Position numbers and translations under genes: made by a program. Under the pieces are notes generated by a model. The model saw nothing but the letters and a program-made list of their open reading frames with translations. It made no database searches and was not told the DNA's origin. Source: Alphaproteobacteria bacterium (GTDB lineage Bacteria; Pseudomonadota; Alphaproteobacteria; Micavibrionales; Micavibrionaceae). From it: a DNA stretch of 64,000 bases. The DNA lies in the NCBI GenBank assembly GCA_050633165.1, contig JBOEFZ010000014.1, forward strand, positions 3,655 through 67,654, written 5' to 3'. Positions 1 through 64,000 of the stretch are shown piece by piece. Every line of letters begins with the position of its first letter. Within the stretch, counting starts at the first letter, position 1.

Positions 1-1
1 C

Positions 2-490
2 CTTGGCTCGTCGGGTTTTGGCTCTCGCCTTACCGAAGAGATACGTGAGAAACGCGGCCTAACTTATGGAATTTATTCCGGAATTTTTGGTATGGCGCAT
101 TTTGACGGGTTGTCGGTTTCGACCTCGACGAAGAATGAGAGTGTGGCGGAGATGTTGGGGCTTATTAAGGCTGAGTTCGAGGCGATGCGTGAGGATGGGA
201 TTACGACAGAAGAGTTGGCGGATGCGAAGGCGTATTTGCTGGGGTCTTTGCCGCTGTCCCTTACCTCGACCGATAAGATTGCGGGGTTGATGCTCTCGTT
301 GCTGGTGGATGATTTGCCGATTGATTATCTGGATAATCGGGCCGAGGCGATCCGTAGCATGAGCGTTGAGGATGTGAATGCGGTGGCGGAGAAGTTGCTT
401 ACGCCCGAGAAGTTTTTGACCGTGTTGGTCGGACAGCCGGATGGGGTTGAGCCTTCGCAGATTAGAAGCGAGATTCCGAATGTTGAATAA
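2..490 (+). CDS. M16 (pitrilysin/insulinase-like) zinc peptidase, C-terminal fragment; the 5' end lies outside the window
   Basis: The frame is open from base 2. The translation (...SRLTEEIREKRGLTYGIYS...AKAYLLGSLPLSLTSTDKIA...) resembles the C-terminal domain of M16 peptidases. Confidence 0.7.
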   Translation, partial: LGSSGFGSRLTEEIREKRGLTYGIYSGIFGMAHFDGLSVSTSTKNESVAEMLGLIKAEFEAMREDGITTEELADAKAYLLGSLPLSLTSTDKIAGLMLSLLVDDLPIDYLDNRAEAIRSMSVEDVNAVAEKLLTPEKFLTVLVGQPDGVEPSQIRSEIPNVE

Positions 491-2030
491 GGATTGCGTA
501 GCGGCGCTGCGAGCGCATTTGGAGGCGATTCGGGATGATCGCATTGGTGATTACCTTAAAAACGATACGGATCGATTTGAAAATTTATCGCAGTCGGTAA
601 ATGGCGTTTTATTTGATTATTCCAAGCATCATGTGACGGCGGAGACGATCACGTTATTGATGGATTTGGCGGGGAAGTGTGATTTAGAGAATAAGCGCGA
701 TACGATGTTTTCCGGTGCGCCGGTGAATGCGTCGCAAGGGCGGGCGGCGCTGCATCCGGCGTTGCGTGGGTCGGTTGATGCGGATTTGGAGATTGATGGC
801 GAGAATGTAAGCGAATTTGTCGATGCGACAAAAGCGCAGATGCGGACAATTTCGGAGGAAATCCGCAACAACCCGAAGATTACCGACATCATCAATATCG
901 GGATTGGTGGCTCTGACCTTGGGCCGCGCATTGGGTGTGAGGCGTTGGCGCATTATCGTGACGGGCCGCATGTGCATTTTGTGGCGAATATTGACGGGCA
1001 GCGTTTGGCGGATTTGTTTGATCGGCTCAACCCCGCGCAATGTGTGTTTGTGATTTCGTCCAAAACCTTTACGACGCAAGAAACATTGATGAATGCCTAT
1101 GCCGCGCGGGATTGGTTTTTGGCGCATTGTGATGAGGATCAGGTAGCGGCGCATTTTTATGCGGTGAGTGCGAATACGGCGGGCGCGGAGGATTTCGGCA
1201 TTGCGGCGCATAATGTTGTGCCGATGCGCGATTGGGTCGGTGGACGGTTTAGCGTTTGGGGCGGGATTGGCTTGCCCCTCGCGGCGTCGATCGGGTTTGA
1301 CCGGTTCGAAGAGTTTCTAGGCGGGGCGCGGATGATGGATACGCATTTTCGCGATGCGCCGCTCGTGGAGAATATCCCTGTGATTATGGCGATGCTCGGG
1401 GTTTGGTATCATAATTTTTGGGATTATCCGGCGCATTGCGTTGTGCCATATGCGCAGACGATGACGAGCTTTTCACGCTATGTCATGCAGATTGATATGG
1501 AATCGAACGGTAAGGCGGCGGCGCTTGGTGGCGGATTTGTGGATTATAAGACCGCGCCGATCACCTTTGGTGAGCCAGGGACAAATGCGCAGCATGCGTT
1601 TTTCCAATTGCTGCATCAAGGAACGCAAATTGTGCCGGTTGATTTTATTGCCGCCGTAGAGACGGAGCATAATTACCCCGCGCATCATCAAAAGCTATTG
1701 TCCAATGCTTTGGCGCAATCTCAGGCGATGATGATGGGCGATGCGCAGGAGATAGAGGCGCAGCATTTCGAGGGGAACAGGCCGAGCAGTACAATTTTGC
1801 TCGATCGACTTGACCCGAAACATCTGGGGATGTTGATGGCGATGTATGAGCATAAGGTGTTTGTGCAAGGGGTGATTTGGGGGATTAATTCCTTTGACCA
1901 GATGGGGGTCGAGCTCGGGAAGCGTCTCGCCGATACGATTGAGGATGCTTTTGATAGCGACAGGGTTTTGGAGGGGGCCGATGCCTCGACACGAAATCTT
2001 ATGCGGCATATTTTGCAAAAACGCGTATGA
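480..2030 (+). CDS. pgi: glucose-6-phosphate isomerase
   Basis: PGI family motifs are present: IGIGGSDLGP, SKTFTTQET, EPGTNAQHAFFQLLHQG, NSFDQMGVELGK. I chose the ATG at 480, which overlaps the upstream stop; the track start at 441 lies inside the previous gene. Confidence 0.9.
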   Translation: MLNKDCVAALRAHLEAIRDDRIGDYLKNDTDRFENLSQSVNGVLFDYSKHHVTAETITLLMDLAGKCDLENKRDTMFSGAPVNASQGRAALHPALRGSVDADLEIDGENVSEFVDATKAQMRTISEEIRNNPKITDIINIGIGGSDLGPRIGCEALAHYRDGPHVHFVANIDGQRLADLFDRLNPAQCVFVISSKTFTTQETLMNAYAARDWFLAHCDEDQVAAHFYAVSANTAGAEDFGIAAHNVVPMRDWVGGRFSVWGGIGLPLAASIGFDRFEEFLGGARMMDTHFRDAPLVENIPVIMAMLGVWYHNFWDYPAHCVVPYAQTMTSFSRYVMQIDMESNGKAAALGGGFVDYKTAPITFGEPGTNAQHAFFQLLHQGTQIVPVDFIAAVETEHNYPAHHQKLLSNALAQSQAMMMGDAQEIEAQHFEGNRPSSTILLDRLDPKHLGMLMAMYEHKVFVQGVIWGINSFDQMGVELGKRLADTIEDAFDSDRVLEGADASTRNLMRHILQKRV

Positions 2031-2032
2031 TT

Positions 2033-2095
2033 TTTTAACCACAGATGAACACGGATAAACACAGATTTTAAAGTGCTTACATCTTATCTGTGGTT
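2033..2095. repeat. word-repeat hairpin (aaccacagat/gaacacggat/aaacacagat ... atcttatctgtggtt) directly after the pgi stop
   Basis: It has the same words as 24092-24183. The right arm is truncated. Confidence 0.7.
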
Positions 2096-2128
2096 CGTAT
2101 CATTGAAACGGATATAATAATACGCGCT

Positions 2129-3403
2129 ATGAAAGATAATCTTCCCGACCATGATGCCCTGCCCGTTTTATCGCAGGGCGAGCTTAACGACATTTTGGAA
2201 AAGCATGTGATGTATTTGCGCGGGCAGATTGGCGGCGTGCGGGCGGTGGTGCAGTATCAGGATTTGTCGGGTTTACGTTTTGGGCGGGCGGATATTAATG
2301 GGGCGGATTTTACGGCCTCGAAATTGGCGGGGGCGGATTTGTCGGGCTGTTACGCGCATACGGCGATTTTCTTTGCCTGTGATTTGCGGGATGTGGATTT
2401 TCGGGATGCGGTTTTAACGCGTTGTGATTTACGCGGGGCGTATGTTGCGGGGGCGGATTTGACCGGCGCGGACTTGGCCGAGGCAGACATGCGGATGGGT
2501 AAGATCATGCAGCGCGGGGCGAATGGTTTGTTGGAGGATCGGGCGCGTGCGGGCGGGGATGGCGCGCAGACGGTGTTTAAGGGCGCGAAGCTTAGCGCTG
2601 CTAATCTGCGGGATAGTCGCGTTTATGGAGCGGATTTTTCCGATTCCGATATGAGCCATGCGGATATGAAATTTGCAGATATGGAGGATGCGAATTTTCG
2701 CGGGGCGAATATGTCGGACACCGATTTAACGGGCGCGAATTTAACACAGGCCAATATGACGCAAGCCGTGTTGAGCGGGACAGTTTTTGCGCAAAATGAG
2801 AGCATGGGATTGCGGGATGATGGCGCGATTACCAATGCGAATTCAGGGCATTTATTGGAGAGGCTGGGGGCTTCGCTAGAGTCATTGTTGAGTGAGCATA
2901 TGCGTTGGGTGGAGAGTGAGGGCGCAGATGGGAGACAGCTTGATTTGAGCGGGTATGATTTGCGCGAGGTTGCAGATTTACAGCGCTATTCCATGACCGC
3001 GATTTGTGCGAAGGGGGCGAATTTTTTAGGGCAGAATATGCGCGGCATTGCGATGCAATCGGCGGTTTTGGACGGGGCGGATTTACGCGATTGTGATTTG
3101 CGGCAAGCGGATTTGCGCGGCTCGCGCTTTCAAAGGGCGCTCTTGACGCGGGTGAATTTGCGGGGGGCGCGGCTTTGTGCGCTTGAATTTGCGAATGAGG
3201 ACGGGACGAAGCGCCTGCAGCCGGTGAATATGAGTGGGGCGAATTTACGCTTTGCCGATTTAGCGGGGGCGGATTTACGGGGCTGTATTTTGATGGGGGT
3301 TGATTTTGCATCTGCAGATTTGCGCGGGGCGGATTTGACAGGGGCGGATTTGAAGAACGCCAAGATAGATGATGCGCGTATGGATGGCGCGGTTGGGGTT
3401 TAG
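2129..3403 (+). CDS. pentapeptide-repeat protein (~425 aa)
   Basis: Long runs of A(D/N)LxG-type pentapeptides (ADLSGA, ANLRGA, ADLTGADL...). I chose the ATG at 2129 because the track start at 2090 is a GTG inside a repeat hairpin. Confidence 0.85.
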   Translation: MKDNLPDHDALPVLSQGELNDILEKHVMYLRGQIGGVRAVVQYQDLSGLRFGRADINGADFTASKLAGADLSGCYAHTAIFFACDLRDVDFRDAVLTRCDLRGAYVAGADLTGADLAEADMRMGKIMQRGANGLLEDRARAGGDGAQTVFKGAKLSAANLRDSRVYGADFSDSDMSHADMKFADMEDANFRGANMSDTDLTGANLTQANMTQAVLSGTVFAQNESMGLRDDGAITNANSGHLLERLGASLESLLSEHMRWVESEGADGRQLDLSGYDLREVADLQRYSMTAICAKGANFLGQNMRGIAMQSAVLDGADLRDCDLRQADLRGSRFQRALLTRVNLRGARLCALEFANEDGTKRLQPVNMSGANLRFADLAGADLRGCILMGVDFASADLRGADLTGADLKNAKIDDARMDGAVGV

Positions 3404-3449
3404 TTTTTAAACAACTATAAACCGCAGAGGCGCGGATTTTTTTTATATA

Positions 3450-3543
3450 CGTCATTGCGAGTAGCGTTAGCGACGCGGCAATCCATCTCCTGTACCAACG
3501 GAAGGGGCGGGTGATGGATTGCTTCGCTACGCTCGCAATGACG
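3450..3543. repeat. cgtcattgcgag-type MITE-like palindrome
   Basis: The termini are cgtcattgcgag...ctcgcaatgacg, with internal gcgacgcggcaatcca / tggattgc. It is preceded by a degenerate word element at 3404-3444. Confidence 0.7.
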
Positions 3544-3626
3544 GGGGATAGAAATTATCCACCGTCGGTAGAATTGTTTTTGGGGTAAAGCATGACTCTT
3601 TGGCGGTGCGTCGTTAAATTGGGGGC

Positions 3627-5441
3627 ATGCGTATTAGATATCTGCCAGAGACATTGATCAACCAGATTGCTGCGGGGGAAGTGCTTGAGCGGCCGTTTGC
3701 GGCGGTGAAGGAATTGGTGGAAAACTCAATTGATGCGGGGGCGAGCAAGATTGATGTGAGCCTTGCCGATGGCGGGAAGAGCCGAATTGTAATTTCCGAT
3801 AATGGACGCGGGATGAGCGCGGAGGATTTGGCGGCGGCGGTGGATCGGCACGCGACATCGAAATTGCCGGATGATGATTTGGTGAATATCACGCATATGG
3901 GCTTTCGGGGGGAGGCGTTGGCCTCGATTGCCGCCGTGTCACGGTTGTCCATTCATACGCGGGAAGAAGGGGGTGAGGCTTGGTCGATCTCCGTTGAGGG
4001 CGGGAAGAAGGGGGATATTGCGCCTTCTGCTCATCCGGCGGGGACGCAGATTGAGGTGCGGGATTTGTTTTATGCGACTCCGGCGCGATTGAAATTTTTG
4101 AAATCGGAACGTGCGGAATTGATGGCGGTGAAGGATACGTTGACGCGGTTATCGATGGCGAATCCGGATATTGCGTTTACGCTTACGCATAATGGGAAGA
4201 CAGGTTTGAACCACGCGGCGGTGGGTGAGCATTCGGCGCGGCTCGCCAAGATATTGGGGCGAGAATTTGGGGATAATGCGGTACGGATTGAGGCGGAGCG
4301 CGAAGGGCTTAAGCTCTCGGGCTTTGCGGGATTGCCGACGCTGCATCGGGGGACGAGCCAGTATCAGTATCTGTTTGTGAATGGGCGTCCGGTGAAGGAT
4401 AAGTTGCTGCATGGCTGTGTGCGGGCGGCGTATGCGGATGTGTTGCATGGCGGGCGGCACCCGATGCTTGCGTTGTTTTTGGAGGTTCCGGCGGATGAGG
4501 TGGATGTGAATGTGCATCCGGCAAAGGCGGAGGTGCGTTTTCGTGATCCGGGGCTTGTGCGCGGGATGATAATTTCGGCGTTGAAGATGGCGCTGCATGA
4601 GCATGGGACGCGGACATCGAGCAGTGTGTCGAGTGCGGCGCTTGGTAAGTTTCAACAGGGGAACTTGGGTAATGATCGCTATACCCCTTCCCTGCCGATG
4701 CATCGGGGGCATAATGCGGCCGTGCCACGGAGTTATATTAATCATGGGCTAGCCGAGAATGTGCAAAATGCTTATGCACCACAGGGCTCGTTTATGATGG
4801 CGGAAGCGCCGGCGGCGCGGGCGGAGATTGTGCATGAGCCGCAGGTAGAAGCGCAGAGCTTTCCCCTTGGCGCGGCGCGGGCGCAGATTCATGAGAATTA
4901 TATTATCGCGCAGAGCGATGAAGGCCTCGTGATTGTAGATCAGCATGCGGCGCATGAGCGCCTTGTGTATGAGCGGTTCAAGGCGCAGGTTGAGGAGCGG
5001 GGGGTGGAGAAGCAAGGCTTGCTCACGCCCGAGATTGTGAATTTGGAAGAGAGCGAGGCGGAGCGGTTGCTTGGGTTTGCGGGGGAGCTGGCGAAATTGG
5101 GTTTGGAGATTGAGGCCTTTGGCGCGGGGGCAATTGCGGTGCAGGCGATTCCGGCTTTGCTCGGCGCAAAACCGGATGTCGAGAATTTGATTCGCGATTT
5201 GGCGGATGAAATTACCGAGCGGAGCAGCGCGGATGGTCTAAAAGAGCGCTTGAATGATATTTTATCCACGATGGCGTGTCATGGATCGGTACGCTCCGGG
5301 CGGCGGATGAATGCGGATGAGATGAATGCGTTATTGCGGGATATGGAGGCGACGCCCCTATCGGGGCAGTGTAATCATGGACGACCGACCTCGATTACGT
5401 TATCGTTGGAGGATATTGAGAAGCTATTCGGGCGGCGCTAG
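3627..5441 (+). CDS. mutL: DNA mismatch repair protein MutL
   Basis: N-terminal GHKL ATPase motifs are present (IAAGEV.ERP, VKELVENSIDAG, DNGRGM). The C-terminal dimerisation domain shows the ACHGSVR motif. Confidence 0.95.
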   Translation: MRIRYLPETLINQIAAGEVLERPFAAVKELVENSIDAGASKIDVSLADGGKSRIVISDNGRGMSAEDLAAAVDRHATSKLPDDDLVNITHMGFRGEALASIAAVSRLSIHTREEGGEAWSISVEGGKKGDIAPSAHPAGTQIEVRDLFYATPARLKFLKSERAELMAVKDTLTRLSMANPDIAFTLTHNGKTGLNHAAVGEHSARLAKILGREFGDNAVRIEAEREGLKLSGFAGLPTLHRGTSQYQYLFVNGRPVKDKLLHGCVRAAYADVLHGGRHPMLALFLEVPADEVDVNVHPAKAEVRFRDPGLVRGMIISALKMALHEHGTRTSSSVSSAALGKFQQGNLGNDRYTPSLPMHRGHNAAVPRSYINHGLAENVQNAYAPQGSFMMAEAPAARAEIVHEPQVEAQSFPLGAARAQIHENYIIAQSDEGLVIVDQHAAHERLVYERFKAQVEERGVEKQGLLTPEIVNLEESEAERLLGFAGELAKLGLEIEAFGAGAIAVQAIPALLGAKPDVENLIRDLADEITERSSADGLKERLNDILSTMACHGSVRSGRRMNADEMNALLRDMEATPLSGQCNHGRPTSITLSLEDIEKLFGRR

Positions 5442-5587
5442 AACCCTTCCGCAAAAAGTCATCTTTTGGTAATCTGCTTCGTCACTGCGATACTCGGATG
5501 CGCACGTACACCCACGTACGCTTACGCTCCTGCGTTTCTTGTTCCTCGCATCTTATCCAAAATCTAACCTTTTGCGGAAGGGTTCTA
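5439..5587. repeat. 149 bp element with 18 bp perfect terminal inverted repeats (tagaacccttccgcaaaa)
   Basis: The left terminus starts at the mutL TAG stop codon. The interior is an extended imperfect palindrome. Confidence 0.7.
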
Positions 5588-5659
5588 TAATACACATTCG
5601 ACAATTTTCGACGGCTGTATTATCCTTAATCGAAACGACTATGTTTAAAGGATTGAGTT

Positions 5660-6193
5660 ATGGCAGATAAAGAGCAAAAGACGATTTATAATATTTACGG
5701 GTTATTCGGGGTGACGCTTGCGTTGTCGATTGTACCGACGATTTCGGCGGCGAGCATTTGTTTGGTATTTTTTCTTGTGACGTTGATTGCGGCGTATGTT
5801 CTGCGCGGGAGGGCGGAGGAGAATAGCCTGATCGAAAATCATATGACTTACGTAATCCGGACGGTTTGGATTGTGTCGTTACTGTCGGTTGTCACGGTTG
5901 GGTTGGCGACGCTTTATATGTTGCCGCGTATTGATTATACGGCGTTTCAATCTTGCGCGGATGCGATTGCGGGGCAAGGGGTTGCCGCGCTTGAGGCGAT
6001 GGGCATGGCGGAGCTGCAGGCTTTGACGCAGCCTTGTGTGAGTGATTTTGTGAATATGAACCATAATACGCTGCTCATGGCGGCGTTGATTGGGGGGGTG
6101 CCGTTGATTTTGTATATGGGATATCGTTTTGCGAAAGGTGTTAGCCGCGCGGCGAAGGGGTATCGGCTGGCGAATCCGAAGAGTTGGGTTTGA
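5660..6193 (+). CDS. hypothetical integral membrane protein (about 4 predicted TM helices)
   Basis: ORF with several long hydrophobic segments. I recognise no family. Confidence 0.55.
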   Translation: MADKEQKTIYNIYGLFGVTLALSIVPTISAASICLVFFLVTLIAAYVLRGRAEENSLIENHMTYVIRTVWIVSLLSVVTVGLATLYMLPRIDYTAFQSCADAIAGQGVAALEAMGMAELQALTQPCVSDFVNMNHNTLLMAALIGGVPLILYMGYRFAKGVSRAAKGYRLANPKSWV

Positions 6194-6311
6194 TTTTTAA
6201 ACCGCGGAGACGCGGAGGGCGCGGAGTTTTTTTGAGAGACGTCATTGCACGCTTTATGCGTGTAATCTATCTCGCGGTGAGTAGATTACACGGATAAACC
6301 GTGTAATGACG
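6194..6311. repeat. word-repeat half element (6194-6233) followed by a MITE-like palindrome (6240-6311)
   Basis: The half element reads tttttaaaccgcggag/acgcggag/ggcgcggag+T7. The palindrome reads cgtcattgcacg...cgtgtaatgacg, with an internal pair gtgtaatcta/tagattacac. Confidence 0.65.
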
Positions 6312-6321
6312 ACAGCTCTGC

Positions 6322-7026
6322 TTACAATAGATCGAGATAGCGGAGGGCGGCTTTTAGCTCTGCTTTGATGATATTGTCTTTTTGTTCTTGGGCGGGATCG
6401 GGGCCGTAGAAGTCTTCGTTGTAGATTTCGGCTTTGAAATTTTCTTCGATGCGCATGGCGGTGAAGATTTCGGGGGCGGTGCGTCCCTCCTCCATCGCGT
6501 TCATGGCTAGGACTAGCGAGCCAGCCAATGAGGATACTAATTGCAGGACGGTGAAATGTGCGTCGTCTAGGGCGGTTACGTAATCGGTGACGGCTTTGTG
6601 GGCTTGCTCGCTTTGGGTGATCGCGGTGAGGCCGGTGGTGGTTTTGAGTGGGGTTTTGAAATATGTTTCGAACCATTTGAGGTAGGGATTTAGGGTGATT
6701 TCTTGCGCCTCTTTCAGTGCGGGTGGTTCGTCGGTGAAGTAGCAAACAAGGTCGGTATCGAGATATTTAAGCAGCGTGTTTTGGATGGTTTCGCGCTCCG
6801 CCCCGATGCGGTCGATTTGGGTGGAGAGGATTTGGGTGAGGGGCATTGTGTCGGGCTTGATCTCCTCCTCTTGCGCCATCCATTCGGATTGCAGGGCGTT
6901 GGCGATGGCATTGTTTCCGGCGATGAGTGTTGCCTTCATCGGGGTTTTTACGGGACGGCCGTCGAGGTGGATCTCAAAGCCGCCGTCGGTTTTGTGGGTT
7001 GAGACTAGTGTGTAGAAGCGTTTCAT
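6322..7026 (-). CDS. ATP12-family F1-ATPase assembly chaperone
   Basis: The N-terminus (KRFY..V......GGFEI.LDGRPVKTP) and overall length are typical of alphaproteobacterial ATP12. It overlaps the upstream gene by 4 nt. Confidence 0.75.
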   Translation of the reverse strand: MKRFYTLVSTHKTDGGFEIHLDGRPVKTPMKATLIAGNNAIANALQSEWMAQEEEIKPDTMPLTQILSTQIDRIGAERETIQNTLLKYLDTDLVCYFTDEPPALKEAQEITLNPYLKWFETYFKTPLKTTTGLTAITQSEQAHKAVTDYVTALDDAHFTVLQLVSSLAGSLVLAMNAMEEGRTAPEIFTAMRIEENFKAEIYNEDFYGPDPAQEQKDNIIKAELKAALRYLDLL

Positions 7027-8024
7027 CGTGCGGGAACTCCTACTGCTTGTTTCAGGACGCTTAACTTGCCGTCTTCGCGTTTAAGGATGAGGGCGGCCGC
7101 GCGTTCGGTTTTTCCGTCATTGATGAAAGTTTGGGCGTTGAGTTTTGCGTCGATATCCATGGTTGTGTTTTTGAGGGCGAAGATTTCGCTCCATGCCGTT
7201 AGCATATTCATGAGGCGTGATCCGCCCTCGAAATCTGCCATGTCGAAACGGTAGGCGTTGAGGCGGCCGCTTAATTTTTGCCTGCTAACTTCGATGTCCA
7301 TTTCGGTTTCGGTTTTATGTTCTATCGTTTTTACATCGCCGCGAATGCTCATATTGCCATTGCGGTTACGGAGGATGGAGAATGCGCCGCTTAGGATTTC
7401 TTGCCCGTTATGGGCGGCGGTGAAATCACGGATGTGGAAGCCGCCGATTTTGCGGGGGCGGAAAATGCCTTTGGCGGTGATCGTGCCGACATTCATGATG
7501 AAATCACCGTCTTGGGGGAGGGTGAAGTTTTTGCCTTTGCTCTGCAGCGCAATTTCGGCGTTTATTTTATGGGGGCCGATTTTTCCTTGGGCCGCGAGGA
7601 AGGCTTCGCCCGTTGGCGTTTCATCGATGCCGATGCGCTCAATCTCGACGCTTTGGGCATTGAGGGTGCCGGGGAGGAAGCTTGCGCCTTCGATTTGCAG
7701 GTTTTGGAGTTTGCTGCGGCTGGTGATGACGTCCCAGAAGCTGATTTTCAATAGGGCGCTTTCGATGCGGCCTTCGGCGATGAGGTCATCGTCTTTGTGG
7801 AGTTCGATGTTGCCGGCGTCGATTGTGACGGCGGGGAAGAAGGTCATTTTATGCAGTGTTCCGATCTCTGCGCGCATGCCGGTGGCGGCGGTGATGTAAT
7901 CTGAGACGGCGGCTTTTAGGTTATCCGAGCTGCCGCCCATATTGGCCAGCACGGTTAGCATCACCGCGAAAAAGGCGATGAGTATGGCGGTGATTTTGAT
8001 GATGCGGGATAGCCACTTGCGCAT
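7023..8024 (-). CDS. membrane-anchored AsmA-like protein (short form)
   Basis: One N-terminal TM helix is followed by an AsmA-N-like stretch (...NLKAAVSDYITAATGMRAEIG.L....FPAVTI...). The ATG at 8024 is preceded by AGGAAG at a 7 nt spacing. Confidence 0.5.
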   Translation of the reverse strand: MRKWLSRIIKITAILIAFFAVMLTVLANMGGSSDNLKAAVSDYITAATGMRAEIGTLHKMTFFPAVTIDAGNIELHKDDDLIAEGRIESALLKISFWDVITSRSKLQNLQIEGASFLPGTLNAQSVEIERIGIDETPTGEAFLAAQGKIGPHKINAEIALQSKGKNFTLPQDGDFIMNVGTITAKGIFRPRKIGGFHIRDFTAAHNGQEILSGAFSILRNRNGNMSIRGDVKTIEHKTETEMDIEVSRQKLSGRLNAYRFDMADFEGGSRLMNMLTAWSEIFALKNTTMDIDAKLNAQTFINDGKTERAAALILKREDGKLSVLKQAVGVPAR

Positions 8025-8172
8025 TGTGAATCTTCCTATTTTAAAAGCCACTTTTTTACGAAAATGCTTTGCATTTTCTAGTTTTACGCGCTTCTCGCGC
8101 GCCTCGCACTTGCTCGGTACAATTTTGAAACGCGGGTTTCAAAATCACTATTTTTTCTTATACCCCTTATCC

Positions 8173-9171
8173 CTAATTCGCAAAAGGATCGGTTTTTAGG
8201 TTAGGGCTAAATCCTAGGGCTTTCCAGCTTTTCTTTAGCTCGGGCGGTAGGGGCGCGGTGATATCCAGCGTGCCGTTGCGGAAAGGGTGCGCCATGATGA
8301 TGCGGCGGGCGTGGAGGTGGAGGCGGTTGGCCATGTCCACGCCTTTTAAATCCGCTTCGGCTTTGCGTCTTGCTTCGTGCCATTCTTCTTGTTCGGGCAG
8401 GCGGGCGTATTTTTTATCGCCGACGATGGGGCAGCCGATGGCTTCGGCATGGACGCGGATTTGGTGGGTGCGTCCGGTGCGCGGCCAAAAGGCGACGAAG
8501 GCGGCGGAGGTTAAAGCTTTTTCAAGGACGATGAAATCGGTGATGGCGGTTTTGCCCTCTTCTTCATCGATGACCATGCGTTCCTTATTGCTACCGCCGG
8601 ATTTGATGAGGGGGGCTTTGATTGTGCCTTCTTCTTGGTGCGGGGTCGGGGAGGTGATGGCCCAGTAGATTTTCTTGATCTCGCGGGATTTGAAGGCATC
8701 GCCCATTTTGGTGGCCGCATTTGATGAACGCGCGAGGAGGAGGATGCCGCTCGTGTCCTTATCAAGGCGGTGGACGAGGCGCGGGCGGATGCCGTTTTTA
8801 TCCTTTAACCCGTCTAACATGCCGTCGATATGTATCTTTGTTTTTGTACCGCCTTGGGAAGCGACGCCGTGGGGTTTGTTGATGGCGATGATGTCGGCGT
8901 CCTCATAAATCACGAGGGATTTGATGTAGGCGATGTCTTTGTCGGAGAGCTTTCCCGGTCTGCTGAGGGGTTTATTGTCATAGGGCGGGACGCGCACATT
9001 TTGTCCGGCGGCAAGCTTTGTGTCGGCTTTGGCACGTTTGCTATCGACGCGGACTTCGCCTTTGCGGATGACCTTTTGGATGAGGCCGTAGGGCATGCCT
9101 TGTTTTTTGAGCCAGCGATCTAGGCGCTGCCCGTCATCATCTTGGGTGACTTCGATATTTTGTACGCTCAT
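8173..9171 (-). CDS. RluA-family (RluC-like) rRNA pseudouridine synthase with N-terminal S4 domain
   Basis: The catalytic motif HRLDKDTSG and a GRTHQIRVH motif are present, with S4-like N-terminal RLD.WL residues. Confidence 0.85.
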   Translation of the reverse strand: MSVQNIEVTQDDDGQRLDRWLKKQGMPYGLIQKVIRKGEVRVDSKRAKADTKLAAGQNVRVPPYDNKPLSRPGKLSDKDIAYIKSLVIYEDADIIAINKPHGVASQGGTKTKIHIDGMLDGLKDKNGIRPRLVHRLDKDTSGILLLARSSNAATKMGDAFKSREIKKIYWAITSPTPHQEEGTIKAPLIKSGGSNKERMVIDEEEGKTAITDFIVLEKALTSAAFVAFWPRTGRTHQIRVHAEAIGCPIVGDKKYARLPEQEEWHEARRKAEADLKGVDMANRLHLHARRIIMAHPFRNGTLDITAPLPPELKKSWKALGFSPNLKTDPFAN

Positions 9172-9551
9172 GCGGTGATCCTCCAGATCAAATAGGTGCC
9201 CAGCGCCAATGCGGCGATGGATAATGTTAGTGAGCCAAGCACATAAATGCCCGCGCCGATAAGATCGCCGCGCGTCCAGAGCGTCATAGCGTCCAGCGAA
9301 AATGTTGAAAATGTTGTGAAGGACCCTAGGACACCGACGGTGAAGAACATTTTCACCTCGTTCGAAATTTGCCCTGTTGTCATGAAAAATGTGACCAGCG
9401 CGCCCATGGCGAATGAGCCGATAACATTAACCGCCAATGTGCCATATGGGAAAGGCTGCGCGATGAGCTTTGTCAGCCCCATATGCATGGCGTATCTTAG
9501 GACTGCGCCTAATGCTCCACCGGTGGCGATTGCAGCTATTGTGTTGATCAT
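9168..9551 (-). CDS. crcB: fluoride ion channel CrcB/FluC
   Basis: 127 aa with 4 TM helices. Family motifs GALGA.LRY and G.LG.FTTFSTF are present. It overlaps the downstream rlu gene by 4 nt. Confidence 0.9.
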   Translation of the reverse strand: MINTIAAIATGGALGAVLRYAMHMGLTKLIAQPFPYGTLAVNVIGSFAMGALVTFFMTTGQISNEVKMFFTVGVLGSFTTFSTFSLDAMTLWTRGDLIGAGIYVLGSLTLSIAALALGTYLIWRITA

Positions 9552-9598
9552 GTTTCTACCCTACAAGTGTTGGATCGTTTGTAATAGAGTTTCTTCGT

Positions 9599-10474
9599 AT
9601 GTTCAATCACTTAAGTACAACACAAAAAGGGATGGCGCTTGCGCTCATCGGGTATACGGCGTTCGCGTTTAGTGATGCGAATGTTAAGCATCTGAGCGAA
9701 ATTGGCTATTCCAGTTTTCAAATTATCGTTAGCCTTACGGCGATTGGGGCGGGATTGATGTTGGTTTTTTCTTCGTTTTTGGGCGGGGTACAGAGCCTTA
9801 GGGATGTGGGGAATTTTAAGACGCACGGGGTGCGGATTGTGTTTAATACGGCGGTGAATGTGTTGTTTGTTTATTGCATTGCGCGGATGCCGATTGCGAG
9901 TTTGTATACGGTGATCTTCACCCTGCCCTTTATTGCCGCGATTTTATCGATGATTATTTATAAAGAGCGCGTGAGTGTGCAGCGGTGGATTTCCATTGTT
10001 GCGGGGTTTAGCGGCGTTGTAGTGGCGTTTCAGCCATGGCAGGGGGGGGCGGATTTATTCCTGCTGGCGCTTGCGTTTGTGAATACGGTTTGTATTGCTT
10101 CGACCTTTTTGGCGGCTCGGAATTTAAAAGGGTCGAGTTTACTTGCGATCGGGTTTTATCCGGTTTTGGGGTCGTGTCTTTTGCTTATGCCGCTCGCGGT
10201 GATGAATTTTACGGCGTACGAGATTACGCATGTACCGTTTTTTGTGTTGGCGGGGATCTTGATGAGCACGGGGGTAATTTGCGTCTCCTTTGCCTTTAAA
10301 ATTGCGGATAGTGCGGTTGTGACCCCGATTGTTTATACGGAGATTTTATGGGCGGTGATTTTTGGCGTGCTGGTGTTCGGGGATTATCCGGATCGTTGGA
10401 TGTTGGTGGGGGTTGGCATTATTATTCTGAGCGGGGTTTACATGCTGCATAGCGAGAATAGCGCAAAAAAATAG
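9599..10474 (+). CDS. EamA/DMT-family transporter
   Basis: ~10 TM helices in two EamA-like halves, with the typical length (291 aa). Confidence 0.8.
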   Translation: MFNHLSTTQKGMALALIGYTAFAFSDANVKHLSEIGYSSFQIIVSLTAIGAGLMLVFSSFLGGVQSLRDVGNFKTHGVRIVFNTAVNVLFVYCIARMPIASLYTVIFTLPFIAAILSMIIYKERVSVQRWISIVAGFSGVVVAFQPWQGGADLFLLALAFVNTVCIASTFLAARNLKGSSLLAIGFYPVLGSCLLLMPLAVMNFTAYEITHVPFFVLAGILMSTGVICVSFAFKIADSAVVTPIVYTEILWAVIFGVLVFGDYPDRWMLVGVGIIILSGVYMLHSENSAKK

Positions 10475-10526
10475 CCAGCCTCTGATGCGAGGCTGGCTAT
10501 TTTGTATGCTTCAATCTGAAACGGTA

Positions 10527-12062
10527 TTACATCTGCTTCACGCTTTCCAAGAAGGCATCGACGCGGGTTTGCAGGTCGCCGGATTGCTCGGACAAGCCTT
10601 TTGCGACCTCTAGCATGGTTGTGGCGGCTTCACCGGTTTCACCTGCGGCTTGTTGTACGCCACCGATGTTCGAGGATACTTCCTGTGTTGCGGCGGATTG
10701 CTCTTCTACTGCGCCGGAGATTGCCGTGCTGATTTCATTCACGTTCGAGATTACTTCGGTAATCTTTTTGATTGTCGCCGCAGTGGTTTGGGAGACATTT
10801 TGGATATCACCGATTTGCGAGGAGATTTCCTCGGTTGCCTTGGCGGTTTCGGCCGCGAGGGTTTTGACCTCGGACGCGACAACGGCGAAGCCTTTACCGG
10901 CGTCACCGGCGCGCGCAGCCTCAATCGTCGCGTTCAGCGCGAGGAGGTTTGTTTGATCCGCGATATCGGAGATAAGCTGCGTTACCTCGCCGATTTTCGA
11001 GGCTGCTTCGACGAGGCTGGCGACTAGCTCTTCGGAGCGGCGGGCTTCTTCAACCGCTTCGCCAACGATTGTCACGGAATTTGTTACCTGTCCGGATATT
11101 TCATTGACGGAGGATGATAATTCCTGCGTTGCCGAGGCAACGGTGCTTGATTGTACGCTTGTCTCTTCGGCGGCGGCGGCGAGGGTTTGTGCCGTTCCTT
11201 GCATTTGTGTTGAAGAGGCCGAAAGCGATTCAACCAAAGAGGATACATTGGTTTCAAAATCCATCGCCAAACGGGCATTTTCTTCCTTACGCGGTGTAAG
11301 GTCAGTTGCGAATTTTACGACTTTGAATGGCTTTCCGTTCATATCGAAAATCGGGTTATATGATGCCTCGATCCAGACTTCCTTTCCGCCCTTGCCAAGG
11401 CGTTTATACTGCCCGCTGGAAAATTCACCCGTGCCGAGGGCTTTCCAAAAATCTTTATATTCCTGAGAGGCGGCGAAGGCGGGTTCGGCGAACATGCTAT
11501 GGTGTTTTCCCTTCACCTCATCAAGAGAATACCCCATGACGCTGAGGAAGTTTTCATTGGCATCAATGATTGTGCCGTCCATTTCAAAATGGATGACGGC
11601 TTGTGAACGGCTTAACGACTCGACCTGTCCGGTGTAATCCATCATTTTGGAATCAAACCATTCCATCGCGGAACCCAAACGTGATCCATCGGCAGCGAAA
11701 AGGGGAATGGCACGCAGGCTAAAGACATGTCCGCTTAGGGAAATTGTTGTTTCATACGGCTCGTTCAATACCGCTAGCATTTTACGTTGATGGGAGGGAT
11801 CTTTGTGGAAATCATCGATATTTGTACCAATCAGGTTTTTGACGGAAAAGTTTGGCAACGCTTTTTTGATGTCGCCTTCAACGGAGCTTAAGAAATCCAG
11901 CACGGCATTATTGGCGGCAATGATATTGAGGTCTGTATCGATGATCATCATTCTTGCCGAAACATCCATAAATGTAGCTAAAATCGCATCAACTTCGAGG
12001 GTGTTTTTGCTGCCCCCTTTTGAACCAAAACCCAGTATATTTGAAACAGCATTGCCAGACAT
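10527..12062 (-). CDS. soluble methyl-accepting chemotaxis protein (PAS-PAS-MA signalling domain, no TM segments)
   Basis: The highly conserved MCP hairpin is present: [33 protein letters not shown]. It is preceded by two PAS/PAC-like regions. The ATG at 12062 has a GAGGAGG Shine-Dalgarno 7 nt upstream. Confidence 0.9.
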
Positions 12063-12243
12063 TCTTGTCCTCCTCGAGATTATAAAAGCCAATTTATCTT
12101 GTCCGAGCACAAGGAAGGCCGTGCCTGATCATGCTCATGTCATTCATATCAGTTATATTTACGCAGAGAAAAATGGATAATTTCAAAGATTCTATCACAG
12201 GAAAATGCGCTATGCCTATGAAAATTTTATTGCTTAGCGCATT

Positions 12244-13521
12244 TTATCGATGGCGTAGCCTCTCCCAATATTCGAGGCGCTTATTGATTTCGCGTTCAAA
12301 GCCGCGCTGTGCGGGTTGATAGAAGCTTTTGCGCGGGAGGGTGTCGGGGAAATATGAGAGGCCGGAGAAGCCTTCCTCCGTGTCGTGATCATAGATGTAG
12401 CCCATACCATAGCCTTCATCTTTCATCATATTCGTTGGCGCGTTCATGGCATGTTTGGGTGGCATGAGGGAGCCATGTTGTTTGGCGGCGGTTTTTGCGG
12501 CCTTTATCGCCATGTAGGACGCGTTTGATTTTGGCGCGCATGCGAGGTAGGTGCAGGCTTGGGCCAGAGCGAGTTCTCCTTCCGGCAGGCCGAGGCGCTC
12601 ATAGGCTTGCCATGCCGCGATGGTGAGGGGGAGGGCATGCGGGTCGGCGTTGGAGATGTCTTCACTGGCGACGCAGGTCATGCGGCGGAAGATGGTGTCG
12701 GGGTCTTCGCCACCCGTCAGCATGCGCGCCATCCAGTATAAAGCAGCGTCGGCGTCGCTGGCGCGTAGGGATTTGTGGAAGGCGGAGAGGAGGTTGTAAT
12801 GCGCTTCATCGCCCTTATCGTAGACAGGGGCGCGGCGGTGGATGAGTTGGAGAAGCTGTTCTTCATTTAGCGTGTCGGTTTGCGCGGCGATTTGCTCGAC
12901 CATGGAGAGGAGGTAGCGCCCATCGCCATCGGCGAGGGTTTTGAGGAGGGTTCGTGCCTCGGGCGTTAGGGGGAGCGGCGCTTGCTTTTCCGCCTTTTGC
13001 AGGAGGGTTTCCAGCGCGTCATCATCGAGGCGTTTAAGCACCATGACTTGCGCGCGGGAGAGCAGCGCAGCATTTAGCTCGAATGAGGGGTTTTCCGTTG
13101 TTGCGCCGATGAGGGTGATGGTGCCGTCCTCCATCACCGGCAGGAAAGCGTCTTGTTGGGATTTATTGAAGCGGTGGATTTCGTCGACGAATAATAATGT
13201 GCTCTGCCCGTTGGCTTTGCGGATTTTTGCGGCTTCGAAAACTTTACGCAGGTCAGCCACGCCGGAGAATATGGCGGAGATTTGCTCGAAATGCTGATCT
13301 GTATGATCGGCGAGGATACGTGCAAGCGTGGTTTTACCGCAGCCCGGCGGCCCCCAGAATATGATGGAGGGGATAAAGCCTCCGCTTAGGGTTTTGGCGA
13401 GCGGTTCGATGACATGCCCCTGCCCTACTACGTCCTTGATGCTTTGCGGGCGCAGGCGGTCGGCAAGAGGGCGGTTTTGATCCGCATTTTCTTTGGCTTC
13501 CGATGCAAATAAATCTGCCAC
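12244..13521 (-). CDS. rarA: replication-associated recombination protein A (AAA+ ATPase RarA/MgsA)
   Basis: Walker A (GPPGCGKTT), Walker B (LFVDEIHRFNK) and the N-terminal PLADRLRP motif are present. The start is uncertain: GTG at 13521 is preferred, and the maximal ORF starts with TTG at 13590. Confidence 0.88.
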   Translation of the reverse strand: MADLFASEAKENADQNRPLADRLRPQSIKDVVGQGHVIEPLAKTLSGGFIPSIIFWGPPGCGKTTLARILADHTDQHFEQISAIFSGVADLRKVFEAAKIRKANGQSTLLFVDEIHRFNKSQQDAFLPVMEDGTITLIGATTENPSFELNAALLSRAQVMVLKRLDDDALETLLQKAEKQAPLPLTPEARTLLKTLADGDGRYLLSMVEQIAAQTDTLNEEQLLQLIHRRAPVYDKGDEAHYNLLSAFHKSLRASDADAALYWMARMLTGGEDPDTIFRRMTCVASEDISNADPHALPLTIAAWQAYERLGLPEGELALAQACTYLACAPKSNASYMAIKAAKTAAKQHGSLMPPKHAMNAPTNMMKDEGYGMGYIYDHDTEEGFSGLSYFPDTLPRKSFYQPAQRGFEREINKRLEYWERLRHR

Positions 13522-13592
13522 TTTTCTTGACCTTGCCCCCAGTTTTATGAAAGATACATCTTTCTTACAACACGCGTTAAGGATCGACAAGC

Positions 13593-14618
13593 ATGTCAGC
13601 GGAACGTTTAGAATATAATGATGAAATTGCAGCAGCGACGGCGCCGGTTTATGAGCAGCTAAAGCATCAATATAAGGAGGCGCATTGGAAGACGCTCGCG
13701 CCTTATATCTTTGAGATCAACCGCCTTAAGCGTGAGAAGAATGCGGTAATTTTGGCGCATAACTATATGACGCCGGATATTTTTTACGGGGTTGGTGATG
13801 TGACGGGGGATTCGTTGATGCTCGCGCAGAAGGCCGCCGAAAGTGATGCGGATATTATCGTGCAATGCGGTGTGCATTTTATGGCGGAAACGGCGAAGAT
13901 TTTATGCCCCGAAAAGACCGTTTTGATGCCGGATATGGAGGCGGGTTGCTCGCTTTCGGAGAGCATTACGGGGGAAGATATTCGCAAGCTTAAGGCGCAG
14001 TATCCGGGCGTTCCGGTTGTGACCTATGTGAACACTTCGGCGGATGTGAAGGCGGAGACGGATGTTTGTTGTACCTCCTCCAACGCGGTGAAGATTATTC
14101 GCGCATTAATTGCGCAGGGGCATAAGCAAATCATTATGACGCCGGATCAATTTTTGGCGAAAAATGTTGCGAACGAAGTGCGCGAGGAAGCGCCGGATGT
14201 GGAGATTATTATTTGGGAAGGGTCGTGCATGGTGCATGAGCGCTTTACCCCCGATGATGTGCGCCGCGTACGGGCGGAGCACCCGTCGGCGTTTGTGTTG
14301 GCGCATCCCGAATGCCCACCCAATGTCATGGCAGAGGCGGATTTTAGCGGATCAACCGCACAGATGGACGATTATATTAAAGAGCATAAGCCGCCTAAGG
14401 CTGTGCTCATGACCGAATGTTCGATGGGGAGTAATCTGGCGGCAGCGAACCCGAGCGTTGAGATGCTCGGGACATGTCAGATGTGTCCGCATATGAAGCG
14501 GATTTCCTTGCCGAAGATATTGAAGAGTTTACAGACCTTGCAACCCGAAGTGATTGTCGAGCCGGAAATTGCGAAACGGGCGCGTAAGGCCGTGGATCGT
14601 ATGTTGGAGTTGAGTTAG
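13593..14618 (+). CDS. nadA: quinolinate synthase A
   Basis: NadA motifs are present: ILAHNYM, VHFMAET, TYVNTSA, the conserved Fe-S Cys residues and AHPECP. Confidence 0.93.
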   Translation: MSAERLEYNDEIAAATAPVYEQLKHQYKEAHWKTLAPYIFEINRLKREKNAVILAHNYMTPDIFYGVGDVTGDSLMLAQKAAESDADIIVQCGVHFMAETAKILCPEKTVLMPDMEAGCSLSESITGEDIRKLKAQYPGVPVVTYVNTSADVKAETDVCCTSSNAVKIIRALIAQGHKQIIMTPDQFLAKNVANEVREEAPDVEIIIWEGSCMVHERFTPDDVRRVRAEHPSAFVLAHPECPPNVMAEADFSGSTAQMDDYIKEHKPPKAVLMTECSMGSNLAAANPSVEMLGTCQMCPHMKRISLPKILKSLQTLQPEVIVEPEIAKRARKAVDRMLELS

Positions 14619-14631
14619 AGAAAAAGAATTT

Positions 14632-14978
14632 GCATCCTGACGAAAGTCAGGATCTCTTCGCATTATGAATGAAAATTATTACGTTTATTTCATAACCAAC
14701 AAACCAAAAGGTACGCTTTATATTGGTATTACGCACGATCTCCGGAAGAGAATTTATCAGCATAAGCATAAAACCATTGAAGGCTTTTCATCAAAATATA
14801 GCCTTACAAAACTTGTGTATTTTGAGCATTATGAAGATAAATGGATTGCAGCGGATCGGGAACGTAAGCTGAAAAACTGGAAACGAAATTGGAAAATTGA
14901 ACTGATTGAAGATCATAATCCGGAATGGAAAGATCTTTACAGCAGTCTTTTTTGAGATCCTGACTTTCGTCAGGATGC
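14632..14978. mobile_element. 347 bp cassette: GIY-YIG ORF bounded by perfect 23 bp inverted termini, each itself a hairpin
   Basis: 14632-14654 (gcatcctgacgaaagtcaggatc) is the exact reverse complement of 14956-14978 (gatcctgactttcgtcaggatgc). The cassette sits between nadA and nadC. Confidence 0.45.
14665..14955 (+). CDS. GIY-YIG nuclease family protein (small, COG2827-like)
   Basis: The N-terminus YYVYFITNKPKGTLYIGITHDL.KR..QHK matches the GIY-(10-11)-YIG motif. The ORF is AT-rich relative to its neighbours. Confidence 0.85.
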   Translation: MNENYYVYFITNKPKGTLYIGITHDLRKRIYQHKHKTIEGFSSKYSLTKLVYFEHYEDKWIAADRERKLKNWKRNWKIELIEDHNPEWKDLYSSLF

Positions 14979-14997
14979 GAGAAAAGAGAGATTTGTT

Positions 14998-15837
14998 ATG
15001 CATCGAATATCGATTGAACCCATTGTTAAGGCGGCTTTGCTCGAAGATCTTGGGCATGGGAGCGACATTACGTCGGAGGCGGTTATTCCGGCGGGTTTGA
15101 ATGCGCGGGCGGTGATTAATACGCGTGAGGATGGGGTTATTGCGGGGGTTGAGGTTGCGGTTTTAGCGTTTCGCTTGGTTGACCCCAGCCTTGAAGTGAT
15201 CGTGCATAAGCGGGATGGTGAGGCGATTACCGCCGGTGATAAGATTTTGACCATTTCCGGTTCGGCGCGATCCATTACGACGGCGGAGCGGGTGGCGCTT
15301 AATTTTGCTTCGCATTTATCGGGGATTGCGAGCGCGACGGCGGCTTATGTTGCGCGATGCGCAGGGACAAGCGCGAAAGTATGTTGCACGCGTAAGACTT
15401 TGCCGGGTTTACGGGGTTTGCAGAAACAGGCGGTTTTGCTTGGCGGTGGTGCTAATCACCGTTTTGGCCTTGATGATGCTATCCTTATTAAGGACAATCA
15501 TATTGCGATGGCGGGCGGCGTGAATGCTGTGCTTGATGCTGCGCAAGCGCGATGTAGCCATATGATGAAGATCGAGATTGAGGTTGATACGCTTGATCAG
15601 TTATCGCAGGTTTTGAAACATGGCGGCGCGGATATTGTGCTGCTTGATAACATGGATAACGATACTTTGCGTGAAGCCGTCGCAATGGTTGATGGTACAA
15701 TGGTGTGCGAGGCTTCGGGCGGTGTTAACCTTGAAACCGTGCAAGGGATTGCGCAAACGGGCGTGGATTATATTTCCGTGGGTGCGTTGACGCATTCGGT
15801 TACCGTGCTGGATTTGGGCTTGGATATCGAGATTTAG
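14998..15837 (+). CDS. nadC: nicotinate-nucleotide pyrophosphorylase (carboxylating)
   Basis: Family motifs are present: TRKT.PGLR, GGG.NHR.GL.D..LIKDNH, ASGG and length of 279 aa. Confidence 0.93.
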   Translation: MHRISIEPIVKAALLEDLGHGSDITSEAVIPAGLNARAVINTREDGVIAGVEVAVLAFRLVDPSLEVIVHKRDGEAITAGDKILTISGSARSITTAERVALNFASHLSGIASATAAYVARCAGTSAKVCCTRKTLPGLRGLQKQAVLLGGGANHRFGLDDAILIKDNHIAMAGGVNAVLDAAQARCSHMMKIEIEVDTLDQLSQVLKHGGADIVLLDNMDNDTLREAVAMVDGTMVCEASGGVNLETVQGIAQTGVDYISVGALTHSVTVLDLGLDIEI

Positions 15838-15870
15838 GGAATTTTTACCTTTCTTATATAAAGTGATGGA

Positions 15871-16443
15871 ATGGGCAAATTACGGGGCTTCTTATTTGCG
15901 GGTTTGTTGATGGTTTTTATGGTGCAAAGCCCGCTTGCGCTTGCCAAAAGCGGGAAGCTTTCGACGTCGAGCATCAAGAGATTTATCAAAGAAACGACGC
16001 AAGTTACCTCCGGTCAGCATGAAGATTACGGCAATGTCGCCGCGATTACCGGATATTTACAAACTCATATCGCCGATAATGGCCGTTTCCAGAGTAGTGT
16101 GACCTTTACCATGCCCGGACAAGACGCGCAGACGCAGCATATGGATTTGAAGAAGAAGGATTTTATGCGCTATGTCATTCAATCGTCGCAAAGTTTGCAG
16201 GATTATGAGAGCAAGACCCGCGTTCTGAATTCACGGATTTCTGAGGATGGGAAGCGCGCCTATGTTCAGACCAGCGGTGTTGAGCGTGGGGTTATGCCGA
16301 CCCCGACGAATAACGGCGGCGTTGAGTTTGTGCCGTTTGAGGGAACTTCGAATTGTCAGCAGATTATCAAGCTCAGCCGCAAGGATGTCATACAGATGTA
16401 TTCGGCGGTGTGCGAAACGGATGTTGAATTTTCCGCGCCTTAA
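15871..16443 (+). CDS. hypothetical exported protein
   Basis: A signal-peptide-like N-terminus is present (LLMVFMVQSPLALAKS). I recognise no family. Confidence 0.55.
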   Translation: MGKLRGFLFAGLLMVFMVQSPLALAKSGKLSTSSIKRFIKETTQVTSGQHEDYGNVAAITGYLQTHIADNGRFQSSVTFTMPGQDAQTQHMDLKKKDFMRYVIQSSQSLQDYESKTRVLNSRISEDGKRAYVQTSGVERGVMPTPTNNGGVEFVPFEGTSNCQQIIKLSRKDVIQMYSAVCETDVEFSAP

Positions 16444-16474
16444 TTGCGATAAATGAACGACCTCTCGCTTTTTA

Positions 16475-17266
16475 TTAACGCTGCGTCATCATTTTTTTGA
16501 TTTCGGCGATGGCTTTGGCGGGGTTTAGTCCTTTTGGACAGGTGCTGGTGCAGTTCATGATGGTGTGGCAGCGGTAAAGTTTGAACGGGTCTTCGAGCGC
16601 GTCGAGGCGTTTATCGGTTGCGTCATCACGGCTGTCGGCGATCCAGCGATAGGCTTGGAGGAGGATTGCCGGCCCAAGGAATTTATCGCCGTTCCACCAA
16701 TATGACGGGCAAGAGGTCGAGCAGCAGAAACATAAGATGCAGCCAGCAGGGCCGTGGCCGTCCGCGCCATTGAGGATAGTTGCATCTTCATCGCTTTGCA
16801 GGCGCTCTTCGGTCGGGTTTGGTGTGTCGGATTGTAGCCATGGCTCAATCGATTCGTATTGTTTATAAACCGCGTTCAGATCGGGGACGAGGTCTTTGAC
16901 AACCGGCATATGGGGGAGCGGCGTGATAACGGCATCGCCGCTGATATCCTCGATCGCCTTTGTGCAGGCAAGGGTGTTCGTACCATCGATATTCATCGCG
17001 CAAGAGCCGCAAATCCCCTCGCGGCAGGAACGGCGCAGGGTTAGGGTTTGGTCGACATCGTTTTTAATGTGGAGCAGCGCGTCGAGCACCATCGGCCCGC
17101 AATTATCGAGGTCGATTTTATACTCATCCATACGCGGATTTTTGTCATCATCGGGGTCCCAACGGTAGACTTTGAACGTTTTTGTGTTTTTTGCGTCATC
17201 GTTGGCGGCGTTGATTTGTTCGCCTTTGGTGATTTTGGAATTTGCGGGGAGGGAGAATTCAGCCAT
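16475..17266 (-). CDS. sdhB: succinate dehydrogenase iron-sulfur subunit
   Basis: The three Cys clusters are present: [41 protein letters not shown] prefer the ATG at 17266 (MAEFSLP...). Confidence 0.95.
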
Positions 17267-17448
17267 TATTTCTTCACTTCGTTTACCCCATATTACCATG
17301 GGAGGGGTCAAACCCCTTTGTTTTCATTGCCTTTTTTATCAGTTCGTTTCGCTCCTGCCGAAATTGAGAATAGCTCTCAATCTGCCAAGCGTTTCAAACA
17401 CTTATCGTCGCCATGGTAACACGGGTGCGGGGATTTTGTGAAGGGGGA

Positions 17449-17480
17449 TTTTAAACCGCAGAGACGCAGAGGGCGCGGAG
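17449..17480. repeat. half-copy of the word-repeat element (ttttaaaccgcagag-acgcagag-ggcgcggag)
   Basis: Three tandem 8-9 nt words follow a TTTTAAAC lead. The architecture matches 6194-6233. Confidence 0.6.
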
Positions 17481-17481
17481 G

Positions 17482-18372
17482 TTATGCGTGGGGTTCGGGT
17501 TTGTCAAATGTCATTAACTCACCAAGCATTGCTCTTAACTTTGCAAGACGGATGTTTTTAGGCGCACGCGGGTCTTTTCCGTCATCTGTTTTGAAACACA
17601 TGTTAGGCCCCCACTTATTTTCGTACATAGCATCATCAGCCCGCGTGATAGATTCACTAACAGTGTCAGGCAATAAAATATTAGAAGGCATATCCGCAAC
17701 ATCAAACACATCTACACCAATACTCGCGCCAATTGGGAAAGGAACGTCATTTCTGCTCATTTTATGTAGCCCAGCCAAGCATGCACGAACTTTTTTTACA
17801 ACAAGGCTTTCATCGAATTTATCATCACCATTAAATGGTAGAATTAATACAATTTCATCACCGCCTTTGCGAACAACTAAATCTCTTTCAAAAAACTCAT
17901 TTGATAGCCTATTGATGACCTCTATTAACGCTTCATCACCAGCCTTGTGACCGCAGTTATCATTAAGTTCTTTGAAACCATCCAAATCGATAAATATTGT
18001 TGCGTACTGCCGCGCAGGATATCTTTGTGAGCGCTCCAATTCTTTGGCAAGCCCGTTTAGGTTTAATGCACCTGTAAGTGGATCATAACCTGCTCTTTCA
18101 AGCTGTCTGTGCTTACCTTGCAGTGTGATCATTAAGCCTTTAACTAGCTTTATGATTGATGCAGGTGTTTGACCTGCTTCGCGATCAAGTATTTCAGAAA
18201 ACTCGTTCCGTAATTTTTGAGGTATGCCTATACGTTGTATATGACCATCGGCGAGATAATCATTAATATGATCTACAGTCGTTATCTTTGCACTAATTTC
18301 TTCTACTTGCGAAGCTTCAGAAAAATCTTTAGTTGGCCTTATTATCGACACTGCACACACCTCCCCATTCAT
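17482..18372 (-). CDS. GGDEF-domain protein (motif GGDEI), with an unknown N-terminal ~95 aa region and a ~50 aa C-terminal tail
   Basis: Diguanylate-cyclase fold motifs are present: YDPLTGALN, IFIDLDGFKELND..GH.AGD, RKGGDEIVLILP, ADDAMYENK. Hand counts on two 60 nt lines give ~37-43% GC. Confidence 0.8.
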   Translation of the reverse strand: MNGEVCAVSIIRPTKDFSEASQVEEISAKITTVDHINDYLADGHIQRIGIPQKLRNEFSEILDREAGQTPASIIKLVKGLMITLQGKHRQLERAGYDPLTGALNLNGLAKELERSQRYPARQYATIFIDLDGFKELNDNCGHKAGDEALIEVINRLSNEFFERDLVVRKGGDEIVLILPFNGDDKFDESLVVKKVRACLAGLHKMSRNDVPFPIGASIGVDVFDVADMPSNILLPDTVSESITRADDAMYENKWGPNMCFKTDDGKDPRAPKNIRLAKLRAMLGELMTFDKPEPHA

Positions 18373-18447
18373 TAATGAAGAGAGAATATATTAATTTACA
18401 TATTGATGCAAGCTTTTTAATTCTGGACAGAATTGAGAGGCGGAAAA

Positions 18448-18693
18448 TTAGTCCAACTTGCCGTCTTTCAACGCATTAAGCAGTTCTATCACGCTGCGTT
18501 TTTCTTTTACGTTGGCGGTGAAGGACCAGATTAGGGCGGCGATCCAGCCTATGCCGGTTATGCCGAGGAGGATGTTGAGCAGTAGAATCGGGATGAAATT
18601 ATTGTGGCGGCGGATTAATGCTACCCCCGTTGGGATGAGGTAGATTGTTACCATCAGGATAATGCCGATAATGACGCGGACTGCTGTTCCCAT
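18448..18693 (-). CDS. small 2-TM membrane protein of the superinfection-immunity (PF14373-like) family
   Basis: IYLIPTGVALIRRHNNFIPILLLNILLGITGIGWIAALIWSF follows the family pattern (P..iA..R.h.N....f.lN.llG.T.iGW..AliW) as I remember it. Confidence 0.6.
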   Translation of the reverse strand: MGTAVRVIIGIILMVTIYLIPTGVALIRRHNNFIPILLLNILLGITGIGWIAALIWSFTANVKEKRSVIELLNALKDGKLD

Positions 18694-18718
18694 TTCATGC
18701 TTCCTTTTTGATTGCGGT

Positions 18719-20536
18719 CTAGTAGACCCGAGCCTTCGGCGGGAAGGGTTCGATTTCGTCCGTTAGGGTTTTCATGATGACGGGGCGGTAGGTGGTTTTG
18801 GTTTTGCCTTTCTCATCGATGCTCATGACGGTGTGCTTCATCCATTTTTCGTCATTCCGGTCGGGGAAGTCTTCGCGGGCGTGGGCGCCGCGGGATTCTT
18901 CGCGCTCGGCGGCGGAGTGCATGGAGATGACGGCTTGGGAGAGGAGGTTATCCAGCTCTAATGTTTCAACGAGATCGGTGTTGAAGATCATGGATTTGTC
19001 CGTGACGCTCAGATCACCCTTTCCGGCGAAGACTTTGTCGATTTTCTTAACGCCCTCGTCCAATGTTTCGCCCGTACGGAATACGGCGGCGTGGTCTTGC
19101 ATGGTTTTTTGCATGTTCATGCGAAGCTCGGATGTTTTGGTTGAGCCTTTGGCGTGGCGCATTGCGTCGAGGCGTTCTAACGCCTTTGTGCCGTCATCGC
19201 CGCCGAAGGTTTGATGCGGCGTGCCGGGCTTGACCGTTTCGGCGGCGCGGTTGGCGGCGGCGCGTCCGAAGACGACAAGGTCGAGGAGGCTGTTCGAGCC
19301 GAGGCGGTTTGCGCCGTGGACGGAGACACACGCGGCCTCGCCGATGGCCATGAGGCCGGGGACGACTGCGTTGGGGTCTTTTTTGGTGGGGTTGATGACT
19401 TCGCATTGATAATTGGTCTGGATGCCACCCATATTGTAATGCACGGTTGGGAGCACGGGGATGGGTTGTTTGGTAACATCCACGCCGGCGAAGATTTTCG
19501 CGCTCTCGGCAATACCGGGCAGGCGGGAGAAGATGATGTCGGGGTCGAGGTGGGTCAGGTCGAGGTGGATGTGGTCGCCTTGTTCGCCCACGCCGCGGCC
19601 TTCGCGGATTTCGATGGTCATGGAGCGGGAGACGACATCGCGGGAGGCGAGGTCTTTGGCGGAGGGGGCGTAGCGTTCCATGAAGCGTTCGCCCTCGGCA
19701 TTGCGCAGAATTCCGCCTTCGCCGCGCACGCCTTCGGTGATGAGGCAGCCAGCGCCGTAGATTCCGGTTGGGTGGAATTGAGTAAACTCCATGTCTTGGA
19801 GCGGGATTCCGGCGCGGACGACCATGCCGTTTCCGTCCCCTGTGCAGGTATGGGCGGAGGTACAGGAGAAGTATGCGCGACCATACCCGCCGGTGGCGAG
19901 GATGGTTTGATGCGCGCGGAAGCGGTGGATTGTACCGTCGTCGAGATTCCATGCCATGACGCCCAAACACTCGCCTTCATCGGACATGATGAGGTCGAGG
20001 GCGAAATATTCGATGAAGAATTCGGCGTTGTTTTTGAGGGCTTGGGTATAGAGCGTATGGAGGATTGCGTGGCCCGTCCGGTCGGCAGCGGCGCAGGTGC
20101 GCTGGGCTGTACCCTCGCCGAAATTGGTGGTCATGCCGCCAAAGGCGCGTTGATAGATTTTACCAGCCGCCGTGCGGGAGAATGGCACGCCGTAATGTTC
20201 AAGCTCGTAAATCGCGGGGATGGCTTCGCGGCACATATATTCGATCGCGTCTTGGTCGCCGAGCCAGTCAGAGCCCTTAACCGTGTCGTACATGTGGAAT
20301 TTCCAGCTATCCTCGCCCATATTGCCTAAGGCTGCGGAGATGCCGCCTTGCGCCGCAACCGTGTGGGAGCGGGTTGGAAAGACCTTGGAAATAAGAGCGG
20401 TTTTGAGGCCTTTTTCGGCACAACCGAAACCCGCGCGCAGCCCTGCGCCCCCTGCGCCCACGACGACGACGTCATATTCGTGATCGATGATTTGGTATTC
20501 TTTGATAACTTTTTCTAATTTAGCGGCTTTTGGCAT
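18719..20536 (-). CDS. sdhA: succinate dehydrogenase flavoprotein subunit
   Basis: An FAD-binding N-terminus ([13 protein letters not shown]), the covalent-FAD motif [14 protein letters not shown] and [11 protein letters not shown] are present. Confidence 0.97.
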
Positions 20537-20552
20537 ACTATGAACCTTTTTC

Positions 20553-20993
20553 CTACTTTGTCATTTTTGTTAGTTGCAACTTAAAACTCTTTAAGCATTT
20601 TTTTTCCATCATCGGCTCAGGTTCAGGCTCTCCAGGTATCAATATGCTTGAACCACCCCTATATACAATCTGCGTAGTTGCCATACCATTATCGCCTTTT
20701 TTCAAACTATCAAACGGTGTACCGCAAAAATCATATGTCACTATTTTAGGAAGCCCCGTTAATTCACAGCTTTGCAGCGATCCGTCAAGATATTCAGGCT
20801 GATTATGCGAAGCTTTTGCTGATGCGATATATAAATCTACCGAATTGCTCTTAACCTCTTGGACTTTAGCCATGCTTTCACAAACGGGTTGGATCGGAAG
20901 ACTCGCCGACATAACAGGCTCCATAAACCATCCGGAAGAGACGACAACAAGCACTGCTATAATTTTTTTTCGCTTACAAAATATTTGTAGCAT
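20553..20993 (-). CDS. hypothetical N-terminally anchored/exported protein embedded between sdhD and sdhA
   Basis: 146 aa ORF with a hydrophobic N-terminus ([13 protein letters not shown]). It lies 3 nt after the sdhD stop and 16 nt before the sdhA start. One 60 nt line counts ~40% GC. Confidence 0.5.
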
Positions 20994-20996
20994 CTT

Positions 20997-21335
20997 TTAC
21001 AATCCAATTTTCAAAATTGATATGAATACCGTAAGCCCTAAGACGAAGGCGAAGAGTTTTAGGGTGATGATCGCGACGTTTCGGGCGCAGGGGCATGAGA
21101 TATAGTCCTCAAAGACGGTTTCTAGCTCTAGCGTGAAGTGTTTGAGAGTTGTGAGGGTGAAGAGAATAGCGACGATGAGGTTTAGCGGGGCGGCGATAAA
21201 GGCCTCGAGCGCCGCGTAATCGGCGTTGCGCAGGGTGTAGAGTGCGTAGATGAACCAAGCCGTGAGCGGGATGAGCGCTATGCTCGTAACGTTATGGGCG
21301 ATTTTGTGGGCTGTGCCGTCGTGATTGAGAAACAT
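20997..21335 (-). CDS. sdhD: succinate dehydrogenase membrane anchor subunit
   Basis: 112 aa with 3 TM helices and a conserved His near the N-terminus. It sits between sdhC and sdhA. Confidence 0.8.
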   Translation of the reverse strand: MFLNHDGTAHKIAHNVTSIALIPLTAWFIYALYTLRNADYAALEAFIAAPLNLIVAILFTLTTLKHFTLELETVFEDYISCPCARNVAIITLKLFAFVLGLTVFISILKIGL

Positions 21336-21347
21336 GTTACTTCCTTT

Positions 21348-21755
21348 TTATCCGTAAATGAGGGCGGCGATTCCGGCGGTGATGAGCGCAGAGACGAGCA
21401 GGACGACATTTCCGGTCATGCGTCCGCATGCAGGCTTCACGCCGATTACAAGATCCCACAGTACATGACGCACGCCATTGCCGAGATAAAAGCACACAAC
21501 GAACACGCCGAAGATGAGCTTTATGGTCATGAGGTTGATGATAGCATCACTTTTGAGGAAGGCCATGGTCGCATCGAAAAGCGACGGGTTCCAGACGGCT
21601 GCGCTGAACCAGGCGAAGATTACGGAGGCCGAGATAAAGAGGCCGATGCCGACCACGCGCCCCGCAATGGACATGCGGGCGTTATAGGGCAGTTTATAGA
21701 CCTGAAGGTGGGGGGAAAGGGGGCGATTTGTGTCTGATGTATTCATGGGAGACAT
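21348..21755 (-). CDS. sdhC: succinate dehydrogenase cytochrome b556 subunit
   Basis: The RPLSPHLQVYK motif and 3 TM helices are present. I prefer the ATG at 21755 because the longer track ORF runs into a repeat. Confidence 0.85.
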   Translation of the reverse strand: MSPMNTSDTNRPLSPHLQVYKLPYNARMSIAGRVVGIGLFISASVIFAWFSAAVWNPSLFDATMAFLKSDAIINLMTIKLIFGVFVVCFYLGNGVRHVLWDLVIGVKPACGRMTGNVVLLVSALITAGIAALIYG

Positions 21756-21800
21756 GATACTGTAGATGGTGGGGTTTTCAAGGTTAAATCTTGAAATTAG

Positions 21801-21870
21801 CGTCATTGCAGGCTTGATCCGGAATTTTTTAGCTTTCCGGCATGAGATCTCCGCGAACGCGGGAATGACG
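21801..21870. repeat. MITE-like palindromic repeat (cgtcattgc...gggaatgacg)
   Basis: The inverted termini are cgtcattgcaggc and gcgggaatgacg, with an internal hairpin ccgcgaacgcgg. Confidence 0.5.
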
Positions 21871-21880
21871 GGGTTGGGCG

Positions 21881-22399
21881 TTATTGGCTCTGCACATATT
21901 CCAGTGCGAGGCCGTTGATGCAGTAGCGTAGGCCCGTTGGCGGCGGACCGTCATTGAAGACATGACCGAGGTGAGAGCCGCAATTGGCGCAGTGGGTTTC
22001 GGTGCGGGCGGCGCCGATTTTGTAATCGGTGGAAGTGCCGATGGCGTGTTCGTCTACGGGCTCATAAAAGCTGGGCCAGCCGGTGCCGGAGTCGAATTTG
22101 CTTGCGGTGCTGAAGAGGTGGTGGCCGCAGCCTTTGCAGTAAAAGTCGCCCTGCCCTTCTATGCCGTTAAGTGGGGAGGAGCAGGATTTTTCTGTGCCTT
22201 CGGAGCGGAGGATGTGGTATTCCTCCTTGCTCAGGCGGGCGCGCCATTCTTCGTCGGTGAGTTGGAATGGGAAGGTGTCAGGGTCGGGTTTTGTGCTTTT
22301 GCCTGTGAGCATGTTTAAATCCAGTGCGTTTGCGGATGTCGAGAGGCTTAACGCCGCTACCGTACCGCTCAATCCTAGTATAAAATTTCGTCTGTTCAT
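21881..22399 (-). CDS. msrB: peptide-methionine (R)-S-oxide reductase MsrB with a Tat-type signal peptide
   Basis: A twin-arginine N-terminus (MNRRNFILG) and SelR motifs are present: two CxxC pairs (CKGCGHHLF, CANCGSHLGHVF) and RYCIN. Confidence 0.9.
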   Translation of the reverse strand: MNRRNFILGLSGTVAALSLSTSANALDLNMLTGKSTKPDPDTFPFQLTDEEWRARLSKEEYHILRSEGTEKSCSSPLNGIEGQGDFYCKGCGHHLFSTASKFDSGTGWPSFYEPVDEHAIGTSTDYKIGAARTETHCANCGSHLGHVFNDGPPPTGLRYCINGLALEYVQSQ

Positions 22400-22457
22400 A
22401 TGGGTGTATTCGGAGAGACTTCAAGACTGGTTACACTTTTACTCGCTATACTCGTTA

Positions 22458-22529
22458 TTGCCTCGCGCAGCTTCGCTGCTCCGGCGGGGCGCGCCACGAG
22501 GCGCGAGGCCGCAGTCGCGACCTTTGGGT
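22458..22529. repeat. REP-like repeat, copy 1 (shares both flanks with 46502-46570)
   Basis: The sequence is ttgcctcgcgcagc.tcgctgctccggcggggcg...gcagtcgcg.cc.ttgggt. The central stem differs from copy 2 by compensatory changes. Confidence 0.7.
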
Positions 22530-22538
22530 GCTAAAATA

Positions 22539-22895
22539 TCAAAACTCGCCGACTTGGCGGTATTTGGCGGCGGCGGTTTTGGCGTCTGGTTTTGGTGTGG
22601 GGGCGATGTCCTGTTCAGCAATCGGAGCGTTTAGCCATGGGTTGGTCGGCGCGGGGCGACGTTGTGGCGTCGTCCCGCCCGTTAATTCGTTTGCCACTTC
22701 GAGCAACATGGCTTTTTCCTGCAAATCTTCGATGCGTTCCATGCGGCGGATTAGAGCCTCGAGCAGGAGGGTTTGGCGCAGGTCGGGATCGATGCGGGAG
22801 ATGGGGCTTATGCCCTGCTCAGTCTGTCTTTGACCAGCTTCTATGGCCTCACCGTTTTTGACGGGCATGAGGGTCGAAAATCGCTTTCGCTCCAT
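22539..22895 (-). CDS. hypothetical protein; start uncertain (candidates at 22868, 22895, 22922, 22958)
   Basis: ORF with a plausible helical or low-complexity composition. There is no clear Shine-Dalgarno and I recognise no family. Confidence 0.3.
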   Translation of the reverse strand: MERKRFSTLMPVKNGEAIEAGQRQTEQGISPISRIDPDLRQTLLLEALIRRMERIEDLQEKAMLLEVANELTGGTTPQRRPAPTNPWLNAPIAEQDIAPTPKPDAKTAAAKYRQVGEF

Positions 22896-23010
22896 ACCGT
22901 AACGGCTTTTCTCTATGTGCATGAGGCGGAATATAGCACCGCGCGTATCGAAATGCAAGAGTTATCCACAGGGTGTGGGTAAGTGGTAAAGCGTCCCTAT
23001 ATGGCATAAG

Positions 23011-23033
23011 ATCCTGCGGTCGAGCCGCAGGAT
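23011..23033. repeat. hairpin atcctgcgg-tcga-gccgcaggat downstream of asd
   Basis: It has the same atcctg...caggat frame as the GIY-YIG cassette termini but different inner stem bases. It may act as the asd terminator, though no T-run follows. Confidence 0.45.
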
Positions 23034-23058
23034 GACATTTATGAGGAGGTATGCAGGG

Positions 23059-24072
23059 CTAAACCTTGCCTTCTTTGATCAGCAATTCGGCGATTTGGAC
23101 GGTGTTTAGGGCCGCGCCTTTGCGTAAGTTATCGGCAACGCACCAGAAGTTGAGGCCGTTTTCGACGGAGATATCTTCGCGGACGCGGGAGATGTAAACA
23201 TCGTCCTCGCCCTGAACTTCAACGGGGGTTACGTATTCGAGCTCTTCTTGTTCGAGATCGACAAGGGTTAGCCCTTCTTGCGCGCGAAAGAGTTCTTTGG
23301 CTTGGATCGCGCTCAGCTCTTTCTCCAGCTCAACATTCACCATTTCGGCGTGACCGATGAAGGCGGGGATGCGCACGCATGACGCGCAAACCTTAATCGC
23401 GGGGTCGAGGATTTTCTTTGTCTCGACGACCATTTTCCATTCTTCCTTGGTCATGCCGTCATCCATGAAGACATCGATTTGCGGGATCGCGTTGAAGGCG
23501 ATTTGCTTTGGGTAGACGCTCGGGGTTGGGGTTTGGTTGGCGTAGATGCCTTTGGTTTGGTTGAATAATTCATCCATCGCTTCTTTGCCTGAACCGGAGG
23601 TGGATTGATATGTGCTCACCACCACGCGTTTGATTTTCGCGGCATCGTGCAGGGGTTTTAAGGCAACCATCATCTGGATGGTCGAGCAGTTGGGGTTGGC
23701 GATGATGCCTTTGTTGATCTCATGGATCGCGTGCGGGTTTACTTCGGGCACGATAAGGGGGACATCGGGGTCCATGCGCCAGTGGGACGTGTTATCCACG
23801 ACGATTGCGCCGGCTTTGGCGGCCTTTGGCGAATATTCGGCGGAGACTTTGCCACCGGGGGAGGAAAGCACGATGTCGGTTCCGGTGAAGTCGAATTTTG
23901 CGAGGTCTTGGACGGTTAGGTCTTCATCGCCGTAGGAAACCTGTTTTCCGGCGGAGCGGGCAGAGGCCAAGGCGACGACTTCATCAGCGGGGAAGTTGCG
24001 CTCGATAAGGATGTTGAGCACTTCGCGCCCTACATTTCCGGTTGCGCCCATGACTGCGATTTTATAGCCCAT
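23059..24072 (-). CDS. asd: aspartate-semialdehyde dehydrogenase
   Basis: GATG.VG at the N-terminus, the active-site NCST motif and QSTSG.G are present. A GGGAG Shine-Dalgarno lies 7 nt upstream of the start. Confidence 0.95.
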   Translation of the reverse strand: MGYKIAVMGATGNVGREVLNILIERNFPADEVVALASARSAGKQVSYGDEDLTVQDLAKFDFTGTDIVLSSPGGKVSAEYSPKAAKAGAIVVDNTSHWRMDPDVPLIVPEVNPHAIHEINKGIIANPNCSTIQMMVALKPLHDAAKIKRVVVSTYQSTSGSGKEAMDELFNQTKGIYANQTPTPSVYPKQIAFNAIPQIDVFMDDGMTKEEWKMVVETKKILDPAIKVCASCVRIPAFIGHAEMVNVELEKELSAIQAKELFRAQEGLTLVDLEQEELEYVTPVEVQGEDDVYISRVREDISVENGLNFWCVADNLRKGAALNTVQIAELLIKEGKV

Positions 24073-24091
24073 AATTTAGCTCCCTTTATCA

Positions 24092-24183
24092 TTTTGAACC
24101 ACAGATGAACACGGATAGACACAGATTAAACCCATAAGAAAAACCATCTGTGTGCATCTGTGTTTATCTGTGGTTTTTTAAAA
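24092..24183. repeat. complete word-repeat hairpin (3 x 10 nt words per arm)
   Basis: The left arm is aaccacagat/gaacacggat/agacacagat. The loop is 19 nt. The right arm is atctgtgtgc/atctgtgttt/atctgtggtt. The element is flanked by TTTTG and TTTTAAAA. Confidence 0.85.
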
Positions 24184-24230
24184 TAGACATTGGTGATATC
24201 GTATTTTAGCAACAAGATTCAAGGGTTTTC

Positions 24231-26189
24231 ATGACAGATACGAAAAATTTAAGTCGGGAAGAATTAGAAGCTAAGGTCGCGGAAGCCGATGCGCTCGCCG
24301 AAATGAAGTCGAATTTTTTAGCAACGATGAGCCATGAAATTCGCACGCCGATGCAGACGATTTTTGGTTTGCTTGAGCTGATTAACGATGAAAAACCGTC
24401 GGAGCGGGTGGCGGAGATGGTGGGCACGGCGCAAGGCGCGGCGGCGGGGCTCTTGGAAATTTTGGATGATGTGCTGGATCTGGCGAAGATGGATGCGGAT
24501 AAGATGGAGCTGGATGAGTTTGAGGTTCCGGTGCGGTTGCTCGTGCGCGGGCTGCTTGAGGCTTTGTCGGTTAAGGTGCACGGGATTGATATCGCGATTG
24601 AGGATGCGATTGAGCAAGATGTGCCATTTGTGGTGCAGGGGGATCCGAAGCGGTTGCGGCAGATTATTATGAATTTGTGCTCGAATGCGCTCAAATTCAC
24701 GCATGTCGGGAAGGTCACGGTGCGGGTGAGCCGCGAGGTGGAGCGCATCAGCGTGCCGGATGGCGGTGTTGGTTTGCGGTTTGAGGTGATTGATACGGGG
24801 ATCGGGATGAGTCAAGAGGTTTGTGATCGGCTCTTCCAATCCTTTACGCAGGCGGACAATTCCACGTCGCGGAAATATGGCGGGACGGGGCTTGGGCTTT
24901 CGATTTGTAAGAAGCTTGTGGAGCTTATGGGCGGTGAAATCGGGGTGAATAGCGCGGAAGGGAAGGGTTCGAATTTCTGGTTTGAAATCCCGACGCGGGA
25001 GGTTGATACCGATGCGAATACGGTGGAGCTGCCGAATTTGGACGGGGTTTCGGTGTTGTCGGTTGAGGATCATCCGTTCGGGGCGAAGGAGATTATGAAT
25101 TCCTTGCGTTCCATGGGGGCGAGTGTCGAGAGCTGCCCTACTTATGCCGAGGGGTTGAAGATGATAAAGGCGCGGCCATTTGATGTGGCGGTGATTGATC
25201 AGGGATTGCCGGATGGGCTGGGGCTGGATTTGATTAAGGAGATACGGGAGATCAGGCCGGATACGGGCTTGGTGATGTATACGGTGCGGGATGATATTGG
25301 GCTGGCGCATTCCTTGAAAGCCTTGGGCGCGACATTTTTGACCAAGCCGGCTAGTCGTGCAGGCCTTGGCGAGGCGGTGAAGGATGCGACGGATCGGATT
25401 GAGGCGAAGGAGATTAAAGGGCCGAAGCGGCTTTTGATTGCCGAGGATACGGCGAGCGTGCGGGATATTTTGGGGCGGCAGCTCGAGAAAATTGGCGCGG
25501 AGGCGGATTTTGTCGAGAATGGGCGCTTGGCGCTTGAGGCGCTTAATAGCGGAAAATACGGGATTTTGATCTCGGATTTGCATATGCCGGAGATGGATGG
25601 GTATCAGCTCGTCGAGACTATTCGCAAGAAAGAGCGTTTGGATCACACGACGCGCTTTCCGATTGTTGTTTTGACGGCGGATGTGCAGATGGGGGAGCGG
25701 GAGGTTTATATGGAGCATGGGTTTGATGAATGCTTGCTTAAGCCTGTTTCCCTTGGGCAATTTGAGCGGTTATTGGTGCGGTGGGGAATTGTCGAGAAGA
25801 AGGCAGCGGTGAAACCGGAAGAGGAGGCGGCGGGGGAAAGCGCGGGCGATGCTCCGGCGGCTGCTCAGCCGGCGATTGATAAGGAGGCGATGATCGGGTT
25901 GATGGGCGCGTTTGATGATGATGCGATTGAGATGCTGGGTATGTTTGCGGAGATGACCGCGCCATTGGTGGCGCAGATTGAAGAGCAATTGGCGGCGGGC
26001 GATTTGGCGGCACTGTCCGAGACAGGGCATAGCCTCAAAGGCGCAGCACGCTCGGCGTGTTGTCCGGTGCTGGGTGATTTATGTGCGCGGTTGCAGGACG
26101 AAGCGGCGGAAGGCGTTGATTGTGCGGATTTGGTGGCGGATATTGTTGCGGAATTTGCGCGGGTTGAGGCGGAGATTAAGGGGCTTTAA
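24231..26189 (+). CDS. hybrid sensor histidine kinase without a recognisable input domain (HisKA-HATPase-REC-REC-HPt)
   Basis: The H-box SHEIRTP starts ~30 aa from the N-terminus. N, G1 and G2 boxes are present ([27 protein letters not shown]). Two receiver domains ([20 protein letters not shown]) are followed by a C-terminal HPt ([10 protein letters not shown]). Confidence 0.9.
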
Positions 26190-26405
26190 AGCGGGTTGTG
26201 CCGCAAATGAAGTCGATACACGCGGATTTTCATCCAATGTCAGGGGCGTAGAGGTTTAGCCACAACGGGCACGACAAAAACGGCGATACTGCTAAGGTTG
26301 TGAGTTTTAGCACAAAGTACGACAGGTTAAACGGAGCGTTTTGTGCCTAATGATCATGCAGCCCCCCTCATAGCAAAGCAGGATTTTTTCCACCCTCAAT
26401 TAACA

Positions 26406-26441
26406 ACATGTAAATATATTTCCTCTAATATATTTACATGT
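26406..26441. promoter_or_regulatory. perfect 15 bp inverted repeat with a 6 nt spacer, overlapping the start codon of the 26438 ORF
   Basis: The sequence is acatgtaaatatatt-tcctct-aatatatttacatgt. The ATG at 26438 lies inside the right arm. Confidence 0.5.
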
Positions 26442-26947
26442 CATATAGCACATATACACATGATACTAACAGCCCCCTAGAGCCTGAATACGTTCATAAC
26501 ATCGTTATTCAGGTATGCGTCCCCAACCAAGGGGAGAGCGTTTCACCTGACATGAGCGCATATGTTGTTGCATTACACTTTGATAGCTTTGAGGCTTTAA
26601 ATCAATTTTTACAGCATCCTCAACGGGAAGAAATGGAAAACTCTATACAACACTTCTCTGCAAATTCAAATGATGTTGCTTTCACCATTCAACAGGAAAG
26701 AGAGAGGGACGCACCAGAAAATAAAAACTTTTACCCGGACTCTGGCCCCGAAAGCTTTAACGAAGGAACAATTCTTGATTTTGAAACTATTTATTCGGAA
26801 TATGCACACATTTTAAATGCCACATATGAGGCTAACATTTTATCCGCAAATGTACTGGAAAAAGGTTTTAGTATAAATCCGTTAATGTGTGCCGATAATC
26901 AATCTTTGCCTGAAAATATTGCACAACTCCAATCACCGCGCCCCTAA
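26438..26947 (+). CDS. hypothetical protein (AT-rich orphan)
   Basis: 169 aa ORF. One line counts ~35% GC. I see no motif and no signal peptide. Confidence 0.45.
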   Translation: MSYSTYTHDTNSPLEPEYVHNIVIQVCVPNQGESVSPDMSAYVVALHFDSFEALNQFLQHPQREEMENSIQHFSANSNDVAFTIQQERERDAPENKNFYPDSGPESFNEGTILDFETIYSEYAHILNATYEANILSANVLEKGFSINPLMCADNQSLPENIAQLQSPRP

Positions 26948-26967
26948 CCAGCACTACAAGCTTTCCC

Positions 26968-27699
26968 TTAAATACAGCCCGCTTCATCGCCATCTGTATC
27001 GCCGTTATATTCGGCGTCGGGTTCGTTGATGACCATGCGGACGCGGAAGCAGACGGATCCGGAGGGGCATTGGGTTAGGGCGGTTGTCGCGCTATCTAAA
27101 TCAATGGCAGAGAGGCTCGCATCAATGACGTCGGCTTCGCATTCATCGAATTGTTCGTCGAGGCGTTCGAGGGCGGAGAGGATGAAGGCGTCGGATTTGG
27201 AGCTTTCTATCCAAAAATAAACGCCGTCTGTGCCGTTGTAATATTGCCATGGCTCGAACAAATCAGGGGTTGGCGGCATGAATTTTCCGGTGCTGCCGCC
27301 GAAGAGTTTCGTGTGATTAACCGCTGCGCCGTCGGGGTTACCGGGGCAACGGATGCCGGAAACGTTGCGGTCACCCGATTGCGCGGGGGTTGCGGCGGAG
27401 AAATGCGTGGAATTGGGATTAATAGGGAATTGCGTATTGGCGTCGGGGTCTGAACCACTGCCGGAGGTGTCGATCGTGCTATCGCCTTGGGGGTAGAGAA
27501 GGAGGCATTCCTGGATTGCGGAGCGGATTGTATCAACCTGCCCCTGCAAGTCCGTTGCGGTTTTGAAGGTGTTTTGAGAGGAGGTTTGCTGGGAGGATGG
27601 CTCCATGAAGCTAACGGTTAGGGCCGCGAGCAACGCAATGGCGATCAAAATATAAACAAGCGCGCTACCATTTTGAGAGTTGGAAGCGCGCTTTGTCAT
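26968..27699 (-). CDS. pilin-like protein B (large, Cys-rich, non-canonical class III-like signal)
   Basis: A short basic leader is followed by NG|SALVYILIAIALLAALTVSF with no Glu at +5. The mature part is ~230 aa with 6 Cys. It is the last gene of the filament locus. Confidence 0.6.
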   Translation of the reverse strand: MTKRASNSQNGSALVYILIAIALLAALTVSFMEPSSQQTSSQNTFKTATDLQGQVDTIRSAIQECLLLYPQGDSTIDTSGSGSDPDANTQFPINPNSTHFSAATPAQSGDRNVSGIRCPGNPDGAAVNHTKLFGGSTGKFMPPTPDLFEPWQYYNGTDGVYFWIESSKSDAFILSALERLDEQFDECEADVIDASLSAIDLDSATTALTQCPSGSVCFRVRMVINEPDAEYNGDTDGDEAGCI

Positions 27700-27726
27700 T
27701 ATTATATCCTAGGTTCTAGGCTGAAT

Positions 27727-28467
27727 TTATGATTCGTAGATCACGTGGTAGTAAACATATTCACCACCGTTATTCTGGAAACATCCGAAGGCTTGTCCAT
27801 CAAGCGCGCCACCAGTTACAGCATCTCCACCGGTTCCGATTGTGATATCATTGGTTGTTGCAAAAGAGATACCGTTATCAAGAATGCGGTTATACCCTTC
27901 TGTAGTGTCATCCGTTCCAGAGACATCCGTTCCGGTATCAGGGATACCGGAAATTCCAAGTTCAGTATTGATGCGTGAGCAAACAGCTTGTTTAATGCCG
28001 GGCAGGAAGGCAATGATTTCGTTTCCTGTTGCCGCACCGGAAGATGTAAGACCGACGTTAACAATTTCAAAGTCACCGTTAAATGTCCATGTCCCCTGTG
28101 CGCCATTTGCCATCACATCGGCAATTGCAGGCGCATATGTTGCATTACCACCAGACGGATGGAACACACAGTCTGTACCGGAGGTTGAACAGTTACCGAA
28201 GTCAGATGGTGGATTAAACTCCATGTCTGTTGGGTCGATCCCTTTGGAAACCTGCATCCGGATCAAAGAGGTTCTTATTCCTGTTGGATACTGCGTAATT
28301 GCCGCCGTATTCACAAGGTTTGTTTCATCGTTGGCATCACCGCCACCGGAGCGTGTTGATGATGTTACCGCGTATGAAAGCGCGGCAAAAAGAGCCACAG
28401 CGATAAGAATAAGGAACAGGACATTCCCGCTTTCATTTTTTCTTGATTTTGTTTGTATAGGTTTCAC
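27727..28467 (-). CDS. pilin-like protein A (large, non-canonical class III-like signal)
   Basis: The leader MKPIQTKSRKNESG is followed by NVLFLILIAVALFAALSYAV with no Glu at +5. There are 4 Cys. The start is a GTG with AAGGGG 8 nt upstream. Confidence 0.65.
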   Translation of the reverse strand: MKPIQTKSRKNESGNVLFLILIAVALFAALSYAVTSSTRSGGGDANDETNLVNTAAITQYPTGIRTSLIRMQVSKGIDPTDMEFNPPSDFGNCSTSGTDCVFHPSGGNATYAPAIADVMANGAQGTWTFNGDFEIVNVGLTSSGAATGNEIIAFLPGIKQAVCSRINTELGISGIPDTGTDVSGTDDTTEGYNRILDNGISFATTNDITIGTGGDAVTGGALDGQAFGCFQNNGGEYVYYHVIYES

Positions 28468-28531
28468 TTGAACTACCCCTTAAATTTAATGTGGAATGAA
28501 TTTTCTCCAAAAATACCGAATCAGTATAACA

Positions 28532-29113
28532 TCACTTCGGCTTCACGGAAATAGTATTTATTTTCAATGTTGTACTTAATGGCTTGCCCTCGCATTCCCG
28601 CCCTACGCAAAGGCTTTTTATATCAATGCGCCAACCATCTCCACCGTTTTGAACATGGCCGATTGCTTCGCGGAATTGCCCGAATGTATTGGTTGAACTG
28701 GCGGTCATAGAGATGGCGGTGCCGGAAGCTTTTATATCTACGCCCTGATAAATATCTTTCATACGCTCGGCGAACTTCTTTAAATCGTTTGGCTTAACAG
28801 CCTGATTTACAATTTTCGGGACAGAGGGTTTGATCGCTTCGGCTTCCTGAAGCTCTGTGCGTAACTGCGTTAAAGATTGGAGATTTACAACCGTGAACAG
28901 GCCAACAGCAGCAGCCCCCATCCACACGACGCCGGCGATGACCAACATTGTCTGACTGGCATTTTGCGGCATTTTTTCGAGGAAATGGTTTAAATCCTCG
29001 GCTGCACTGGCGTTTGTTAGTTTATTAAGCGACCGTGGGTCAAAATCTTTGATCGCATTTTTAAATGCTGCGATGATTTGTTTGAATTGATTATTTTTCA
29101 TCCCTGCCCCCAT
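28532..29113 (-). CDS. bitopic inner-membrane assembly protein, GspM/PilO-like by architecture
   Basis: A ~60 aa cytoplasmic N-terminus, one TM helix (MLVIAGVVWMGAAAVGLFTVV), a coiled segment and a ~90 aa periplasmic domain. The start overlaps the upstream stop (TAATG). Confidence 0.45.
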   Translation of the reverse strand: MGAGMKNNQFKQIIAAFKNAIKDFDPRSLNKLTNASAAEDLNHFLEKMPQNASQTMLVIAGVVWMGAAAVGLFTVVNLQSLTQLRTELQEAEAIKPSVPKIVNQAVKPNDLKKFAERMKDIYQGVDIKASGTAISMTASSTNTFGQFREAIGHVQNGGDGWRIDIKSLCVGRECEGKPLSTTLKINTISVKPK

Positions 29114-30078
29114 TACCTTGACCCGACAACGCGTACGCGTCCATCACGGGCAGTATTTTCTTCATCGACGCGCGCAGGCAGGCGCTCCATAATCGGCTGT
29201 ACGAAGGCGGGTGGGATAAGAGCCTCCCATACGACTTTATTGCCATCGACATGATATTTCACAAGCGTACCGTCAACGCGCGAGAAGACGTCGAGCAATT
29301 CCTGCACACGCACCATGTGTTTGATGGAATCATTTTTCATGATGTTATTAGCATTTGTCATGAGCTCCATTGCCGCTCGGTCGGTTTGTTTTTGCACTTT
29401 TTCAAGGTCGCGTTTAATCATATTGACGGACAAAAAGCTGAAGACAAGGATGCAGGCCGCGATAATACCAACCAACAGGCCGGATACGACCAGCATTTTT
29501 GCTGTCGCGCGTGTGAGTTGCTCGGTTTTCAGGTTGCGGTTACGCCATGGAACCACATCCGCCATATCAGGATTAATGGTTACGAAATTCGCGTCCATGC
29601 TCTGGATACGCGGTAAGATAGTACGGGATGCGCCGAGATAGACCTGCATCCGTTTTGTATCGGGGTCCCAACGCAGGGCGGAGGCTGTTCCCTCTTGTTC
29701 ATACAGGTAGACGGTTTCCTGATCCCAATATTCGCTATTCCCCGGAAGGGCGGCGGCGAGCGGGCACCAGCTATCGGGGTTGGAAGACATGGCGGCGGAA
29801 GGGCATGCGAGATACCAGATTTTGTTTTCATCAACGGCATAGCAATAGTGCACTTTTTCCGTGCCGCAAGCCTGGGAAGCGGCATTCCATACGGCTTCGT
29901 CTTCTGTGCCGGGGATGTGCGGGATGCTGCCGCCGATTACTTCTTGCGGTAGGTAGGGCTTTAAATCCTCGACAAATGCACCGCCTTCGCCGGCCAGAAC
30001 ATCGGAGATGCCGGCGGCGGGCTTTGCCCCTGTGCGCTTGTTTGGCGCATCCATTTCGTTTGATTTTCGAATTGCCAC
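29113..30078 (-). CDS. bitopic inner-membrane assembly protein, GspL / PilM-PilN-fusion-like by architecture
   Basis: A ~195 aa cytoplasmic domain, one TM helix (MLVVSGLLVGIIAACILVFSFL) and a ~100 aa periplasmic domain. The start is GTG at 30078, or alternatively ATG at 30054. Confidence 0.45.
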   Translation of the reverse strand: MAIRKSNEMDAPNKRTGAKPAAGISDVLAGEGGAFVEDLKPYLPQEVIGGSIPHIPGTEDEAVWNAASQACGTEKVHYCYAVDENKIWYLACPSAAMSSNPDSWCPLAAALPGNSEYWDQETVYLYEQEGTASALRWDPDTKRMQVYLGASRTILPRIQSMDANFVTINPDMADVVPWRNRNLKTEQLTRATAKMLVVSGLLVGIIAACILVFSFLSVNMIKRDLEKVQKQTDRAAMELMTNANNIMKNDSIKHMVRVQELLDVFSRVDGTLVKYHVDGNKVVWEALIPPAFVQPIMERLPARVDEENTARDGRVRVVGSR

Positions 30079-30136
30079 AGTGAATGTAACCCTTTTCCCG
30101 AATTCTACCTTAAGTATCGCTTAGAACCAAGCGCGT

Positions 30137-31357
30137 TTAGACTGCCCCTTGCATGAGACCGCCCATCATTGAATCCATGCTCATATTCATGACCGTCAGG
30201 GCGTAGATCGCGGAACCGAAAGCGATCACAAGGAAGACGCCGGTTAATGCGAAGGCGAGCCAGACAATCAACGTGTGTTTCGTTTTTGCCGCCTGTGCGC
30301 GCATCTCAGTAATCGACTCCATGATTGTAGCAACTTGATCGAGATCAGACAAGCTTGCAAGCTCGAGGCGTTCATTGCGGCGTAAGGGTTCGCGGTCAAG
30401 AGCGGAACCGAGGCTGACCCCGCGGCTTAGATCATCAAGCGAGTCGTTCCAATACATTGCCACATCCGGCGCGCCGGAGGCTTCGGCGGATTGTTGAAGC
30501 GTGTCGTTAATCGGTACCATACCGCGGATCATACGCGCGGCAGCGGACATGGAGTCAGAGAACGCCAAGTCACGCATATAGCCGCCAATGAGCGGGATTT
30601 TTCGTACAAGGCGTGCGGTTGGCCAATCCTTTTTCCCGCGATTAACCCAAAAGGAAAATACGCACCATGCCATAAAGACACCGGAGGCGACGGAAACGAA
30701 GATGAGGGTGTCCCATGTTAGTTCCAGATTACCAACAACGCGGTCGAATTGCTCTAACGCCTCGGGGTCGGTTGGGGGGTTATCGCGGAACCAGCCCAAA
30801 ATCATATCCTTACCCGCCCAAAGCGAGGAAACGATAGAGAACACATCAAAGGCCAGCCAGCCCATTGTTCCCATGATCGCGCGGGCGTTCTTTTTCTTTT
30901 GTGTGATGGAGTGGATGGCATGCGGGATACCTTCGACAAGGCGGTTTGCACGTTCCGATCCGGCGAGGATGGCGATTGTGCCGTGATCGAAGATATTGAG
31001 CGCCTTTAGCGCGTCGATAACGCCCAAACCACGGGCAAGAGCCTCACGCGCGGGGGCGAGGATGTTTTGGCGGCGGGGGTTATCTTCGGCCTGAATAATT
31101 TTCCAAAAGGCCACACCGGGGGAGGTAGAGCCAGAGCGGAATTGGATACCGCGCAGGAGCTGTACCTGCCACCATGTGGAGCGGGCGAGGAGGCGTTCAA
31201 TCGTGGAGCGGGCATGCGGGCGGATACTGAGCGCGAAGCCACCTTTTTTCGCAACAGCAGCGCGGACATCATCAACAGAAGGCAGGTAGAAGGATTCCGT
31301 GACCTTCTTTGGTCCGGAGCGGGTTTCATAAGCAATTTCAGCAACCCATTGCTGCAT
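30137..31357 (-). CDS. type IV filament platform protein (GspF/PilC family)
   Basis: ~406 aa with a duplicated cytoplasmic helical domain plus 3 TM helices, placed directly after the ATPase. The ATG at 31357 has GGAAG 5 nt upstream. Confidence 0.8.
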   Translation of the reverse strand: MQQWVAEIAYETRSGPKKVTESFYLPSVDDVRAAVAKKGGFALSIRPHARSTIERLLARSTWWQVQLLRGIQFRSGSTSPGVAFWKIIQAEDNPRRQNILAPAREALARGLGVIDALKALNIFDHGTIAILAGSERANRLVEGIPHAIHSITQKKKNARAIMGTMGWLAFDVFSIVSSLWAGKDMILGWFRDNPPTDPEALEQFDRVVGNLELTWDTLIFVSVASGVFMAWCVFSFWVNRGKKDWPTARLVRKIPLIGGYMRDLAFSDSMSAAARMIRGMVPINDTLQQSAEASGAPDVAMYWNDSLDDLSRGVSLGSALDREPLRRNERLELASLSDLDQVATIMESITEMRAQAAKTKHTLIVWLAFALTGVFLVIAFGSAIYALTVMNMSMDSMMGGLMQGAV

Positions 31358-31367
31358 TTTCACTTCC

Positions 31368-31447
31368 TTTTCCGTTTTCAGAGCGTTGCGGCGCTCCTCA
31401 AATACGTTTTGTATTCTTCCTCGCTTGCGCCTCCTGAAAACGGAAAA
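31368..31447. repeat. 80 bp inverted-repeat element (14 bp arms) immediately upstream of the platform gene Shine-Dalgarno
   Basis: The arms are ttttccgttttcag (31368-31381) and ctgaaaacggaaaa (31434-31447). Confidence 0.6.
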
Positions 31448-31544
31448 TCAAGCGAAAATAATATCTCTCAATACGCCTCGCTCCTCCTGCTTTATTTCCC
31501 TTGGGTCAAAAGAAAAGCGAAACGCAAAAAACTGTTTAATTATT

Positions 31545-31566
31545 AAGGCCGTGGATTTACGGCCTT
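31545..31566 (-). terminator. possible terminator hairpin after the ATPase gene
   Basis: The hairpin aaggccgt-6 nt-acggcctt lies ~50 nt downstream of the ATPase stop. The T-run is weak and displaced. Confidence 0.35.
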
Positions 31567-31618
31567 ATGATGACAGGATACTCAAAAATAGTTACAAAAT
31601 CGTATATTTACATACATC

Positions 31619-33349
31619 TTAATCTTCGAGATATGACAGCGCGGATTTGGGGTCTATGAGGCCGCTTAGGACGAGGTCAATGAGGCCGTCGCGGCGGGAA
31701 TGGACGATGACGCCCTCTTCGTGGATGATGTCGTTGACGTTGCCGATGAGGGCTTGGTAGATGTCGTTACGTTGCGCGGGACCAAGGGTGATGAGGAGCG
31801 CGTCGAGGAGCAAGGTTCGGCCGGAAATTCCGGTGCGGTTACAAAGGTCACAGCCGGATGTGTTATGGCGGCGGATTTTGGCCTTTGTATCGATGCCGAG
31901 GCGTTCAATTTCATGTGCCTCGACTGCGTTATCGGCGGTGTCTTTGTGGGCGCAGCCTTGGCATAGGGTTCGCACGAGGCGCTGGTTCATGATGGCTTTG
32001 ACTTGTTGCGCGAGGGTGAAGGTCGAGGAGCGTTCCCGCGATGATGGCATGAGAGAGCGCAGGCGCTCGAAGGTTTGGAGCGCGGTATCGGCGTGAATGG
32101 TGGAAATCACGGTGTGACCGGATTCGGCGGCTTTTAGCGAGGTTTCAACGGTGTCGGAATCGCGCATCTCCCCGATGATGATGTAATCGGGATCATGACG
32201 CATCGAGGCACGGATGAGATCGCCGAAGCTTCCGCCATCCATACCGGGGCGGACTTGCCATTGTGTGGCGTAGCGAAGCTCGTATTCAATCGGGTCTTCG
32301 ATCGTCAGGACGTGTTTGCGGCGGCGGTCGATTTGCTGCACGCAGGCATAAAGCGTTGTTGTTTTACCAGAGCCCGTTGGACCGGAGAGGATGATCATCC
32401 CCCCTCCCCCTTTGATCTCGGGCGAAAGAAGGCGGGCGAGGTGGTCGCCGACATCTTCGTGGCGGCGGAAAAGTTCGTCGAAGCCTTTTAGCGCGGCGCG
32501 GTCAAGGAGACGCAGGGTGAGTTTTTCACCGTCTTGGGCTTGTGGCCCTGCGGCGACACGGACATCGATGGCGCGGCCTTGCCATATGAAACCAAAACGC
32601 CCGTCTTTTGGTGTGACGCGATCCCCGAAGTTGAGGCCGGCATCCCGTTTGATGAGTGTTGTGAGACGCGCCATGGCATCGGCGGGGAGGAGATGCATGG
32701 GTAGCATATCGCCATCGATGCGGTATTGGATCCAGTTGGGGGCTTCGGGGTTATTATCCTGCACGATGTGGATATCGGAGGCGCGCATTTGCAGGCTTTC
32801 GGCGAGCATATCGCGTAAGAACTGGTTGAGGAGCAGGCCGTTATCACTATCGACCAGCCATTGGGCGAGGGTTTTTTCGCAGCGATCGGCGGAGAGGTCG
32901 TGCACGCTACGCAGCGTTTCGGTTAATTCTTTACGATCCCAAACCTCGACCTCGATGCGATCAACATGCAGGCCGCTTCGTTGCGCCGTGCTCATGAGGG
33001 ATTCGATCTGGCGGTCATTGAGGTCGTGCAGCGGGGCGATGCGCAAGATGCCGTCGCTCAGGCCGATGAGGTGGATGCTGAGCGGTAGCCATGCTTGCAC
33101 GGGGAGGATTGATCTGAGCTGATCCCCTGTTGCGCGGTCTTTGACGGCGTCATCTTCGGCTTCGGATTGGCTGACCGCGCCGGCCATATCGAGGAGTTGT
33201 TCGGTGGAGCGCGCCAATCCTTGCTCCATCATCATGGTGCGTTCACGTTGCACCATATCGAGGTAACGCTCGCGCCCTTCTGTGGAGCGGGCTTTTAGCG
33301 CGGATTTTGGCGCTTTTTTCTTTTCTGCGGTTTCTTCGGCCATGATCAA
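31619..33349 (-). CDS. type IV filament assembly ATPase (GspE/PilB family)
   Basis: Walker A (GPTGSGKTTT), Asp box (TIEDPIEYEL), Walker B (DYIIIGEMRD) and His box (GHTVISTIHA) are present. So is a tetracysteine CQGC...CDLC motif and a T2SSE_N-like N-domain. Confidence 0.95.
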   Translation of the reverse strand: MIMAEETAEKKKAPKSALKARSTEGRERYLDMVQRERTMMMEQGLARSTEQLLDMAGAVSQSEAEDDAVKDRATGDQLRSILPVQAWLPLSIHLIGLSDGILRIAPLHDLNDRQIESLMSTAQRSGLHVDRIEVEVWDRKELTETLRSVHDLSADRCEKTLAQWLVDSDNGLLLNQFLRDMLAESLQMRASDIHIVQDNNPEAPNWIQYRIDGDMLPMHLLPADAMARLTTLIKRDAGLNFGDRVTPKDGRFGFIWQGRAIDVRVAAGPQAQDGEKLTLRLLDRAALKGFDELFRRHEDVGDHLARLLSPEIKGGGGMIILSGPTGSGKTTTLYACVQQIDRRRKHVLTIEDPIEYELRYATQWQVRPGMDGGSFGDLIRASMRHDPDYIIIGEMRDSDTVETSLKAAESGHTVISTIHADTALQTFERLRSLMPSSRERSSTFTLAQQVKAIMNQRLVRTLCQGCAHKDTADNAVEAHEIERLGIDTKAKIRRHNTSGCDLCNRTGISGRTLLLDALLITLGPAQRNDIYQALIGNVNDIIHEEGVIVHSRRDGLIDLVLSGLIDPKSALSYLED

Positions 33350-33352
33350 GTT

Positions 33353-34930
33353 TTATGTGTCGCCGGACGACCCACCTCCTGATGCGCTTGTACGGTTGGC
33401 GGAAGAGAGGGAACGATCGAAGAGGAGGAGGATGCGTTGCCCTTGATTTAAAAATTCGATCCCGTTTTTCTGGATTACGACGAACCATGGCACGCCGCCA
33501 AGAACGATTTCCTCGCGGTCAAAGACGAGGCGGCTTCCGCCCGGGCCATTGATGATGGCGCGGGAGGGGGAGAATGAGGTGATTTTATAGCCATCGAGTG
33601 TGCCGCCCGCATTTACCCCTGCGGAGAGGCTGAGGCTATTGGCTTTGGCGGCTTGTTTTTGGCTTTCTTCGATATTATTTGGATCAACACCAGAGGATAA
33701 GGCGGTGGAGGGTGCATCGCCGTTGTTCGTCATGATGGCGTTGCCGTCGCTTAGGACAATGGCTTTTTGGTCTTTGGAGACCGAGGTGCTGGCTGTGCCG
33801 CGAATGGGGAGAACGAGAACGCCGCGTGCGCCGTCATGCAGGATTTGCACATCATCGAGGATAGAGCCAACGCGGGTTGGTGACCATGTGATTGTGAGGG
33901 GGCATGCCTCAACCGGTGCGAGAATTGTGCCTTCGGCGCAGCCCTCTTCCTTGAACCCGATACCGTTATCGGACGAAGACATGCGGATATTTTTAAGGGT
34001 CACAGGCGCATCTCCCGCATTGACGAGGGATACGGTCAGGGCAGAGGCGGTTTCAATGCCAGAGCCGAAATCAACATCGCGTTGGGAGGATACGAGTAGA
34101 CCTTTGCCCGGAACGGCGCGGGGGAAAACTTCGGCTTCGGAGACGTTGCCGGGGCTATACTCACCTTTTAACGGGATGCTTGTTAATCCGGCGGGGCCGT
34201 CGTGTTTTACGACCAAAACGCCGGAGGAGCGCCCTTCTAGCTCTGGTGACCATTTGACGCTGGCGATACAGGCTTGTCCGGCTTTTAAAGAGGCGCATTC
34301 GGTGTTGAGGCTATAGCCTGAGCCGTCACCGGTATCGAGATAGATGTCGGAAATGTTGAGGGTTACGGAGGTGATATTGCGCAAAACGATAGGTTCGATG
34401 AGCGTTTGGCTGGCGCTTAATGTGCCGAAATCGAGGTCACTAGGGATGGCTTCGATATCGGTGGTGAGCTTGCCGCCGCCATCGCCGGATTCGACAACGC
34501 CGGAGATTGTGTTTGTGACAAGGCGTGTGCGGCCGCTATGCGCCATGAGCATTTCGACGCGCCATGGGCCGGGCTGTAGGCCTTTTACCGAAAGAGCAAT
34601 GGCGCATTCCGCGCCGGAGGGAAGCGCTTCCGCTTCACATTGGTTTGATGCGACTTCCGCCGTTACGGTTGAGGACGGGTAGAGCTGGATTAATCCCATT
34701 TCAACGGGCTTACCACCGTCATTGCGGAAAAGGACAACGACTTGTGCGCTTGCGCCGATCGGGATGCTGCCGCCGTCAACTTCGCTTTCTGCGGGGACGA
34801 GACCAGCGCCGGTTGCACCGCCGCCGCCACCTGTGCCGGGGTCATTGAAGCCCGCATATTGTGCATATGCCTGCCCGCCCCAGAGCAGGGCAGCAAGTGC
34901 GAAGAGCGGCAATAGCAATTTTTTAAACAT
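33353..34930 (-). CDS. exported protein with three Ig-like repeats and a C-terminal PilP / GspC-HR-like domain
   Basis: The signal peptide reads ...LLWGGQAYA|Q. Three ~100 aa repeats each carry a C-x(8-11)-C pair. The C-terminus (GYKITSFSPSRAIINGPGGSRLVFDREEIVLGGVPWFVVIQKNGIEF) follows the PilP/HR pattern. I prefer the ATG at 34930. Confidence 0.55.
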   Translation of the reverse strand: MFKKLLLPLFALAALLWGGQAYAQYAGFNDPGTGGGGGATGAGLVPAESEVDGGSIPIGASAQVVVLFRNDGGKPVEMGLIQLYPSSTVTAEVASNQCEAEALPSGAECAIALSVKGLQPGPWRVEMLMAHSGRTRLVTNTISGVVESGDGGGKLTTDIEAIPSDLDFGTLSASQTLIEPIVLRNITSVTLNISDIYLDTGDGSGYSLNTECASLKAGQACIASVKWSPELEGRSSGVLVVKHDGPAGLTSIPLKGEYSPGNVSEAEVFPRAVPGKGLLVSSQRDVDFGSGIETASALTVSLVNAGDAPVTLKNIRMSSSDNGIGFKEEGCAEGTILAPVEACPLTITWSPTRVGSILDDVQILHDGARGVLVLPIRGTASTSVSKDQKAIVLSDGNAIMTNNGDAPSTALSSGVDPNNIEESQKQAAKANSLSLSAGVNAGGTLDGYKITSFSPSRAIINGPGGSRLVFDREEIVLGGVPWFVVIQKNGIEFLNQGQRILLLFDRSLSSANRTSASGGGSSGDT

Positions 34931-35079
34931 GTGCGAATACACGACCGATATAAATAAATACGAATCAGAACGACCCATATGTATAGTATATCAGAAAAGC
35001 TGTGGATTAAATATCAAAAATGCAGTTTTTGATTTTAAGGCGTGAACGCATAAAAGGCATAAAAAATGCCCAAAGCGAA

Positions 35080-36612
35080 TCAGTTGGCAGGGTTCAGCAG
35101 ATCAAACGGGACGCTTGTCTTTGGGAACCCTTCATCCGCCAAGGGCGCATCGGATTTACCGGAGCCTATATGGCGTCCATTACTATCCACGACAACGGAT
35201 TTGCGCTTTGCCTGCGCGGGCTGCGCCTCGGCGGTGTAGACGATGACGCGGGGTTTGAGGAGGAAGACGAGTTCCGTGTTTGCCGTTACCGCGCCGCGAC
35301 TAGTGGGGAAAAGCGCGTCTTGGAAGCCAGGGCCGCTATCATCATAAGTATCGGATTCGCGCACCAAGCCACCGATCAGGAGCGAATCACCGGGGCGGAT
35401 GCGGATTTGTGTCGAAAGCTCGCGCTCCGTTGTTTCGGGGAGGCGGAGCGTTGTGCCGTCAGCATCGAAATCTTCGAAGCGGCGGAATTCGTCAAGGTCG
35501 ATCTCAATATCGCCGTAAATCGTGGCGTTATCCCATGAGCTGGCGATTGTGAGGGTGAAGCCGGTATCCACCGAATCGGTTTCCGTGGTGGTGGTGGTCT
35601 CGCCATCCTCGACCGAGCGGGTGAGAGAGGAAACGTAGTTGATCGTGTCCGCCGCGCGCAACGAAGCCTCCGCGCCGGAAAGAACGGTAATTTGCGGCTG
35701 CGAGATTGTTTTTACCGCGCCGAATGTCGATAGGAACTCCAACACATTTCCGGCGGAATAGGATTTGTCATTCAAGGATGGGATTCCAATGCTGATCGGG
35801 GAGCTATCCGTTGCGCCGATCGCGCCGGGGATATCGATAACCGCCCCGCCAATTTTACCAAAATCCTCCCAATTGATGCCCATGTTATTGGCAGTATCCA
35901 GATTCACTTCCCAGATATAAACCTCGAATATAATCAAGGCCGTATTGGCGCGGATGCGTTGCAGATAACGCTCGGCCATTTTTGCGGTGCGGTTTGTGGC
36001 CTCATATATAATGGTGCGTGTTGCCTCATCAACAATCGGACTACTGCCCGTAATTCCGGCGATTCCGGAGGCCACCGCGCTCACCAGATTATTATCACCG
36101 CCAACGGGAGGAACCGCCACGGTAAAGGTCTGGACATCCTTGATCACCAGAAGGTTATCCTCAAAGGCGCAGTAAAGATCAGCAAGGCTACAGACACGGC
36201 GCACAACCTCATCGAGCGGGCCGCGAAGATTCGCAACCGTGATGGTGCGGGTCATGCCTTCGTTGGTTTCGAAGGCCAGCGGGATTTCGTAATCTGCCAA
36301 AATAAGTTGCAGCGCGCCGGCGAGTGTTTCCGAGCGCAGCTCAAACGGGCCGACCTCCGCCGTTGGCAAGGGGCTCGAATCAAGCGTCTCAGGGACGAGG
36401 ACATCACTGCCCAAGGGTAGGTAAATCACGCTATCGGGGCGTTCATTCACTGCCTCGGGGCGTTGATCAGCCATAGTTGGGGAGGGAATATTTACATTCC
36501 GCGAGCCGGGCACAGTTGCCTGCGCGCAGCCAAACAGGGCGAACGCAGCCGTCAGCAGCAGCAAAACCTTTGCCGCATTATTATAATGGCTATGCACTCC
36601 GCCGATTATCAT
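35080..36612 (-). CDS. secretin (GspD/PilQ superfamily) with a lipobox-like signal, as in type IVb secretins
   Basis: The C-terminal secretin core is present (IRIRPGDSLLIGGLVRESD....TELVFLLKPRVI). The N-terminus reads LLLLTAAFALFGC. Confidence 0.9.
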   Translation of the reverse strand: MIIGGVHSHYNNAAKVLLLLTAAFALFGCAQATVPGSRNVNIPSPTMADQRPEAVNERPDSVIYLPLGSDVLVPETLDSSPLPTAEVGPFELRSETLAGALQLILADYEIPLAFETNEGMTRTITVANLRGPLDEVVRRVCSLADLYCAFEDNLLVIKDVQTFTVAVPPVGGDNNLVSAVASGIAGITGSSPIVDEATRTIIYEATNRTAKMAERYLQRIRANTALIIFEVYIWEVNLDTANNMGINWEDFGKIGGAVIDIPGAIGATDSSPISIGIPSLNDKSYSAGNVLEFLSTFGAVKTISQPQITVLSGAEASLRAADTINYVSSLTRSVEDGETTTTTETDSVDTGFTLTIASSWDNATIYGDIEIDLDEFRRFEDFDADGTTLRLPETTERELSTQIRIRPGDSLLIGGLVRESDTYDDSGPGFQDALFPTSRGAVTANTELVFLLKPRVIVYTAEAQPAQAKRKSVVVDSNGRHIGSGKSDAPLADEGFPKTSVPFDLLNPAN

Positions 36613-36661
36613 TGATATTTCAAGACCTTAGATCAGATTCAAAATTTTGAAAGCGAGGCAC

Positions 36662-37045
36662 TTACCGAGAAGAGAGTTTCAAGGCACGACTCACCGTTCC
36701 TGTTAGTCTATCGCGTTGAACGGGTTTCATCAAGACGGCAGCGACTCCCCACTTGTTTGCTTCTGTGAGTAAGTCGGGATTTTGGTCGCCGGTGACAAGG
36801 ATTACGGGGGCTTCGTTGCCTTCGCCGCGAATATGTTTTACGAATTCGAACCCGTCGATTGGCTCCATCCGGATATCGACAATTGCCATATCAATGGTGT
36901 GATCCATCTTCTCTAAGGCTTCGCCGCCGTCGGAGGCTTCGATAATTTCGTACTCGCTGCCTTCTTCGTCTTTTAGGAATTTGACGATCTGCATGCGGAC
37001 GAACGCGTTGTCTTCTACGACCATGATACGGGCGTTATTTGCCAT
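36662..37045 (-). CDS. single-domain response regulator (CheY-like receiver), first gene of the filament operon
   Basis: Receiver motifs are present: VVEDN, the phospho-acceptor AIVDIRMEPIDG, LVTG and KP. The start is uncertain: ATG at 37045 is preferred and the maximal ORF runs to 37081. Confidence 0.85.
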   Translation of the reverse strand: MANNARIMVVEDNAFVRMQIVKFLKDEEGSEYEIIEASDGGEALEKMDHTIDMAIVDIRMEPIDGFEFVKHIRGEGNEAPVILVTGDQNPDLLTEANKWGVAAVLMKPVQRDRLTGTVSRALKLSSR

Positions 37046-37154
37046 GTTGTGTGGTAACCCTACTAATTTTTCCCTCATCACTATAGTGTAATTTAGAAAT
37101 ATTAAATAATGTAAAATTTTAAAAAGTATTTTATCGAATTTATGTGATTTTTTT

Positions 37155-37661
37155 ATGGTTTATTTTTTAATCCTTATATTAGGCGCGGCAGCGGCGGTTT
37201 TGCTTGTTTTGAGCGTGATTGATTTGCGGATTCGGTTGTTGCCGAATGTGTGGAATGCGGCATTGGCGGGATTGGCCGTTGTGTTTCATGGTATGGGCGG
37301 GTTTGCGGTTTTATCCCCCTTTGATATGGCGATGGGCGCGGCGATGGGAGGTGGATTATTGTGGGTGATTCGGTTTGGGGCGAATTGGTATTACGGGCAA
37401 GATGCGCTTGGCCTTGGGGATGTGAAATTGATGGCGGCGGCGGGGCTTTGGCTGGGGGGGCATGATGTGCTTTCGGCGCTTATTGTCGGGGCATTGGCGG
37501 GGATTGTGCATGGTGGGGGCGTGCTAATCGCTCATAAGATCAAGCATACGATGATGCCACCGCTCTCGCATTTTTCCATCCCTGCGGGTCCGGGGTTTTG
37601 CTTTGGTATTTTTGCGATTGGGGCTTGGGTTTATGCGCCGTTTATAAGCGGCATGTTTTAA
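37155..37661 (+). CDS. A24-family prepilin peptidase, short form without the N-terminal methyltransferase/zinc region
   Basis: 168 aa and polytopic. Both catalytic Asp motifs are present (SVIDLRIRLLPN and LGLGDVKLMAAAG). It is transcribed divergently from the filament operon. Confidence 0.85.
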   Translation: MVYFLILILGAAAAVLLVLSVIDLRIRLLPNVWNAALAGLAVVFHGMGGFAVLSPFDMAMGAAMGGGLLWVIRFGANWYYGQDALGLGDVKLMAAAGLWLGGHDVLSALIVGALAGIVHGGGVLIAHKIKHTMMPPLSHFSIPAGPGFCFGIFAIGAWVYAPFISGMF

Positions 37662-37732
37662 AAGAAGTGCTTGATTTGGGTGATACGGCTATTGCACAAC
37701 TGAAGGCACACACAAATTATAGGATATAAAAA

Positions 37733-38650
37733 ATGGATGATTTAAAGCATCTTTTGGGGATTGATGAATTAGACGCGGGGCAGATTGACCAGATTTTGGA
37801 TCGGGCAGCGTATTACGCGGAAGGGCTGTCCCATGGGAAATGGGATCATCAGCGCCTTGGCGGGAAGGTGATATTGCACCTGTTTTTCGAGGATTCGACT
37901 CGGACATTGACGAGCTTCGAGATGGCGGCGAAGCGATTGGGGGCGGAGGTTATCCGGTGGAATCCGTTGACGAGCTCGCTATCGAAGGGGGAGAATTTTA
38001 CCGATACGGTGGATACGTTGGCGGCGATGCGTCCCGATGCGATTGTCATCCGGCATTCGGAATATGGCGCGCCGAAATTTGTGGCGAGCCGTGTGGGGTG
38101 TCCGGTCATTAATGGTGGCGATAGCTGGCGCGAGCATCCGACGCAGGCTTTGCTTGATGCGCTGACGATTCAGCAGCATTTTGACACGCTTGCGGGGCTT
38201 ACGGTGACGATTATCGGGGATATCGCGCATAGCCGTGTGGCTAGCTCGAATATGCAGCTCCTGACCAAGATGGGGGCGAAGGTACGGGCGATTGCGCCGG
38301 ATGTTTTGATGCCGGATAAGTTAGTGGTTGATAGTGTGGAGAAGTTTAGCTCATTGGATGAGGGGTTGCCAGGGAGTGATGTTGTGATGACCATTCGCCT
38401 GCAAAAGGAGCGGATGGATACGGCGTTGATTACCTCGGATGCGGCGTATTTTAATGAGTTTGGTGTGACGCTTGCGGCGCTCGATAAGCATTGCCCCAAG
38501 GCGGTTGTGATGGACCCCGGGCCATTGGTGCGCGGGGTGCAGATGGAGGATAAGGTTGCCGAAGACCCGACGCGGAGTTTGATTTTGAAGCAGGTAGCCA
38601 ATGGCATTCCGACACGGATGGCGGTGCTTGATATGTTGGTGGGTGGGTAG
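37733..38650 (+). CDS. pyrB: aspartate carbamoyltransferase catalytic subunit
   Basis: Family motifs are present: FFE.STRT..SFE, HPTQALLD and HSRV. Confidence 0.95.
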   Translation: MDDLKHLLGIDELDAGQIDQILDRAAYYAEGLSHGKWDHQRLGGKVILHLFFEDSTRTLTSFEMAAKRLGAEVIRWNPLTSSLSKGENFTDTVDTLAAMRPDAIVIRHSEYGAPKFVASRVGCPVINGGDSWREHPTQALLDALTIQQHFDTLAGLTVTIIGDIAHSRVASSNMQLLTKMGAKVRAIAPDVLMPDKLVVDSVEKFSSLDEGLPGSDVVMTIRLQKERMDTALITSDAAYFNEFGVTLAALDKHCPKAVVMDPGPLVRGVQMEDKVAEDPTRSLILKQVANGIPTRMAVLDMLVGG

Positions 38651-38688
38651 ACGTTGGATGATTGGAATGTTGGAATTTAGATACAATA

Positions 38689-38760
38689 TCATCCCGAGCG
38701 AAGTCGAGGGACCTGACGCATGTCGGCTTCCTCCACTCACTTACGCTCGGTCGGAATGAC
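38689..38760. repeat. MITE-like palindromic repeat (tcatcccgagcg...cgctcggtcggaatga)
   Basis: The termini are imperfectly inverted, with a 3 nt indel. It is related in style to the cgtcattgcgag family. Confidence 0.4.
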
Positions 38761-38777
38761 ATAGAAGGTAGCCTTTA

Positions 38778-39365
38778 ATGAGCAACGTGATTTTAACATT
38801 TGCACTTGCCTATCTGATTGGCTCGATTCCGTTTGGGTTTCTTTTAACCAAGTTTTTTGCCAAGCAAGATATTCGCGATATTGGATCGGGTAATATCGGG
38901 GCGACGAATGTTTTGCGGACAGGGAATAAGGCGCTGGCGGCCTTGACCTTGATTTTAGATGGCGGAAAAGGTGCGTTTGCAGTTTTCATCTTGCCGTTTC
39001 TGCTGCCTTTTGGTGTTTCACCGCTTGCTATTGGATTGTTTGCGATGATCGGGCATTGCTTCCCCATTTGGTTGAAGTTTAAGGGTGGTAAGGGCGTTGC
39101 GACGAGCCTTGGGGTATTGCTCGCGGCGGCTCCTTGGGTTGGGTTGGCGGCTTGCGGAGCGTGGCTCGCGAGCGCATTTTTGTTTCGGATTTCATCGCTG
39201 GCGGCGTTGGTGGCGATTGGGTTGGCGCCTTTGTTTGCGTTCTTTATTTATGGGGCGGTTCCGGCGGGGATTTGTGCGGTGATTGCGGCGCTTGTCTTTT
39301 GGCGGCACAAGGATAATATTGCGCGGCTTTTGAAGGGTGAAGAGCCGAAGATTGGGAAGAAATGA
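38778..39365 (+). CDS. plsY: glycerol-3-phosphate acyltransferase PlsY
   Basis: Family motifs are present: YLIGSIPFG, GSGN.GATNV.R and F.GGKGVAT. Confidence 0.93.
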   Translation: MSNVILTFALAYLIGSIPFGFLLTKFFAKQDIRDIGSGNIGATNVLRTGNKALAALTLILDGGKGAFAVFILPFLLPFGVSPLAIGLFAMIGHCFPIWLKFKGGKGVATSLGVLLAAAPWVGLAACGAWLASAFLFRISSLAALVAIGLAPLFAFFIYGAVPAGICAVIAALVFWRHKDNIARLLKGEEPKIGKK

Positions 39366-39373
39366 AAAAAGGG

Positions 39374-39462
39374 AAAACCACCAAGACACCAAGGCGCCAA
39401 GTTTAAAAATGATGCCTGCGGCGCTTTTTCTTGGTGGCTTTGTGCCTTGATGGTTTAAAAAA
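39374..39462. repeat. complete word-repeat hairpin (8 nt words: ccaccaag/acaccaag/gcgccaag) with the TGCCTGCGGCGCT box in its loop
   Basis: The right arm is cttggtgg/ctttgtgc/cttgatgg. The box lies at 39413-39425. Confidence 0.8.
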
Positions 39463-39467
39463 TAACG

Positions 39468-40604
39468 ATGTTCAATAAAAAGAAAAATGTGGTTTTGCCT
39501 GATACCGAGAAGCTCAATTGGCTGCGGTTGTTTCGGACCGAGGGGATTGGGCCGATTACGTTTTATAAGTTGATTGACCGGTTTGGGTCGGCGGGGGCGG
39601 CGCTTGATGCTTTGCCGGAGATGGCAGCGCGGGGTGGGCGGAAGAAGCCTTTACGCGCCCCTGCTCCATCCGTGATTGAGCGGGAGTATGAGGGGTTGGC
39701 GGCGCTTGGCGGGGATATATTGACCGCCGCGTGCGAGTATTATCCGGATCATTTACGCGCGTGCGAGGATGCGCCGCCTGTGCTTTCTTATATGGGGAAC
39801 CCTGCCCTACTCTCGCGCAGCTGTATTGCCATGGTGGGGGCGCGGAATGCATCTATTAACGGGCGGAAATTGGCGGAGAAGCTGGCCTATGATTTGGGCG
39901 CGCGGGGGCAGGCTGTGGCCTCCGGCCTTGCACGCGGGATTGATACGGCGGCGCATAAGGGGGCGATCGGCAGTGGCACGATTGCCGTTGTCGCGGGTGG
40001 AATTGATGATATTTACCCGCCGGAGAATGCGGGGCTTTATGAGGAGATTAAGGCGCGGGGATTGATTTTGGCGGAAAGCCCGCTTGGGCAAAAGCCGTTT
40101 GCGCAGAGCTTTCCCAAGCGTAACCGCATCGTATCGGGGATTTCACGCGCGACGATTGTTGTTGAGGCGACGCAGCGATCGGGCAGCCTGATTACCGCGC
40201 GGTTGGCGGGGGAGCAAGGGCGGGAGGTTATGGCCGTGCCCGGATCGCCGCTTGATCCACGCGCATCGGGGCCGAACCATTTGATCCGTGAGGGGGCGAA
40301 TTTGGTGCGGCATGCGGATGATGTTTTGGAGATTTTGATGAGTTTTGAGGGGAGTGGCTTTCGCGAGCCGCCGCCCGCCCCTGCGAATTTTGAAATGCCG
40401 GTGGCGGGGGATGATGAGCTGCCTGAAAACGGGCATGAAATCATTTTGGATCAGCTTTCCTTCACGCCCGTTTCAGTTGACGAACTTATAAGAGCGTGTC
40501 ATATGAGCATTCCGGTGTTGCAAACTTTGCTGCTGGAATTAGAGATTGCCGGTCGCGTGAAACGCTTGGCTGGCAATCGAATTAGCCTTTTGAAAATGGA
40601 ATAA
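39468..40604 (+). CDS. dprA: DNA processing protein DprA (Smf)
   Basis: The Rossmann-like core is present: VGAR.AS..G...A......LA..G..V.SGLA.GID..AH.GA. Further motifs are FP.RNRI.SG and VVEA...SGSLITA, and there is a C-terminal winged-helix tail. Confidence 0.9.
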   Translation: MFNKKKNVVLPDTEKLNWLRLFRTEGIGPITFYKLIDRFGSAGAALDALPEMAARGGRKKPLRAPAPSVIEREYEGLAALGGDILTAACEYYPDHLRACEDAPPVLSYMGNPALLSRSCIAMVGARNASINGRKLAEKLAYDLGARGQAVASGLARGIDTAAHKGAIGSGTIAVVAGGIDDIYPPENAGLYEEIKARGLILAESPLGQKPFAQSFPKRNRIVSGISRATIVVEATQRSGSLITARLAGEQGREVMAVPGSPLDPRASGPNHLIREGANLVRHADDVLEILMSFEGSGFREPPPAPANFEMPVAGDDELPENGHEIILDQLSFTPVSVDELIRACHMSIPVLQTLLLELEIAGRVKRLAGNRISLLKME

Positions 40605-40608
40605 TTTC

Positions 40609-43155
40609 GTGAGTGCAGAGAATTTAGTCATTGTGGAGTCTCCGGCCAAAGCCAAGAAAATTGGTGGATATTTGGGGAGTGATTATGAGGTTTTAGCCTC
40701 GTTCGGGCATGTACGGGATTTGGTGAATAAAGATGGCTCCGTCCTACCCGATGACAACTTTGCGATGAAGTGGGAGCTTGGGGAGCGATCAGCCAAGCAT
40801 GTGAATGACATTAAGCGCGCGGTGAAAAAAGCGCGTTGTGTATGGCTCGCACCGGATCCGGATCGCGAAGGGGAAGCGATTGCGTGGCATATTCAGGAAA
40901 TTTTACAAGAAAACGATTTATTGGCGGGTAAAGAGGTTAAGCGGGTGGCGTTTAACGAGATTACCAAAAAGGCGATTTTAGAGGCGTTTGATAATTCGCG
41001 GCAACTGGATACGCCGCTGGTTGAGGCGTATTTGGCGCGGCGGGCGTTGGATTATCTGGTTGGGTTTAACCTTTCTCCTGTTTTATGGCGGAAATTGCCG
41101 GGATCGCGGTCTGCGGGGCGGGTGCAATCGGTTGCGCTGCGCCTTATATGTGAGCGCGAGGCGGAGATCGAGATTTTCAAGGCCGATGAATATTGGTCGA
41201 TCGAGACGAAGATGCACACGGCGGATGGTGTGCCGTTTATGGCGCGTTTGACGCATTTATCGGGCAATAAGCTCGGGAAGTTGGATATTGGATCGGAAGC
41301 GGATGCTAAAGCTGCGGAGGAGCGGATCAGGAATAAGGCGCTCTCGATCCAGAAGATCGAGCGCAAGGAACGCCGCCGTTCGCCGGCTGCGCCGTTTATT
41401 ACCTCTAGCCTTCAGATGGAGGCATCGCGAAAATTGGGAATGAGTGCGTCGCAGACGATGCGATGCGCGCAGAGCCTTTATGAGGCGGGTTTTATTACCT
41501 ATATGCGTACGGACGGGACGACTTTGTCCGAGGATGCGGTGGCGCAATCACGCAGTGTGATTAAGTCTGAGTATGGCGGGAATTACCTGCCTTCCGCGCC
41601 GCGACTATATAAATCCAAGGCGAAGAATGCGCAAGAGGCGCATGAGGCGATTCGCCCCACCGATCTTTCGAAAATTCCAGGGCGCAAAGGTAGCCCGATG
41701 GGAGATGAGAAGGAGCGCCGTTTGTATGAGCTTATCTGGAAGCGGACAATTGCGAGCCAGATGGAAAATGCGATTATGGATCAAATGGCGGTCGATATTT
41801 CGGACGGGACGGATGATGTTGTTTTGCGGGCGAATGGGTCGGTTGTGAAATTTGATGGTTTCCTCACCCTTTATACCGAGAGCACGGATGACGATGACAA
41901 GCCCGCAGACGATAAGGATCGCCGCTTGCCGCCGATGAATGAGGGGGAGAAGGCGAAGCTTGTGGATGTGAAGCCGGAGCAACATTTCACGCAACCTCCG
42001 CCGCGCTATTCCGAGGCTACGCTTGTTAAAGCGCTTGAGGAGATGGGGATTGGGCGGCCTTCGACTTATGCCTCGATCATGCAGGTTTTGCGGGATCGGA
42101 ATTATGTTTCGATGGAAAGCAGGCGCTTTGTGCCCGGGGATCGCGGGCGTGTGGTGACGACGTTTTTGACGAAGTTCTTTGCCAAATATGTGGATTATGA
42201 TTTTACCGCTAATCTCGAGGAAGAGTTAGACGCGATTGCCGGTGGGCATGTGAATTGGACGGAGATGCTGCGGCAGTTCTGGGTTGATTTTATTGCCGCG
42301 GTGGATGGCGCGAAGGGGCTTACGATCACCGAAGTGATTGATTATCTGGATGAAGATTTAGGGCCGCATTTCTTTCCCGAAGGGGATGAAAGCCGTAAAT
42401 GTATGGCGTGTAAAGATACACATGGTAATGGGCGTTTGGGCTTGAAATTGGGTAAGTTTGGCGCGTTTATCGGGTGCTCGAATTACAATGACGGGTGTAA
42501 ATTTACCAAGCCGCTTGTTGTGCCGGATGGGGATGAAGATGCGGCATTGGCGGCATTGGCGAATGAGCCGAAAGTTCTGGGTGAGGAGCCGGGGACGGGG
42601 CGGAGTGTAACATTGCGCCGTGGGCCGTATGGCCCGTATGTGCAGATTGATCCTGCGCCGGATACTGCCGAGGCGGAGGCGGAGCGCATGAAAGAATATG
42701 ACGCGGATATTGAGGCGTGGAAAGAAGCCAAGAAAGTGGCAAAGGCCGCAGGTGAGAAAGCCCCGCGCAAGCCGCCAAAGCCAAAAGCGCCCAAGCCAAA
42801 GCGCCAAGGTTTGCCAAAGGGCTTATCCCCTGCGGATGTGGATTTGGAAAAGGCGTTATCGTTATTGGCGTTGCCGCGTGATGTTGGCGCGCATCCGGAG
42901 ACAGGCAAGATGATCAAGGCGGGCATCGGGCGTTTCGGGCCATTTGTGATGCATGACGGAAAATTTGCGAGTTTGCAAAAAGATGATGACGTGATGCATA
43001 TCGGCATGAACCGCGCGATGGAGCTAATCGCGATTAAAGCGCAGCGTGACGAGGCCAAAGCCGCGAAGGCGGCGGAGAAAGAAGCGGCGGGTGGCGCGAA
43101 GGCGAAGAAGAAAGCGCCAGCGAAGAAAAAGAAGGCTACGGGGAAGAAGAAGTGA
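40609..43155 (+). CDS. topA: DNA topoisomerase I
   Basis: The TOPRIM N-terminus (LVIVESPAKAKKI, DPDREGEAI) and the active-site region (GFITYMRTD) are present. A C-terminal Cys-containing domain is followed by a Lys-rich tail. The start codon is GTG. Confidence 0.97.
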   Translation: MSAENLVIVESPAKAKKIGGYLGSDYEVLASFGHVRDLVNKDGSVLPDDNFAMKWELGERSAKHVNDIKRAVKKARCVWLAPDPDREGEAIAWHIQEILQENDLLAGKEVKRVAFNEITKKAILEAFDNSRQLDTPLVEAYLARRALDYLVGFNLSPVLWRKLPGSRSAGRVQSVALRLICEREAEIEIFKADEYWSIETKMHTADGVPFMARLTHLSGNKLGKLDIGSEADAKAAEERIRNKALSIQKIERKERRRSPAAPFITSSLQMEASRKLGMSASQTMRCAQSLYEAGFITYMRTDGTTLSEDAVAQSRSVIKSEYGGNYLPSAPRLYKSKAKNAQEAHEAIRPTDLSKIPGRKGSPMGDEKERRLYELIWKRTIASQMENAIMDQMAVDISDGTDDVVLRANGSVVKFDGFLTLYTESTDDDDKPADDKDRRLPPMNEGEKAKLVDVKPEQHFTQPPPRYSEATLVKALEEMGIGRPSTYASIMQVLRDRNYVSMESRRFVPGDRGRVVTTFLTKFFAKYVDYDFTANLEEELDAIAGGHVNWTEMLRQFWVDFIAAVDGAKGLTITEVIDYLDEDLGPHFFPEGDESRKCMACKDTHGNGRLGLKLGKFGAFIGCSNYNDGCKFTKPLVVPDGDEDAALAALANEPKVLGEEPGTGRSVTLRRGPYGPYVQIDPAPDTAEAEAERMKEYDADIEAWKEAKKVAKAAGEKAPRKPPKPKAPKPKRQGLPKGLSPADVDLEKALSLLALPRDVGAHPETGKMIKAGIGRFGPFVMHDGKFASLQKDDDVMHIGMNRAMELIAIKAQRDEAKAAKAAEKEAAGGAKAKKKAPAKKKKATGKKK

Positions 43156-43159
43156 TGAC

Positions 43160-43193
43160 TTTAAACCGCAGATAAACGTAGATAACAATCTGC
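43160..43193. repeat. degenerate half-copy of the word-repeat element (tttaaaccgcagataaacgtagataacaatctgc)
   Basis: It has the same TTTAAACC lead and ~10 nt words, and lies directly after the topA stop. Confidence 0.45.
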
Positions 43194-43205
43194 ACTTAAT
43201 TAAAT

Positions 43206-43610
43206 TTATAACCCCAATACGCGATGCGCTGGATCCCATGCCGCCATGGCCGCTCCTTCAGAATGCCTTAAGACACCTTCTACAATTTTCATTGTGAACA
43301 GCCTTGTGTGAGGGTCAACGCCCTCAGCACGAAGCGTTTCTTCAGCATATTGCTGCGCTTCTTCCTTTGTTTCAATGATTCCAAATGTTTCATCTTTAGC
43401 AAGCAACTCAAATGCTTTTTTCACCGCATCCGAATGCACCCCTTTTGAGTTTTGAACCGTTTCGTTACGAATGCGGAACGATTCAACAATACGTTCCTCA
43501 TAGGGTTTTTTTATAAAACTTTTGATATGAGCAGCAGCTCTCTCAAGTTGTTCTCTTGCATTTGCTGCGGCTTTTTCTGCGGGGCTTAATATTTTTGGTG
43601 GTCTTGCCAT
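43206..43610 (-). CDS. hypothetical protein (134 aa, helical)
   Basis: The ATG at 43610 has AGGAG 7 nt upstream. I recognise no family. Confidence 0.5.
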   Translation of the reverse strand: MARPPKILSPAEKAAANAREQLERAAAHIKSFIKKPYEERIVESFRIRNETVQNSKGVHSDAVKKAFELLAKDETFGIIETKEEAQQYAEETLRAEGVDPHTRLFTMKIVEGVLRHSEGAAMAAWDPAHRVLGL

Positions 43611-43868
43611 GTGTAATCTCCTGCCAATACCAATAAATATGAAAAAACAATACGTCAACAGAAAATATGTTTTGTTTATTCTGTGTGGGGTGTGTATAAG
43701 GGGGTATGGTATTAGACCATCACAGATTTAAAGTTTACAAAATTCCCCATACATTATTAACCCATAGAGAATAAATGCAGATGCGTCTTTTTTTTAAAAA
43801 GACGATATATCGCGCTCTGTCTATGATGTATGCACAAACGTGCTTTTGAGCACAGAAAAGATAATAAA

Positions 43869-46160
43869 ATGGCATTAGACCAATCAGAAATATTAAAATT
43901 TATACAATCCTCCCCCAACCCCGTGACCAAGCGCGAAGTCGCCAAGGCGTTCGGGATTAAGGGCGGTGAGAATCGGGTGGCGATGAAGCAGATTCTTAAG
44001 CATCTTGAGAAAGACGGCGTGATATTGAAGCAAGCGGGTGGCGTTTACAGCGTGCCTGATGGCTTGCCGAATGTCTCCGTTGTTCAGGTTTGCGAGATTA
44101 CAACGGATGGCGATGTGTTTGCCGCCCTGCCGGAATGGAATGCGGAGATACGCGGGGCGCAACCGCGGATCGAGATTGTGCCGGATAAGAAACATTTCCC
44201 GAAATTGAGTGAGAATAGCCGTGCGTTGGTGCGGTTATCGCGGCAATCGGACGGGAATAATGCCGATTGGTACGAGGCGCGGATTATCAAGGTGATTGAC
44301 CGCGAGGATAGCGGGCGGATTATTGGAATGCTTCAATATAACAAGCATGGCCCGATCCTCGCGCCCGCCGATAAGAAGGCGAAATATGATTTTGATGTGA
44401 ATCCTGCCGATTTGAATGGGGCGAAGGATGGGGATTTGGTTGTGGGGGAGGTTCTGCCGTCTCGCGGCCTAAAGCGCAAAAAGGTCAAGATTGCCGAGGT
44501 GATTGGGCGGCAAGGCGATCCGCGTACGATTAGCATTTTATCCCTGCATGAGGCAGGATTGCGGGAAGGCTTTCCCGATGCAGTTTTGAAGGATGCGGAG
44601 GGGCTTAAGGTTCCCGAGCTTGGGAAGCGTGAGGATTTACGGGATATTCCGCTTGTTACCATTGATGGTGCGGATGCGCGGGATTATGACGATGCGGTTT
44701 ATGCGGAAAAGCAAAAGGATGGTGGCTTTCACCTGATCGTTGCGATTGCGGATGTGTCATTTTATGTGCGCGAGGGAACGGCATTGGATGATGAGGCGCA
44801 ACGGCGGGGGAATTCGACCTATTTTCCGGATCGGGTTGTGCCGATGCTGCCGGAGGCGTTGTCGAATGATTTATGCTCGCTTGTGCCGCATCAGCCGCGA
44901 GCCTGTATGGTTGCGCATATGTGGATTGATGCGGAGGGGCGGCTGACCGAATATAAATTTGTGCGCGGATTGATGCAATCGCATGCGCGCCTTACCTATG
45001 AGCAGGTGCAGGCAGCGCGGGATGGGGTTAAGGATGACCTGACCACGCCGTTGATGGATGATGTGATTAACCCGCTCTACGCGGCTTATGCGGTGCTTGA
45101 CAAAGCGCGGCAAAAACGCGGCGCGTTGGATTTGGATTTGCCAGAGCGGCGCGTGGTGATTGACGATAAGGGCAATATGAGCGGCGTTGTGACGCGTGAC
45201 CGCCTTGATGCGCATAAGCTGATCGAAGAATTTATGATTTTGGCCAATGTCGCGGCGGCCAAAGCGATTGAGGATAAACGTGACCCGAAGGCGTTTCCAT
45301 GCGTGTATCGTGTCCATGATACGCCGAGCCTGGATAAGCTGGATTCCGTGCGGGAATTTGTGGAGAGTTTCGGGATTTCTATGCCCAAGGGGCAAATCGT
45401 ACAGCCATCCTCGATTAACGGGGTTTTGCGCCAAGCCAGCAAGTTGGAATATTCGCATCTCATCTCTATTACGATTCTACGCAGTCAATCACAGGCCGTT
45501 TATGCCACGCAAAATATCGGGCATTTCGGGTTAGCCTTAGAGAAATATGCGCACTTCACCTCGCCCATTCGCCGTTATGCGGATTTGTTGGTGCATCGTA
45601 GCCTTGTGAATGCTTATGGGCTTGGTAAAGGCGGGCTTAGCGATGGGGAGATTGCGCGTCTGGATGAGATTGCGCAGCATATCTCAACGACCGAGCGCAC
45701 ATCCATGGTGGCGGAGCGCAGCGCGACAGATCGCTTTACGGCGGCGTATTTATCCGAGAAAATCGGCGCGGAGTTTAGCGGGCGGATTAATGGCGTGACG
45801 CGGTTCGGCTTGTTTGTGACCCTCACCGAGAGCGGCGCGGACGGGATTGTGCCGATGCGGAGTTTGAAGAATGATTTCTTTGAGCATGATGAGGGTCAAC
45901 ACGCCCTGATCGGGAAGCGCACGGGGATTGTTTACCGCATGGGGGCGAATGTTACGGTGCGCCTTAAGGAAGCCGATGGCTTGACCGGCTCTTGCGTCCT
46001 CGAAATGGCGGGAGATAGCGTTAATGGCGCGGATATTGAGGGGTTGGTGTTTAAGAGTAAAAAGCGGGAGTTTAAGCATAAAGGGAAGCCACAAGGGCGC
46101 AAAGGCGGACGAGGAGGAGGAAATCGAGATTTCAAGAAAGGTAAGCGCCGTCGTTCGTAA
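43869..46160 (+). CDS. rnr: ribonuclease R
   Basis: RNB catalytic motifs are present (TIDGADARDYDDAV, YFPDRVVPMLPE, FTSPIRRYADLLVHR). A C-terminal S1 domain and a basic tail follow. The start is 43869 or 43830. Confidence 0.93.
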   Translation: MALDQSEILKFIQSSPNPVTKREVAKAFGIKGGENRVAMKQILKHLEKDGVILKQAGGVYSVPDGLPNVSVVQVCEITTDGDVFAALPEWNAEIRGAQPRIEIVPDKKHFPKLSENSRALVRLSRQSDGNNADWYEARIIKVIDREDSGRIIGMLQYNKHGPILAPADKKAKYDFDVNPADLNGAKDGDLVVGEVLPSRGLKRKKVKIAEVIGRQGDPRTISILSLHEAGLREGFPDAVLKDAEGLKVPELGKREDLRDIPLVTIDGADARDYDDAVYAEKQKDGGFHLIVAIADVSFYVREGTALDDEAQRRGNSTYFPDRVVPMLPEALSNDLCSLVPHQPRACMVAHMWIDAEGRLTEYKFVRGLMQSHARLTYEQVQAARDGVKDDLTTPLMDDVINPLYAAYAVLDKARQKRGALDLDLPERRVVIDDKGNMSGVVTRDRLDAHKLIEEFMILANVAAAKAIEDKRDPKAFPCVYRVHDTPSLDKLDSVREFVESFGISMPKGQIVQPSSINGVLRQASKLEYSHLISITILRSQSQAVYATQNIGHFGLALEKYAHFTSPIRRYADLLVHRSLVNAYGLGKGGLSDGEIARLDEIAQHISTTERTSMVAERSATDRFTAAYLSEKIGAEFSGRINGVTRFGLFVTLTESGADGIVPMRSLKNDFFEHDEGQHALIGKRTGIVYRMGANVTVRLKEADGLTGSCVLEMAGDSVNGADIEGLVFKSKKREFKHKGKPQGRKGGRGGGNRDFKKGKRRRS

Positions 46161-46230
46161 GATTTTATGTTGACAGTACTTGTGAAACCCTGCATAAAGC
46201 CGTTTCAGAATTAATGAAGGAATTTTAATT

Positions 46231-46440
46231 ATGGCAGCAAAGAGTAAAAAGCGCCTCAAAGTGAGACTGGAAAGCGAAGCTGGTACTGGGTATCGTTATT
46301 ACGCTATTCGTAACACTTCCGCGGAATACAAAATTCGTAAGAAGAAATATGATCCTTGGGCAACCAATGAGCAAACAGGAAAGCGCGGGGCGCATGTCTG
46401 GTTCGTAGAGAAGAAGATGCCACCGTCCAAGAAAAACTAA
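46231..46440 (+). CDS. rpmG: 50S ribosomal protein L33, atypically long
   Basis: L33-like sequence is present: K.RLKVRLESEAGTGYRY...RN......KKKYDP....HVWFVEKK. An apparent ~10 aa insertion and a C-terminal extension are also present. A terminator follows. Confidence 0.7.
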   Translation: MAAKSKKRLKVRLESEAGTGYRYYAIRNTSAEYKIRKKKYDPWATNEQTGKRGAHVWFVEKKMPPSKKN

Positions 46441-46468
46441 TTATTGTTTTTCTATCGCAATGCTTATC

Positions 46469-46503
46469 AAAAGCGCCCGTCGAAAGATTGGCGCTTTTAT
46501 TTT
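46469..46503 (+). terminator. Rho-independent terminator after rpmG
   Basis: The stem is aaaagcgcc / ggcgctttt with a 12 nt loop, followed by attttg. Confidence 0.6.
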
Positions 46504-46570
46504 GCCTCGCGCAGCTGCGCTGCTCCGGCGGGGCGTGCGAAAGCACGGGGCGCAGTCGCGCCCGTTGGGT
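46502..46570. repeat. REP-like repeat, copy 2 (see 22458-22529)
   Basis: The 5' ~33 nt and the 3' gcagtcgcg.cc.ttgggt flank are shared with copy 1. The central stem is cgtgc-gaaa-gcacg. Confidence 0.7.
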
Positions 46571-46596
46571 TATAGGATAGAAATTGTTTATAAAAA

Positions 46597-46696
46597 CGTC
46601 ATTGCGAGGAGCGGCAGCGACGCGGCAATCCAGCTCCTGCACTACCGGGTACAACAGGTGATGGATTGCTTCAGCACTGCGTGCTTCGCAATGACG
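46597..46696. repeat. cgtcattgcgag-type MITE-like palindrome
   Basis: The termini are cgtcattgcgag...cttcgcaatgacg. The internal gcgacgcggcaatcca / tggattgc pair is shared with 3450-3543 and 62998-63099. Confidence 0.7.
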
Positions 46697-46712
46697 GGAT
46701 AGAGTTAAAATT

Positions 46713-48521
46713 ATGTTTAAAGAGAATAAAGACACGAAATACGTTCATAATTACACGCCGGATTTAAGGATTCCGCGCGGGCTGTTTTCTTATGCGCGGA
46801 TGGTGGTGGCACGGAACCCGCGTATGTGGGCATTTATGTTGCTGACCGATATTTTGCACGGCATTCGGTATCCAATTGCGTTTTTCCTGATGGGGCAGAT
46901 TGTGAATATCCTGACGACTCTGCCTGCGGGGAGTAATGTTCCGCGTGATGCGTGGGTTTATACGGGTTTGATTTGTGCGGTGCTTTTGATTGGGGAGTTG
47001 GCGCATGCCATTCCGCATTATTGGACGTTTAATTGGTGGAAACGCGCGCGGGCGGAGCTGCGCTCGGATCTTTTTGCCTATACGCTCAAACATTCCTATA
47101 CCTATTTTCAAAATCGTTTTGCGGGGTCTTTGGCACGTAAGGTTACCGAAGGGATTGAAAAGGCGCTTGTGCTGCAAGAGCAAGTACGCTGGCAGATTAT
47201 GCTACCGCTTGTGAATATGGTGACGTCGGGCATTGTCTTGATGACGATTTCTGCGCTATTTGGTTCTTTAGCATGCGGATTTGTTGCGATTATTTTGATT
47301 CCTGTATTTTTGAAATTGCAGAAATTACAGGTTAAATCACGTGAGTTTGCGGATCGGTGTTCCGATGTAACGGGACAGGTTGTTGATAGTTTGACCAATA
47401 TTGCATCCGTTAAATCCTATGCCCAAGAAGCACGGGAAATGGAGGAGCATACCCGCGTATCCGAAGCTCAGATGAAGGCATGGCACAAATTGCTGCGGGT
47501 TTTCTTACTGATGGATAATTATCGGCGGGCTACCTTTGTCATGTTTGGAACGGGGATGATGGCGCTGTGCCTGCTAAAGTGGCAGAGCGGCGTGATTACG
47601 TTGGGCGATATTGCGACGATTATGGGGATTGCGTTTAATTTCACCTCGGTTGCATGGCATTTGAGCAGTGGGCTTATTCATACGACGGAATCGCTTGGCT
47701 ATCTCAATGACTCGCTTAGCACGCTTATTCATCCGCATGAGGTTGAGGATGCGGACGGGGCGGCGGCGCTTGATTTACGGCGTGGGGAGATTGTGTTTAA
47801 TGGGGTTTCGTTTGAATACCCGAATAAGCCGGTGTTTGATGGTTTAACGCTTAACATTCCCGCCGGACAACGGGTGGGTTTGATTGGGCCTTCGGGGTCG
47901 GGGAAATCGACCTTTGTGAATTTGATCCAGCGGTTTTTTGATGTTGATGCGGGGCGCATCGAGATTGACGGGCAGGATATTTGCGAGGTTACGCAAGAAA
48001 GCTTGCGCCGGAATATTGCCGTGATTCCGCAGGATACGGCGCTGTTTCATCGCACGTTGATGGAGAATATTCGCTATGGGCGGCTTGATGCGAGTGATGA
48101 GGAAGTGATTGAGGCGGCGCGGCGGGCGCATGCGTTGGAGTTTATTGAGGAATTGCCTGAAGGGTTTGAGACGATGGTCGGAGAGCGCGGCGTGAAGCTA
48201 TCGGGTGGGCAGCGGCAGCGGATTGCGATTGCACGGGCGATTTTGAAGGATGCGCCGATTTTGATTTTGGATGAGGCCACATCAGCACTGGATAGCGAGT
48301 CTGAGAAGCTTTTGCAGGCTTCGTTGGAGGAGCTGATGCAGGGTAAAACTGTGATTGCGGTGGCGCATCGGCTATCCACCATTAGCCACCTTGATCGCTT
48401 GCTCGTCATGCAAAACGGTACGGTGGTTGAGGATGGTAGCCATGATGAATTGCTGGCGGCGGACGGACTTTATGAGCGGCTTTGGGGTATGCAATCGGGT
48501 GGGTTTTTGAAGTTGGATTAA
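46713..48521 (+). CDS. ABC exporter, fused permease/ATPase (MsbA-like half-transporter)
   Basis: A 6-TM N-terminal domain is followed by Walker A (GPSGSGKST), the signature LSGGQRQRIAIARA and Walker B (ILILDEATSALD). Confidence 0.9.
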   Translation: MFKENKDTKYVHNYTPDLRIPRGLFSYARMVVARNPRMWAFMLLTDILHGIRYPIAFFLMGQIVNILTTLPAGSNVPRDAWVYTGLICAVLLIGELAHAIPHYWTFNWWKRARAELRSDLFAYTLKHSYTYFQNRFAGSLARKVTEGIEKALVLQEQVRWQIMLPLVNMVTSGIVLMTISALFGSLACGFVAIILIPVFLKLQKLQVKSREFADRCSDVTGQVVDSLTNIASVKSYAQEAREMEEHTRVSEAQMKAWHKLLRVFLLMDNYRRATFVMFGTGMMALCLLKWQSGVITLGDIATIMGIAFNFTSVAWHLSSGLIHTTESLGYLNDSLSTLIHPHEVEDADGAAALDLRRGEIVFNGVSFEYPNKPVFDGLTLNIPAGQRVGLIGPSGSGKSTFVNLIQRFFDVDAGRIEIDGQDICEVTQESLRRNIAVIPQDTALFHRTLMENIRYGRLDASDEEVIEAARRAHALEFIEELPEGFETMVGERGVKLSGGQRQRIAIARAILKDAPILILDEATSALDSESEKLLQASLEELMQGKTVIAVAHRLSTISHLDRLLVMQNGTVVEDGSHDELLAADGLYERLWGMQSGGFLKLD

Positions 48522-48546
48522 ACCTCAGAAGGCATAGAGTTTTTTA

Positions 48547-48645
48547 TTTTACGCGAAGTAACGAAAATATTTGCTTTGTGTGTTTTTTAAATTCAAAAAT
48601 TTCGCAGCTTCGTTTCTTCGCGTTTTTATTTTTGCCTACGGCGCT
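48547..48645. repeat. word-repeat hairpin (acgcgaag/taacgaaa ... atttcgca/gcttcgtt/tcttcgcg) ending in a TGCCTACGGCGCT box
   Basis: It lies between the convergent ABC and pleD genes. The box is at 48633-48645, with one mismatch to the consensus. Confidence 0.7.
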
Positions 48646-48665
48646 TTACAAAGGGAAAAGGAAGG

Positions 48666-50093
48666 TTAATCCTCAATCGGGCGTTCGCGGACGGTGATTT
48701 GGTCGGGGTTTAGTTTTCCGGTTCCTTCGAAGACACAGCAATCGCGGCCTTGCTCTTTGGCTTCGTAGAGGGCTTTGTCCGCGCGCTCTAGCACTTCCTC
48801 AACCGTATGAGCCTGATAATCAATGATGGCGCCGCCCAAAGATGTGGAGATATCGAGGCAGCCACTATCAGTGGCGCAGGCGAAGGGTTCTTTCGCGATA
48901 GCGCGGCGGAGGCGTTCGGCAACCATAAAGGAGCGATCATTGGACACATCGGGCAGGATGACGGCGAATTCCTCACCGCCCAAACGTGCGACGAGATCGA
49001 CACTGCGCAGGCCGTTTTGCAGGCGTTTGGCGAAGGTTTTGAGCACTTCGTCCCCTACGCCATGCCCCCATGTGTCATTGACCGATTTAAAGTGATCGAT
49101 ATCGAGCATGAGCACAGCGAGGGATTTCATTTCTTCGCGATTTTTATGCAGGAGCTTGTCGAGGTGGACCTCCAAATAACGGCGGTTATAGAGGCCGGTT
49201 AGTGTATCGGTGAGCGCCATAGAGAGGCTGATGTCATAAGAAGCGCGCAAGCGTTCCTGGAACCGTTTGCGGCGGATTTGGGTGCGGACGCGGGCGAGGA
49301 GCTCATTCTTTTCGATCGGGCGCATGATGTAGTCGTGCGCGCCGATCTCAAGCCCATGGGCGATCCGGTCCATATCCTCCGCCCCACCGATCATGATAAT
49401 CGGGGTGTTGCGGGTTTTTTCGTTGGAGCGCAGGTGTGAGCAGAGCCTTAGGCCGTCTTCGTTATCCAGATTAAGCGAGACGATGATGAGGTCGAAATCT
49501 TTTTCGCCTATATGCTGCATTCCCTCAACGCCGCCAGTGACGCTGGTGATGGCATCGTGATCGATGTTTAGGGTTTCGGTGATTTTGCGTTGTTCGAAAT
49601 CTTTATCCTCGATCAGGAGGATATTGGCGTTTTCGGCCGATTCCGTCATGACGCTGGAGGTATTTTCGACGACGCCGAGTTGGTTGGCGGTGTTTTCGCG
49701 CACGCGCCATTCATCGGTTGCCATTTTGAGACGTACAGCGGAGCGTACGCGCGCCATGAGCGCGGTGTCATTAATGGGTTTGGAGAGGAAGTCATCCGCG
49801 CCGACCTCAAGCCCGCGTACTTTATCCGCCGGATCGGTCAGGGCGGTGACCATGACAACGGGGATATGCGCGGTTTCGGGGTTTTCTTTAATGCGGGTGC
49901 AGACCTCGAACCCATCCATGCCGGGCATCATAATGTCGAGCAAGATAAGGTCGGGCTTTTCGGCTTCGATTTTCTCCAATGCCTCTTCCCCGCCGGATGC
50001 GGTGATGACCTCATAATACTCCGCCATTAATTTGGCTTCGAGCAGTTTTACGTTCGGCAAAATATCGTCAACGACTAAAACACGTGCAGACAT
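48666..50093 (-). CDS. pleD: response regulator diguanylate cyclase PleD (REC-REC-GGDEF)
   Basis: Two receiver domains are followed by GGDEF with GGEEF and an RSVD I-site 5 residues upstream. It lies 9 nt downstream of divK. Confidence 0.9.
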   Translation of the reverse strand: MSARVLVVDDILPNVKLLEAKLMAEYYEVITASGGEEALEKIEAEKPDLILLDIMMPGMDGFEVCTRIKENPETAHIPVVMVTALTDPADKVRGLEVGADDFLSKPINDTALMARVRSAVRLKMATDEWRVRENTANQLGVVENTSSVMTESAENANILLIEDKDFEQRKITETLNIDHDAITSVTGGVEGMQHIGEKDFDLIIVSLNLDNEDGLRLCSHLRSNEKTRNTPIIMIGGAEDMDRIAHGLEIGAHDYIMRPIEKNELLARVRTQIRRKRFQERLRASYDISLSMALTDTLTGLYNRRYLEVHLDKLLHKNREEMKSLAVLMLDIDHFKSVNDTWGHGVGDEVLKTFAKRLQNGLRSVDLVARLGGEEFAVILPDVSNDRSFMVAERLRRAIAKEPFACATDSGCLDISTSLGGAIIDYQAHTVEEVLERADKALYEAKEQGRDCCVFEGTGKLNPDQITVRERPIED

Positions 50094-50102
50094 GGCGTTC
50101 CC

Positions 50103-50480
50103 CTACCCTTTATCTTCGCCAAGATGGCGGTTAATGGTTTCCATGAAAGAGCCGACGGATATCGGTTTGGAGATATAATCTTCGCACCCGCCCTCACGGA
50201 TTTTTTGCTCATCGCCCTTCATCGCGAACGCAGTCACGGCGATAACGGGGATGGGCTTTAGCTCCTCATCAGCCTTTAATTGCTTGGTCAAATCAAGGCC
50301 GGAAATTTCGGGCAATTGGATATCCATGAGGATTAAGTCGGGTTTATGCTCCCGCGCGAGGGAGAGGACATTTGTGCCGTCAAAGGCCTTGATCGTGTCG
50401 ATGCCGTGCGCCTCCAACAAATCATGAAACAGCTTCATGTTTAATTCGTTATCTTCGACGATTAGAACAGTTTTTGACAT
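50103..50480 (-). CDS. divK: single-domain response regulator DivK
   Basis: The 125 aa sequence ([17 protein letters not shown]......[15 protein letters not shown]...[11 protein letters not shown]) is typical of DivK and sits upstream of pleD. Confidence 0.88.
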
Positions 50481-50552
50481 AGGATAAGATACTTCGAAAA
50501 GCGTTAATGAACCGCTAACAGTGTAGCGATTTTATGGGGAGGATTAAAGATG

Positions 50553-51338
50553 TTATTTATGCGTGCCGCAGGCGTTTGCCATTGGCTCTAATGCGGATAA
50601 TTCCTGCCATACGCTGAAGGCGCCGTAATTGATGTCCATGTCGCTGATGATGCTGTTTTCATGCAAAGTCAGCTTGATTTCGTAATCGGGGGTTTGCTCG
50701 GTGCTTGATAGCGGGAAGAAAGCGAGATGGACGCGGTGGGCGGGGCTGTTTAATAAATCTTGCGCGGCGTCGAATTTTTCCGCGTTTGGAATGGGCGCGC
50801 CGATGATGGCATTGACCAGCACCGGCCCTTCATCGTCGCTGCCGTCGAACAAAATGGCGGAGGCGAATTTTTGTTTGTCTTTAATGGCTTGCAGGACGAA
50901 TTTGCTATGCGCCATCGGGAATAATGTGTTGTCGGGCAAGGGGTAGCTTAGCCCCCCGGGGGCGGAGAATAGGGCTTGGCCGTTTGCGGCTTGGCCGCGC
51001 ACTTCTTCGAATAGCTCGCCGTTTTGTTTGCGGCGAGAGATAAAATCCAGCGTTTTACCATCGAAGCTCTCAAACGTTGAGAAATCGCTGGTGATGCGCA
51101 TCGCCGGCTCATCCGCGTATTCATAGAGCAGGTTAAAGCGGTGTTTGGAGGTCCATGCGTCACAATCCTCGTGCCATTCATAATACATTTTTCCGGAGAT
51201 ATTGGCGATTTGCGAACCGTTGGAGACGGATTTGAGGGAGATGTCGTAGAGCGCCTTATGCGGAGTGAATGTCGATTGAGCGGCGATGGCGGCTTGTGGC
51301 AGGAATAATACCAATAGAATCAATGTATTTTTGAACAT
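50553..51338 (-). CDS. DUF1849 / EipB-like periplasmic cell-envelope protein
   Basis: A signal peptide is present and the length is ~260 aa. One Cys lies near residue 59 and one near the C-terminus, as in the EipB disulfide. The family call is from memory of alphaproteobacterial context. Confidence 0.55.
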   Translation of the reverse strand: MFKNTLILLVLFLPQAAIAAQSTFTPHKALYDISLKSVSNGSQIANISGKMYYEWHEDCDAWTSKHRFNLLYEYADEPAMRITSDFSTFESFDGKTLDFISRRKQNGELFEEVRGQAANGQALFSAPGGLSYPLPDNTLFPMAHSKFVLQAIKDKQKFASAILFDGSDDEGPVLVNAIIGAPIPNAEKFDAAQDLLNSPAHRVHLAFFPLSSTEQTPDYEIKLTLHENSIISDMDINYGAFSVWQELSALEPMANACGTHK

Positions 51339-51528
51339 AGCTCACTATAACACTGCACTTATAATAATAAAGCGGCAAAAGATGCCTTAGTTGCCATAAA
51401 TATTTTTCCCAATAGCAAAATATAGCATTAGCCAACACCTGCAAACCATTGAAATTATTAATTTTAAAATTGGCATGCTATTCGCAACGTTACTTCCCGT
51501 AAACATTATTTACGGGGACTTTTGAGAT

Positions 51529-52095
51529 ATGGCTACACAAGCAACACAACATGAATATGATACCGCGCAGGATTTTATGCCCGCAATCAGCGGCACACCG
51601 AGCACTACATTACAAAATGCGCGGGCGCGGATTGCGAAGCTCGAGGCTTTGCGCGTGCATGATGAGAAGACCGGCCTTTTGAATGGCAAGGGCATGGTGC
51701 AGGCATTAACGCGTGAGGCGGCACGAATGAAGCGTGAAACTGCCGCATCTCATATTTTTGTCCATGTGCAAATTGATAATTTAGAGAGCATTCGCGCGCA
51801 ATTTGGCGCGTTGGCGGCGGAGATGGCGGTGCGGATTATGGCGCGGACATTATCTGGACAGGCGCGGGAATGTGATTTTTTAAGCCATAGCGCGGCGGAT
51901 GAGTTTTCGCTTTTGCTGGTTAATGCGGATCAGGATCGGGTTATTCCGCGAATTCAGACGCTTAATTTAGGCTTGAACAAGCTGAGCTTTCGTTGGAATG
52001 GGCAGGGTGTGCCGCTTCTTGCGAGCCTTGGGATTGAAACATGCGCGAAGGCGCAGGATTTAAACGAGATTTGCGAGGCTTATTTGGCCGCATAA
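51529..52095 (+). CDS. degenerate GGDEF-domain protein (SAADEF in place of GGDEF)
   Basis: HDEKTGLLNGKG and VHVQIDNLESI are GGDEF-like. The active-site turn reads SHSAADEFSLLL. The product is only 188 aa. Confidence 0.6.
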   Translation: MATQATQHEYDTAQDFMPAISGTPSTTLQNARARIAKLEALRVHDEKTGLLNGKGMVQALTREAARMKRETAASHIFVHVQIDNLESIRAQFGALAAEMAVRIMARTLSGQARECDFLSHSAADEFSLLLVNADQDRVIPRIQTLNLGLNKLSFRWNGQGVPLLASLGIETCAKAQDLNEICEAYLAA

Positions 52096-52161
52096 CATTA
52101 TAATAAGCCCCCCTCAGTCTGCCGACCCTAACCCCTACCCCTCCAATGGCAGACACCCCCA

Positions 52162-52208
52162 AAGCCCCGAGAGCAGCGATCTATACGCGCTTTCGGGGCT
52201 TCTTTTTT
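52162..52208 (+). terminator. probable Rho-independent terminator
   Basis: The stem is aagccccga / tcggggctt with a 22 nt loop, followed by tctttttt. It lies 67 nt after the 51529-52095 stop. Confidence 0.5.
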
Positions 52209-52277
52209 AGGGCGGATTTTGACAAGAGAAGCGGCTTTTTGATAGAGTCGCTTATCGCAAATCACAACGGAGTTTTT

Positions 52278-52925
52278 ATGCCATTTGATGCGGCGGTTGC
52301 CGAAAATGACACGACCACAAAACGCGAAAAAGACGTTGGTGAAATGGCATGGGGTGAGATTTTACGAAGCCCGCATATTCCCAATAATTTCAAAGATTTG
52401 ATTATGCTGCAGCTCGACGCGGCGGGGCAATTGCCGGGGCTTATTAAACGGGCGCGGTTCGGCTTATCGCTTGATGAAGAAATCGAGCAGAAGCGTGAAG
52501 AGCGGGAAAAAGCACTCGGGCAGCTTTTGTTTTTTCAGCAGCAGCGCGCGGATTTCGTGGCCTTGTTACAGCAGCAAAAATATATGGTTGGTAAGGAGCT
52601 GGACAATGTTAATGGCCTTATCAATAAATTACGCGGGAAAAAGGGGCAGGACGGGTTAATTGAGGATCTAACAGATTACCGCAATGATTTGCGCACGCAT
52701 GAAAAAAGCCTTAGCAAAATGGCGCGTGAAGCGGCGGTTGTTGGCACGATTAAAGGGCTTGGCACGTTGATGCGGACATTCGGACGGGTGAGCGAAACTA
52801 TTTACAACAGACGCGCGGAGATTTTGGGTGCGATGGCCGTGGCAGGGCGTGTTGTTGGTGGCGTCGCGCAGCTTGCGGGGCAAGGCTTGGGGCAAATCGG
52901 TCGCCTTGCCTTTTCATTTGTGTAA
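52278..52925 (+). CDS. hypothetical coiled-coil protein with a Gly-rich hydrophobic C-terminus
   Basis: The ATG at 52278 has GGAG 6 nt upstream. The longer track ORF would read through the terminator. The C-terminus reads AEILGAMAVAGRVVGGVAQLAGQGLGQIG. Confidence 0.5.
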   Translation: MPFDAAVAENDTTTKREKDVGEMAWGEILRSPHIPNNFKDLIMLQLDAAGQLPGLIKRARFGLSLDEEIEQKREEREKALGQLLFFQQQRADFVALLQQQKYMVGKELDNVNGLINKLRGKKGQDGLIEDLTDYRNDLRTHEKSLSKMAREAAVVGTIKGLGTLMRTFGRVSETIYNRRAEILGAMAVAGRVVGGVAQLAGQGLGQIGRLAFSFV

Positions 52926-52946
52926 ATTCATGTTTACTATTCCTTT

Positions 52947-53642
52947 ATGGCTATTGATTCAGAACAGGTTTTAAAATCATTCGGGCAAACGTCGGAGACG
53001 CAGTTTTCGCTGCTTTATGCGTTGCAGCTTTTTATTGCGTGCGAGGAGGATAAGAGCCATGCGGCCTATGATATTGCGGGCGAGGATGCGTTTAGGCTGT
53101 GTGCCGCGCCGGGGCGCCTTGGTAAAAACTTGGTGCATATTCGGGATTTTATTTTGTGGCAGCGGAATATTTTGAAGCTCGATGATGGGGAGATTCTGGA
53201 GACGGAATTGCCGCGCGGGTTAAAACATAAATATCCGGTGAAGGCTTCACGATTGGCGGAAGAACCCTCGCGCGAGGTGCGCGAAAGCGGGATTAAAACT
53301 TTGCTGGATGAAATTGATGCCTATATGGCGAAATTTAACGAGGTGCGGGCGATTTTGGAGGCCACCGAGGATCGGTTTTTAACCGTTGAGGAAACGCTGA
53401 GCCGTGCGGAGAGCCTTGATGAAGGGGTTGCGGGCGCGATGAAGGATCAAAAGGCGGAGTTGGAGCGGATGCGGATTGCGCTGACCGATTTGCGGGGGGA
53501 TTTGGAAGATCCCACCCTGCCGGATTTAATCAAATTCGCCGATACGCCGAAGGCCGCATGGGGTTTGATGAAGCATTTAAGCGCAGTGAATTTACAAGCG
53601 CGCGAGGCGATACGGCGGTATCAGTTGGCGGAGACTAGCTAA
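52947..53642 (+). CDS. hypothetical helical protein
   Basis: 231 aa ORF starting 21 nt after the previous stop. I recognise no motif. Confidence 0.5.
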   Translation: MAIDSEQVLKSFGQTSETQFSLLYALQLFIACEEDKSHAAYDIAGEDAFRLCAAPGRLGKNLVHIRDFILWQRNILKLDDGEILETELPRGLKHKYPVKASRLAEEPSREVRESGIKTLLDEIDAYMAKFNEVRAILEATEDRFLTVEETLSRAESLDEGVAGAMKDQKAELERMRIALTDLRGDLEDPTLPDLIKFADTPKAAWGLMKHLSAVNLQAREAIRRYQLAETS

Positions 53643-53757
53643 CCGCACACCCTGCAAAACAGTATAAGTCATTGATAATTAACTACAAAACCCTCACCTT
53701 TTGACTCTTTCCACCTCATTCCTGTATCATGTTTTTATTCACTAAACGTGGTAATTT

Positions 53758-54642
53758 ATGGCATTAGCAGCAGAAGAACGATTAGAAGACGAGCATCAGG
53801 CAAAATCAATGTCCGATATTATTGCGGGCAGCCTTCCCAAATCATTATTAAATCGTATGCGTCTTGAGCTTCAGCGCTCTGGGTTAGGGGCAGGATTGCT
53901 TCGCGTGCAGGATTTCAAGCTTACAGAAGCAGAAGAAGCAGAAATGCTTCGTAGACAAATGGATATTGATGCAGCGATTGAGGCAGCAAAGTTTGTTTCT
54001 GTACGTGATCACGTTACGGAATTTGCAAACACCTTCGGAAAGAATATTTCAAAACTCGGCGCGCAGATCAGGCAGGATATTGATGGCTTGTTGGATGCGG
54101 GACTACAGAGAAATGATGCTATCATTCAAAAATTAGAGATCTATGAAGCCGAAATGCGTGGCTACAATCGTAACATTTCAGAAGCTCAAAACGCGATCAA
54201 TCAAGCAAGAAGTGTGGATGTCATTAAGAACATTTGGGATCATTTGAGCAATCAGGAACGGAATTTTACAAGAACCGTAAGTAACTACGGTCAGCATCGG
54301 GCACAATATGCACCTACATCCGGCTGGTCTTACAGAAGCCATTCAAACAATAACACCAGCACTGCTTTTGCATCAGCTGGGTTTGGATTGGATGCTTATA
54401 CGCCGGATCGTGATGACAATCGCCGCGCTGATTATGGGTATGGGCTTGATTTGGGCTTTGGCGACGAGGGTGGTAGCACGAAAAAGCCAACCGCCGAAGA
54501 GAAAAAGAAGCTCAAAGAGGCCATGAAAAAGCTTATGGCGGAGATGGGTACAACGGCGAATGGTAATGGAACACCCTCAGCGAAACATACCACCAAAACC
54601 ACAGCACCAACGGCCAAGCCGCCTGCGCCAAGCGTTGGGTAA
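53758..54642 (+). CDS. hypothetical coiled-coil protein with a disordered Gly/Asp/Lys/Thr-rich C-terminus
   Basis: 294 aa ORF. One line counts ~47% GC. I recognise no motif. Confidence 0.5.
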   Translation: MALAAEERLEDEHQAKSMSDIIAGSLPKSLLNRMRLELQRSGLGAGLLRVQDFKLTEAEEAEMLRRQMDIDAAIEAAKFVSVRDHVTEFANTFGKNISKLGAQIRQDIDGLLDAGLQRNDAIIQKLEIYEAEMRGYNRNISEAQNAINQARSVDVIKNIWDHLSNQERNFTRTVSNYGQHRAQYAPTSGWSYRSHSNNNTSTAFASAGFGLDAYTPDRDDNRRADYGYGLDLGFGDEGGSTKKPTAEEKKKLKEAMKKLMAEMGTTANGNGTPSAKHTTKTTAPTAKPPAPSVG

Positions 54643-54656
54643 TCCATAACAATAGT

Positions 54657-56474
54657 TTAAGCCGCTTCATCCGCTGCTACGGATTTTTTCGGCAAGTTCA
54701 ATTTCAAATGTAATGCCTTTAATTGCTCGTGATCGACGCTGCTTGGGGCTTGCATCATGGCGTCTTCGTATTGGCCGTTCATGACGAAGGCGTAGACTTC
54801 ACGTAGGTTTGGTTCATCGGCAAGGAGCATGACGATGCGGTCGATACCAAAAGCAAGGCCGCCATGGGGGGGAGCGCCGTAGCGCATGGCGTTTAGCATG
54901 CCGCCGAATTCTTTTTCGAGGACGTCTTTGTCGTATCCGGCGATACCGAATGCTTTTTCCATGATTTCGGGTTTGTGGTTACGGATTGCGCCGGAGGCGA
55001 GTTCGAAGCCGTTACACACGCAATCATATTGGTTGGCGTAGATATCGAGGGGGTCTTTTTCCTCGAGGTCTTTCATGCCGCCTTGGGGCATTGAGAACGG
55101 GTTGTGGGAGAAGTCGATTTTTTGTGCGGCTTCGTCAAATTCATACATGGGGAAATCGACGATCCATGCGAGTTTGTAGACATTTTGCTCGCGCGCGGCT
55201 TCGTGCCCTTCGGGGAGCGCGTCACAGATTGCATCGCGGGCCGCGCCGGCGAATTTTGCGGCGGGAGCTTCGGCGTTGCAGATGAAGAAGATGGCGTCGC
55301 CGTCTTCGCATCCCGCAGTTTCGCGGATTTTGGCTTGCGCGGCTTCGGGGATGAATTTGGCGATCGGGCCTTTGCCTGCACCGTCTTCGAAGAGGACATA
55401 GCCGAGGCCCGGTGCGCCTTCGCCTTGCGCCCATGAATTGAGCTTGTCGAAGAAGCTGCGTGGTTGGTCGGCGACGGATGGGGCGCGGATGGCGCGGACG
55501 ACTTTGCCTTCGCCCTTGAAGGCTTTGAACTCGACATCATCGCTGGCGAAGATTTCGGTTACGTCTACGATCTCGAGCGGGTTGCGGAGGTCTGGTTTAT
55601 CCGAGCCGTATTTTAGCATGGCGGTTTTATAGGGGATGTTTTCGCACCAGATTACGTCGCGTTTTTCGCCCGTAAAGTCGGCGAATTTTTTGAAGGTTTC
55701 CTCGATGACGGGTTGGATGGTGTCGTGCACGTCTTGTTGGGTGACGAAGGACATCTCAACATCAAGTTGGTAGAATTCGGCCAAACGGTCGGCGCGGCCG
55801 TCTTCGTCACGGAAACATGGGGCGATTTGGAAATATTTGTCAAAGCCGCTCATCATCAGCATTTGTTTGAATTGCTGTGGGGCTTGGGGGAGGGCGTAGA
55901 ATTTGCCGGGGTGGAGGCGTGAGGGGACGAGGTAATCGCGCGCGCCTTCGGGGCTGGATGCCGTTAAGATCGGGGTTTGGAATTCTTGGAAATCTTTTGC
56001 CCACATTTGGGTGCGGAAATTGGCAATGACATCATTACGCAGGCGGATTTTGCGTTGCATGTTTTCGCGGCGAAGATCGAGATAGCGGTATTTGAGGCGG
56101 ATATCCTCGCCTGCGCCGTCATCCTCATAGACTTGGAACGGGATGATGTCGGCGGCGCCTTGGAGCTCAAAGCTTTCGATGCGGATTTCGATCTCGCCCG
56201 TGGGCATTTTGGCGTTGATGGTGTTGTCGGTCCGGGCGGCAACTGTGCCATCAATGGTCAGGACGCTTTCGACCCGGATTTTCTCGAGATCCGCCATGAG
56301 GGGGCTGCCCTCCTCCACCACGCATTGCGTGATGCCGTATGTATCGCGCAGGATGATGAATAATACGCCGCCAAGGTCATAGATGCGATGCACCCAACCG
56401 GAAAGGCGAACCGTTTCGCCTTCGTTAGATTTGCGGAGTTGTGAGCAGGTGTGTGTTCTGTATGCGTGTGTCAT
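54657..56474 (-). CDS. aspS: aspartate--tRNA ligase
   Basis: The N-terminus [10 protein letters not shown]...[12 protein letters not shown] is present. So are class II motifs (FRDED.RADR, the GLAFGIDR region) and the bacterial insertion domain. The ATG at 56474 is preferred; the track start at 56507 is a GTG inside a repeat. Confidence 0.97.
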
Positions 56475-56479
56475 GTAAG

Positions 56480-56569
56480 TTTTATAACCACCAAGACACC
56501 AAGTCACAAAGGTTTTTTATGAAATAATTAAAAGAATCCTTGGTGTCTTGGCGCCTTGGTGGTTAAACC
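56480..56569. repeat. complete word-repeat hairpin (8 nt words) filling the aspS/rnd divergent intergenic region
   Basis: The left arm is aaccaccaag/acaccaag/tcacaaag. The loop is AT-rich. The right arm is ccttggtg/tcttggcg/ccttggtg. The element ends 6 nt from each start codon. Confidence 0.85.
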
Positions 56570-56575
56570 TTATAC

Positions 56576-57727
56576 ATGCTTATTACATCACAAAAGGCGC
56601 TTGAGGAATTTTGCGCGGGGTTACGATCCGAAACATTCCTGACCGTGGATACCGAGTTTTTGCGGGAGAAGACTTATTATCCCAAGCTTTGCCTTGTGCA
56701 GATCGGGGCGGCAGATGGACGCGCGGCGGCGGTTGATCCGTTGGCGGAAGGGATTGATTTGGCGCCGGTTTATGATTTGCTGTTTAACCCTGATATTTTG
56801 AAGATATTTCATGCCGCGCGGCAGGATTTGGAGATATTTTATAATCTTACCGGCAAAGTTCCTGCGCCTTTGTTTGATACGCAGATTGCGGCGATGGTTT
56901 GCGGGTATGGCGAGCAGGTTGGCTATGAGGCGTTGGTGCGCGACATTACGGATGGAAATATTGATAAGAGCGTGCAATATACGAATTGGTCGGTGCGGCC
57001 ATTGTCGGATGTGCAGGTTGAGTATGCGCTTGGCGATGTTACGCATTTGGTGAAGATTTACGAGCATTTGCGGGATAAATTGGAGGCGCGTGGGCGGACG
57101 CATTGGGTGTTTGAGGAAGAGGCCGTTTTGAACGATCCGGCGACCTACGCCGCGCCGGTTGAGGATGTGTGGCAGCGGGTGAAGGTGAAATCGCCCAAAC
57201 CCCAGACTTTGGCGGTGTTAAAGGCATTGGCGGCGTGGCGCGAAGTGCGGGCGCGGAAGAAGGATATTCCGAAGAATTGGGTGATGCGGGATGAAACCTT
57301 GGCGGATATGGCGGCGCGTTGCCCCAAAGATGTTAAGGGATTGAAGAAAATTCGCAATATGAGCGACAAAGTCGCGGAGGGAAACTCCGGTGCAGAGATA
57401 TTAAAGCTTATTAAGGATGCGTTGGCGAGTGATCCGGCGGGGTGGCCGGCGGTTACGAAGAAAAAACCGCCCTCTGCGCGCGTGACAGCGATTACAGAAA
57501 TTTTGCGGATGCTGTTGAAAATTCGTGCGGCAGAAGAGGGGGTTGCCGCGAAGTTGATTGCAACGCCGGCGGATCTTGAGGGGGTGGCGAAGGATGATGC
57601 GGCGGATGTTGCCGTGCTATCGGGTTGGCGACGGGAAATTTTCGGCGAGGATGCGCTGCGCCTTAAGAATGGTGAAATTGCGATTGGGCTTAAGGATGGT
57701 AGGATTGCGGTGATTGAAACTTCATAA
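56576..57727 (+). CDS. rnd: ribonuclease D
   Basis: DEDD exonuclease motifs (VDTEF, LVQI, HAARQDLE, YALGDVTHL) and an HRDC-like C-terminal region are present. Confidence 0.9.
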   Translation: MLITSQKALEEFCAGLRSETFLTVDTEFLREKTYYPKLCLVQIGAADGRAAAVDPLAEGIDLAPVYDLLFNPDILKIFHAARQDLEIFYNLTGKVPAPLFDTQIAAMVCGYGEQVGYEALVRDITDGNIDKSVQYTNWSVRPLSDVQVEYALGDVTHLVKIYEHLRDKLEARGRTHWVFEEEAVLNDPATYAAPVEDVWQRVKVKSPKPQTLAVLKALAAWREVRARKKDIPKNWVMRDETLADMAARCPKDVKGLKKIRNMSDKVAEGNSGAEILKLIKDALASDPAGWPAVTKKKPPSARVTAITEILRMLLKIRAAEEGVAAKLIATPADLEGVAKDDAADVAVLSGWRREIFGEDALRLKNGEIAIGLKDGRIAVIETS

Positions 57728-57748
57728 ACGTCATTGCGGGGATAACAG

Positions 57749-58303
57749 ATGAAACAGCTTTATATACTTAGGCATGCGCAGGCGGCGGGGACGCCGGTGG
57801 GCGGGACGGATAAGGATCGGGAGCTTACGGCGCAGGGGGTGAGCGATGCAAAAGCGCTAGGGGCGGCCATGGCGGCGGCGGAATTTTTGCCGGAATTGGT
57901 GTTATGCTCTCCGGCGGTGCGGACGCGGCAGACTTTGCGCAGCGCCTTGGCGGCTTTAGAAGAAATAAGCGGTATTTCGCCCGTGATTGAATATCCGGAA
58001 GCGCTTTATAATGCGCCGCAGGGGGATTATAAAGCGGCATTGCAGGGGGTGGTGGCGGATGTCGCCTCGGTTTTTCTGGTCGGGCATAATCCGGGGATAC
58101 ATGCGCTGGCGGCGAGCTTGGTGAATGAGGATCATCCTTCGATGGTGAGCCGATTGGCGGCGGGATATGCGCCGGGGACATTGAGCGCGATACGGTGTGA
58201 TATTGCCGATTGGAGAGATTTACAGCCGTATGAGAATGGCTTAATCGCGATATTGGAGGCGACGGAGTATAATGGGACGGATCGTCCGACGCGGTGGATG
58301 TAG
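57749..58303 (+). CDS. SixA-like histidine phosphatase
   Basis: The N-terminal LYILRHAQA (RHx catalytic motif), SPAVRTRQT and VGHNPG are present. Confidence 0.7.
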   Translation: MKQLYILRHAQAAGTPVGGTDKDRELTAQGVSDAKALGAAMAAAEFLPELVLCSPAVRTRQTLRSALAALEEISGISPVIEYPEALYNAPQGDYKAALQGVVADVASVFLVGHNPGIHALAASLVNEDHPSMVSRLAAGYAPGTLSAIRCDIADWRDLQPYENGLIAILEATEYNGTDRPTRWM

Positions 58304-58406
58304 GCTGTAATCGTTTCATTGTGAGCGTCGTCAAATTTCACCTCATGTGGATTTACCACATTTCAGCTCATTTTCCTCGTCACACTAAAACGCTTTTTGC
58401 CTATGC

Positions 58407-58515
58407 TTTTTTAACCACAGAATGCACAGAGTTTAAAAAGAAACCATAGAGATTTTCCCTCTGCGCCCTCAAAATTTCTCTGTGTTTTCTGTGGTTATTT
58501 TTTGCCTGCGGCGCT
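58407..58515. repeat. word-repeat hairpin (aaccacagaa/tgcacagag ... ctctgtgtt/ttctgtggtt) ending in the TGCCTGCGGCGCT box
   Basis: The box lies at 58503-58515. The element sits between the convergent sixA-like and hdaA genes. Confidence 0.75.
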
Positions 58516-58516
58516 T

Positions 58517-59212
58517 TTATAGGTTTATGAGGACATCCCGAATAAGCGGTACGGTGACGGGGCGTTTTTGGGAGAGGGCCAGGGCGTCGGCGGCGGTTAC
58601 GATGTCTTTGGCGGCGGTGAAGGAGCGCTCCATGCGGGGGAGGATGTATTTTAGGACATCTGCGCCGATATTAATTTGGCGGTCGGCGAACATTTTTACG
58701 ATCACATTTTGCAACAAGGTTTCACATGGCGACATTATTACCGCATGTGGCGCGGCGCGCAGGCGGGATGCGAGGTCGGGGATGGTGAAATCTAGGTGTG
58801 AGGGGGCGCTGCGCATGGTTAGGAGCATGGTGCGTTGCTCTTCTTTGAAGATATTATAGAGATGGAAGAGCGTTTCTTCGGCTTCACGCGTGCCGATCCA
58901 TGGATCTATTCCATCGAGAAGGAGGGTTTCGCCCTGCGCTGCTATCTCTTCGGCGCTTTGGGTTGTTAGGGTTTCGGTGGGGATTGCGGTTGCGCCTGTG
59001 CGGGCTTGCCACACGGCGGCGAGGTGGGATTTTCCGGAGGCGGCGGGACCGGAGAGGATGAAGGATGGAGCGGACCAATCGGGCCAACGGTCGATCCAGC
59101 CGACGGCGGCTTCGTTGCTGGTCCCCACCATGAAATCTTCGCGCCCTTGCGCCACGCGGACGGGGAAGGCAAGTGGGATTTGCTCGGGGGTTGGACGGGT
59201 AGTTTGCTGCAT
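58517..59212 (-). CDS. hdaA: DnaA regulatory inactivator HdaA
   Basis: QIPLAFPV...REDFMVGTSNEAA..WIDRWPDW....FILSGPAASGKSHLAAVW matches the alphaproteobacterial Hda N-terminus and Walker A region. Confidence 0.8.
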   Translation of the reverse strand: MQQTTRPTPEQIPLAFPVRVAQGREDFMVGTSNEAAVGWIDRWPDWSAPSFILSGPAASGKSHLAAVWQARTGATAIPTETLTTQSAEEIAAQGETLLLDGIDPWIGTREAEETLFHLYNIFKEEQRTMLLTMRSAPSHLDFTIPDLASRLRAAPHAVIMSPCETLLQNVIVKMFADRQINIGADVLKYILPRMERSFTAAKDIVTAADALALSQKRPVTVPLIRDVLINL

Positions 59213-59219
59213 GAGGTAG

Positions 59220-59395
59220 TTTTAACGCGAAGTTACGAAGATGCGAAGGGTTTTGTTTTGGCGGCTGTTTTATTTCATTATTTGAACCACAACGAGCACG
59301 GTGAACACAACGATTTCATTACTTACGTCGATTTGGGCGCAATGTCTTTGTGGGCGTTGTGTGCGTGGTGGTTAACTCTTTTTGCCTGCGGCGCT
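59220..59395. repeat. 176 bp composite repeat, copy 1 (cgaag words + cacaac hairpin + TGCCTGCGGCGCT box)
   Basis: It is ~96% identical by eye to 60507-60682 and in the same orientation. It overlaps the 3' end of the permease ORF. Confidence 0.9.
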
Positions 59396-60501
59396 TTCTT
59401 TTTGCGGCGTGGTTTGCCCTTATATAGGGGGCTGGATTTGTATTGGGTTAGGGTGAAGGCGAGGAGCACGCCCGCGATGGCGGCGATGGGGACGGCGAGG
59501 AGCATGCCCAAGATGCCGAAAAGTGCGCCGCCCGCGAACAGGGCGAAGAAGATCCATAGCGGGTGGAGACCGACGGAATCGCCGACGATTTTGGGGCTTA
59601 GGAAATTGCCTTCGATGATTTGCCCGATGAGGAAAATTCCGGCGATGAGGGCGACATAGCCAAGATCGCCCGCTTGGAACCATGCGACGATGATGCTGGT
59701 GAACAGGCCTATGACAGAGCCGATCATGGGGATAACCGAGAGCAAGCCCGCCATAAGGCCGATGAGGAAGCCGTATTTAAGGCCAGCGATGGAGAGCGCG
59801 ATGGCATAAGCAATGGCGAGGATGAGGGCGACGCTGATTTGCCCCCTTACGAAGCCGGAGATTTTTGTGTCGATCTGGGCAAGCAGGTCTTTGATGGTGT
59901 TTTTGTGGTCGCGGGGCAAGAGATCCTCCACCCATTTGGTTATATGTTCCCATTCATTCATCATGAAATACGCCACCAGCGGGGTGATGACAAGAAGGGT
60001 TAGAACGTCGATGAAGGCCTGACCGCCCGCGGCGAGGCTGGCGATGAGTTTTTTGGCGATATTGGCGGCGGAATTAGTGTGCTCGCTCATCAAAGCTTTG
60101 AGGTCATCGCCATTGGATATGCCTAAGATGGATTGTAGCTTTCCGGTGTGCGGCTCGAGATAGGCCGTGAGGGATTCGATGTAGCGCGGGGCTTCGTCTA
60201 CAAGGGCGAGGCTTTGCTTATACAGCACGGGCAGGATGAGGGCGAATGATGTCCCCACAATTGCGATAAAGAGCAGCAGGATAATCAGTGCGGCGATTTT
60301 ACGCGGAATTTTGATACGGCCCAAGGCATGGACGAGCGGGTTGAGGAGGTAGGCGATGGCGAGGCCGAGGACGAAGGGGAGCAGGACGCCTTGGAAGATA
60401 TAGATGAAGGTGAAAAGCGCGAGGGTGGTGAGGCTCCAGAATATGGCTTGGGATTTTATGGTCATTGCTTTGGCCTTTTCTCGTCGGCTTAAATTGCTCA
60501 C
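59323..60501 (-). CDS. AI-2E family (PerM/YhhT-like) transporter; the last ~25 codons are encoded by the repeat
   Basis: A polytopic ~8 TM profile typical of the family is present. The tail ...KKAPQAKRVNHHAHNAHKDIAPKST is translated from repeat copy 1. Confidence 0.8.
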   Translation of the reverse strand: MSNLSRREKAKAMTIKSQAIFWSLTTLALFTFIYIFQGVLLPFVLGLAIAYLLNPLVHALGRIKIPRKIAALIILLLFIAIVGTSFALILPVLYKQSLALVDEAPRYIESLTAYLEPHTGKLQSILGISNGDDLKALMSEHTNSAANIAKKLIASLAAGGQAFIDVLTLLVITPLVAYFMMNEWEHITKWVEDLLPRDHKNTIKDLLAQIDTKISGFVRGQISVALILAIAYAIALSIAGLKYGFLIGLMAGLLSVIPMIGSVIGLFTSIIVAWFQAGDLGYVALIAGIFLIGQIIEGNFLSPKIVGDSVGLHPLWIFFALFAGGALFGILGMLLAVPIAAIAGVLLAFTLTQYKSSPLYKGKPRRKKKAPQAKRVNHHAHNAHKDIAPKST

Positions 60502-60506
60502 GTATT

Positions 60507-60682
60507 TTTTAACGCGAAGTTACGAAGATGCGAAGGGTTTTGTTTTGGCGGCTGTTTTATTTCATTATTTGAACCACAACGAGCACGGTGAACACAACGA
60601 TTTTTTGCTTACGTCGATTTGGGCACAATGTCTTTGTGGGCGTTGTGTGCGTGGTGATTAACTCTTTTTTGCCTGCGGCGCT
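60507..60682. repeat. 176 bp composite repeat, copy 2
   Basis: Direct repeat of 59220-59395, with about 5 substitutions and 2 single-base indels. Confidence 0.9.
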
Positions 60683-60692
60683 AGAATGTCGT

Positions 60693-61871
60693 TTAAAACG
60701 TCATGGGTTTGTATTGCGGTACGCCGCCTTTGGGGCGGAGGATGGTGGCGGTTTCGCCGTTGGGTAAGGTGGCTTGTTCAAGGATTAATCCATTTTGCCG
60801 CAGAGCCGTTACGATACGGCGCGAATCGCCCTGAAACACTAAGTCAGCGTTAACCTCGTTGGTGGTGAGGGCGTTGACGGTGATATCTTCGATGCCTTGT
60901 ACTTTCCGAAGGGTTTTTTGCATGCTCATCCAATCGGGGAGGCCGCCGATAGGGATGCGAACGGACAGGCGGTTTTGCGGGGCGGTGGCCTTGACCAAGG
61001 TGCGCGCCTTCCAGTCTTGCTTTAACGCGGATTTTACGCGCAGGACAGCGGCATCGTAAAGCTGGGTTTTGGATTGTACGCCGTTCGCGATGACGGAGAT
61101 TTGCTGCACCAATTCCGGTGCGCCACGGTCGGTGCGGTAGATTTCGACGGATAGCTCACCCTTTGCGACCGCATTTTGATTTGTGATATTATGCAGTGCA
61201 TCATCGGGGTGTGCGATGGCGATGACCGCTTCGGTGAGGCCGTAACGGTTTAGCATGTTATCGAGGTTTTCGGGGGACAGGCGAAGGGCTTTGTTATCTT
61301 CGACATCCTTAACATCTTCGAGATCACCGATGGGGAGGCGGATGGGCACAGCATCGCTTCCTTGCCCCATGCGCTTCCATGCGAGCATCCAATCATTATA
61401 GGGCGACCAGATTGTATTGGCGGTACCGCGTTGGAGGTAGGGGAGGATGAGGAGTGGGCGGCTGGATACTGTGCTGATGGTGGTTTCTTTTTTGGCGAAG
61501 AAATTACGGACAGCCTTATCATTGAAGCGGAAAGTATATGCGCCGACATAGCGAACGGCGGAGAGTTTTTCATTCAAAAGCTCGAAATCCTGAATCATAG
61601 GGGAGATGGCGAGTGGTGCGGGCAGTTCAAAGACTGCAAGCTCGCCCTCGGGGAGCATGCGGGTGGCGAGGGTTTCGAAAGCTTTGACTTGTGCTTCTTC
61701 GAAGGCTTTTTCGCGGGCGAGGATGGCGTTTTGTGCCGTCACGTCGACCTGAACATCTTCGATTGTGAAAATGGGGTCAATAGCATTCGGGGCGGCCTGC
61801 CCTTCAATTGCGGAAAAAACGCAGATCAGGGCTATACCAAGCCAGCAGAAAGCTTTATATAATTGAGCCAT
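60693..61871 (-). CDS. conserved exported protein (possibly DUF2066 family; assignment tentative)
   Basis: A signal peptide is present. It is divergent from purM, as in many proteobacteria. The family name is recalled from synteny, not from motifs. Confidence 0.45.
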   Translation of the reverse strand: MAQLYKAFCWLGIALICVFSAIEGQAAPNAIDPIFTIEDVQVDVTAQNAILAREKAFEEAQVKAFETLATRMLPEGELAVFELPAPLAISPMIQDFELLNEKLSAVRYVGAYTFRFNDKAVRNFFAKKETTISTVSSRPLLILPYLQRGTANTIWSPYNDWMLAWKRMGQGSDAVPIRLPIGDLEDVKDVEDNKALRLSPENLDNMLNRYGLTEAVIAIAHPDDALHNITNQNAVAKGELSVEIYRTDRGAPELVQQISVIANGVQSKTQLYDAAVLRVKSALKQDWKARTLVKATAPQNRLSVRIPIGGLPDWMSMQKTLRKVQGIEDITVNALTTNEVNADLVFQGDSRRIVTALRQNGLILEQATLPNGETATILRPKGGVPQYKPMTF

Positions 61872-61896
61872 AAACGAAAATTAATGGGTTTAGGTT

Positions 61897-62952
61897 ATGA
61901 AAGCAAATGAAAACAGTGCTTATAAGGAAGCGGGTGTCGATATTGATGCGGCGGCGGCCTTGGTCGAGGATATCAAACCGCACATCAAAAAAACGCATCG
62001 TAGCGGTGTGATGAGCGGGATTGGCGGGTTTGGTGCGTTATTTGACCTCAAGGAAACGGGGTATAAAGACCCAATTATGGTGTCGGGGACGGATGGTGTC
62101 GGCACGAAGATTAAAATCGCGATTGATAGCGGGATTCACGATACGATCGGGATTGATGCGGTGGCGATGTGTGTGAATGACATTATCGTACAAGGGGCAG
62201 AGCCTTTATTCTTCCTTGATTATTTTGCAACTGGGAAGTTGGAGAATGCGGTTGCCGAGGATGTGATTAAGGGCGTTGCGAAGGGGTGTGAGCTTTCGGG
62301 TTGCGCGCTTATCGGCGGGGAAACGGCGGAGATGCCGGGGCTTTATGCGGATGGTGATTATGATTTGGCGGGCTTTACCGTTGGTGCGGTGGAGCGGGAT
62401 CAGATGATTACCGGTGAGGCGATTGCAGATGGTGATGTAATTTTGGGACTTGCTTCGAGCGGGTTGCATTCGAACGGGTTTTCGTTGGTGCGGAAGATTT
62501 TGGCGGAAAATCCGGGTGTTTATGCGGAGAAAGATTTGCTGGAGCCAACGCGCCTTTACGTGAAGAGTGTTTTGGAGGCGCTGAAGATTAAAGATGAATC
62601 CGGCGCGGCGGCTATTCACGGGATGGCGCATATTACGGGTGGTGGATTGCTCGAGAATGTGCCGCGTGTGTTGCCAGAGGATGTGTGCGCGGTAATTGAT
62701 GTGGCGGCTTGGGAATTACCGCCTGTTTTCAAATGGTTGAAGGAAGCAGGCAACCTTAAACCTCACGATTTGGCGAGCACGCTCAATACGGGGATTGGCA
62801 TGGTTGTTATTTGCGATGCGGCGCATAAGGATGCTTTGATTGATAGCCTTGAGAGTAATGGGGAAGCGGTTTTTGAGATTGGATCAATTCAGAAACGAAA
62901 CGGATCGGAATTAAATTTACAGCTTGAGAATTTGGATGAGGTTTGGGGTTAG
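61897..62952 (+). CDS. purM: phosphoribosylformylglycinamidine cyclo-ligase
   Basis: Family motifs are present: [36 protein letters not shown] and HSNGFSL. Confidence 0.96.
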
Positions 62953-62996
62953 TTTTTAACCACAGAATTCACAGAGAAGTAAAAGAAATCACGGAG
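62953..62996. repeat. half-copy of the word-repeat element (tttttaaccacagaattcacagag...)
   Basis: It has the same lead and words as 58407 and lies directly after the purM stop. Confidence 0.55.
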
Positions 62997-62997
62997 G

Positions 62998-63099
62998 TGT
63001 CATTGCGAGAAGCGTTAGCGACGAAGCAATCCAGCACCCATTCTAAACGATAATGCCGGAGATAGATTGCCGCGTCGGCTTCACCTCCTCGCAATGACG
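62998..63099. repeat. cgtcattgcgag-type MITE-like palindrome
   Basis: The termini are tgtcattgcgag...ctcgcaatgacg, with internal gcgacgaagcaatcca. Confidence 0.7.
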
Positions 63100-63115
63100 T
63101 ATAGGGAAAAACAAC

Positions 63116-63718
63116 ATGACACAGAAAATAAAAATTGCGGTTTTGATTTCCGGTGGGGGGAGTAATTTGAAGGCTTTGATTGATGCTTCGAAGGCGGGGG
63201 ATTATCCGGCGGAGATTGTTTGTGTGGCTTCTAATCGGCCTGATGCGGGCGGGTTGAGGCATGCGGAAGATGCGGGCATTCCGGCGCATATTGTGAATCA
63301 TAAAGAATATGACGGGCGGGAAGCGTTTGATGAAGCGTTGATTGAAGTGCTTGCGCCCTATGGTGTGGGTTTGGTTTGTTTGGCAGGGTTTATGCGGATT
63401 TTGACGCCGCGCTTTATTGATGCATATGAAGGGCGGATTTTGAATACGCACCCTTCCCTACTCCCGAAATTTGGCGGTGAGGGGATGTATGGCATGCATG
63501 TGCATAGCGCCGTTATTGACGCGGGTGAAAGCGTGAGCGGCGTCACCATTCACAAGGTCATATCCGAGGTTGATCGCGGGGAGATTGTACTGCAGCGCGA
63601 GGTACGGGTTGAGGATAAGGACACGCCGGACGCATTGGCGGCACGGGTGTTGCGCGAAGAGCATATTGGTTACCCGCTCGCAGTTAAGGCCATAGCAGAA
63701 AAAATGTTGAATTTTTAG
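63116..63718 (+). CDS. purN: phosphoribosylglycinamide formyltransferase
   Basis: Family motifs are present: AVLISG.GSNL, LAGFMRIL, NTHPSLLP and GVTIH.V...D.G.I. Confidence 0.95.
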   Translation: MTQKIKIAVLISGGGSNLKALIDASKAGDYPAEIVCVASNRPDAGGLRHAEDAGIPAHIVNHKEYDGREAFDEALIEVLAPYGVGLVCLAGFMRILTPRFIDAYEGRILNTHPSLLPKFGGEGMYGMHVHSAVIDAGESVSGVTIHKVISEVDRGEIVLQREVRVEDKDTPDALAARVLREEHIGYPLAVKAIAEKMLNF

Positions 63719-63760
63719 CGCTATCGCATAAAATTAAAAATAGGAACAAGGAACATAATC

Positions 63761-63904
63761 ATGGCAAAACAAGAAACCGTTAAAATTGATCCAAAAGAAT
63801 TAGAAAATGCAGAAAAGCTATGGGTTGCGTTTGGTGCAGCTTCGAAATGGACCATGATTTTGATTATCGTGGTTTTGAGCGGCTTGGGAATTGCATTTTT
63901 ATAA
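63761..63904 (+). CDS. small (47 aa) single-TM protein, possibly aa3-oxidase subunit IV-like
   Basis: The ATG has AAGGAA 7 nt upstream. The sequence ...EKLWVAFGAASKWTMILIIVVLSGLGIAFL resembles the short bacterial COX4 pattern. It is not in the ORF track because it is under 60 aa. Confidence 0.35.
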   Translation: MAKQETVKIDPKELENAEKLWVAFGAASKWTMILIIVVLSGLGIAFL

Positions 63905-64000
63905 CGCATTTCAATGGCTTACCGATCTTTTTTATTTCTATAATATAGCAACATATCCTTAACCTTTTTACGGCATACTGACCCTTGAGTAGATATGCGA

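Follow-up and report, generated by a model that had tools for sequence, protein, structure and literature searches.

The locus described here raises the question of what kind of machine a Micavibrio-type alphaproteobacterium builds from ten genes that together resemble a type IV filament system and fit none of its textbook classes. It lies within a stretch of 64 kb that was analyzed as a whole and is called the window in the following. With a probability of roughly 0.6, we consider the region to encode a complete type IV filament machine that represents an uncharacterized lineage of its own, is fixed in the chromosome of Micavibrio-type predators and likely forms a cell-contact fiber.

Organization of the locus

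All ten open reading frames (ORFs) of the first-pass annotation are found at its coordinates in the gene inventory of the window. The minus strand carries nine of the genes, between 37081 and 26968, and the plus strand carries the peptidase gene (37155-37661). Together with a convergent kinase gene, the features are:

36662..37081, minus strand: response-regulator receiver with a single domain, leading the operon (Pfam Response_reg, 79.4 bits)
35080..36612, minus strand: lipoprotein secretin of 510 aa, outer-membrane channel (Pfam Secretin, 68.3 bits)
33353..34978, minus strand: exported periplasmic Ig-repeat protein X (ASH/HYDIN Ig and choice-of-anchor-D matches)
31619..33349, minus strand: assembly ATPase of the GspE/PilB type (T2SSE, 264 bits; tetracysteine Zn motif)
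31364..31618, minus strand: intergenic gap between ATPase and platform genes (GC stem-loop, then T-run, read in the sequence)
30137..31363, minus strand: inner-membrane platform protein of the GspF/PilC superfamily, highly divergent (T2SSF, 24.6 bits)
29113..30078, minus strand: L, bitopic, presumed assembly-platform component (no Pfam, NCBIfam or PDB match)
28532..29113, minus strand: M, small bitopic protein (TAATG coupling to L)
27727..28467, minus strand: P1, pilin-like, probable major subunit (invariant N-terminus)
26968..27699, minus strand: P2, second pilin-like protein (N-terminus alignment)
37155..37661, plus strand: divergent A24 prepilin peptidase of 168 aa (Peptidase_A24, 54.3 bits)
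24231..26189, plus strand: soluble hybrid histidine kinase, convergent (Pfam matches HisKA-HATPase-REC-Hpt)

As noted before, an orphan receiver leads the operon. In its sequence the acidic pair as well as D68, T96 and K118 can be made out, and an ortholog is present in 28 of the 28 loci that cover this position. The hybrid histidine kinase is syntenic in every locus extending that far and is probably the partner of the receiver. The gap between the ATPase and platform genes is unusually long here, compared to a few tens of bases in other genomes, and its stem-loop and T-run, as read from the sequence, might be an internal terminator or attenuator. Neither a second T2SSE-type ATPase nor any ORF with a class III signal besides P1 and P2 is found in the whole 64-kb window, which bears out the earlier statements that the locus has no second ATPase of the PilT type and only two pilin-like genes, with no minor-pilin set. 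The kinase, the Micavibrio-type host, the published transcription and the mobile-element relatives were not mentioned in that annotation.

ATPase and platform protein

The assignment of a GspE/PilB ATPase with all four boxes and a CxxC...CxxC motif is borne out by the T2SSE match and by Walker A, Asp box, Walker B, His box and CQGC...CDLC, all of which are visible in the sequence. The N-terminal ~170 aa are specific for the clade described below, and orthologs are 60-83% identical; NCBI places the start at the ATG at 33343. Among the NCBIfam models, GspE (238 bits, cut-off 630) and PilB (224 bits) both score below cut-off, and the TadA family reaches 61 bits. The PDB comparison gave EpsE with 187, PilF with 163, PilB with 150, and BfpD with 89 bits. 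IncI PilQ matches with 100 bits over one third of the ATPase, compared to about 190-206 for GspE, and an MshEN domain was not matched in the ATPase.

The platform protein is far more divergent and, with 24.6 bits, falls just below the Pfam T2SSF threshold (GA 25.2), whereas the platforms of its relatives pass. Against the GspF NCBIfam model it reaches 21 bits (cut-off 424), and PulF, which finds canonical platforms at 136-276 bits, finds the platform family of this locus at no more than 24.5 bits. However, the family profile (63-85% identity within the family) matches Myxococcus xanthus PilC in the PDB with E = 9e-5, and phmmer with PulF reaches orthologs of the platform protein with values down to 8.5e-6. 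All of this is weak but points the same way, and the proposed GspF/PilC identity is accepted only with these two matches in addition.

Secretin, X protein, L, M and peptidase

The secretin and its lipobox-like signal were read correctly, since besides the Pfam match the lipobox LFGC is visible, and a lipobox is present in at least 19 of 28 orthologs. Its best NCBIfam models are MshL (97.6 bits, cut-off 250) and type IVB PilN (79.8 bits), followed by GspD (47 bits, cut-off 351) and PilQ (29 bits), all of them below cut-off. X carries a Sec signal peptide (AYA/Q, the slash marking the cleavage site), two stretches each of ASH/HYDIN-type Ig and choice-of-anchor-D domains, and a conserved beta-rich C-terminal domain of ~66 aa; its translation probably begins at a Met that lies 16 codons further downstream (MFKKLLL...). 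The export and the Ig repeats are thus as claimed before, but the PilP/GspC-HR-like C-terminus found no confirmation in profile or fold comparisons, as similarity to the GspC/PilP type stays sub-threshold (XpsN, E = 0.05; T2SSC, E = 0.009 in one relative). We propose that X links the inner-membrane platform to the secretin.

Besides a conserved cytoplasmic domain of ~190 aa, L has a TM helix as well as a long helix and, in the periplasm, a small beta-beta-alpha-beta-beta domain. In the AF2 model the C-terminal half is confident and the N-terminal domain poor, and the periplasmic fold is predicted as alpha-beta-beta-alpha-beta-beta; Foldseek on this model gave nothing significant. The L family comprises 1241 proteins, and the best 120 of these 1241 are all unnamed or hypothetical. 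M has two conserved periplasmic Cys and, like L, no match to any Pfam, NCBIfam or PDB family. The overlap TAATG, by which L and M were said to be translationally coupled, is read in the sequence. The bitopic topology of the proposed GspL/GspM-like pair holds, but homology was found in neither profile nor fold comparisons. These negatives for L, M and the HR region are uninformative, since PulL, PulM and PulC by the same method miss even other T2SS homologs. The labels GspL, GspM and HR, and with them the T2SS flavor of the locus, were overstated, as they go back to topology, the predicted periplasmic domain of L and sub-threshold hits only.

The peptidase matches Peptidase_A24 over residues 12-120 and contains both Asp motifs, and the 168-aa sequence has no N-terminal extension, so that the described lack of the methyltransferase region is confirmed. 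It adjoins the locus in 24 loci.

The pilin-like proteins P1 and P2

Both pilin-like proteins are about 245 aa in size and have leaders of 11-14 residues, a conserved Gly and a hydrophobic helix of 21 residues. P1 begins with ...E-x-G/NVLFLILIAVALFAALSYAVT and has Leu at +5, whereas P2 begins with ...G/SALVYILIAIALLAALT, has Tyr at +5 and contains six invariant Cys. Glu5 is therefore absent from both, as claimed before, and no acidic residue is found in the helix; none of the pilin-like proteins examined across the clade, mobile-element relatives included, has Glu5. For bacterial pilins it is unusual to lack Glu5. P1 and P2 match no Pfam, NCBIfam or PDB family and have no Pfam pilin domain, and PulG, which finds pseudopilins in other loci, finds none at the Micavibrio locus. 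The AF2 model of P1 (pLDDT 83.9) has a lollipop shape with an N-terminal helix, a second helix and a beta-sheet, and its sole long Foldseek matches, which are also the top two, are type IV pilins, although with E-values of 0.8 and 1.8 neither match is significant. The N-terminus of P2 is related to that of P1 (hhalign 94.7%), and the N-termini align in register with those of GspG and GspK, for P2 with 78% (E = 1.7e-5) and 64%, respectively. As 75 sequences that share ~50% identity elsewhere agree in all of the N-terminal 22 residues of P1, and the P1 transcript is the highest of the locus, P1 is probably the major subunit.

An alternative would be that P1 and P2 are bitopic accessory proteins, with the true fiber subunit encoded elsewhere or no fiber formed at all. 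The missing pilin domain, the lack of Glu5 and the non-significant Foldseek result would agree with that. We regard it as very improbable, because two otherwise unrelated proteins, and also the pilin-like relatives, share the invariant Gly at -1 together with the helix, the N-termini are in register with GspG, a dedicated peptidase adjoins, and P1 is the top transcript.

Conservation and expression in Micavibrio-type predators

A search of genomes for the identical gene order, as had been suggested, revealed that the order receiver, secretin, X, ATPase, platform, L, M, P1, P2 is kept in 32 species-level Micavibrio-type genomes, with the peptidase, the kinase, asd and pyrB as flanks, so the locus is not a product of chance. 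Every Micavibrio relative sampled carries it, and in the cultured M. aeruginosavorus the syntenic locus is GMV_1930-1939. Since the locus is syntenic across the order and its GC content is like that of the flanks, it is resident, in agreement with the first reading.

The locus is transcribed in M. aeruginosavorus with P1 as its top transcript, the GEI of which is 9.9 in attack and 53.8 in attachment phase (PMC3189940 supplement). The locus as a whole is modestly up in the attachment (feeding) phase, alongside Sec, Tat and T1SS. In the genome paper, the M. aeruginosavorus locus was interpreted as a T2SS; plausibly it belongs to the gene set described in the ARL-13 paper as a "functional T2SS lacking GspC, G, H, K". 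M. aeruginosavorus contains two further filament systems, a genuine Tad locus (GMV_527-540) and a separate T4aP set with PilT, and each of the three has its own peptidase, those of Tad and T4aP being separate.

Relatives on mobile elements

An exhaustive ATPase search delimited a clade of about 97 representatives, which align over the full length and have the N-terminal domain in common. In a tree made by neighbor joining only, and without MSH, Tcp/Bfp and Tad reference sequences, it is split from the T2SS/T4P references in 60 of 60 bootstrap replicates. As judged from sequence, the Micavibrio locus is a member of an uncharacterized branch of type IV filaments; it does nest in a clade, but in an uncharacterized one, and the outcome that the first-pass annotation had named as speaking against it, nesting in a well-characterized clade, is not observed.

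The nearest relatives of the machine are on conjugative plasmids. Members of the clade contain a module of X, ATPase, platform, L, M and two or more pilins, and the X family profile finds X between secretin and ATPase in the mobile-element relatives. The families of the Micavibrio locus are recognized by hmmsearch in the relative L084 (platform 1e-153, L 6e-68, X 1e-49, P1 2e-38, M 2e-27), where the peptidase also adjoins the module. Homologous X, platform, L, M and pilin-like genes lie inside a T4SS gene set (L085), on conjugative plasmids (L087, L088), on a plasmid of the Dot/Icm conjugation type (L089) and on a Rep3 plasmid-like contig (L086). The relatives each carry several pilin-like proteins with the invariant Gly and helix, and a large tail-fiber-like protein with a pilin-type N-terminus, which has Peptidase_S74 in L084 and L086, frequently comes after the module.

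Comparison with known systems and rival explanations

The first reading that the locus fits no textbook class (T2SS, T4aP, T4bP of R64/Bfp, MSH, Tad) is supported, as the curated NCBIfam models all score far below cut-off. The locus shares with Tad/Flp systems the short A24 peptidase lacking a methyltransferase domain, and the pilins are therefore presumably unmethylated; in contrast to Tad/Flp, the ATPase is of the GspE/PilB and not the TadA/CpaF type (238 vs 61 bits), there is one platform gene instead of TadB and TadC, and neither a Flp pilin or Flp-like ORF nor TadZ is present. With the thin pilus of IncI R64 (PilL-V) and PAPI-1 it has in common the lipoprotein secretin, the lack of a retraction ATPase, the large pilin-like proteins and, for R64 (pilN-O-P-Q-R-S), the order of secretin, one or two periplasmic proteins, ATPase, platform and pilin(s). 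Moreover, the clade relatives in conjugative elements end with an adhesin bearing a pilin N-terminus, like R64 PilV. Together with the pilin size, the conjugative plasmids (one of the Dot/Icm conjugation type) of the relatives and the best secretin models, MshL and type IVB PilN, this could mean an ordinary divergent member of type IVb (R64/Tcp/Bfp) or MSH. Such a membership is improbable, however, since R64-type pilins, including IncI PilS and PilV (G/W...E), have Glu5, type IVb pilins have long leaders, the ATPase resembles GspE far more than PilQ or BfpD, and IncI PilM, N, O, P, R, S and V gave no similarity to the locus families by family HMMs or hhalign. In addition, unlike R64, the Micavibrio locus is part of the chromosome, is kept throughout the order and is probably controlled by a two-component system. 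Regarding MSH, all models including MshL are below cut-off, MshEN, MshM/MshN and MshA-D pilins with Glu5 are missing, and the gene order is another one.

A divergent T2SS, in which P1 and P2 would form a short periplasmic endopilus pushing folded hydrolases during feeding, deserves more weight, although we consider it unlikely as well. It would explain why the ATPase is nearest to GspE/EpsE and has the Zn-finger typical of GspE, and it agrees with the lack of a retraction ATPase in the window, with the sub-threshold GspC-type hits in X, with the GspK-like N-terminus of P2 (though without Glu5), and with the modest rise in attachment phase. As in a T2SS, a fused L-type bitopic protein is also succeeded by a small M-type one; homology of L and M to GspL and GspM could not be detected, but by the method used such a negative carries no information, as said above. 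However, there are no five pseudopilins, in particular no GspG-J and none with Glu5, X is a Sec-exported soluble protein and not a bitopic GspC with PDZ domain, and the platform is barely GspF. Moreover, the secretin is a short lipoprotein that matches MshL with 98 bits and GspD with 47, and a periplasmic piston makes little sense in the conjugation and plasmid contexts of the relatives with their fiber-like pilin fusions. Even less can be said for a competence pilus that imports prey DNA, to which dprA and topA about 2-3 kb past the peptidase (39468-43155), in a conserved neighborhood, might point: pyrB and plsY intervene, the window contains neither comEA nor comEC, the relatives are in conjugation and not competence contexts, and the separate T4aP set with PilT is the usual DNA-uptake machine.

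A putative contact pilus

We therefore favor an extracellular fiber that most likely mediates cell-to-cell contact, namely prey attachment. The mobile-element relatives within or beside conjugation genes and the fiber-like pilin fusions speak for a pilus used in adhesion and not for a secretion piston, and the secretin scores best to the pilus secretins MshL and PilN and not to GspD. Against it, the ATPase scores best to GspE, P1 and P2, the processing of which is predicted, atypically lack Glu5, the fold matches of P1 to pilins are not significant, a large adhesin gene is missing from the Micavibrio locus, and no filament has been seen. In such a contact pilus, P1 and P2 would enter the inner membrane via their class-III-type N-terminus and be cut after Gly by the dedicated short A24 peptidase, with no N-methylation. 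The hexameric Zn-finger GspE-like ATPase would then polymerize them via the divergent platform, L and M into a fiber with P1 as major subunit, which would exit via the lipoprotein secretin that X couples to the platform. The soluble hybrid kinase with its Hpt domain and the receiver would gate expression or activity.

The presence of the module in conjugation contexts and of tail-fiber-like proteins with the same pilin N-terminus suggests that the lineage began as a mating or adhesion pilus of mobile elements and was domesticated by the predator lineage; we infer the direction of transfer, from mobile element to chromosome, from the nesting alone. If this is true, the pilus would have originated on conjugative and plasmid-like elements, serving contact between cells and bearing tail-fiber-like pilin fusions at its tip, and the predators would now use it under phosphorelay control for seizing or holding prey. 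It may then be, and we say this tentatively, that an unrecognized filament lineage with unmethylated, Glu5-less pilins was captured by a Micavibrio ancestor and put to use on prey.

Gene content and family assignments

The locus (window 26968-37661) consists of nine closely packed ORFs on the minus strand and one divergent ORF on the plus strand. All ten ORFs of the first-pass annotation are present, and Pfam and NCBIfam models were run on their proteins. The lipobox of the secretin, the cysteine motif of the ATPase, the two Asp motifs of the peptidase and the TAATG overlap of L and M, the two bitopic proteins, are visible in the sequence as had been described, and the 64-kb window indeed holds neither a second T2SSE-type ATPase nor a further class-III-like N-terminus among its ORFs.

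Genes of the locus in gene order, with the divergent peptidase last. NCBIfam cut-offs are in brackets; identity is to the window protein across related loci.
Receiver: minus strand; receiver domain, Pfam 79 bits
Secretin: minus strand; Pfam 68 bits, lipobox LFGC; NCBIfam MshL 98 bits (250), type IVB PilN 80 bits (288), GspD 47 bits (351), PilQ 29 bits (284)
X, Ig-repeat protein of 541 aa: minus strand; Pfam ASH/HYDIN-type Ig repeats
ATPase: minus strand; Pfam T2SSE 264 bits, CQGC...CDLC; NCBIfam GspE 238 bits (630), PilB 224 bits (676); identity 60-83%
Platform: minus strand; NCBIfam GspF 21 bits (424); identity 63-84%
L, bitopic protein: minus strand; identity 47-68%
M, bitopic protein: minus strand; identity 27-57%
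P1, pilin-like protein: minus strand; identity 35-52%
P2, pilin-like protein: minus strand; identity 32-61%
A24 peptidase of 168 aa: plus strand; Pfam 54 bits, both Asp motifs

Pfam assigns five of the ten proteins (receiver, secretin, X, ATPase and peptidase). The platform stays just under the T2SSF gathering score (24.6 against 25.2 bits), no Pfam family matches L or P1, and the Pfam matches of M and P2 do not rise above chance level. All type-specific NCBIfam models score far under their cut-offs, and half of the proteins carry no annotation other than "hypothetical". PHROGs contain no match for platform, L, M, P1, P2 or peptidase, and the Rfam and tRNA scans of the window gave no match. 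The ATPase and platform genes are separated by a 255-bp gap (window 31364-31618), which in relatives measures a few tens of bases; it contains the stem-loop GGCCGTAAATCCACGGCC and a T-run, and the operon may be split or attenuated in this genome only. A 169-aa ORF between the kinase gene and P2 (window 26438-26947, plus strand), which has no Pfam match and no homologue in 33 related loci, was excluded from the system and is probably not a gene, or strain-specific.

Conservation in Micavibrio-type genomes

An alphaproteobacterial MAG encodes a protein identical to the ATPase. Its 120 best relatives share at least 80% identity with it and carry the labels Micavibrio, Alphaproteobacteria or "Bdellovibrionales". 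In a scan of one genome per GTDB species, 32 loci encode an ATPase with 61-83% identity, all of them Micavibrio-type, after which the next matches fall to 38% identity or less. The order receiver-secretin-X-ATPase-platform-L-M-P1-P2 is unvarying wherever the contig extends and recurs throughout the Micavibrio-type genomes sampled; equally unvarying in these loci are the divergent peptidase, a convergent, soluble hybrid histidine kinase (HisKA-HATPase-REC-Hpt) and the flanking genes asd and pyrB. Since order and flanks are invariant across the 32 loci as far as the contigs extend, the locus is resident, as the first-pass annotation had suggested, and vertically inherited, and its GC content (0.48-0.57) is similar to that of the flanks.

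Beyond the peptidase lie pyrB, plsY, dprA and topA (window 37733-43155), a neighbourhood that including dprA is kept in the Micavibrio loci L001 and L081; the nearness of a DNA-processing gene to the pilus locus may be coincidental. Two more receiver genes are located on the minus strand 11-13 kb from the locus, encoding a 475-aa regulator (window 48666-50093) and a 125-aa single receiver (window 50103-50480). The GC skew of the plus strand is positive in all 2-kb bins of window 1-64000 (0.005-0.34) and the cumulative skew climbs without a turn, which places the window inside one replichore; the pilus operon is probably on the lagging strand.

P1 and P2 have pilin-type N-termini without Glu5

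The N-terminus of P1 reads E-x-G followed by NVLFLILIAVALFAALSYAVT, a stretch that is invariant in 75 sequences otherwise about 50% identical, and that of P2 reads G followed by SALVYILIAIALLAALT in the family alignment. By hhalign the two N-termini prove related (94.7%, E = 6e-8, 38 columns), and the globular parts do not. Compared with alignments of genuine GspG and GspK proteins from other loci, the Gly of P2 aligns on the cleavage-site Gly of GspG (78%, E = 1.7e-5) and GspK (64%), and that of P1 does so weakly (18%, E = 1.4e-3). In this register position +5 is occupied by Leu (P1) and Tyr (P2) instead of Glu. A central role in the extraction and packing of pilins is ascribed to the salt bridge between Glu5 and the N-terminal amine.

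The AF2 model of P1 (pLDDT 83.9, pTM 0.76) has a hydrophobic N-terminal helix, a Gly-rich break, a second helix of 30 residues and a beta-sheet. Its sole long Foldseek matches in the PDB are PilA1 of C. difficile and PilS of S. Typhi, both non-significant (E = 0.8 and 1.8), and viral structures gave no match; the family profiles of P1 and P2 found nothing in the PDB at E up to 10. Taken together, P1 and P2 are very probably the substrates of the adjacent peptidase and pilin-like subunits.

Related modules on mobile elements

An exhaustive HMMER search with the ATPase, covering 1.84 billion representatives, yielded graded relatives, namely P0363 with 47% and P0362 with 45% identity, followed by many at 30-39%. 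The alignments with these relatives span the whole protein, including an N-terminal stretch of 170 residues not shared by canonical GspE and PilB, and all relatives stay under the GspE and PilB cut-offs except one tandem fusion. Several relatives (P0379, P0381, P0383, P0387, P0390-P0393 and others) are about 1000 aa long and comprise two full GspE/PilB-type ATPase units in tandem. In a tree of 149 ATPases, built by neighbour-joining (NJ) only from the best matches to the query and with neither MSH nor Tcp/Bfp nor Tad references, the window protein forms a group with P0362 and P0363. This group lies inside a subclade with P0367 and P0370, which in turn is part of a clade of about 97 representatives. 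The Methylibium, Rhodoferax and T4SS-embedded ATPases also belong to this clade, and all context-verified T2SS and T4P references fall outside it. Each of these nested groupings appeared in 60 of 60 bootstraps.

Loci of wider ATPase relatives.
L082: secretin, X and ATPase only
L083: secretin, X, ATPase, platform; L-like N-terminus at the contig end
L084: secretin, 163-aa A24 peptidase, X, ATPase, platform, proteins of 341, 175, 249 and 195 aa, then a 704-aa Peptidase_S74 protein
L085: module between VirB4/VirB8/VirB9 and TrbI/VirB11/coupling-protein genes of a conjugative T4SS
L086: contig with Rep3 and DnaB; same module and a 1037-aa S74 protein
L089: adjoins IcmT, DotD, TraI and DotB-type genes; plasmid of Dot/Icm conjugation type
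L090: module, then a 790-aa protein

Recognisable relatives were present on only two of 72,556 plasmids, both of them conjugative, those of Methylibium petroleiphilum RPME01 and Rhodoferax ferrireducens T118, the latter recovered through the ATPase. Both have the same gene order, and their L, M and pilin-like genes are annotated as "hypothetical". A phage collection contained no platform homologue. With the Micavibrio profiles, counterparts of all families were found in the mobile-element relatives (E-values for L084: L 6e-68, M 2e-27, P1 2e-38, P2 9e-17, X 1e-49, platform 1e-153); matches in L085 and L086 are weaker yet significant. The pilin-like proteins examined in these elements, about 15 plus the two S74 fibre proteins, start with a short charged leader, then Gly and a hydrophobic run of about 20 residues; Glu5 is absent from all of them.

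In several loci the module ends with a very large protein (L084:16062-18176, L086:15911-19024, L090:5797-8169 and, on a conjugative plasmid, L088:16893-20042). Those of L084 and L086 combine a Peptidase_S74 domain (phage tail-spike chaperone) with a pilin-type N-terminus of leader, Gly and hydrophobic helix, and the large protein of L088 is followed by a gene for a "tail fiber assembly protein". The large proteins have the look of tip adhesins that resemble phage fibres and are joined to a pilin anchor. In L085:17947-19518, ASH/HYDIN-type Ig repeats as in X of the window are fused to a TrbI/VirB10 domain, which hints at periplasmic scaffolding common to pilus module and T4SS. The closest non-Micavibrio relative by tree position (L082:5193-9662, ATPase 45% identical) has secretin, a 214-aa X and ATPase together between housekeeping flanks; platform, L, M and pilin-like genes are not adjacent, thus the system is split or decayed there.

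Comparison with named filament classes

Similar to a T2SS, the ATPase is nearest to EpsE/GspE (187 bits, versus PilF 163, PilB 150 and BfpD 89). However, the secretin is short and MshL/PilN-like, a pseudopilin set is absent from the locus, and X is soluble and exported by Sec. Among platforms, those of Micavibrio are outliers: Klebsiella PulF gives them at most 24.5 bits, whereas platforms of Omnitrophota, Planctomycetota and Clostridioides reach 136-276 bits. With R64-type T4bP the locus shares gene order and, through its relatives, the mobile-element context. However, compared with proteins of an IncI-gamma/K1 plasmid used in place of R64 (AP005147), IncI PilQ scores 100 bits over one third of the ATPase only, neither profiles nor hhalign link L, M, P1, P2, X or platform to PilM, N, O, P, R, S or V, and PilS and PilV have G|W...E with Glu5. 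Tad and MSH fit in neither ATPase type, pilins nor accessory genes. The central claim of the first-pass annotation, that no textbook class fits, stands up to these comparisons. Micavibrio goes unmentioned in the TFF survey of Denise et al., which left 884 systems "generic"; the models of that survey demand a recognisable pilin (PMC6668835), which is absent from this lineage.

The T2SS-flavoured labels given earlier to L, M and the HR-like C-terminus of X gained no support. Family profiles of L and M found nothing in the PDB at E up to 10, profiles of X and of its C-terminal domain nothing meaningful there, and scans of every L and M orthologue and of the X C-terminal domain of all family members against Pfam gave noise only. 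The L family comprises 1241 database proteins, the best 120 of which all lack a Pfam match and are unnamed or called hypothetical; hhalign detected no relation between L and M. The AF2 model of L is confident in the C-terminal half only, where a TM helix and a helix of 40 residues accompany a beta-beta-alpha-beta-beta unit. Read as one series, these elements give the order alpha-beta-beta-alpha-beta-beta known for the periplasmic domains of PilN, PilO and GspM, which this half of L appears to resemble; Foldseek of this model against the PDB gave nothing significant. With Klebsiella PulL, PulM and PulC no homologue was found even in other T2SS loci, and testing L, M and HR likeness by such references is thus uninformative.

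Expression in Micavibrio aeruginosavorus

M. aeruginosavorus ARL-13 has the same locus, from GMV_1930 (P2) through GMV_1939 (peptidase), with the kinase as GMV_1929. Expression indices from RNA-seq are available for this single strain.

Expression index in attack / attachment phase (PMC3189940, supplement 4; column order deduced by comparison with Table 2 of that paper).
P1: 9.9 / 53.8
L: 10.8 / 9.5
X (Ig-protein): 2.8 / 9.5
Secretin: 1.8 / 5.7
Platform: 3.7 / 5.1
P2: 1.8 / 4.1
M: 2.6 / 3.8
ATPase: 0.8 / 3.2
Receiver: 0 / 2.7
Peptidase: 0 / 1.0

The locus is expressed, and P1 is by far its highest transcript in the attachment phase, as expected for a major structural subunit. M. aeruginosavorus furthermore has a separate Tad locus with its own peptidase (GMV_527-540) and separate T4aP genes (GMV_1530-1544: two PilT, long PilD, PilQ, PilB, PilC), and the locus is thus its third filament system, whose dedicated peptidase is likewise the third. 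The genome paper does not describe it and reports instead a "functional type II secretion system" from which GspC, G, H and K are missing (PMC3189940); the present analysis corrects this reading of a gappy system.

Proposed function

The locus is conserved and expressed and encodes a complete set, made up of an ATPase, a platform, a secretin, a peptidase and two proteins whose N-termini are of pilin type. The whole module is homologous to modules on mobile elements. It is a resident member of an uncharacterised type IV filament lineage without Glu5 that is otherwise found mainly on mobile elements. We consider it likely, with a probability of about 0.8, that it forms a distinct type IV filament machine. 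The peptidase, presumably non-methylating, would cleave P1, the putative major subunit, and P2 after the conserved Gly, and ATPase and platform, together with L and M, would polymerise the cleaved proteins. The fibre would leave through the lipoprotein secretin, which X may bridge to the platform, and hybrid kinase/Hpt and receiver may regulate the machine.

Provided that it is such a machine, we lean towards an adhesive fibre serving the prey contact of this predator lineage. The chief alternative is a T2SS-like endopilus for the secretion of hydrolases while the predator feeds, which fits the affinity of the ATPase to GspE, the higher expression in the attachment phase and the absence of a retraction ATPase. 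However, tail-fibre-like tip proteins with a pilin N-terminus, as in the sister modules within conjugation sets, would be of use only on a fibre extending to another cell; these tip adhesins and the conjugation context favour an extracellular adhesive pilus for prey contact, and the endopilus appears less likely.

The mobile-element relatives point to a second family of conjugation-associated pili, so far unrecognised, whose tips resemble phage fibres; such pili could influence the range of recipients to which plasmids are transferred. Should P1 form a fibre, bacteria would have a type IV filament that lacks the Glu5 salt bridge, and the role of Glu5 would become testable. The locus is present in every Micavibrio-type genome sampled here and bears on how epibiotic predators such as Micavibrio take hold of prey and remain attached, as well as on the rules of pilin assembly.

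Follow-up and report, generated by a model that had tools for sequence, protein, structure and literature searches.

Two adjacent pilin-like proteins without Glu5 as candidate subunits of a non-canonical type IV filament or T2SS-like machine in Micavibrio-like predators

Glu5 is central to current models of type IV filament assembly and, for the type IV pili of bacteria, has been described as absolutely conserved (PMC10710030). The 64-kb stretch of DNA analyzed here, referred to below as the window, encodes two adjacent pilin-like proteins, A and B, that both lack this residue and are encoded together with the parts of a secretin-containing machine. The question raised by this locus is whether A and B are processed subunits of that machine or membrane or secreted proteins of another kind. 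The two genes and the parts of their N-termini discussed below are as follows.

27727..28467, minus strand: pilin-like protein A, 246 aa, an unannotated ORF that is a real gene
28426-28467, minus strand: leader of A, aa 1-14, ending R-K-N-E-S-G
28363-28425, minus strand: invariant hydrophobic helix of A, N15-T35, NVLFLILIAVALFAALSYAVT
26968..27699, minus strand: pilin-like protein B, 243 aa, also an unannotated ORF and a real gene
27667-27699, minus strand: leader of B, aa 1-11

The ORF coordinates and the N-termini quoted for both proteins in the first-pass annotation are correct, as are its counts of four Cys in A and six in B. Plausible ribosome-binding sites are present upstream of both genes, and a scan for promoters and terminators around them gave results no better than those for shuffled sequence.

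A prepilin-like signal without Glu5

The leaders of A and B are basic and hypervariable, with a median length of 15 aa, a net charge of +2 and a top-residue frequency of 0.1-0.2. In both families the leader ends in R-x-x-[E/Q]-x-G, with Glu or Gln conserved at -3 and Arg at -6, and the Gly at -1 is kept in 117 of 118 homologues of A and 119 of 120 homologues of B. The residue at +1 is polar, either Asn or Ser. Conservation starts sharply at Glu(-3)/Gly(-1), and the top-residue frequency is then 0.9-1.0 over 21 hydrophobic residues (70-81 orthologues). No other part of either protein is as conserved as this stretch, which is near-invariant even though the orthologues are just 50-80% identical overall. 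As a control, the membrane helices of a 193-aa and a 321-aa protein from the same operon reach a conservation of only ~0.6 and ~0.45, respectively. The sharp onset at [E/Q]-x-G in both proteins supports the earlier proposal of a class III (prepilin-like) signal that lacks Glu5.

It is very improbable that these N-termini are instead ordinary Sec (class I) signal peptides, with A and B being secreted or located in the periplasm, possibly as substrates of the machine. Although a basic region precedes a hydrophobic stretch in each protein, and the globular parts are rich in Cys as in many exported proteins, the stretch is 21 residues long, as opposed to the 7-15 residues of class I signals, and no A-x-A-type cleavage site follows it. 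Moreover, cleaved signal peptides evolve fast, whereas here the same stretch is the slowest-changing part of both proteins.

Residue +5 is Leu in A. In B, where the helix spans S12-M32, it is an invariant Tyr. As had been pointed out earlier, the hydrophobic helix contains no acidic residue: neither Asp nor Glu occurs in the 21 residues after the Gly in A or B, and none of the 404 family proteins retrieved carries a G-x4-E motif, with Glu never at +5. Distant members of the family possess a [KR]-G|F site of the bacterial type, yet they also have Tyr rather than Glu at +5. The canonical prepilin motif of Glu5 pilins was found neither in the 64-kb window nor in 80 related loci. An alternative start exposing G-F-x-x-x-E was rejected, as no such motif exists in any frame, in agreement with the first reading of the ORFs. 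Cleavage at the upstream Gly of the frequent G-E-x-G, a site that came up in a relaxed site search, was likewise rejected, since this Gly is present in only about one third of A homologues.

The helices of A and B are identical at 11 of 21 positions, whereas the closest of the 274 other hydrophobic 21-mers in the window share 7/21 positions with B and 9/21 with A. When the two families are compared with hhalign, only the N-terminal 33 columns align (probability 93%, E 2.4e-7), indicating that the helices are homologous and the globular parts unrelated. Both points had been made by eye; they stand, except that the motif drawn at that time implied slightly more identity between the helices than there is.

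Beyond the helix the two proteins diverge. In A, a Gly-rich linker is followed by a globular domain with conserved Cys163 and Cys229, and because the linker comes directly after the 21-residue helix, A may have no continuous alpha-1 helix. The AlphaFold model of A, built with 28 sequences, is poor (pLDDT 65), with residues 33-110 unreliable, and a Foldseek search with it gave no matches. In some genomes the globular domain of A is fused to the ordinary membrane anchor of an anti-sigma-like protein, which suggests that it can act as a membrane-tethered periplasmic module. In B, a break at E33-P34 separates the helix from a second one (aa 36-68), and a beta-sheet head containing the six Cys comes next. 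The model of B (pLDDT 87.5) has helices at 13-31 and 36-68 and the beta-sheet head, giving a predicted lollipop-like architecture with a 56-residue N-terminal helix kinked at the Pro. Foldseek searches with this model returned nothing at E <0.2. The sole pilin match, C. difficile PilA1 (Foldseek probability 0.47), is insignificant and serves as a hint, not as evidence.

Searches by sequence family gave a similar picture. Homologues of A number more than 3000, and every one is unnamed or "hypothetical". In Pfam and NCBIfam, A and B have no match to N_methyl or to another pilin family, and scans with both window proteins and 28 members of each family gave noise such as FtsH_ext, PilE_C and PilS (E >0.01). 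A has no Pfam or NCBIfam family of any kind. PDB sequence searches with the profiles of both families found no match, and no fold match was significant. The GspK equivalog model NF037980 scores 13 bits against B, compared with a cutoff of 130, and covers the N-terminal 36 residues only; A does not match it.

The assembly locus and its peptidase

The genes for A and B lie at the end of an operon that also encodes a lipoprotein secretin, an Ig-domain protein, a GspE-like ATPase, a platform protein and two bitopic proteins. The remaining features of the locus are listed below.

24231..26189, plus strand: hybrid histidine kinase, in convergent orientation to the operon, with synteny kept in most loci
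28532..29113, minus strand: bitopic membrane protein, 193 aa, in a GspM/PilO-type position
29113..30078, minus strand: bitopic protein, 321 aa, in a GspL-type position
30137..31363, minus strand: platform protein, 408 aa, a divergent member of the GspF/PilC type (PF00482, E 2.6e-5, narrowly missing the cutoff)
31619..33349, minus strand: GspE/PilB-family assembly ATPase, 576 aa (PF00437, E 2e-78)
33353..34978, minus strand: secreted protein, 541 aa, containing Ig-like domains (ASH / choice-of-anchor D); its C-terminal domain is conserved
35080..36612, minus strand: secretin (PF00263, E 8e-19) bearing a lipobox (LFGC) with an invariant Cys at its N-terminus
36662..37081, minus strand: single-domain response regulator at the operon head, in 53 of the 54 loci reaching the secretin
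37155..37661, plus strand: short A24 prepilin peptidase, 168 aa, divergent from the operon

The ATPase is most similar among solved structures to EpsE/GspE (187 bits), followed by PilF (163); BfpD reaches 89. It scores 238 bits with the GspE model (cutoff 630), 64 with FlaI and 61 with the TadA family, and falls under every curated equivalog cutoff. The platform protein, with a mean column conservation of ~83% among orthologues, reaches 20.9 bits with the GspF equivalog model, for which the cutoff is 424. The closest curated models for the secretin are MshL and the PilN-type IVB secretins, and its best solved relative is BfpB; its scores are 80 bits with the PilN-family model (cutoff 288) and 47 with GspD (cutoff 351). 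In the 321-aa protein, a poorly conserved membrane helix lies between a cytoplasmic and a periplasmic domain; the protein is homologous to proteins of 307-326 aa in the related loci L081 and L082. PDB searches with this protein and with the platform protein yielded no assignment. The membrane helix of the 193-aa protein is only moderately conserved. Its counterpart in L081 has a similar size, the same position and, by eye, a common C-terminal Cys motif, and a tblastn search for this counterpart in L081 gave no match. The 541-aa Ig-domain protein may provide a GspC/PilP-type link to the secretin, and the hybrid histidine kinase is possibly a regulator of the system. A retraction ATPase is absent from the locus.

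PF01478 is the sole match of the peptidase, so the 168-aa protein has no methylase domain, as the first-pass annotation had stated. The catalytic Asp23 and the G-L-G-D89 motif are invariant among orthologues, and no solved relative was found in the PDB. Of the 54 loci extending as far as the secretin, 50 have the gene alongside, which supports the proposed association of a methylase-less A24 peptidase with a secretin-containing machine. Within the locus, A and B are the only candidate substrates of this enzyme.

These data bear on the possibility that A and B are uncleaved, signal-anchored bitopic proteins with a structural or regulatory role in the inner-membrane platform, comparable to GspC/L/M or PilN/O, in which case the invariance of their helices would stem from tight packing against the platform protein and not from filament assembly. 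Such a role would fit the failure of both proteins to match any pilin family or structure, the flexible Gly-rich tether behind the A helix, the fusions of the A globular domain to an ordinary anchor and the lack of Glu5 in both. It is nevertheless unlikely, because helix conservation is poor in the genuine bitopic proteins of the operon, and because it would leave a dedicated, syntenic A24 peptidase with intact catalytic Asp residues without a substrate. The [E/Q]-x-G at the cytoplasmic edge and the G|F site of the relatives would also go unexplained, and the lollipop-like model of B argues against it as well.

Expression, distribution and a proposed model

In M. aeruginosavorus, the orthologues of A, B and the peptidase are GMV_1931, GMV_1930 and GMV_1939, the first two assigned from synteny and gene length only; GMV_1935 is the ATPase and GMV_1937 the secretin. 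The expression score of GMV_1931 rises about fivefold, from 9.9 in the attack phase to 53.8 in the attachment phase, and is the highest of the locus; GMV_1930 scores 1.8 and 4.1, respectively. During attachment, the A orthologue is expressed 5-15 times more strongly than the machine genes, a level that also counts against an uncleaved platform component.

The same genome informs a further alternative, in which A and B are processed and form only a minimal, non-extending GspK-like priming or tip stub that caps or docks a Glu5 pilin from elsewhere, or cargo such as giant fibre proteins. In known systems, the tip subunit alone lacks Glu5 (PMC10191384), the N-terminus of B is weakly GspK-like, and eight canonical prepilins are encoded elsewhere in the M. 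aeruginosavorus genome. According to the ARL-13 gene table, however, those prepilins are encoded at a different locus, which includes a full-length peptidase, a secretin and PilT of its own. The A24 peptidases of ARL-13 number three, and the Tad, the T4aP and the A/B-type locus have one each, the Tad locus of Micavibrio being separate and genuine. The giant proteins also point both ways: in related clusters, genes for proteins of 1800 to >5000 aa lie between those for pilin B and the secretin, whereas the Micavibrio locus has none. With no Glu5 pilin in the window or the 80 related loci, and with an expression of A that fits a bulk subunit better than a tip, a mere stub is decidedly unlikely.

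The A and B genes recur as an adjacent pair across Micavibrio-like genomes. Together with the ATPase, the platform protein, the 321-aa homologue and the secretin, the pair is also found in Actimicrobium and on metagenome contigs, where a counterpart of the 193-aa protein occupies the same position. In the Betaproteobacteria, the pair and the machine adjoin genes for giant fibre proteins, including a giant Peptidase_S74 protein. Literature searches found no description of the A and B proteins or of a locus of this type. Conserved and so far undescribed, the locus probably encodes a third machine for pili or secretion in Micavibrio-like predators. The 2011 genome paper of M. aeruginosavorus counted a T2SS with GspC, G, H and K missing and gave no locus tags. 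Judging by gene content, the T2SS meant there is probably the GMV_1930-1939 locus, and A and B are likely the subunits that it was missing.

Given their sequence architecture and conservation, the synteny and expression pattern of their genes and the fold predicted for B, we consider it probable, with moderate confidence, that A and B are the two pilin or pseudopilin subunits of a third, non-canonical machine of Micavibrio-like predators, either a type IV filament or a T2SS-like system. According to this model, both proteins would insert into the inner membrane with the basic leader on the cytoplasmic side, and the 168-aa peptidase would cut the leader after the invariant Gly of R-x-x-[E/Q]-x-G, leaving the new N-terminus unmethylated. 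The GspE-like ATPase and the divergent platform protein would then pull mature A and B out of the membrane, and the subunits, held together by the invariant N-terminal helices, would polymerise to form a pilus or a short pseudopilus that passes through, or operates below, the lipoprotein secretin. A would be the abundant major subunit; B, of low abundance and with a GspK/PilX-like N-terminus, would probably be a priming or tip subunit. The function of the system is probably prey attachment, or secretion at the site of prey contact.

Because neither A nor B has Glu5, the filament core would have to form without the salt bridge that usually links Glu5 to the N-terminus of the next subunit. Glu5 is not needed for pilin processing; classical pilins with a Glu5 point mutation, however, form no homopolymers (PMC4471445), which counts against a filament made of A and B. 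In the Caulobacter Tad pilus, Tyr6 maintains the subunit register (PMC10710030), and Tyr5 of B together with the polar +1 residue (Asn/Ser) may hold the register in a comparable way. The size of mature A and B, ~230 residues, is large for major pilins and also counts against a role as major pilin. The failure of both proteins to match known pilin families or solved structures, the poor model of A and its possibly interrupted alpha-1 helix likewise weigh against the pilin reading.

A broader proposal is possible, though doubtful: A/B-type systems might constitute a new class of bacterial type IV filament apart from T4aP, T4bP, Tad, MSHA, Com and T2SS, with all subunits lacking Glu5, register held by Tyr5 and the polar +1 residue, and a methylase-less peptidase. 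Such a class would be universal in Micavibrio-like obligate predators, induced on attachment and part of the predation apparatus, and in Betaproteobacteria it would export or display giant fibre proteins.

A widespread bacterial system in which every subunit lacks Glu5 would be a natural test case for assembly models, and could show what Glu5 and N-methylation do and how a core is built without them. The system occurs throughout an order of obligate epibiotic predators, and a presumed major subunit induced on attachment would provide a concrete genetic target in organisms explored as living antibiotics. In addition, two large protein families (>3000 and >1000 clusters) would gain a functional hypothesis.

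Comparison with known systems

The T2SS shares with this locus a secretin, a platform protein, two bitopic proteins and the lack of a retraction ATPase, and the ATPase found here is nearest to GspE/EpsE. In contrast to the five pseudopilins of the T2SS, there are two here, without Glu5 and without an N_methyl match, and with the equivalog models for GspD, E and F the locus proteins stay far under the cutoffs.

Archaeal type IV pilins often lack Glu5, are not N-methylated and build a purely hydrophobic filament core. The earlier description of the signal as archaeal-like is not supported, however, given an ATPase that scores 238 bits with GspE vs 64 with FlaI, a single GspF-type platform protein, a secretin, an invariant Gly(-1) and relatives with a [KR]-G|F site.

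As with Tad/Flp systems, the peptidase is short and has no methylase domain, and B has an aromatic residue at or beside position 5 (Tyr5 in B, Tyr6 in the Caulobacter Tad pilus). The leader of Caulobacter PilA ends in an acidic residue, one other residue and Gly, resembling the leader ends of A and B. In contrast, Flp pilins are 40-60 aa long with G|xxxxEY, whereas A and B have ~230 aa and no Glu at that site, and no Flp motif occurs in the 64-kb window. Tad systems also possess a TadA-type ATPase and both TadB and TadC, instead of the GspE-like ATPase and single 408-aa platform protein found here, and the secretin here is MshL/BfpB-like.

The type IVb pili (Bfp, Tcp, R64 thin pilus) are likewise encoded in one locus with a lipoprotein secretin, and their pilins resemble A and B in having long variable leaders, a residue other than Phe at +1 and a large size. 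Type IVb pilins, however, keep Glu5, which is essential for their assembly, and A and B do not have it. By bit score, the ATPase is far nearer to GspE (187) than to BfpD (89), and the locus proteins score under the cutoffs of all curated T4b models.

The tip minor pseudopilins GspK and PilX(PilK) are similar to A and B in that they carry a class III signal and lack Glu5. They are similar to B in particular in the G-[SV]-A-L-type start of the helix and in being the low-abundance partner of a major subunit, although the globular domains of GspK and B are unrelated. The difference lies in the composition of the system: GspK/PilX systems combine one Glu5-less subunit with four or five Glu5 pilins, whereas here both subunits lack Glu5, the abundant one included.

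Two conserved pilin-like genes that lack Glu5

The interval 26968-28467 consists of two neighbouring minus-strand ORFs, each preceded by a plausible ribosome-binding site, that encode the pilin-like proteins A and B.

27727-28467, minus strand: pilin A, 246 aa, GTG start, adjoins pilin B
26968-27699, minus strand: pilin B, 243 aa, ATG start, adjoins pilin A

Both are real, conserved and unannotated genes. Homologous clusters number >3000 for A and >1000 for B, and where the homologues carry any name it is 'hypothetical', except for a few IMG 'PulG' labels for B. Pfam and NCBIfam scans matched no family to either protein, apart from a 13-bit match of the N-terminal part of B to the GspK model, whose cutoff is 130 bits. 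Relatives of A occur in 493 genomes in a scan of one genome per species. Of the 80 A loci listed, nearly all belong to Micavibrio or to MAGs carrying the label Alphaproteobacteria, Bdellovibrionales or Pseudobdellovibrionaceae, with the cultured M. aeruginosavorus HCB189 also represented. The proteins of the window share 73-83% identity with those of Micavibrio MAGs, which places the window in an obligate predator of the Micavibrio kind. The 169-aa ORF between pilin B and a histidine kinase gene (26438-26947, plus strand) matches no family and lacks homologues in all 80 related loci; it is an orphan gene or else spurious.

The absence of Glu5 from this pair, noticed in the first-pass annotation, is real and far beyond chance. 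The N-termini quoted there match the ORF translations exactly, neither protein has an acidic residue in the 21 residues after the presumed cleavage-site Gly, and the G-x4-E motif is found in 0 of 404 retrieved proteins of the two families. The accompanying claim of homologous helices and unrelated globular parts was likewise borne out. The helices are identical at 11 of 21 positions, while the other 274 hydrophobic 21-mers in translations of the window reach at best 7/21 with B and 9/21 with A. Comparison of the family profiles with hhalign aligns the first 33 columns only (probability 93%, E 2.4e-7), which indicates that the N-termini are homologous and the globular parts unrelated.

Leader sequence and length are hypervariable among 118-120 homologues per family (median 15 aa, range 5-41, median net charge +2). 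Conservation then sets in abruptly: position -6 is Arg, position -3 is Glu in A and Glu or Gln in B, and an invariant Gly occupies -1 in both families. The 21 residues after this Gly are essentially invariant, NVLFLILIAVALFAALSYAVT in A and SALVYILIAIALLAALT.. in B. In a control with 50-81 orthologues aligned for every operon protein, top-residue frequency was 0.9-1.0 in the A and B helices and 0.1-0.2 in their leaders. In both proteins conservation peaks in the N-terminal helix, just as it peaks in alpha-1N of pilins. Judged by this pattern, the N-termini behave like a class III (prepilin) signal. That they are instead class I (Sec) signal peptides is very improbable, since an invariant helix is the reverse of what is expected of a cleaved Sec signal. 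It is also unlikely that A and B form an uncleaved bitopic component of the platform; the membrane helices of the 193-aa and 321-aa proteins of the same operon have top-residue frequencies of ~0.6 and ~0.45, respectively.

A profile search with the B family matched 219 clusters among 1.8 billion representative proteins. The N-termini of these relatives keep the same design, with Tyr at +5 in 95/132 and Glu in 0/132. A compact subgroup of ~170 aa, present in Actimicrobium sp. (Betaproteobacteria) and metagenome contigs, has the cleavage site [KR]-G|F of classical type, with x-x-x-Y after it, which supports Gly as the putative -1 residue. The AlphaFold model of B (114 sequences; pLDDT 87.5, pTM 0.79) has a helix at 13-31, a break at Met-Glu-Pro-Ser and a second helix at 36-68, together a kinked N-terminal helix of ~56 residues with Pro at mature position 23; the rest comprises loops and a beta-sheet containing one more helix. 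The predicted architecture is lollipop-like. Foldseek found nothing significant for this model in the PDB, the only pilin match being C. difficile PilA1 (probability 0.47). For A (28 sequences), pLDDT was 65 with residues 33-110 unreliable, and a structural search with this model found no match. A conserved Ser/Gly-rich linker (..TxSxRSGGGDA..E) directly follows the helix of A, so that this protein may lack a continuous alpha-1 helix.

The machine encoded by the locus

The A and B genes form the downstream end of a minus-strand operon, which adjoins a divergent peptidase gene.

37155-37661, plus strand: A24 peptidase, 168 aa, divergent from the operon; Asp23 and G-L-G-Asp89 invariant
36662-37081, minus strand: single-domain response regulator, conserved at the operon head
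35080-36612, minus strand: lipoprotein secretin; nearest curated models MshL and PilN-IVB, nearest solved structure BfpB
33353-34978, minus strand: 541-aa Ig-domain protein with ASH / choice-of-anchor D domains
31619-33349, minus strand: GspE/PilB-family ATPase; nearest solved structure EpsE (187 bits), then PilF (163) and BfpD (89)
30137-31363, minus strand: very divergent GspF-type platform protein, PF00482 just under cutoff
29113-30078, minus strand: 321-aa bitopic protein, no family match
28532-29113, minus strand: 193-aa bitopic protein, no family match

The gene order of the operon is kept in M. aeruginosavorus and dozens of MAGs, and of the 54 loci that extend as far as the secretin, 50 have the peptidase alongside. 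As the first-pass annotation had stated, this peptidase has no methyltransferase region and consists of the peptidase domain only. A lipobox (..ALFGC..) opens the secretin sequence, and its Cys is unchanged in 55 orthologues; this invariance suggests that the secretin is probably a lipoprotein that pilots itself in the manner of BfpB, the solved structure closest to it. Neither a canonical prepilin motif nor a Flp motif was found anywhere in the 64-kb window, and the 80 related loci yielded a single match, a Flp pilin gene (locus L029).

A hybrid histidine kinase (24231-26189, plus strand) and the response regulator (36662-37081, minus strand) flank the locus in conserved synteny, an arrangement suggestive of two-component control dedicated to the machine. 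Across the window (1-64000), all 2-kb bins show positive GC skew (0.005 to 0.34), regardless of gene strand.

Related clusters beyond Micavibrio

Clusters with an A-like and B-like pair occur in Actimicrobium sp. CCC2.4 (CP133777.1; locus L081, 2729-18614) and in similar betaproteobacterial or metagenomic loci (L082-L087). Their shared gene order is ATPase, platform protein, 321-aa homologue, a 153-190 aa protein, PpiC-type rotamase, A-like protein, hemerythrin-like protein (in Actimicrobium-type clusters), B-like protein and a giant fibre-like protein of 1800 to >5000 aa, which often ends in a Peptidase_S74 domain. In Actimicrobium-type clusters the secretin comes after the giant protein, and in L082 it stands at the cluster head. 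Within 10 kb there is no peptidase gene. The A family aligns with the Actimicrobium 207-aa protein over 193 columns (hhalign probability 96.5%, E 1e-9), and the B family with the 175-aa protein (probability 94.5%). The ATPase, platform protein, 321-aa protein and secretin of the window all match these clusters, the platform protein at E 1e-26 to 1e-30 compared with ~1e-4 to curated GspF/PilC models. For the 193-aa protein tblastn found no match, and its 153-190 aa counterpart was assigned by position, size and a Cys motif shared by eye. The pair and its machine thus represent a coherent lineage, as yet without a name, within the type IV filament superfamily.

In two related Micavibrio-like genomes (L061, 8584-10732; L030, 8543-10687), a further pilin A paralogue, which keeps the invariant N-terminus, is encoded outside the main locus and directly downstream of genes for an ECF-type sigma factor and a 267-276 aa protein. 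The latter has an anti-sigma-like cytoplasmic segment and an ordinary membrane helix at its N-terminus, and its C-terminal ~210 aa show homology (39-40% identity) to the globular domain of pilin A. This protein may sense the pilin pool or the ligand of the pilin.

Counterpart in M. aeruginosavorus and comparison with known systems

In the gene table of M. aeruginosavorus ARL-13, the orthologous locus extends from GMV_1928 (asd) to GMV_1941 (pyrB), in which GMV_1930 (774 bp) occupies the position of B and GMV_1931 (738 bp) that of A, both listed as 'hypothetical proteins'. The genome paper reports a T2SS in which annotated GspC, G, H and K are missing, and gives no locus tags (PMC3189940). Judged by gene content, this T2SS is probably the GMV_1928-1941 locus, and its missing subunits are likely GMV_1930 and GMV_1931. 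The table contains three 'type IV leader peptidase' genes, one per type IV filament locus: GMV_531 in the Tad/Flp locus, GMV_1537 (825 bp, hence full length) in a locus with PilT and a canonical prepilin, and GMV_1939 (507 bp) in the orthologous locus. A dedicated peptidase implies dedicated substrates, for which A and B are the sole candidates.

In published RNA-seq data, the attack / attachment phase indices are 9.9 / 53.8 for GMV_1931 and 1.8 / 4.1 for GMV_1930, with 0-10.8 for the remaining locus genes; with these two genes equated with A and B by synteny and gene length only, the values fit a role of A as the bulk subunit, with induction at prey attachment, and of B as a minor one. High expression is seen, as for GMV_1931, for the Flp pilin GMV_530 (705 / 385) and for a canonical prepilin, GMV_1530 (34.5 / 196.5), so all three filament systems are active during predation.

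Overall, the best-supported reading, and a reasonably probable one, is that A and B serve this machine as pilin or pseudopilin subunits that undergo processing. Cleavage of both by the short peptidase would occur after the invariant Gly, without methylation, and the subunits would assemble through their invariant helices, with A as the major subunit and B as a minor one, possibly for priming or at the tip. The two predicted steps, cleavage and polymerisation, are what define a pilin. That the two are instead a processed, non-extending stub or tip complex, serving another pilin or cargo, is quite unlikely. Normally Glu5 is missing from the tip subunit only (PMC10191384), and it is not needed for cleavage but is required for homopolymer assembly (PMC4471445); a system with all subunits lacking Glu5 is therefore unusual.

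For A and B as filament subunits, the Caulobacter Tad pilus is a precedent for a different solution to the role of Glu5: there Glu5 makes no inter-subunit contact and Tyr6 lies under the N-terminus of the next subunit (PMC10710030). By analogy, Tyr5, invariant in the B superfamily, might take the role of Tad Tyr6. The interpretation in the first-pass annotation was partly right, and its 'archaeal-like' signal logic found no support: the ATPase, the platform protein and the secretin are of bacterial type, as is the Gly(-1) or G|F site. A literature search found no published description of this system, and the A/B machine is apparently an undescribed variant of a known filament system.
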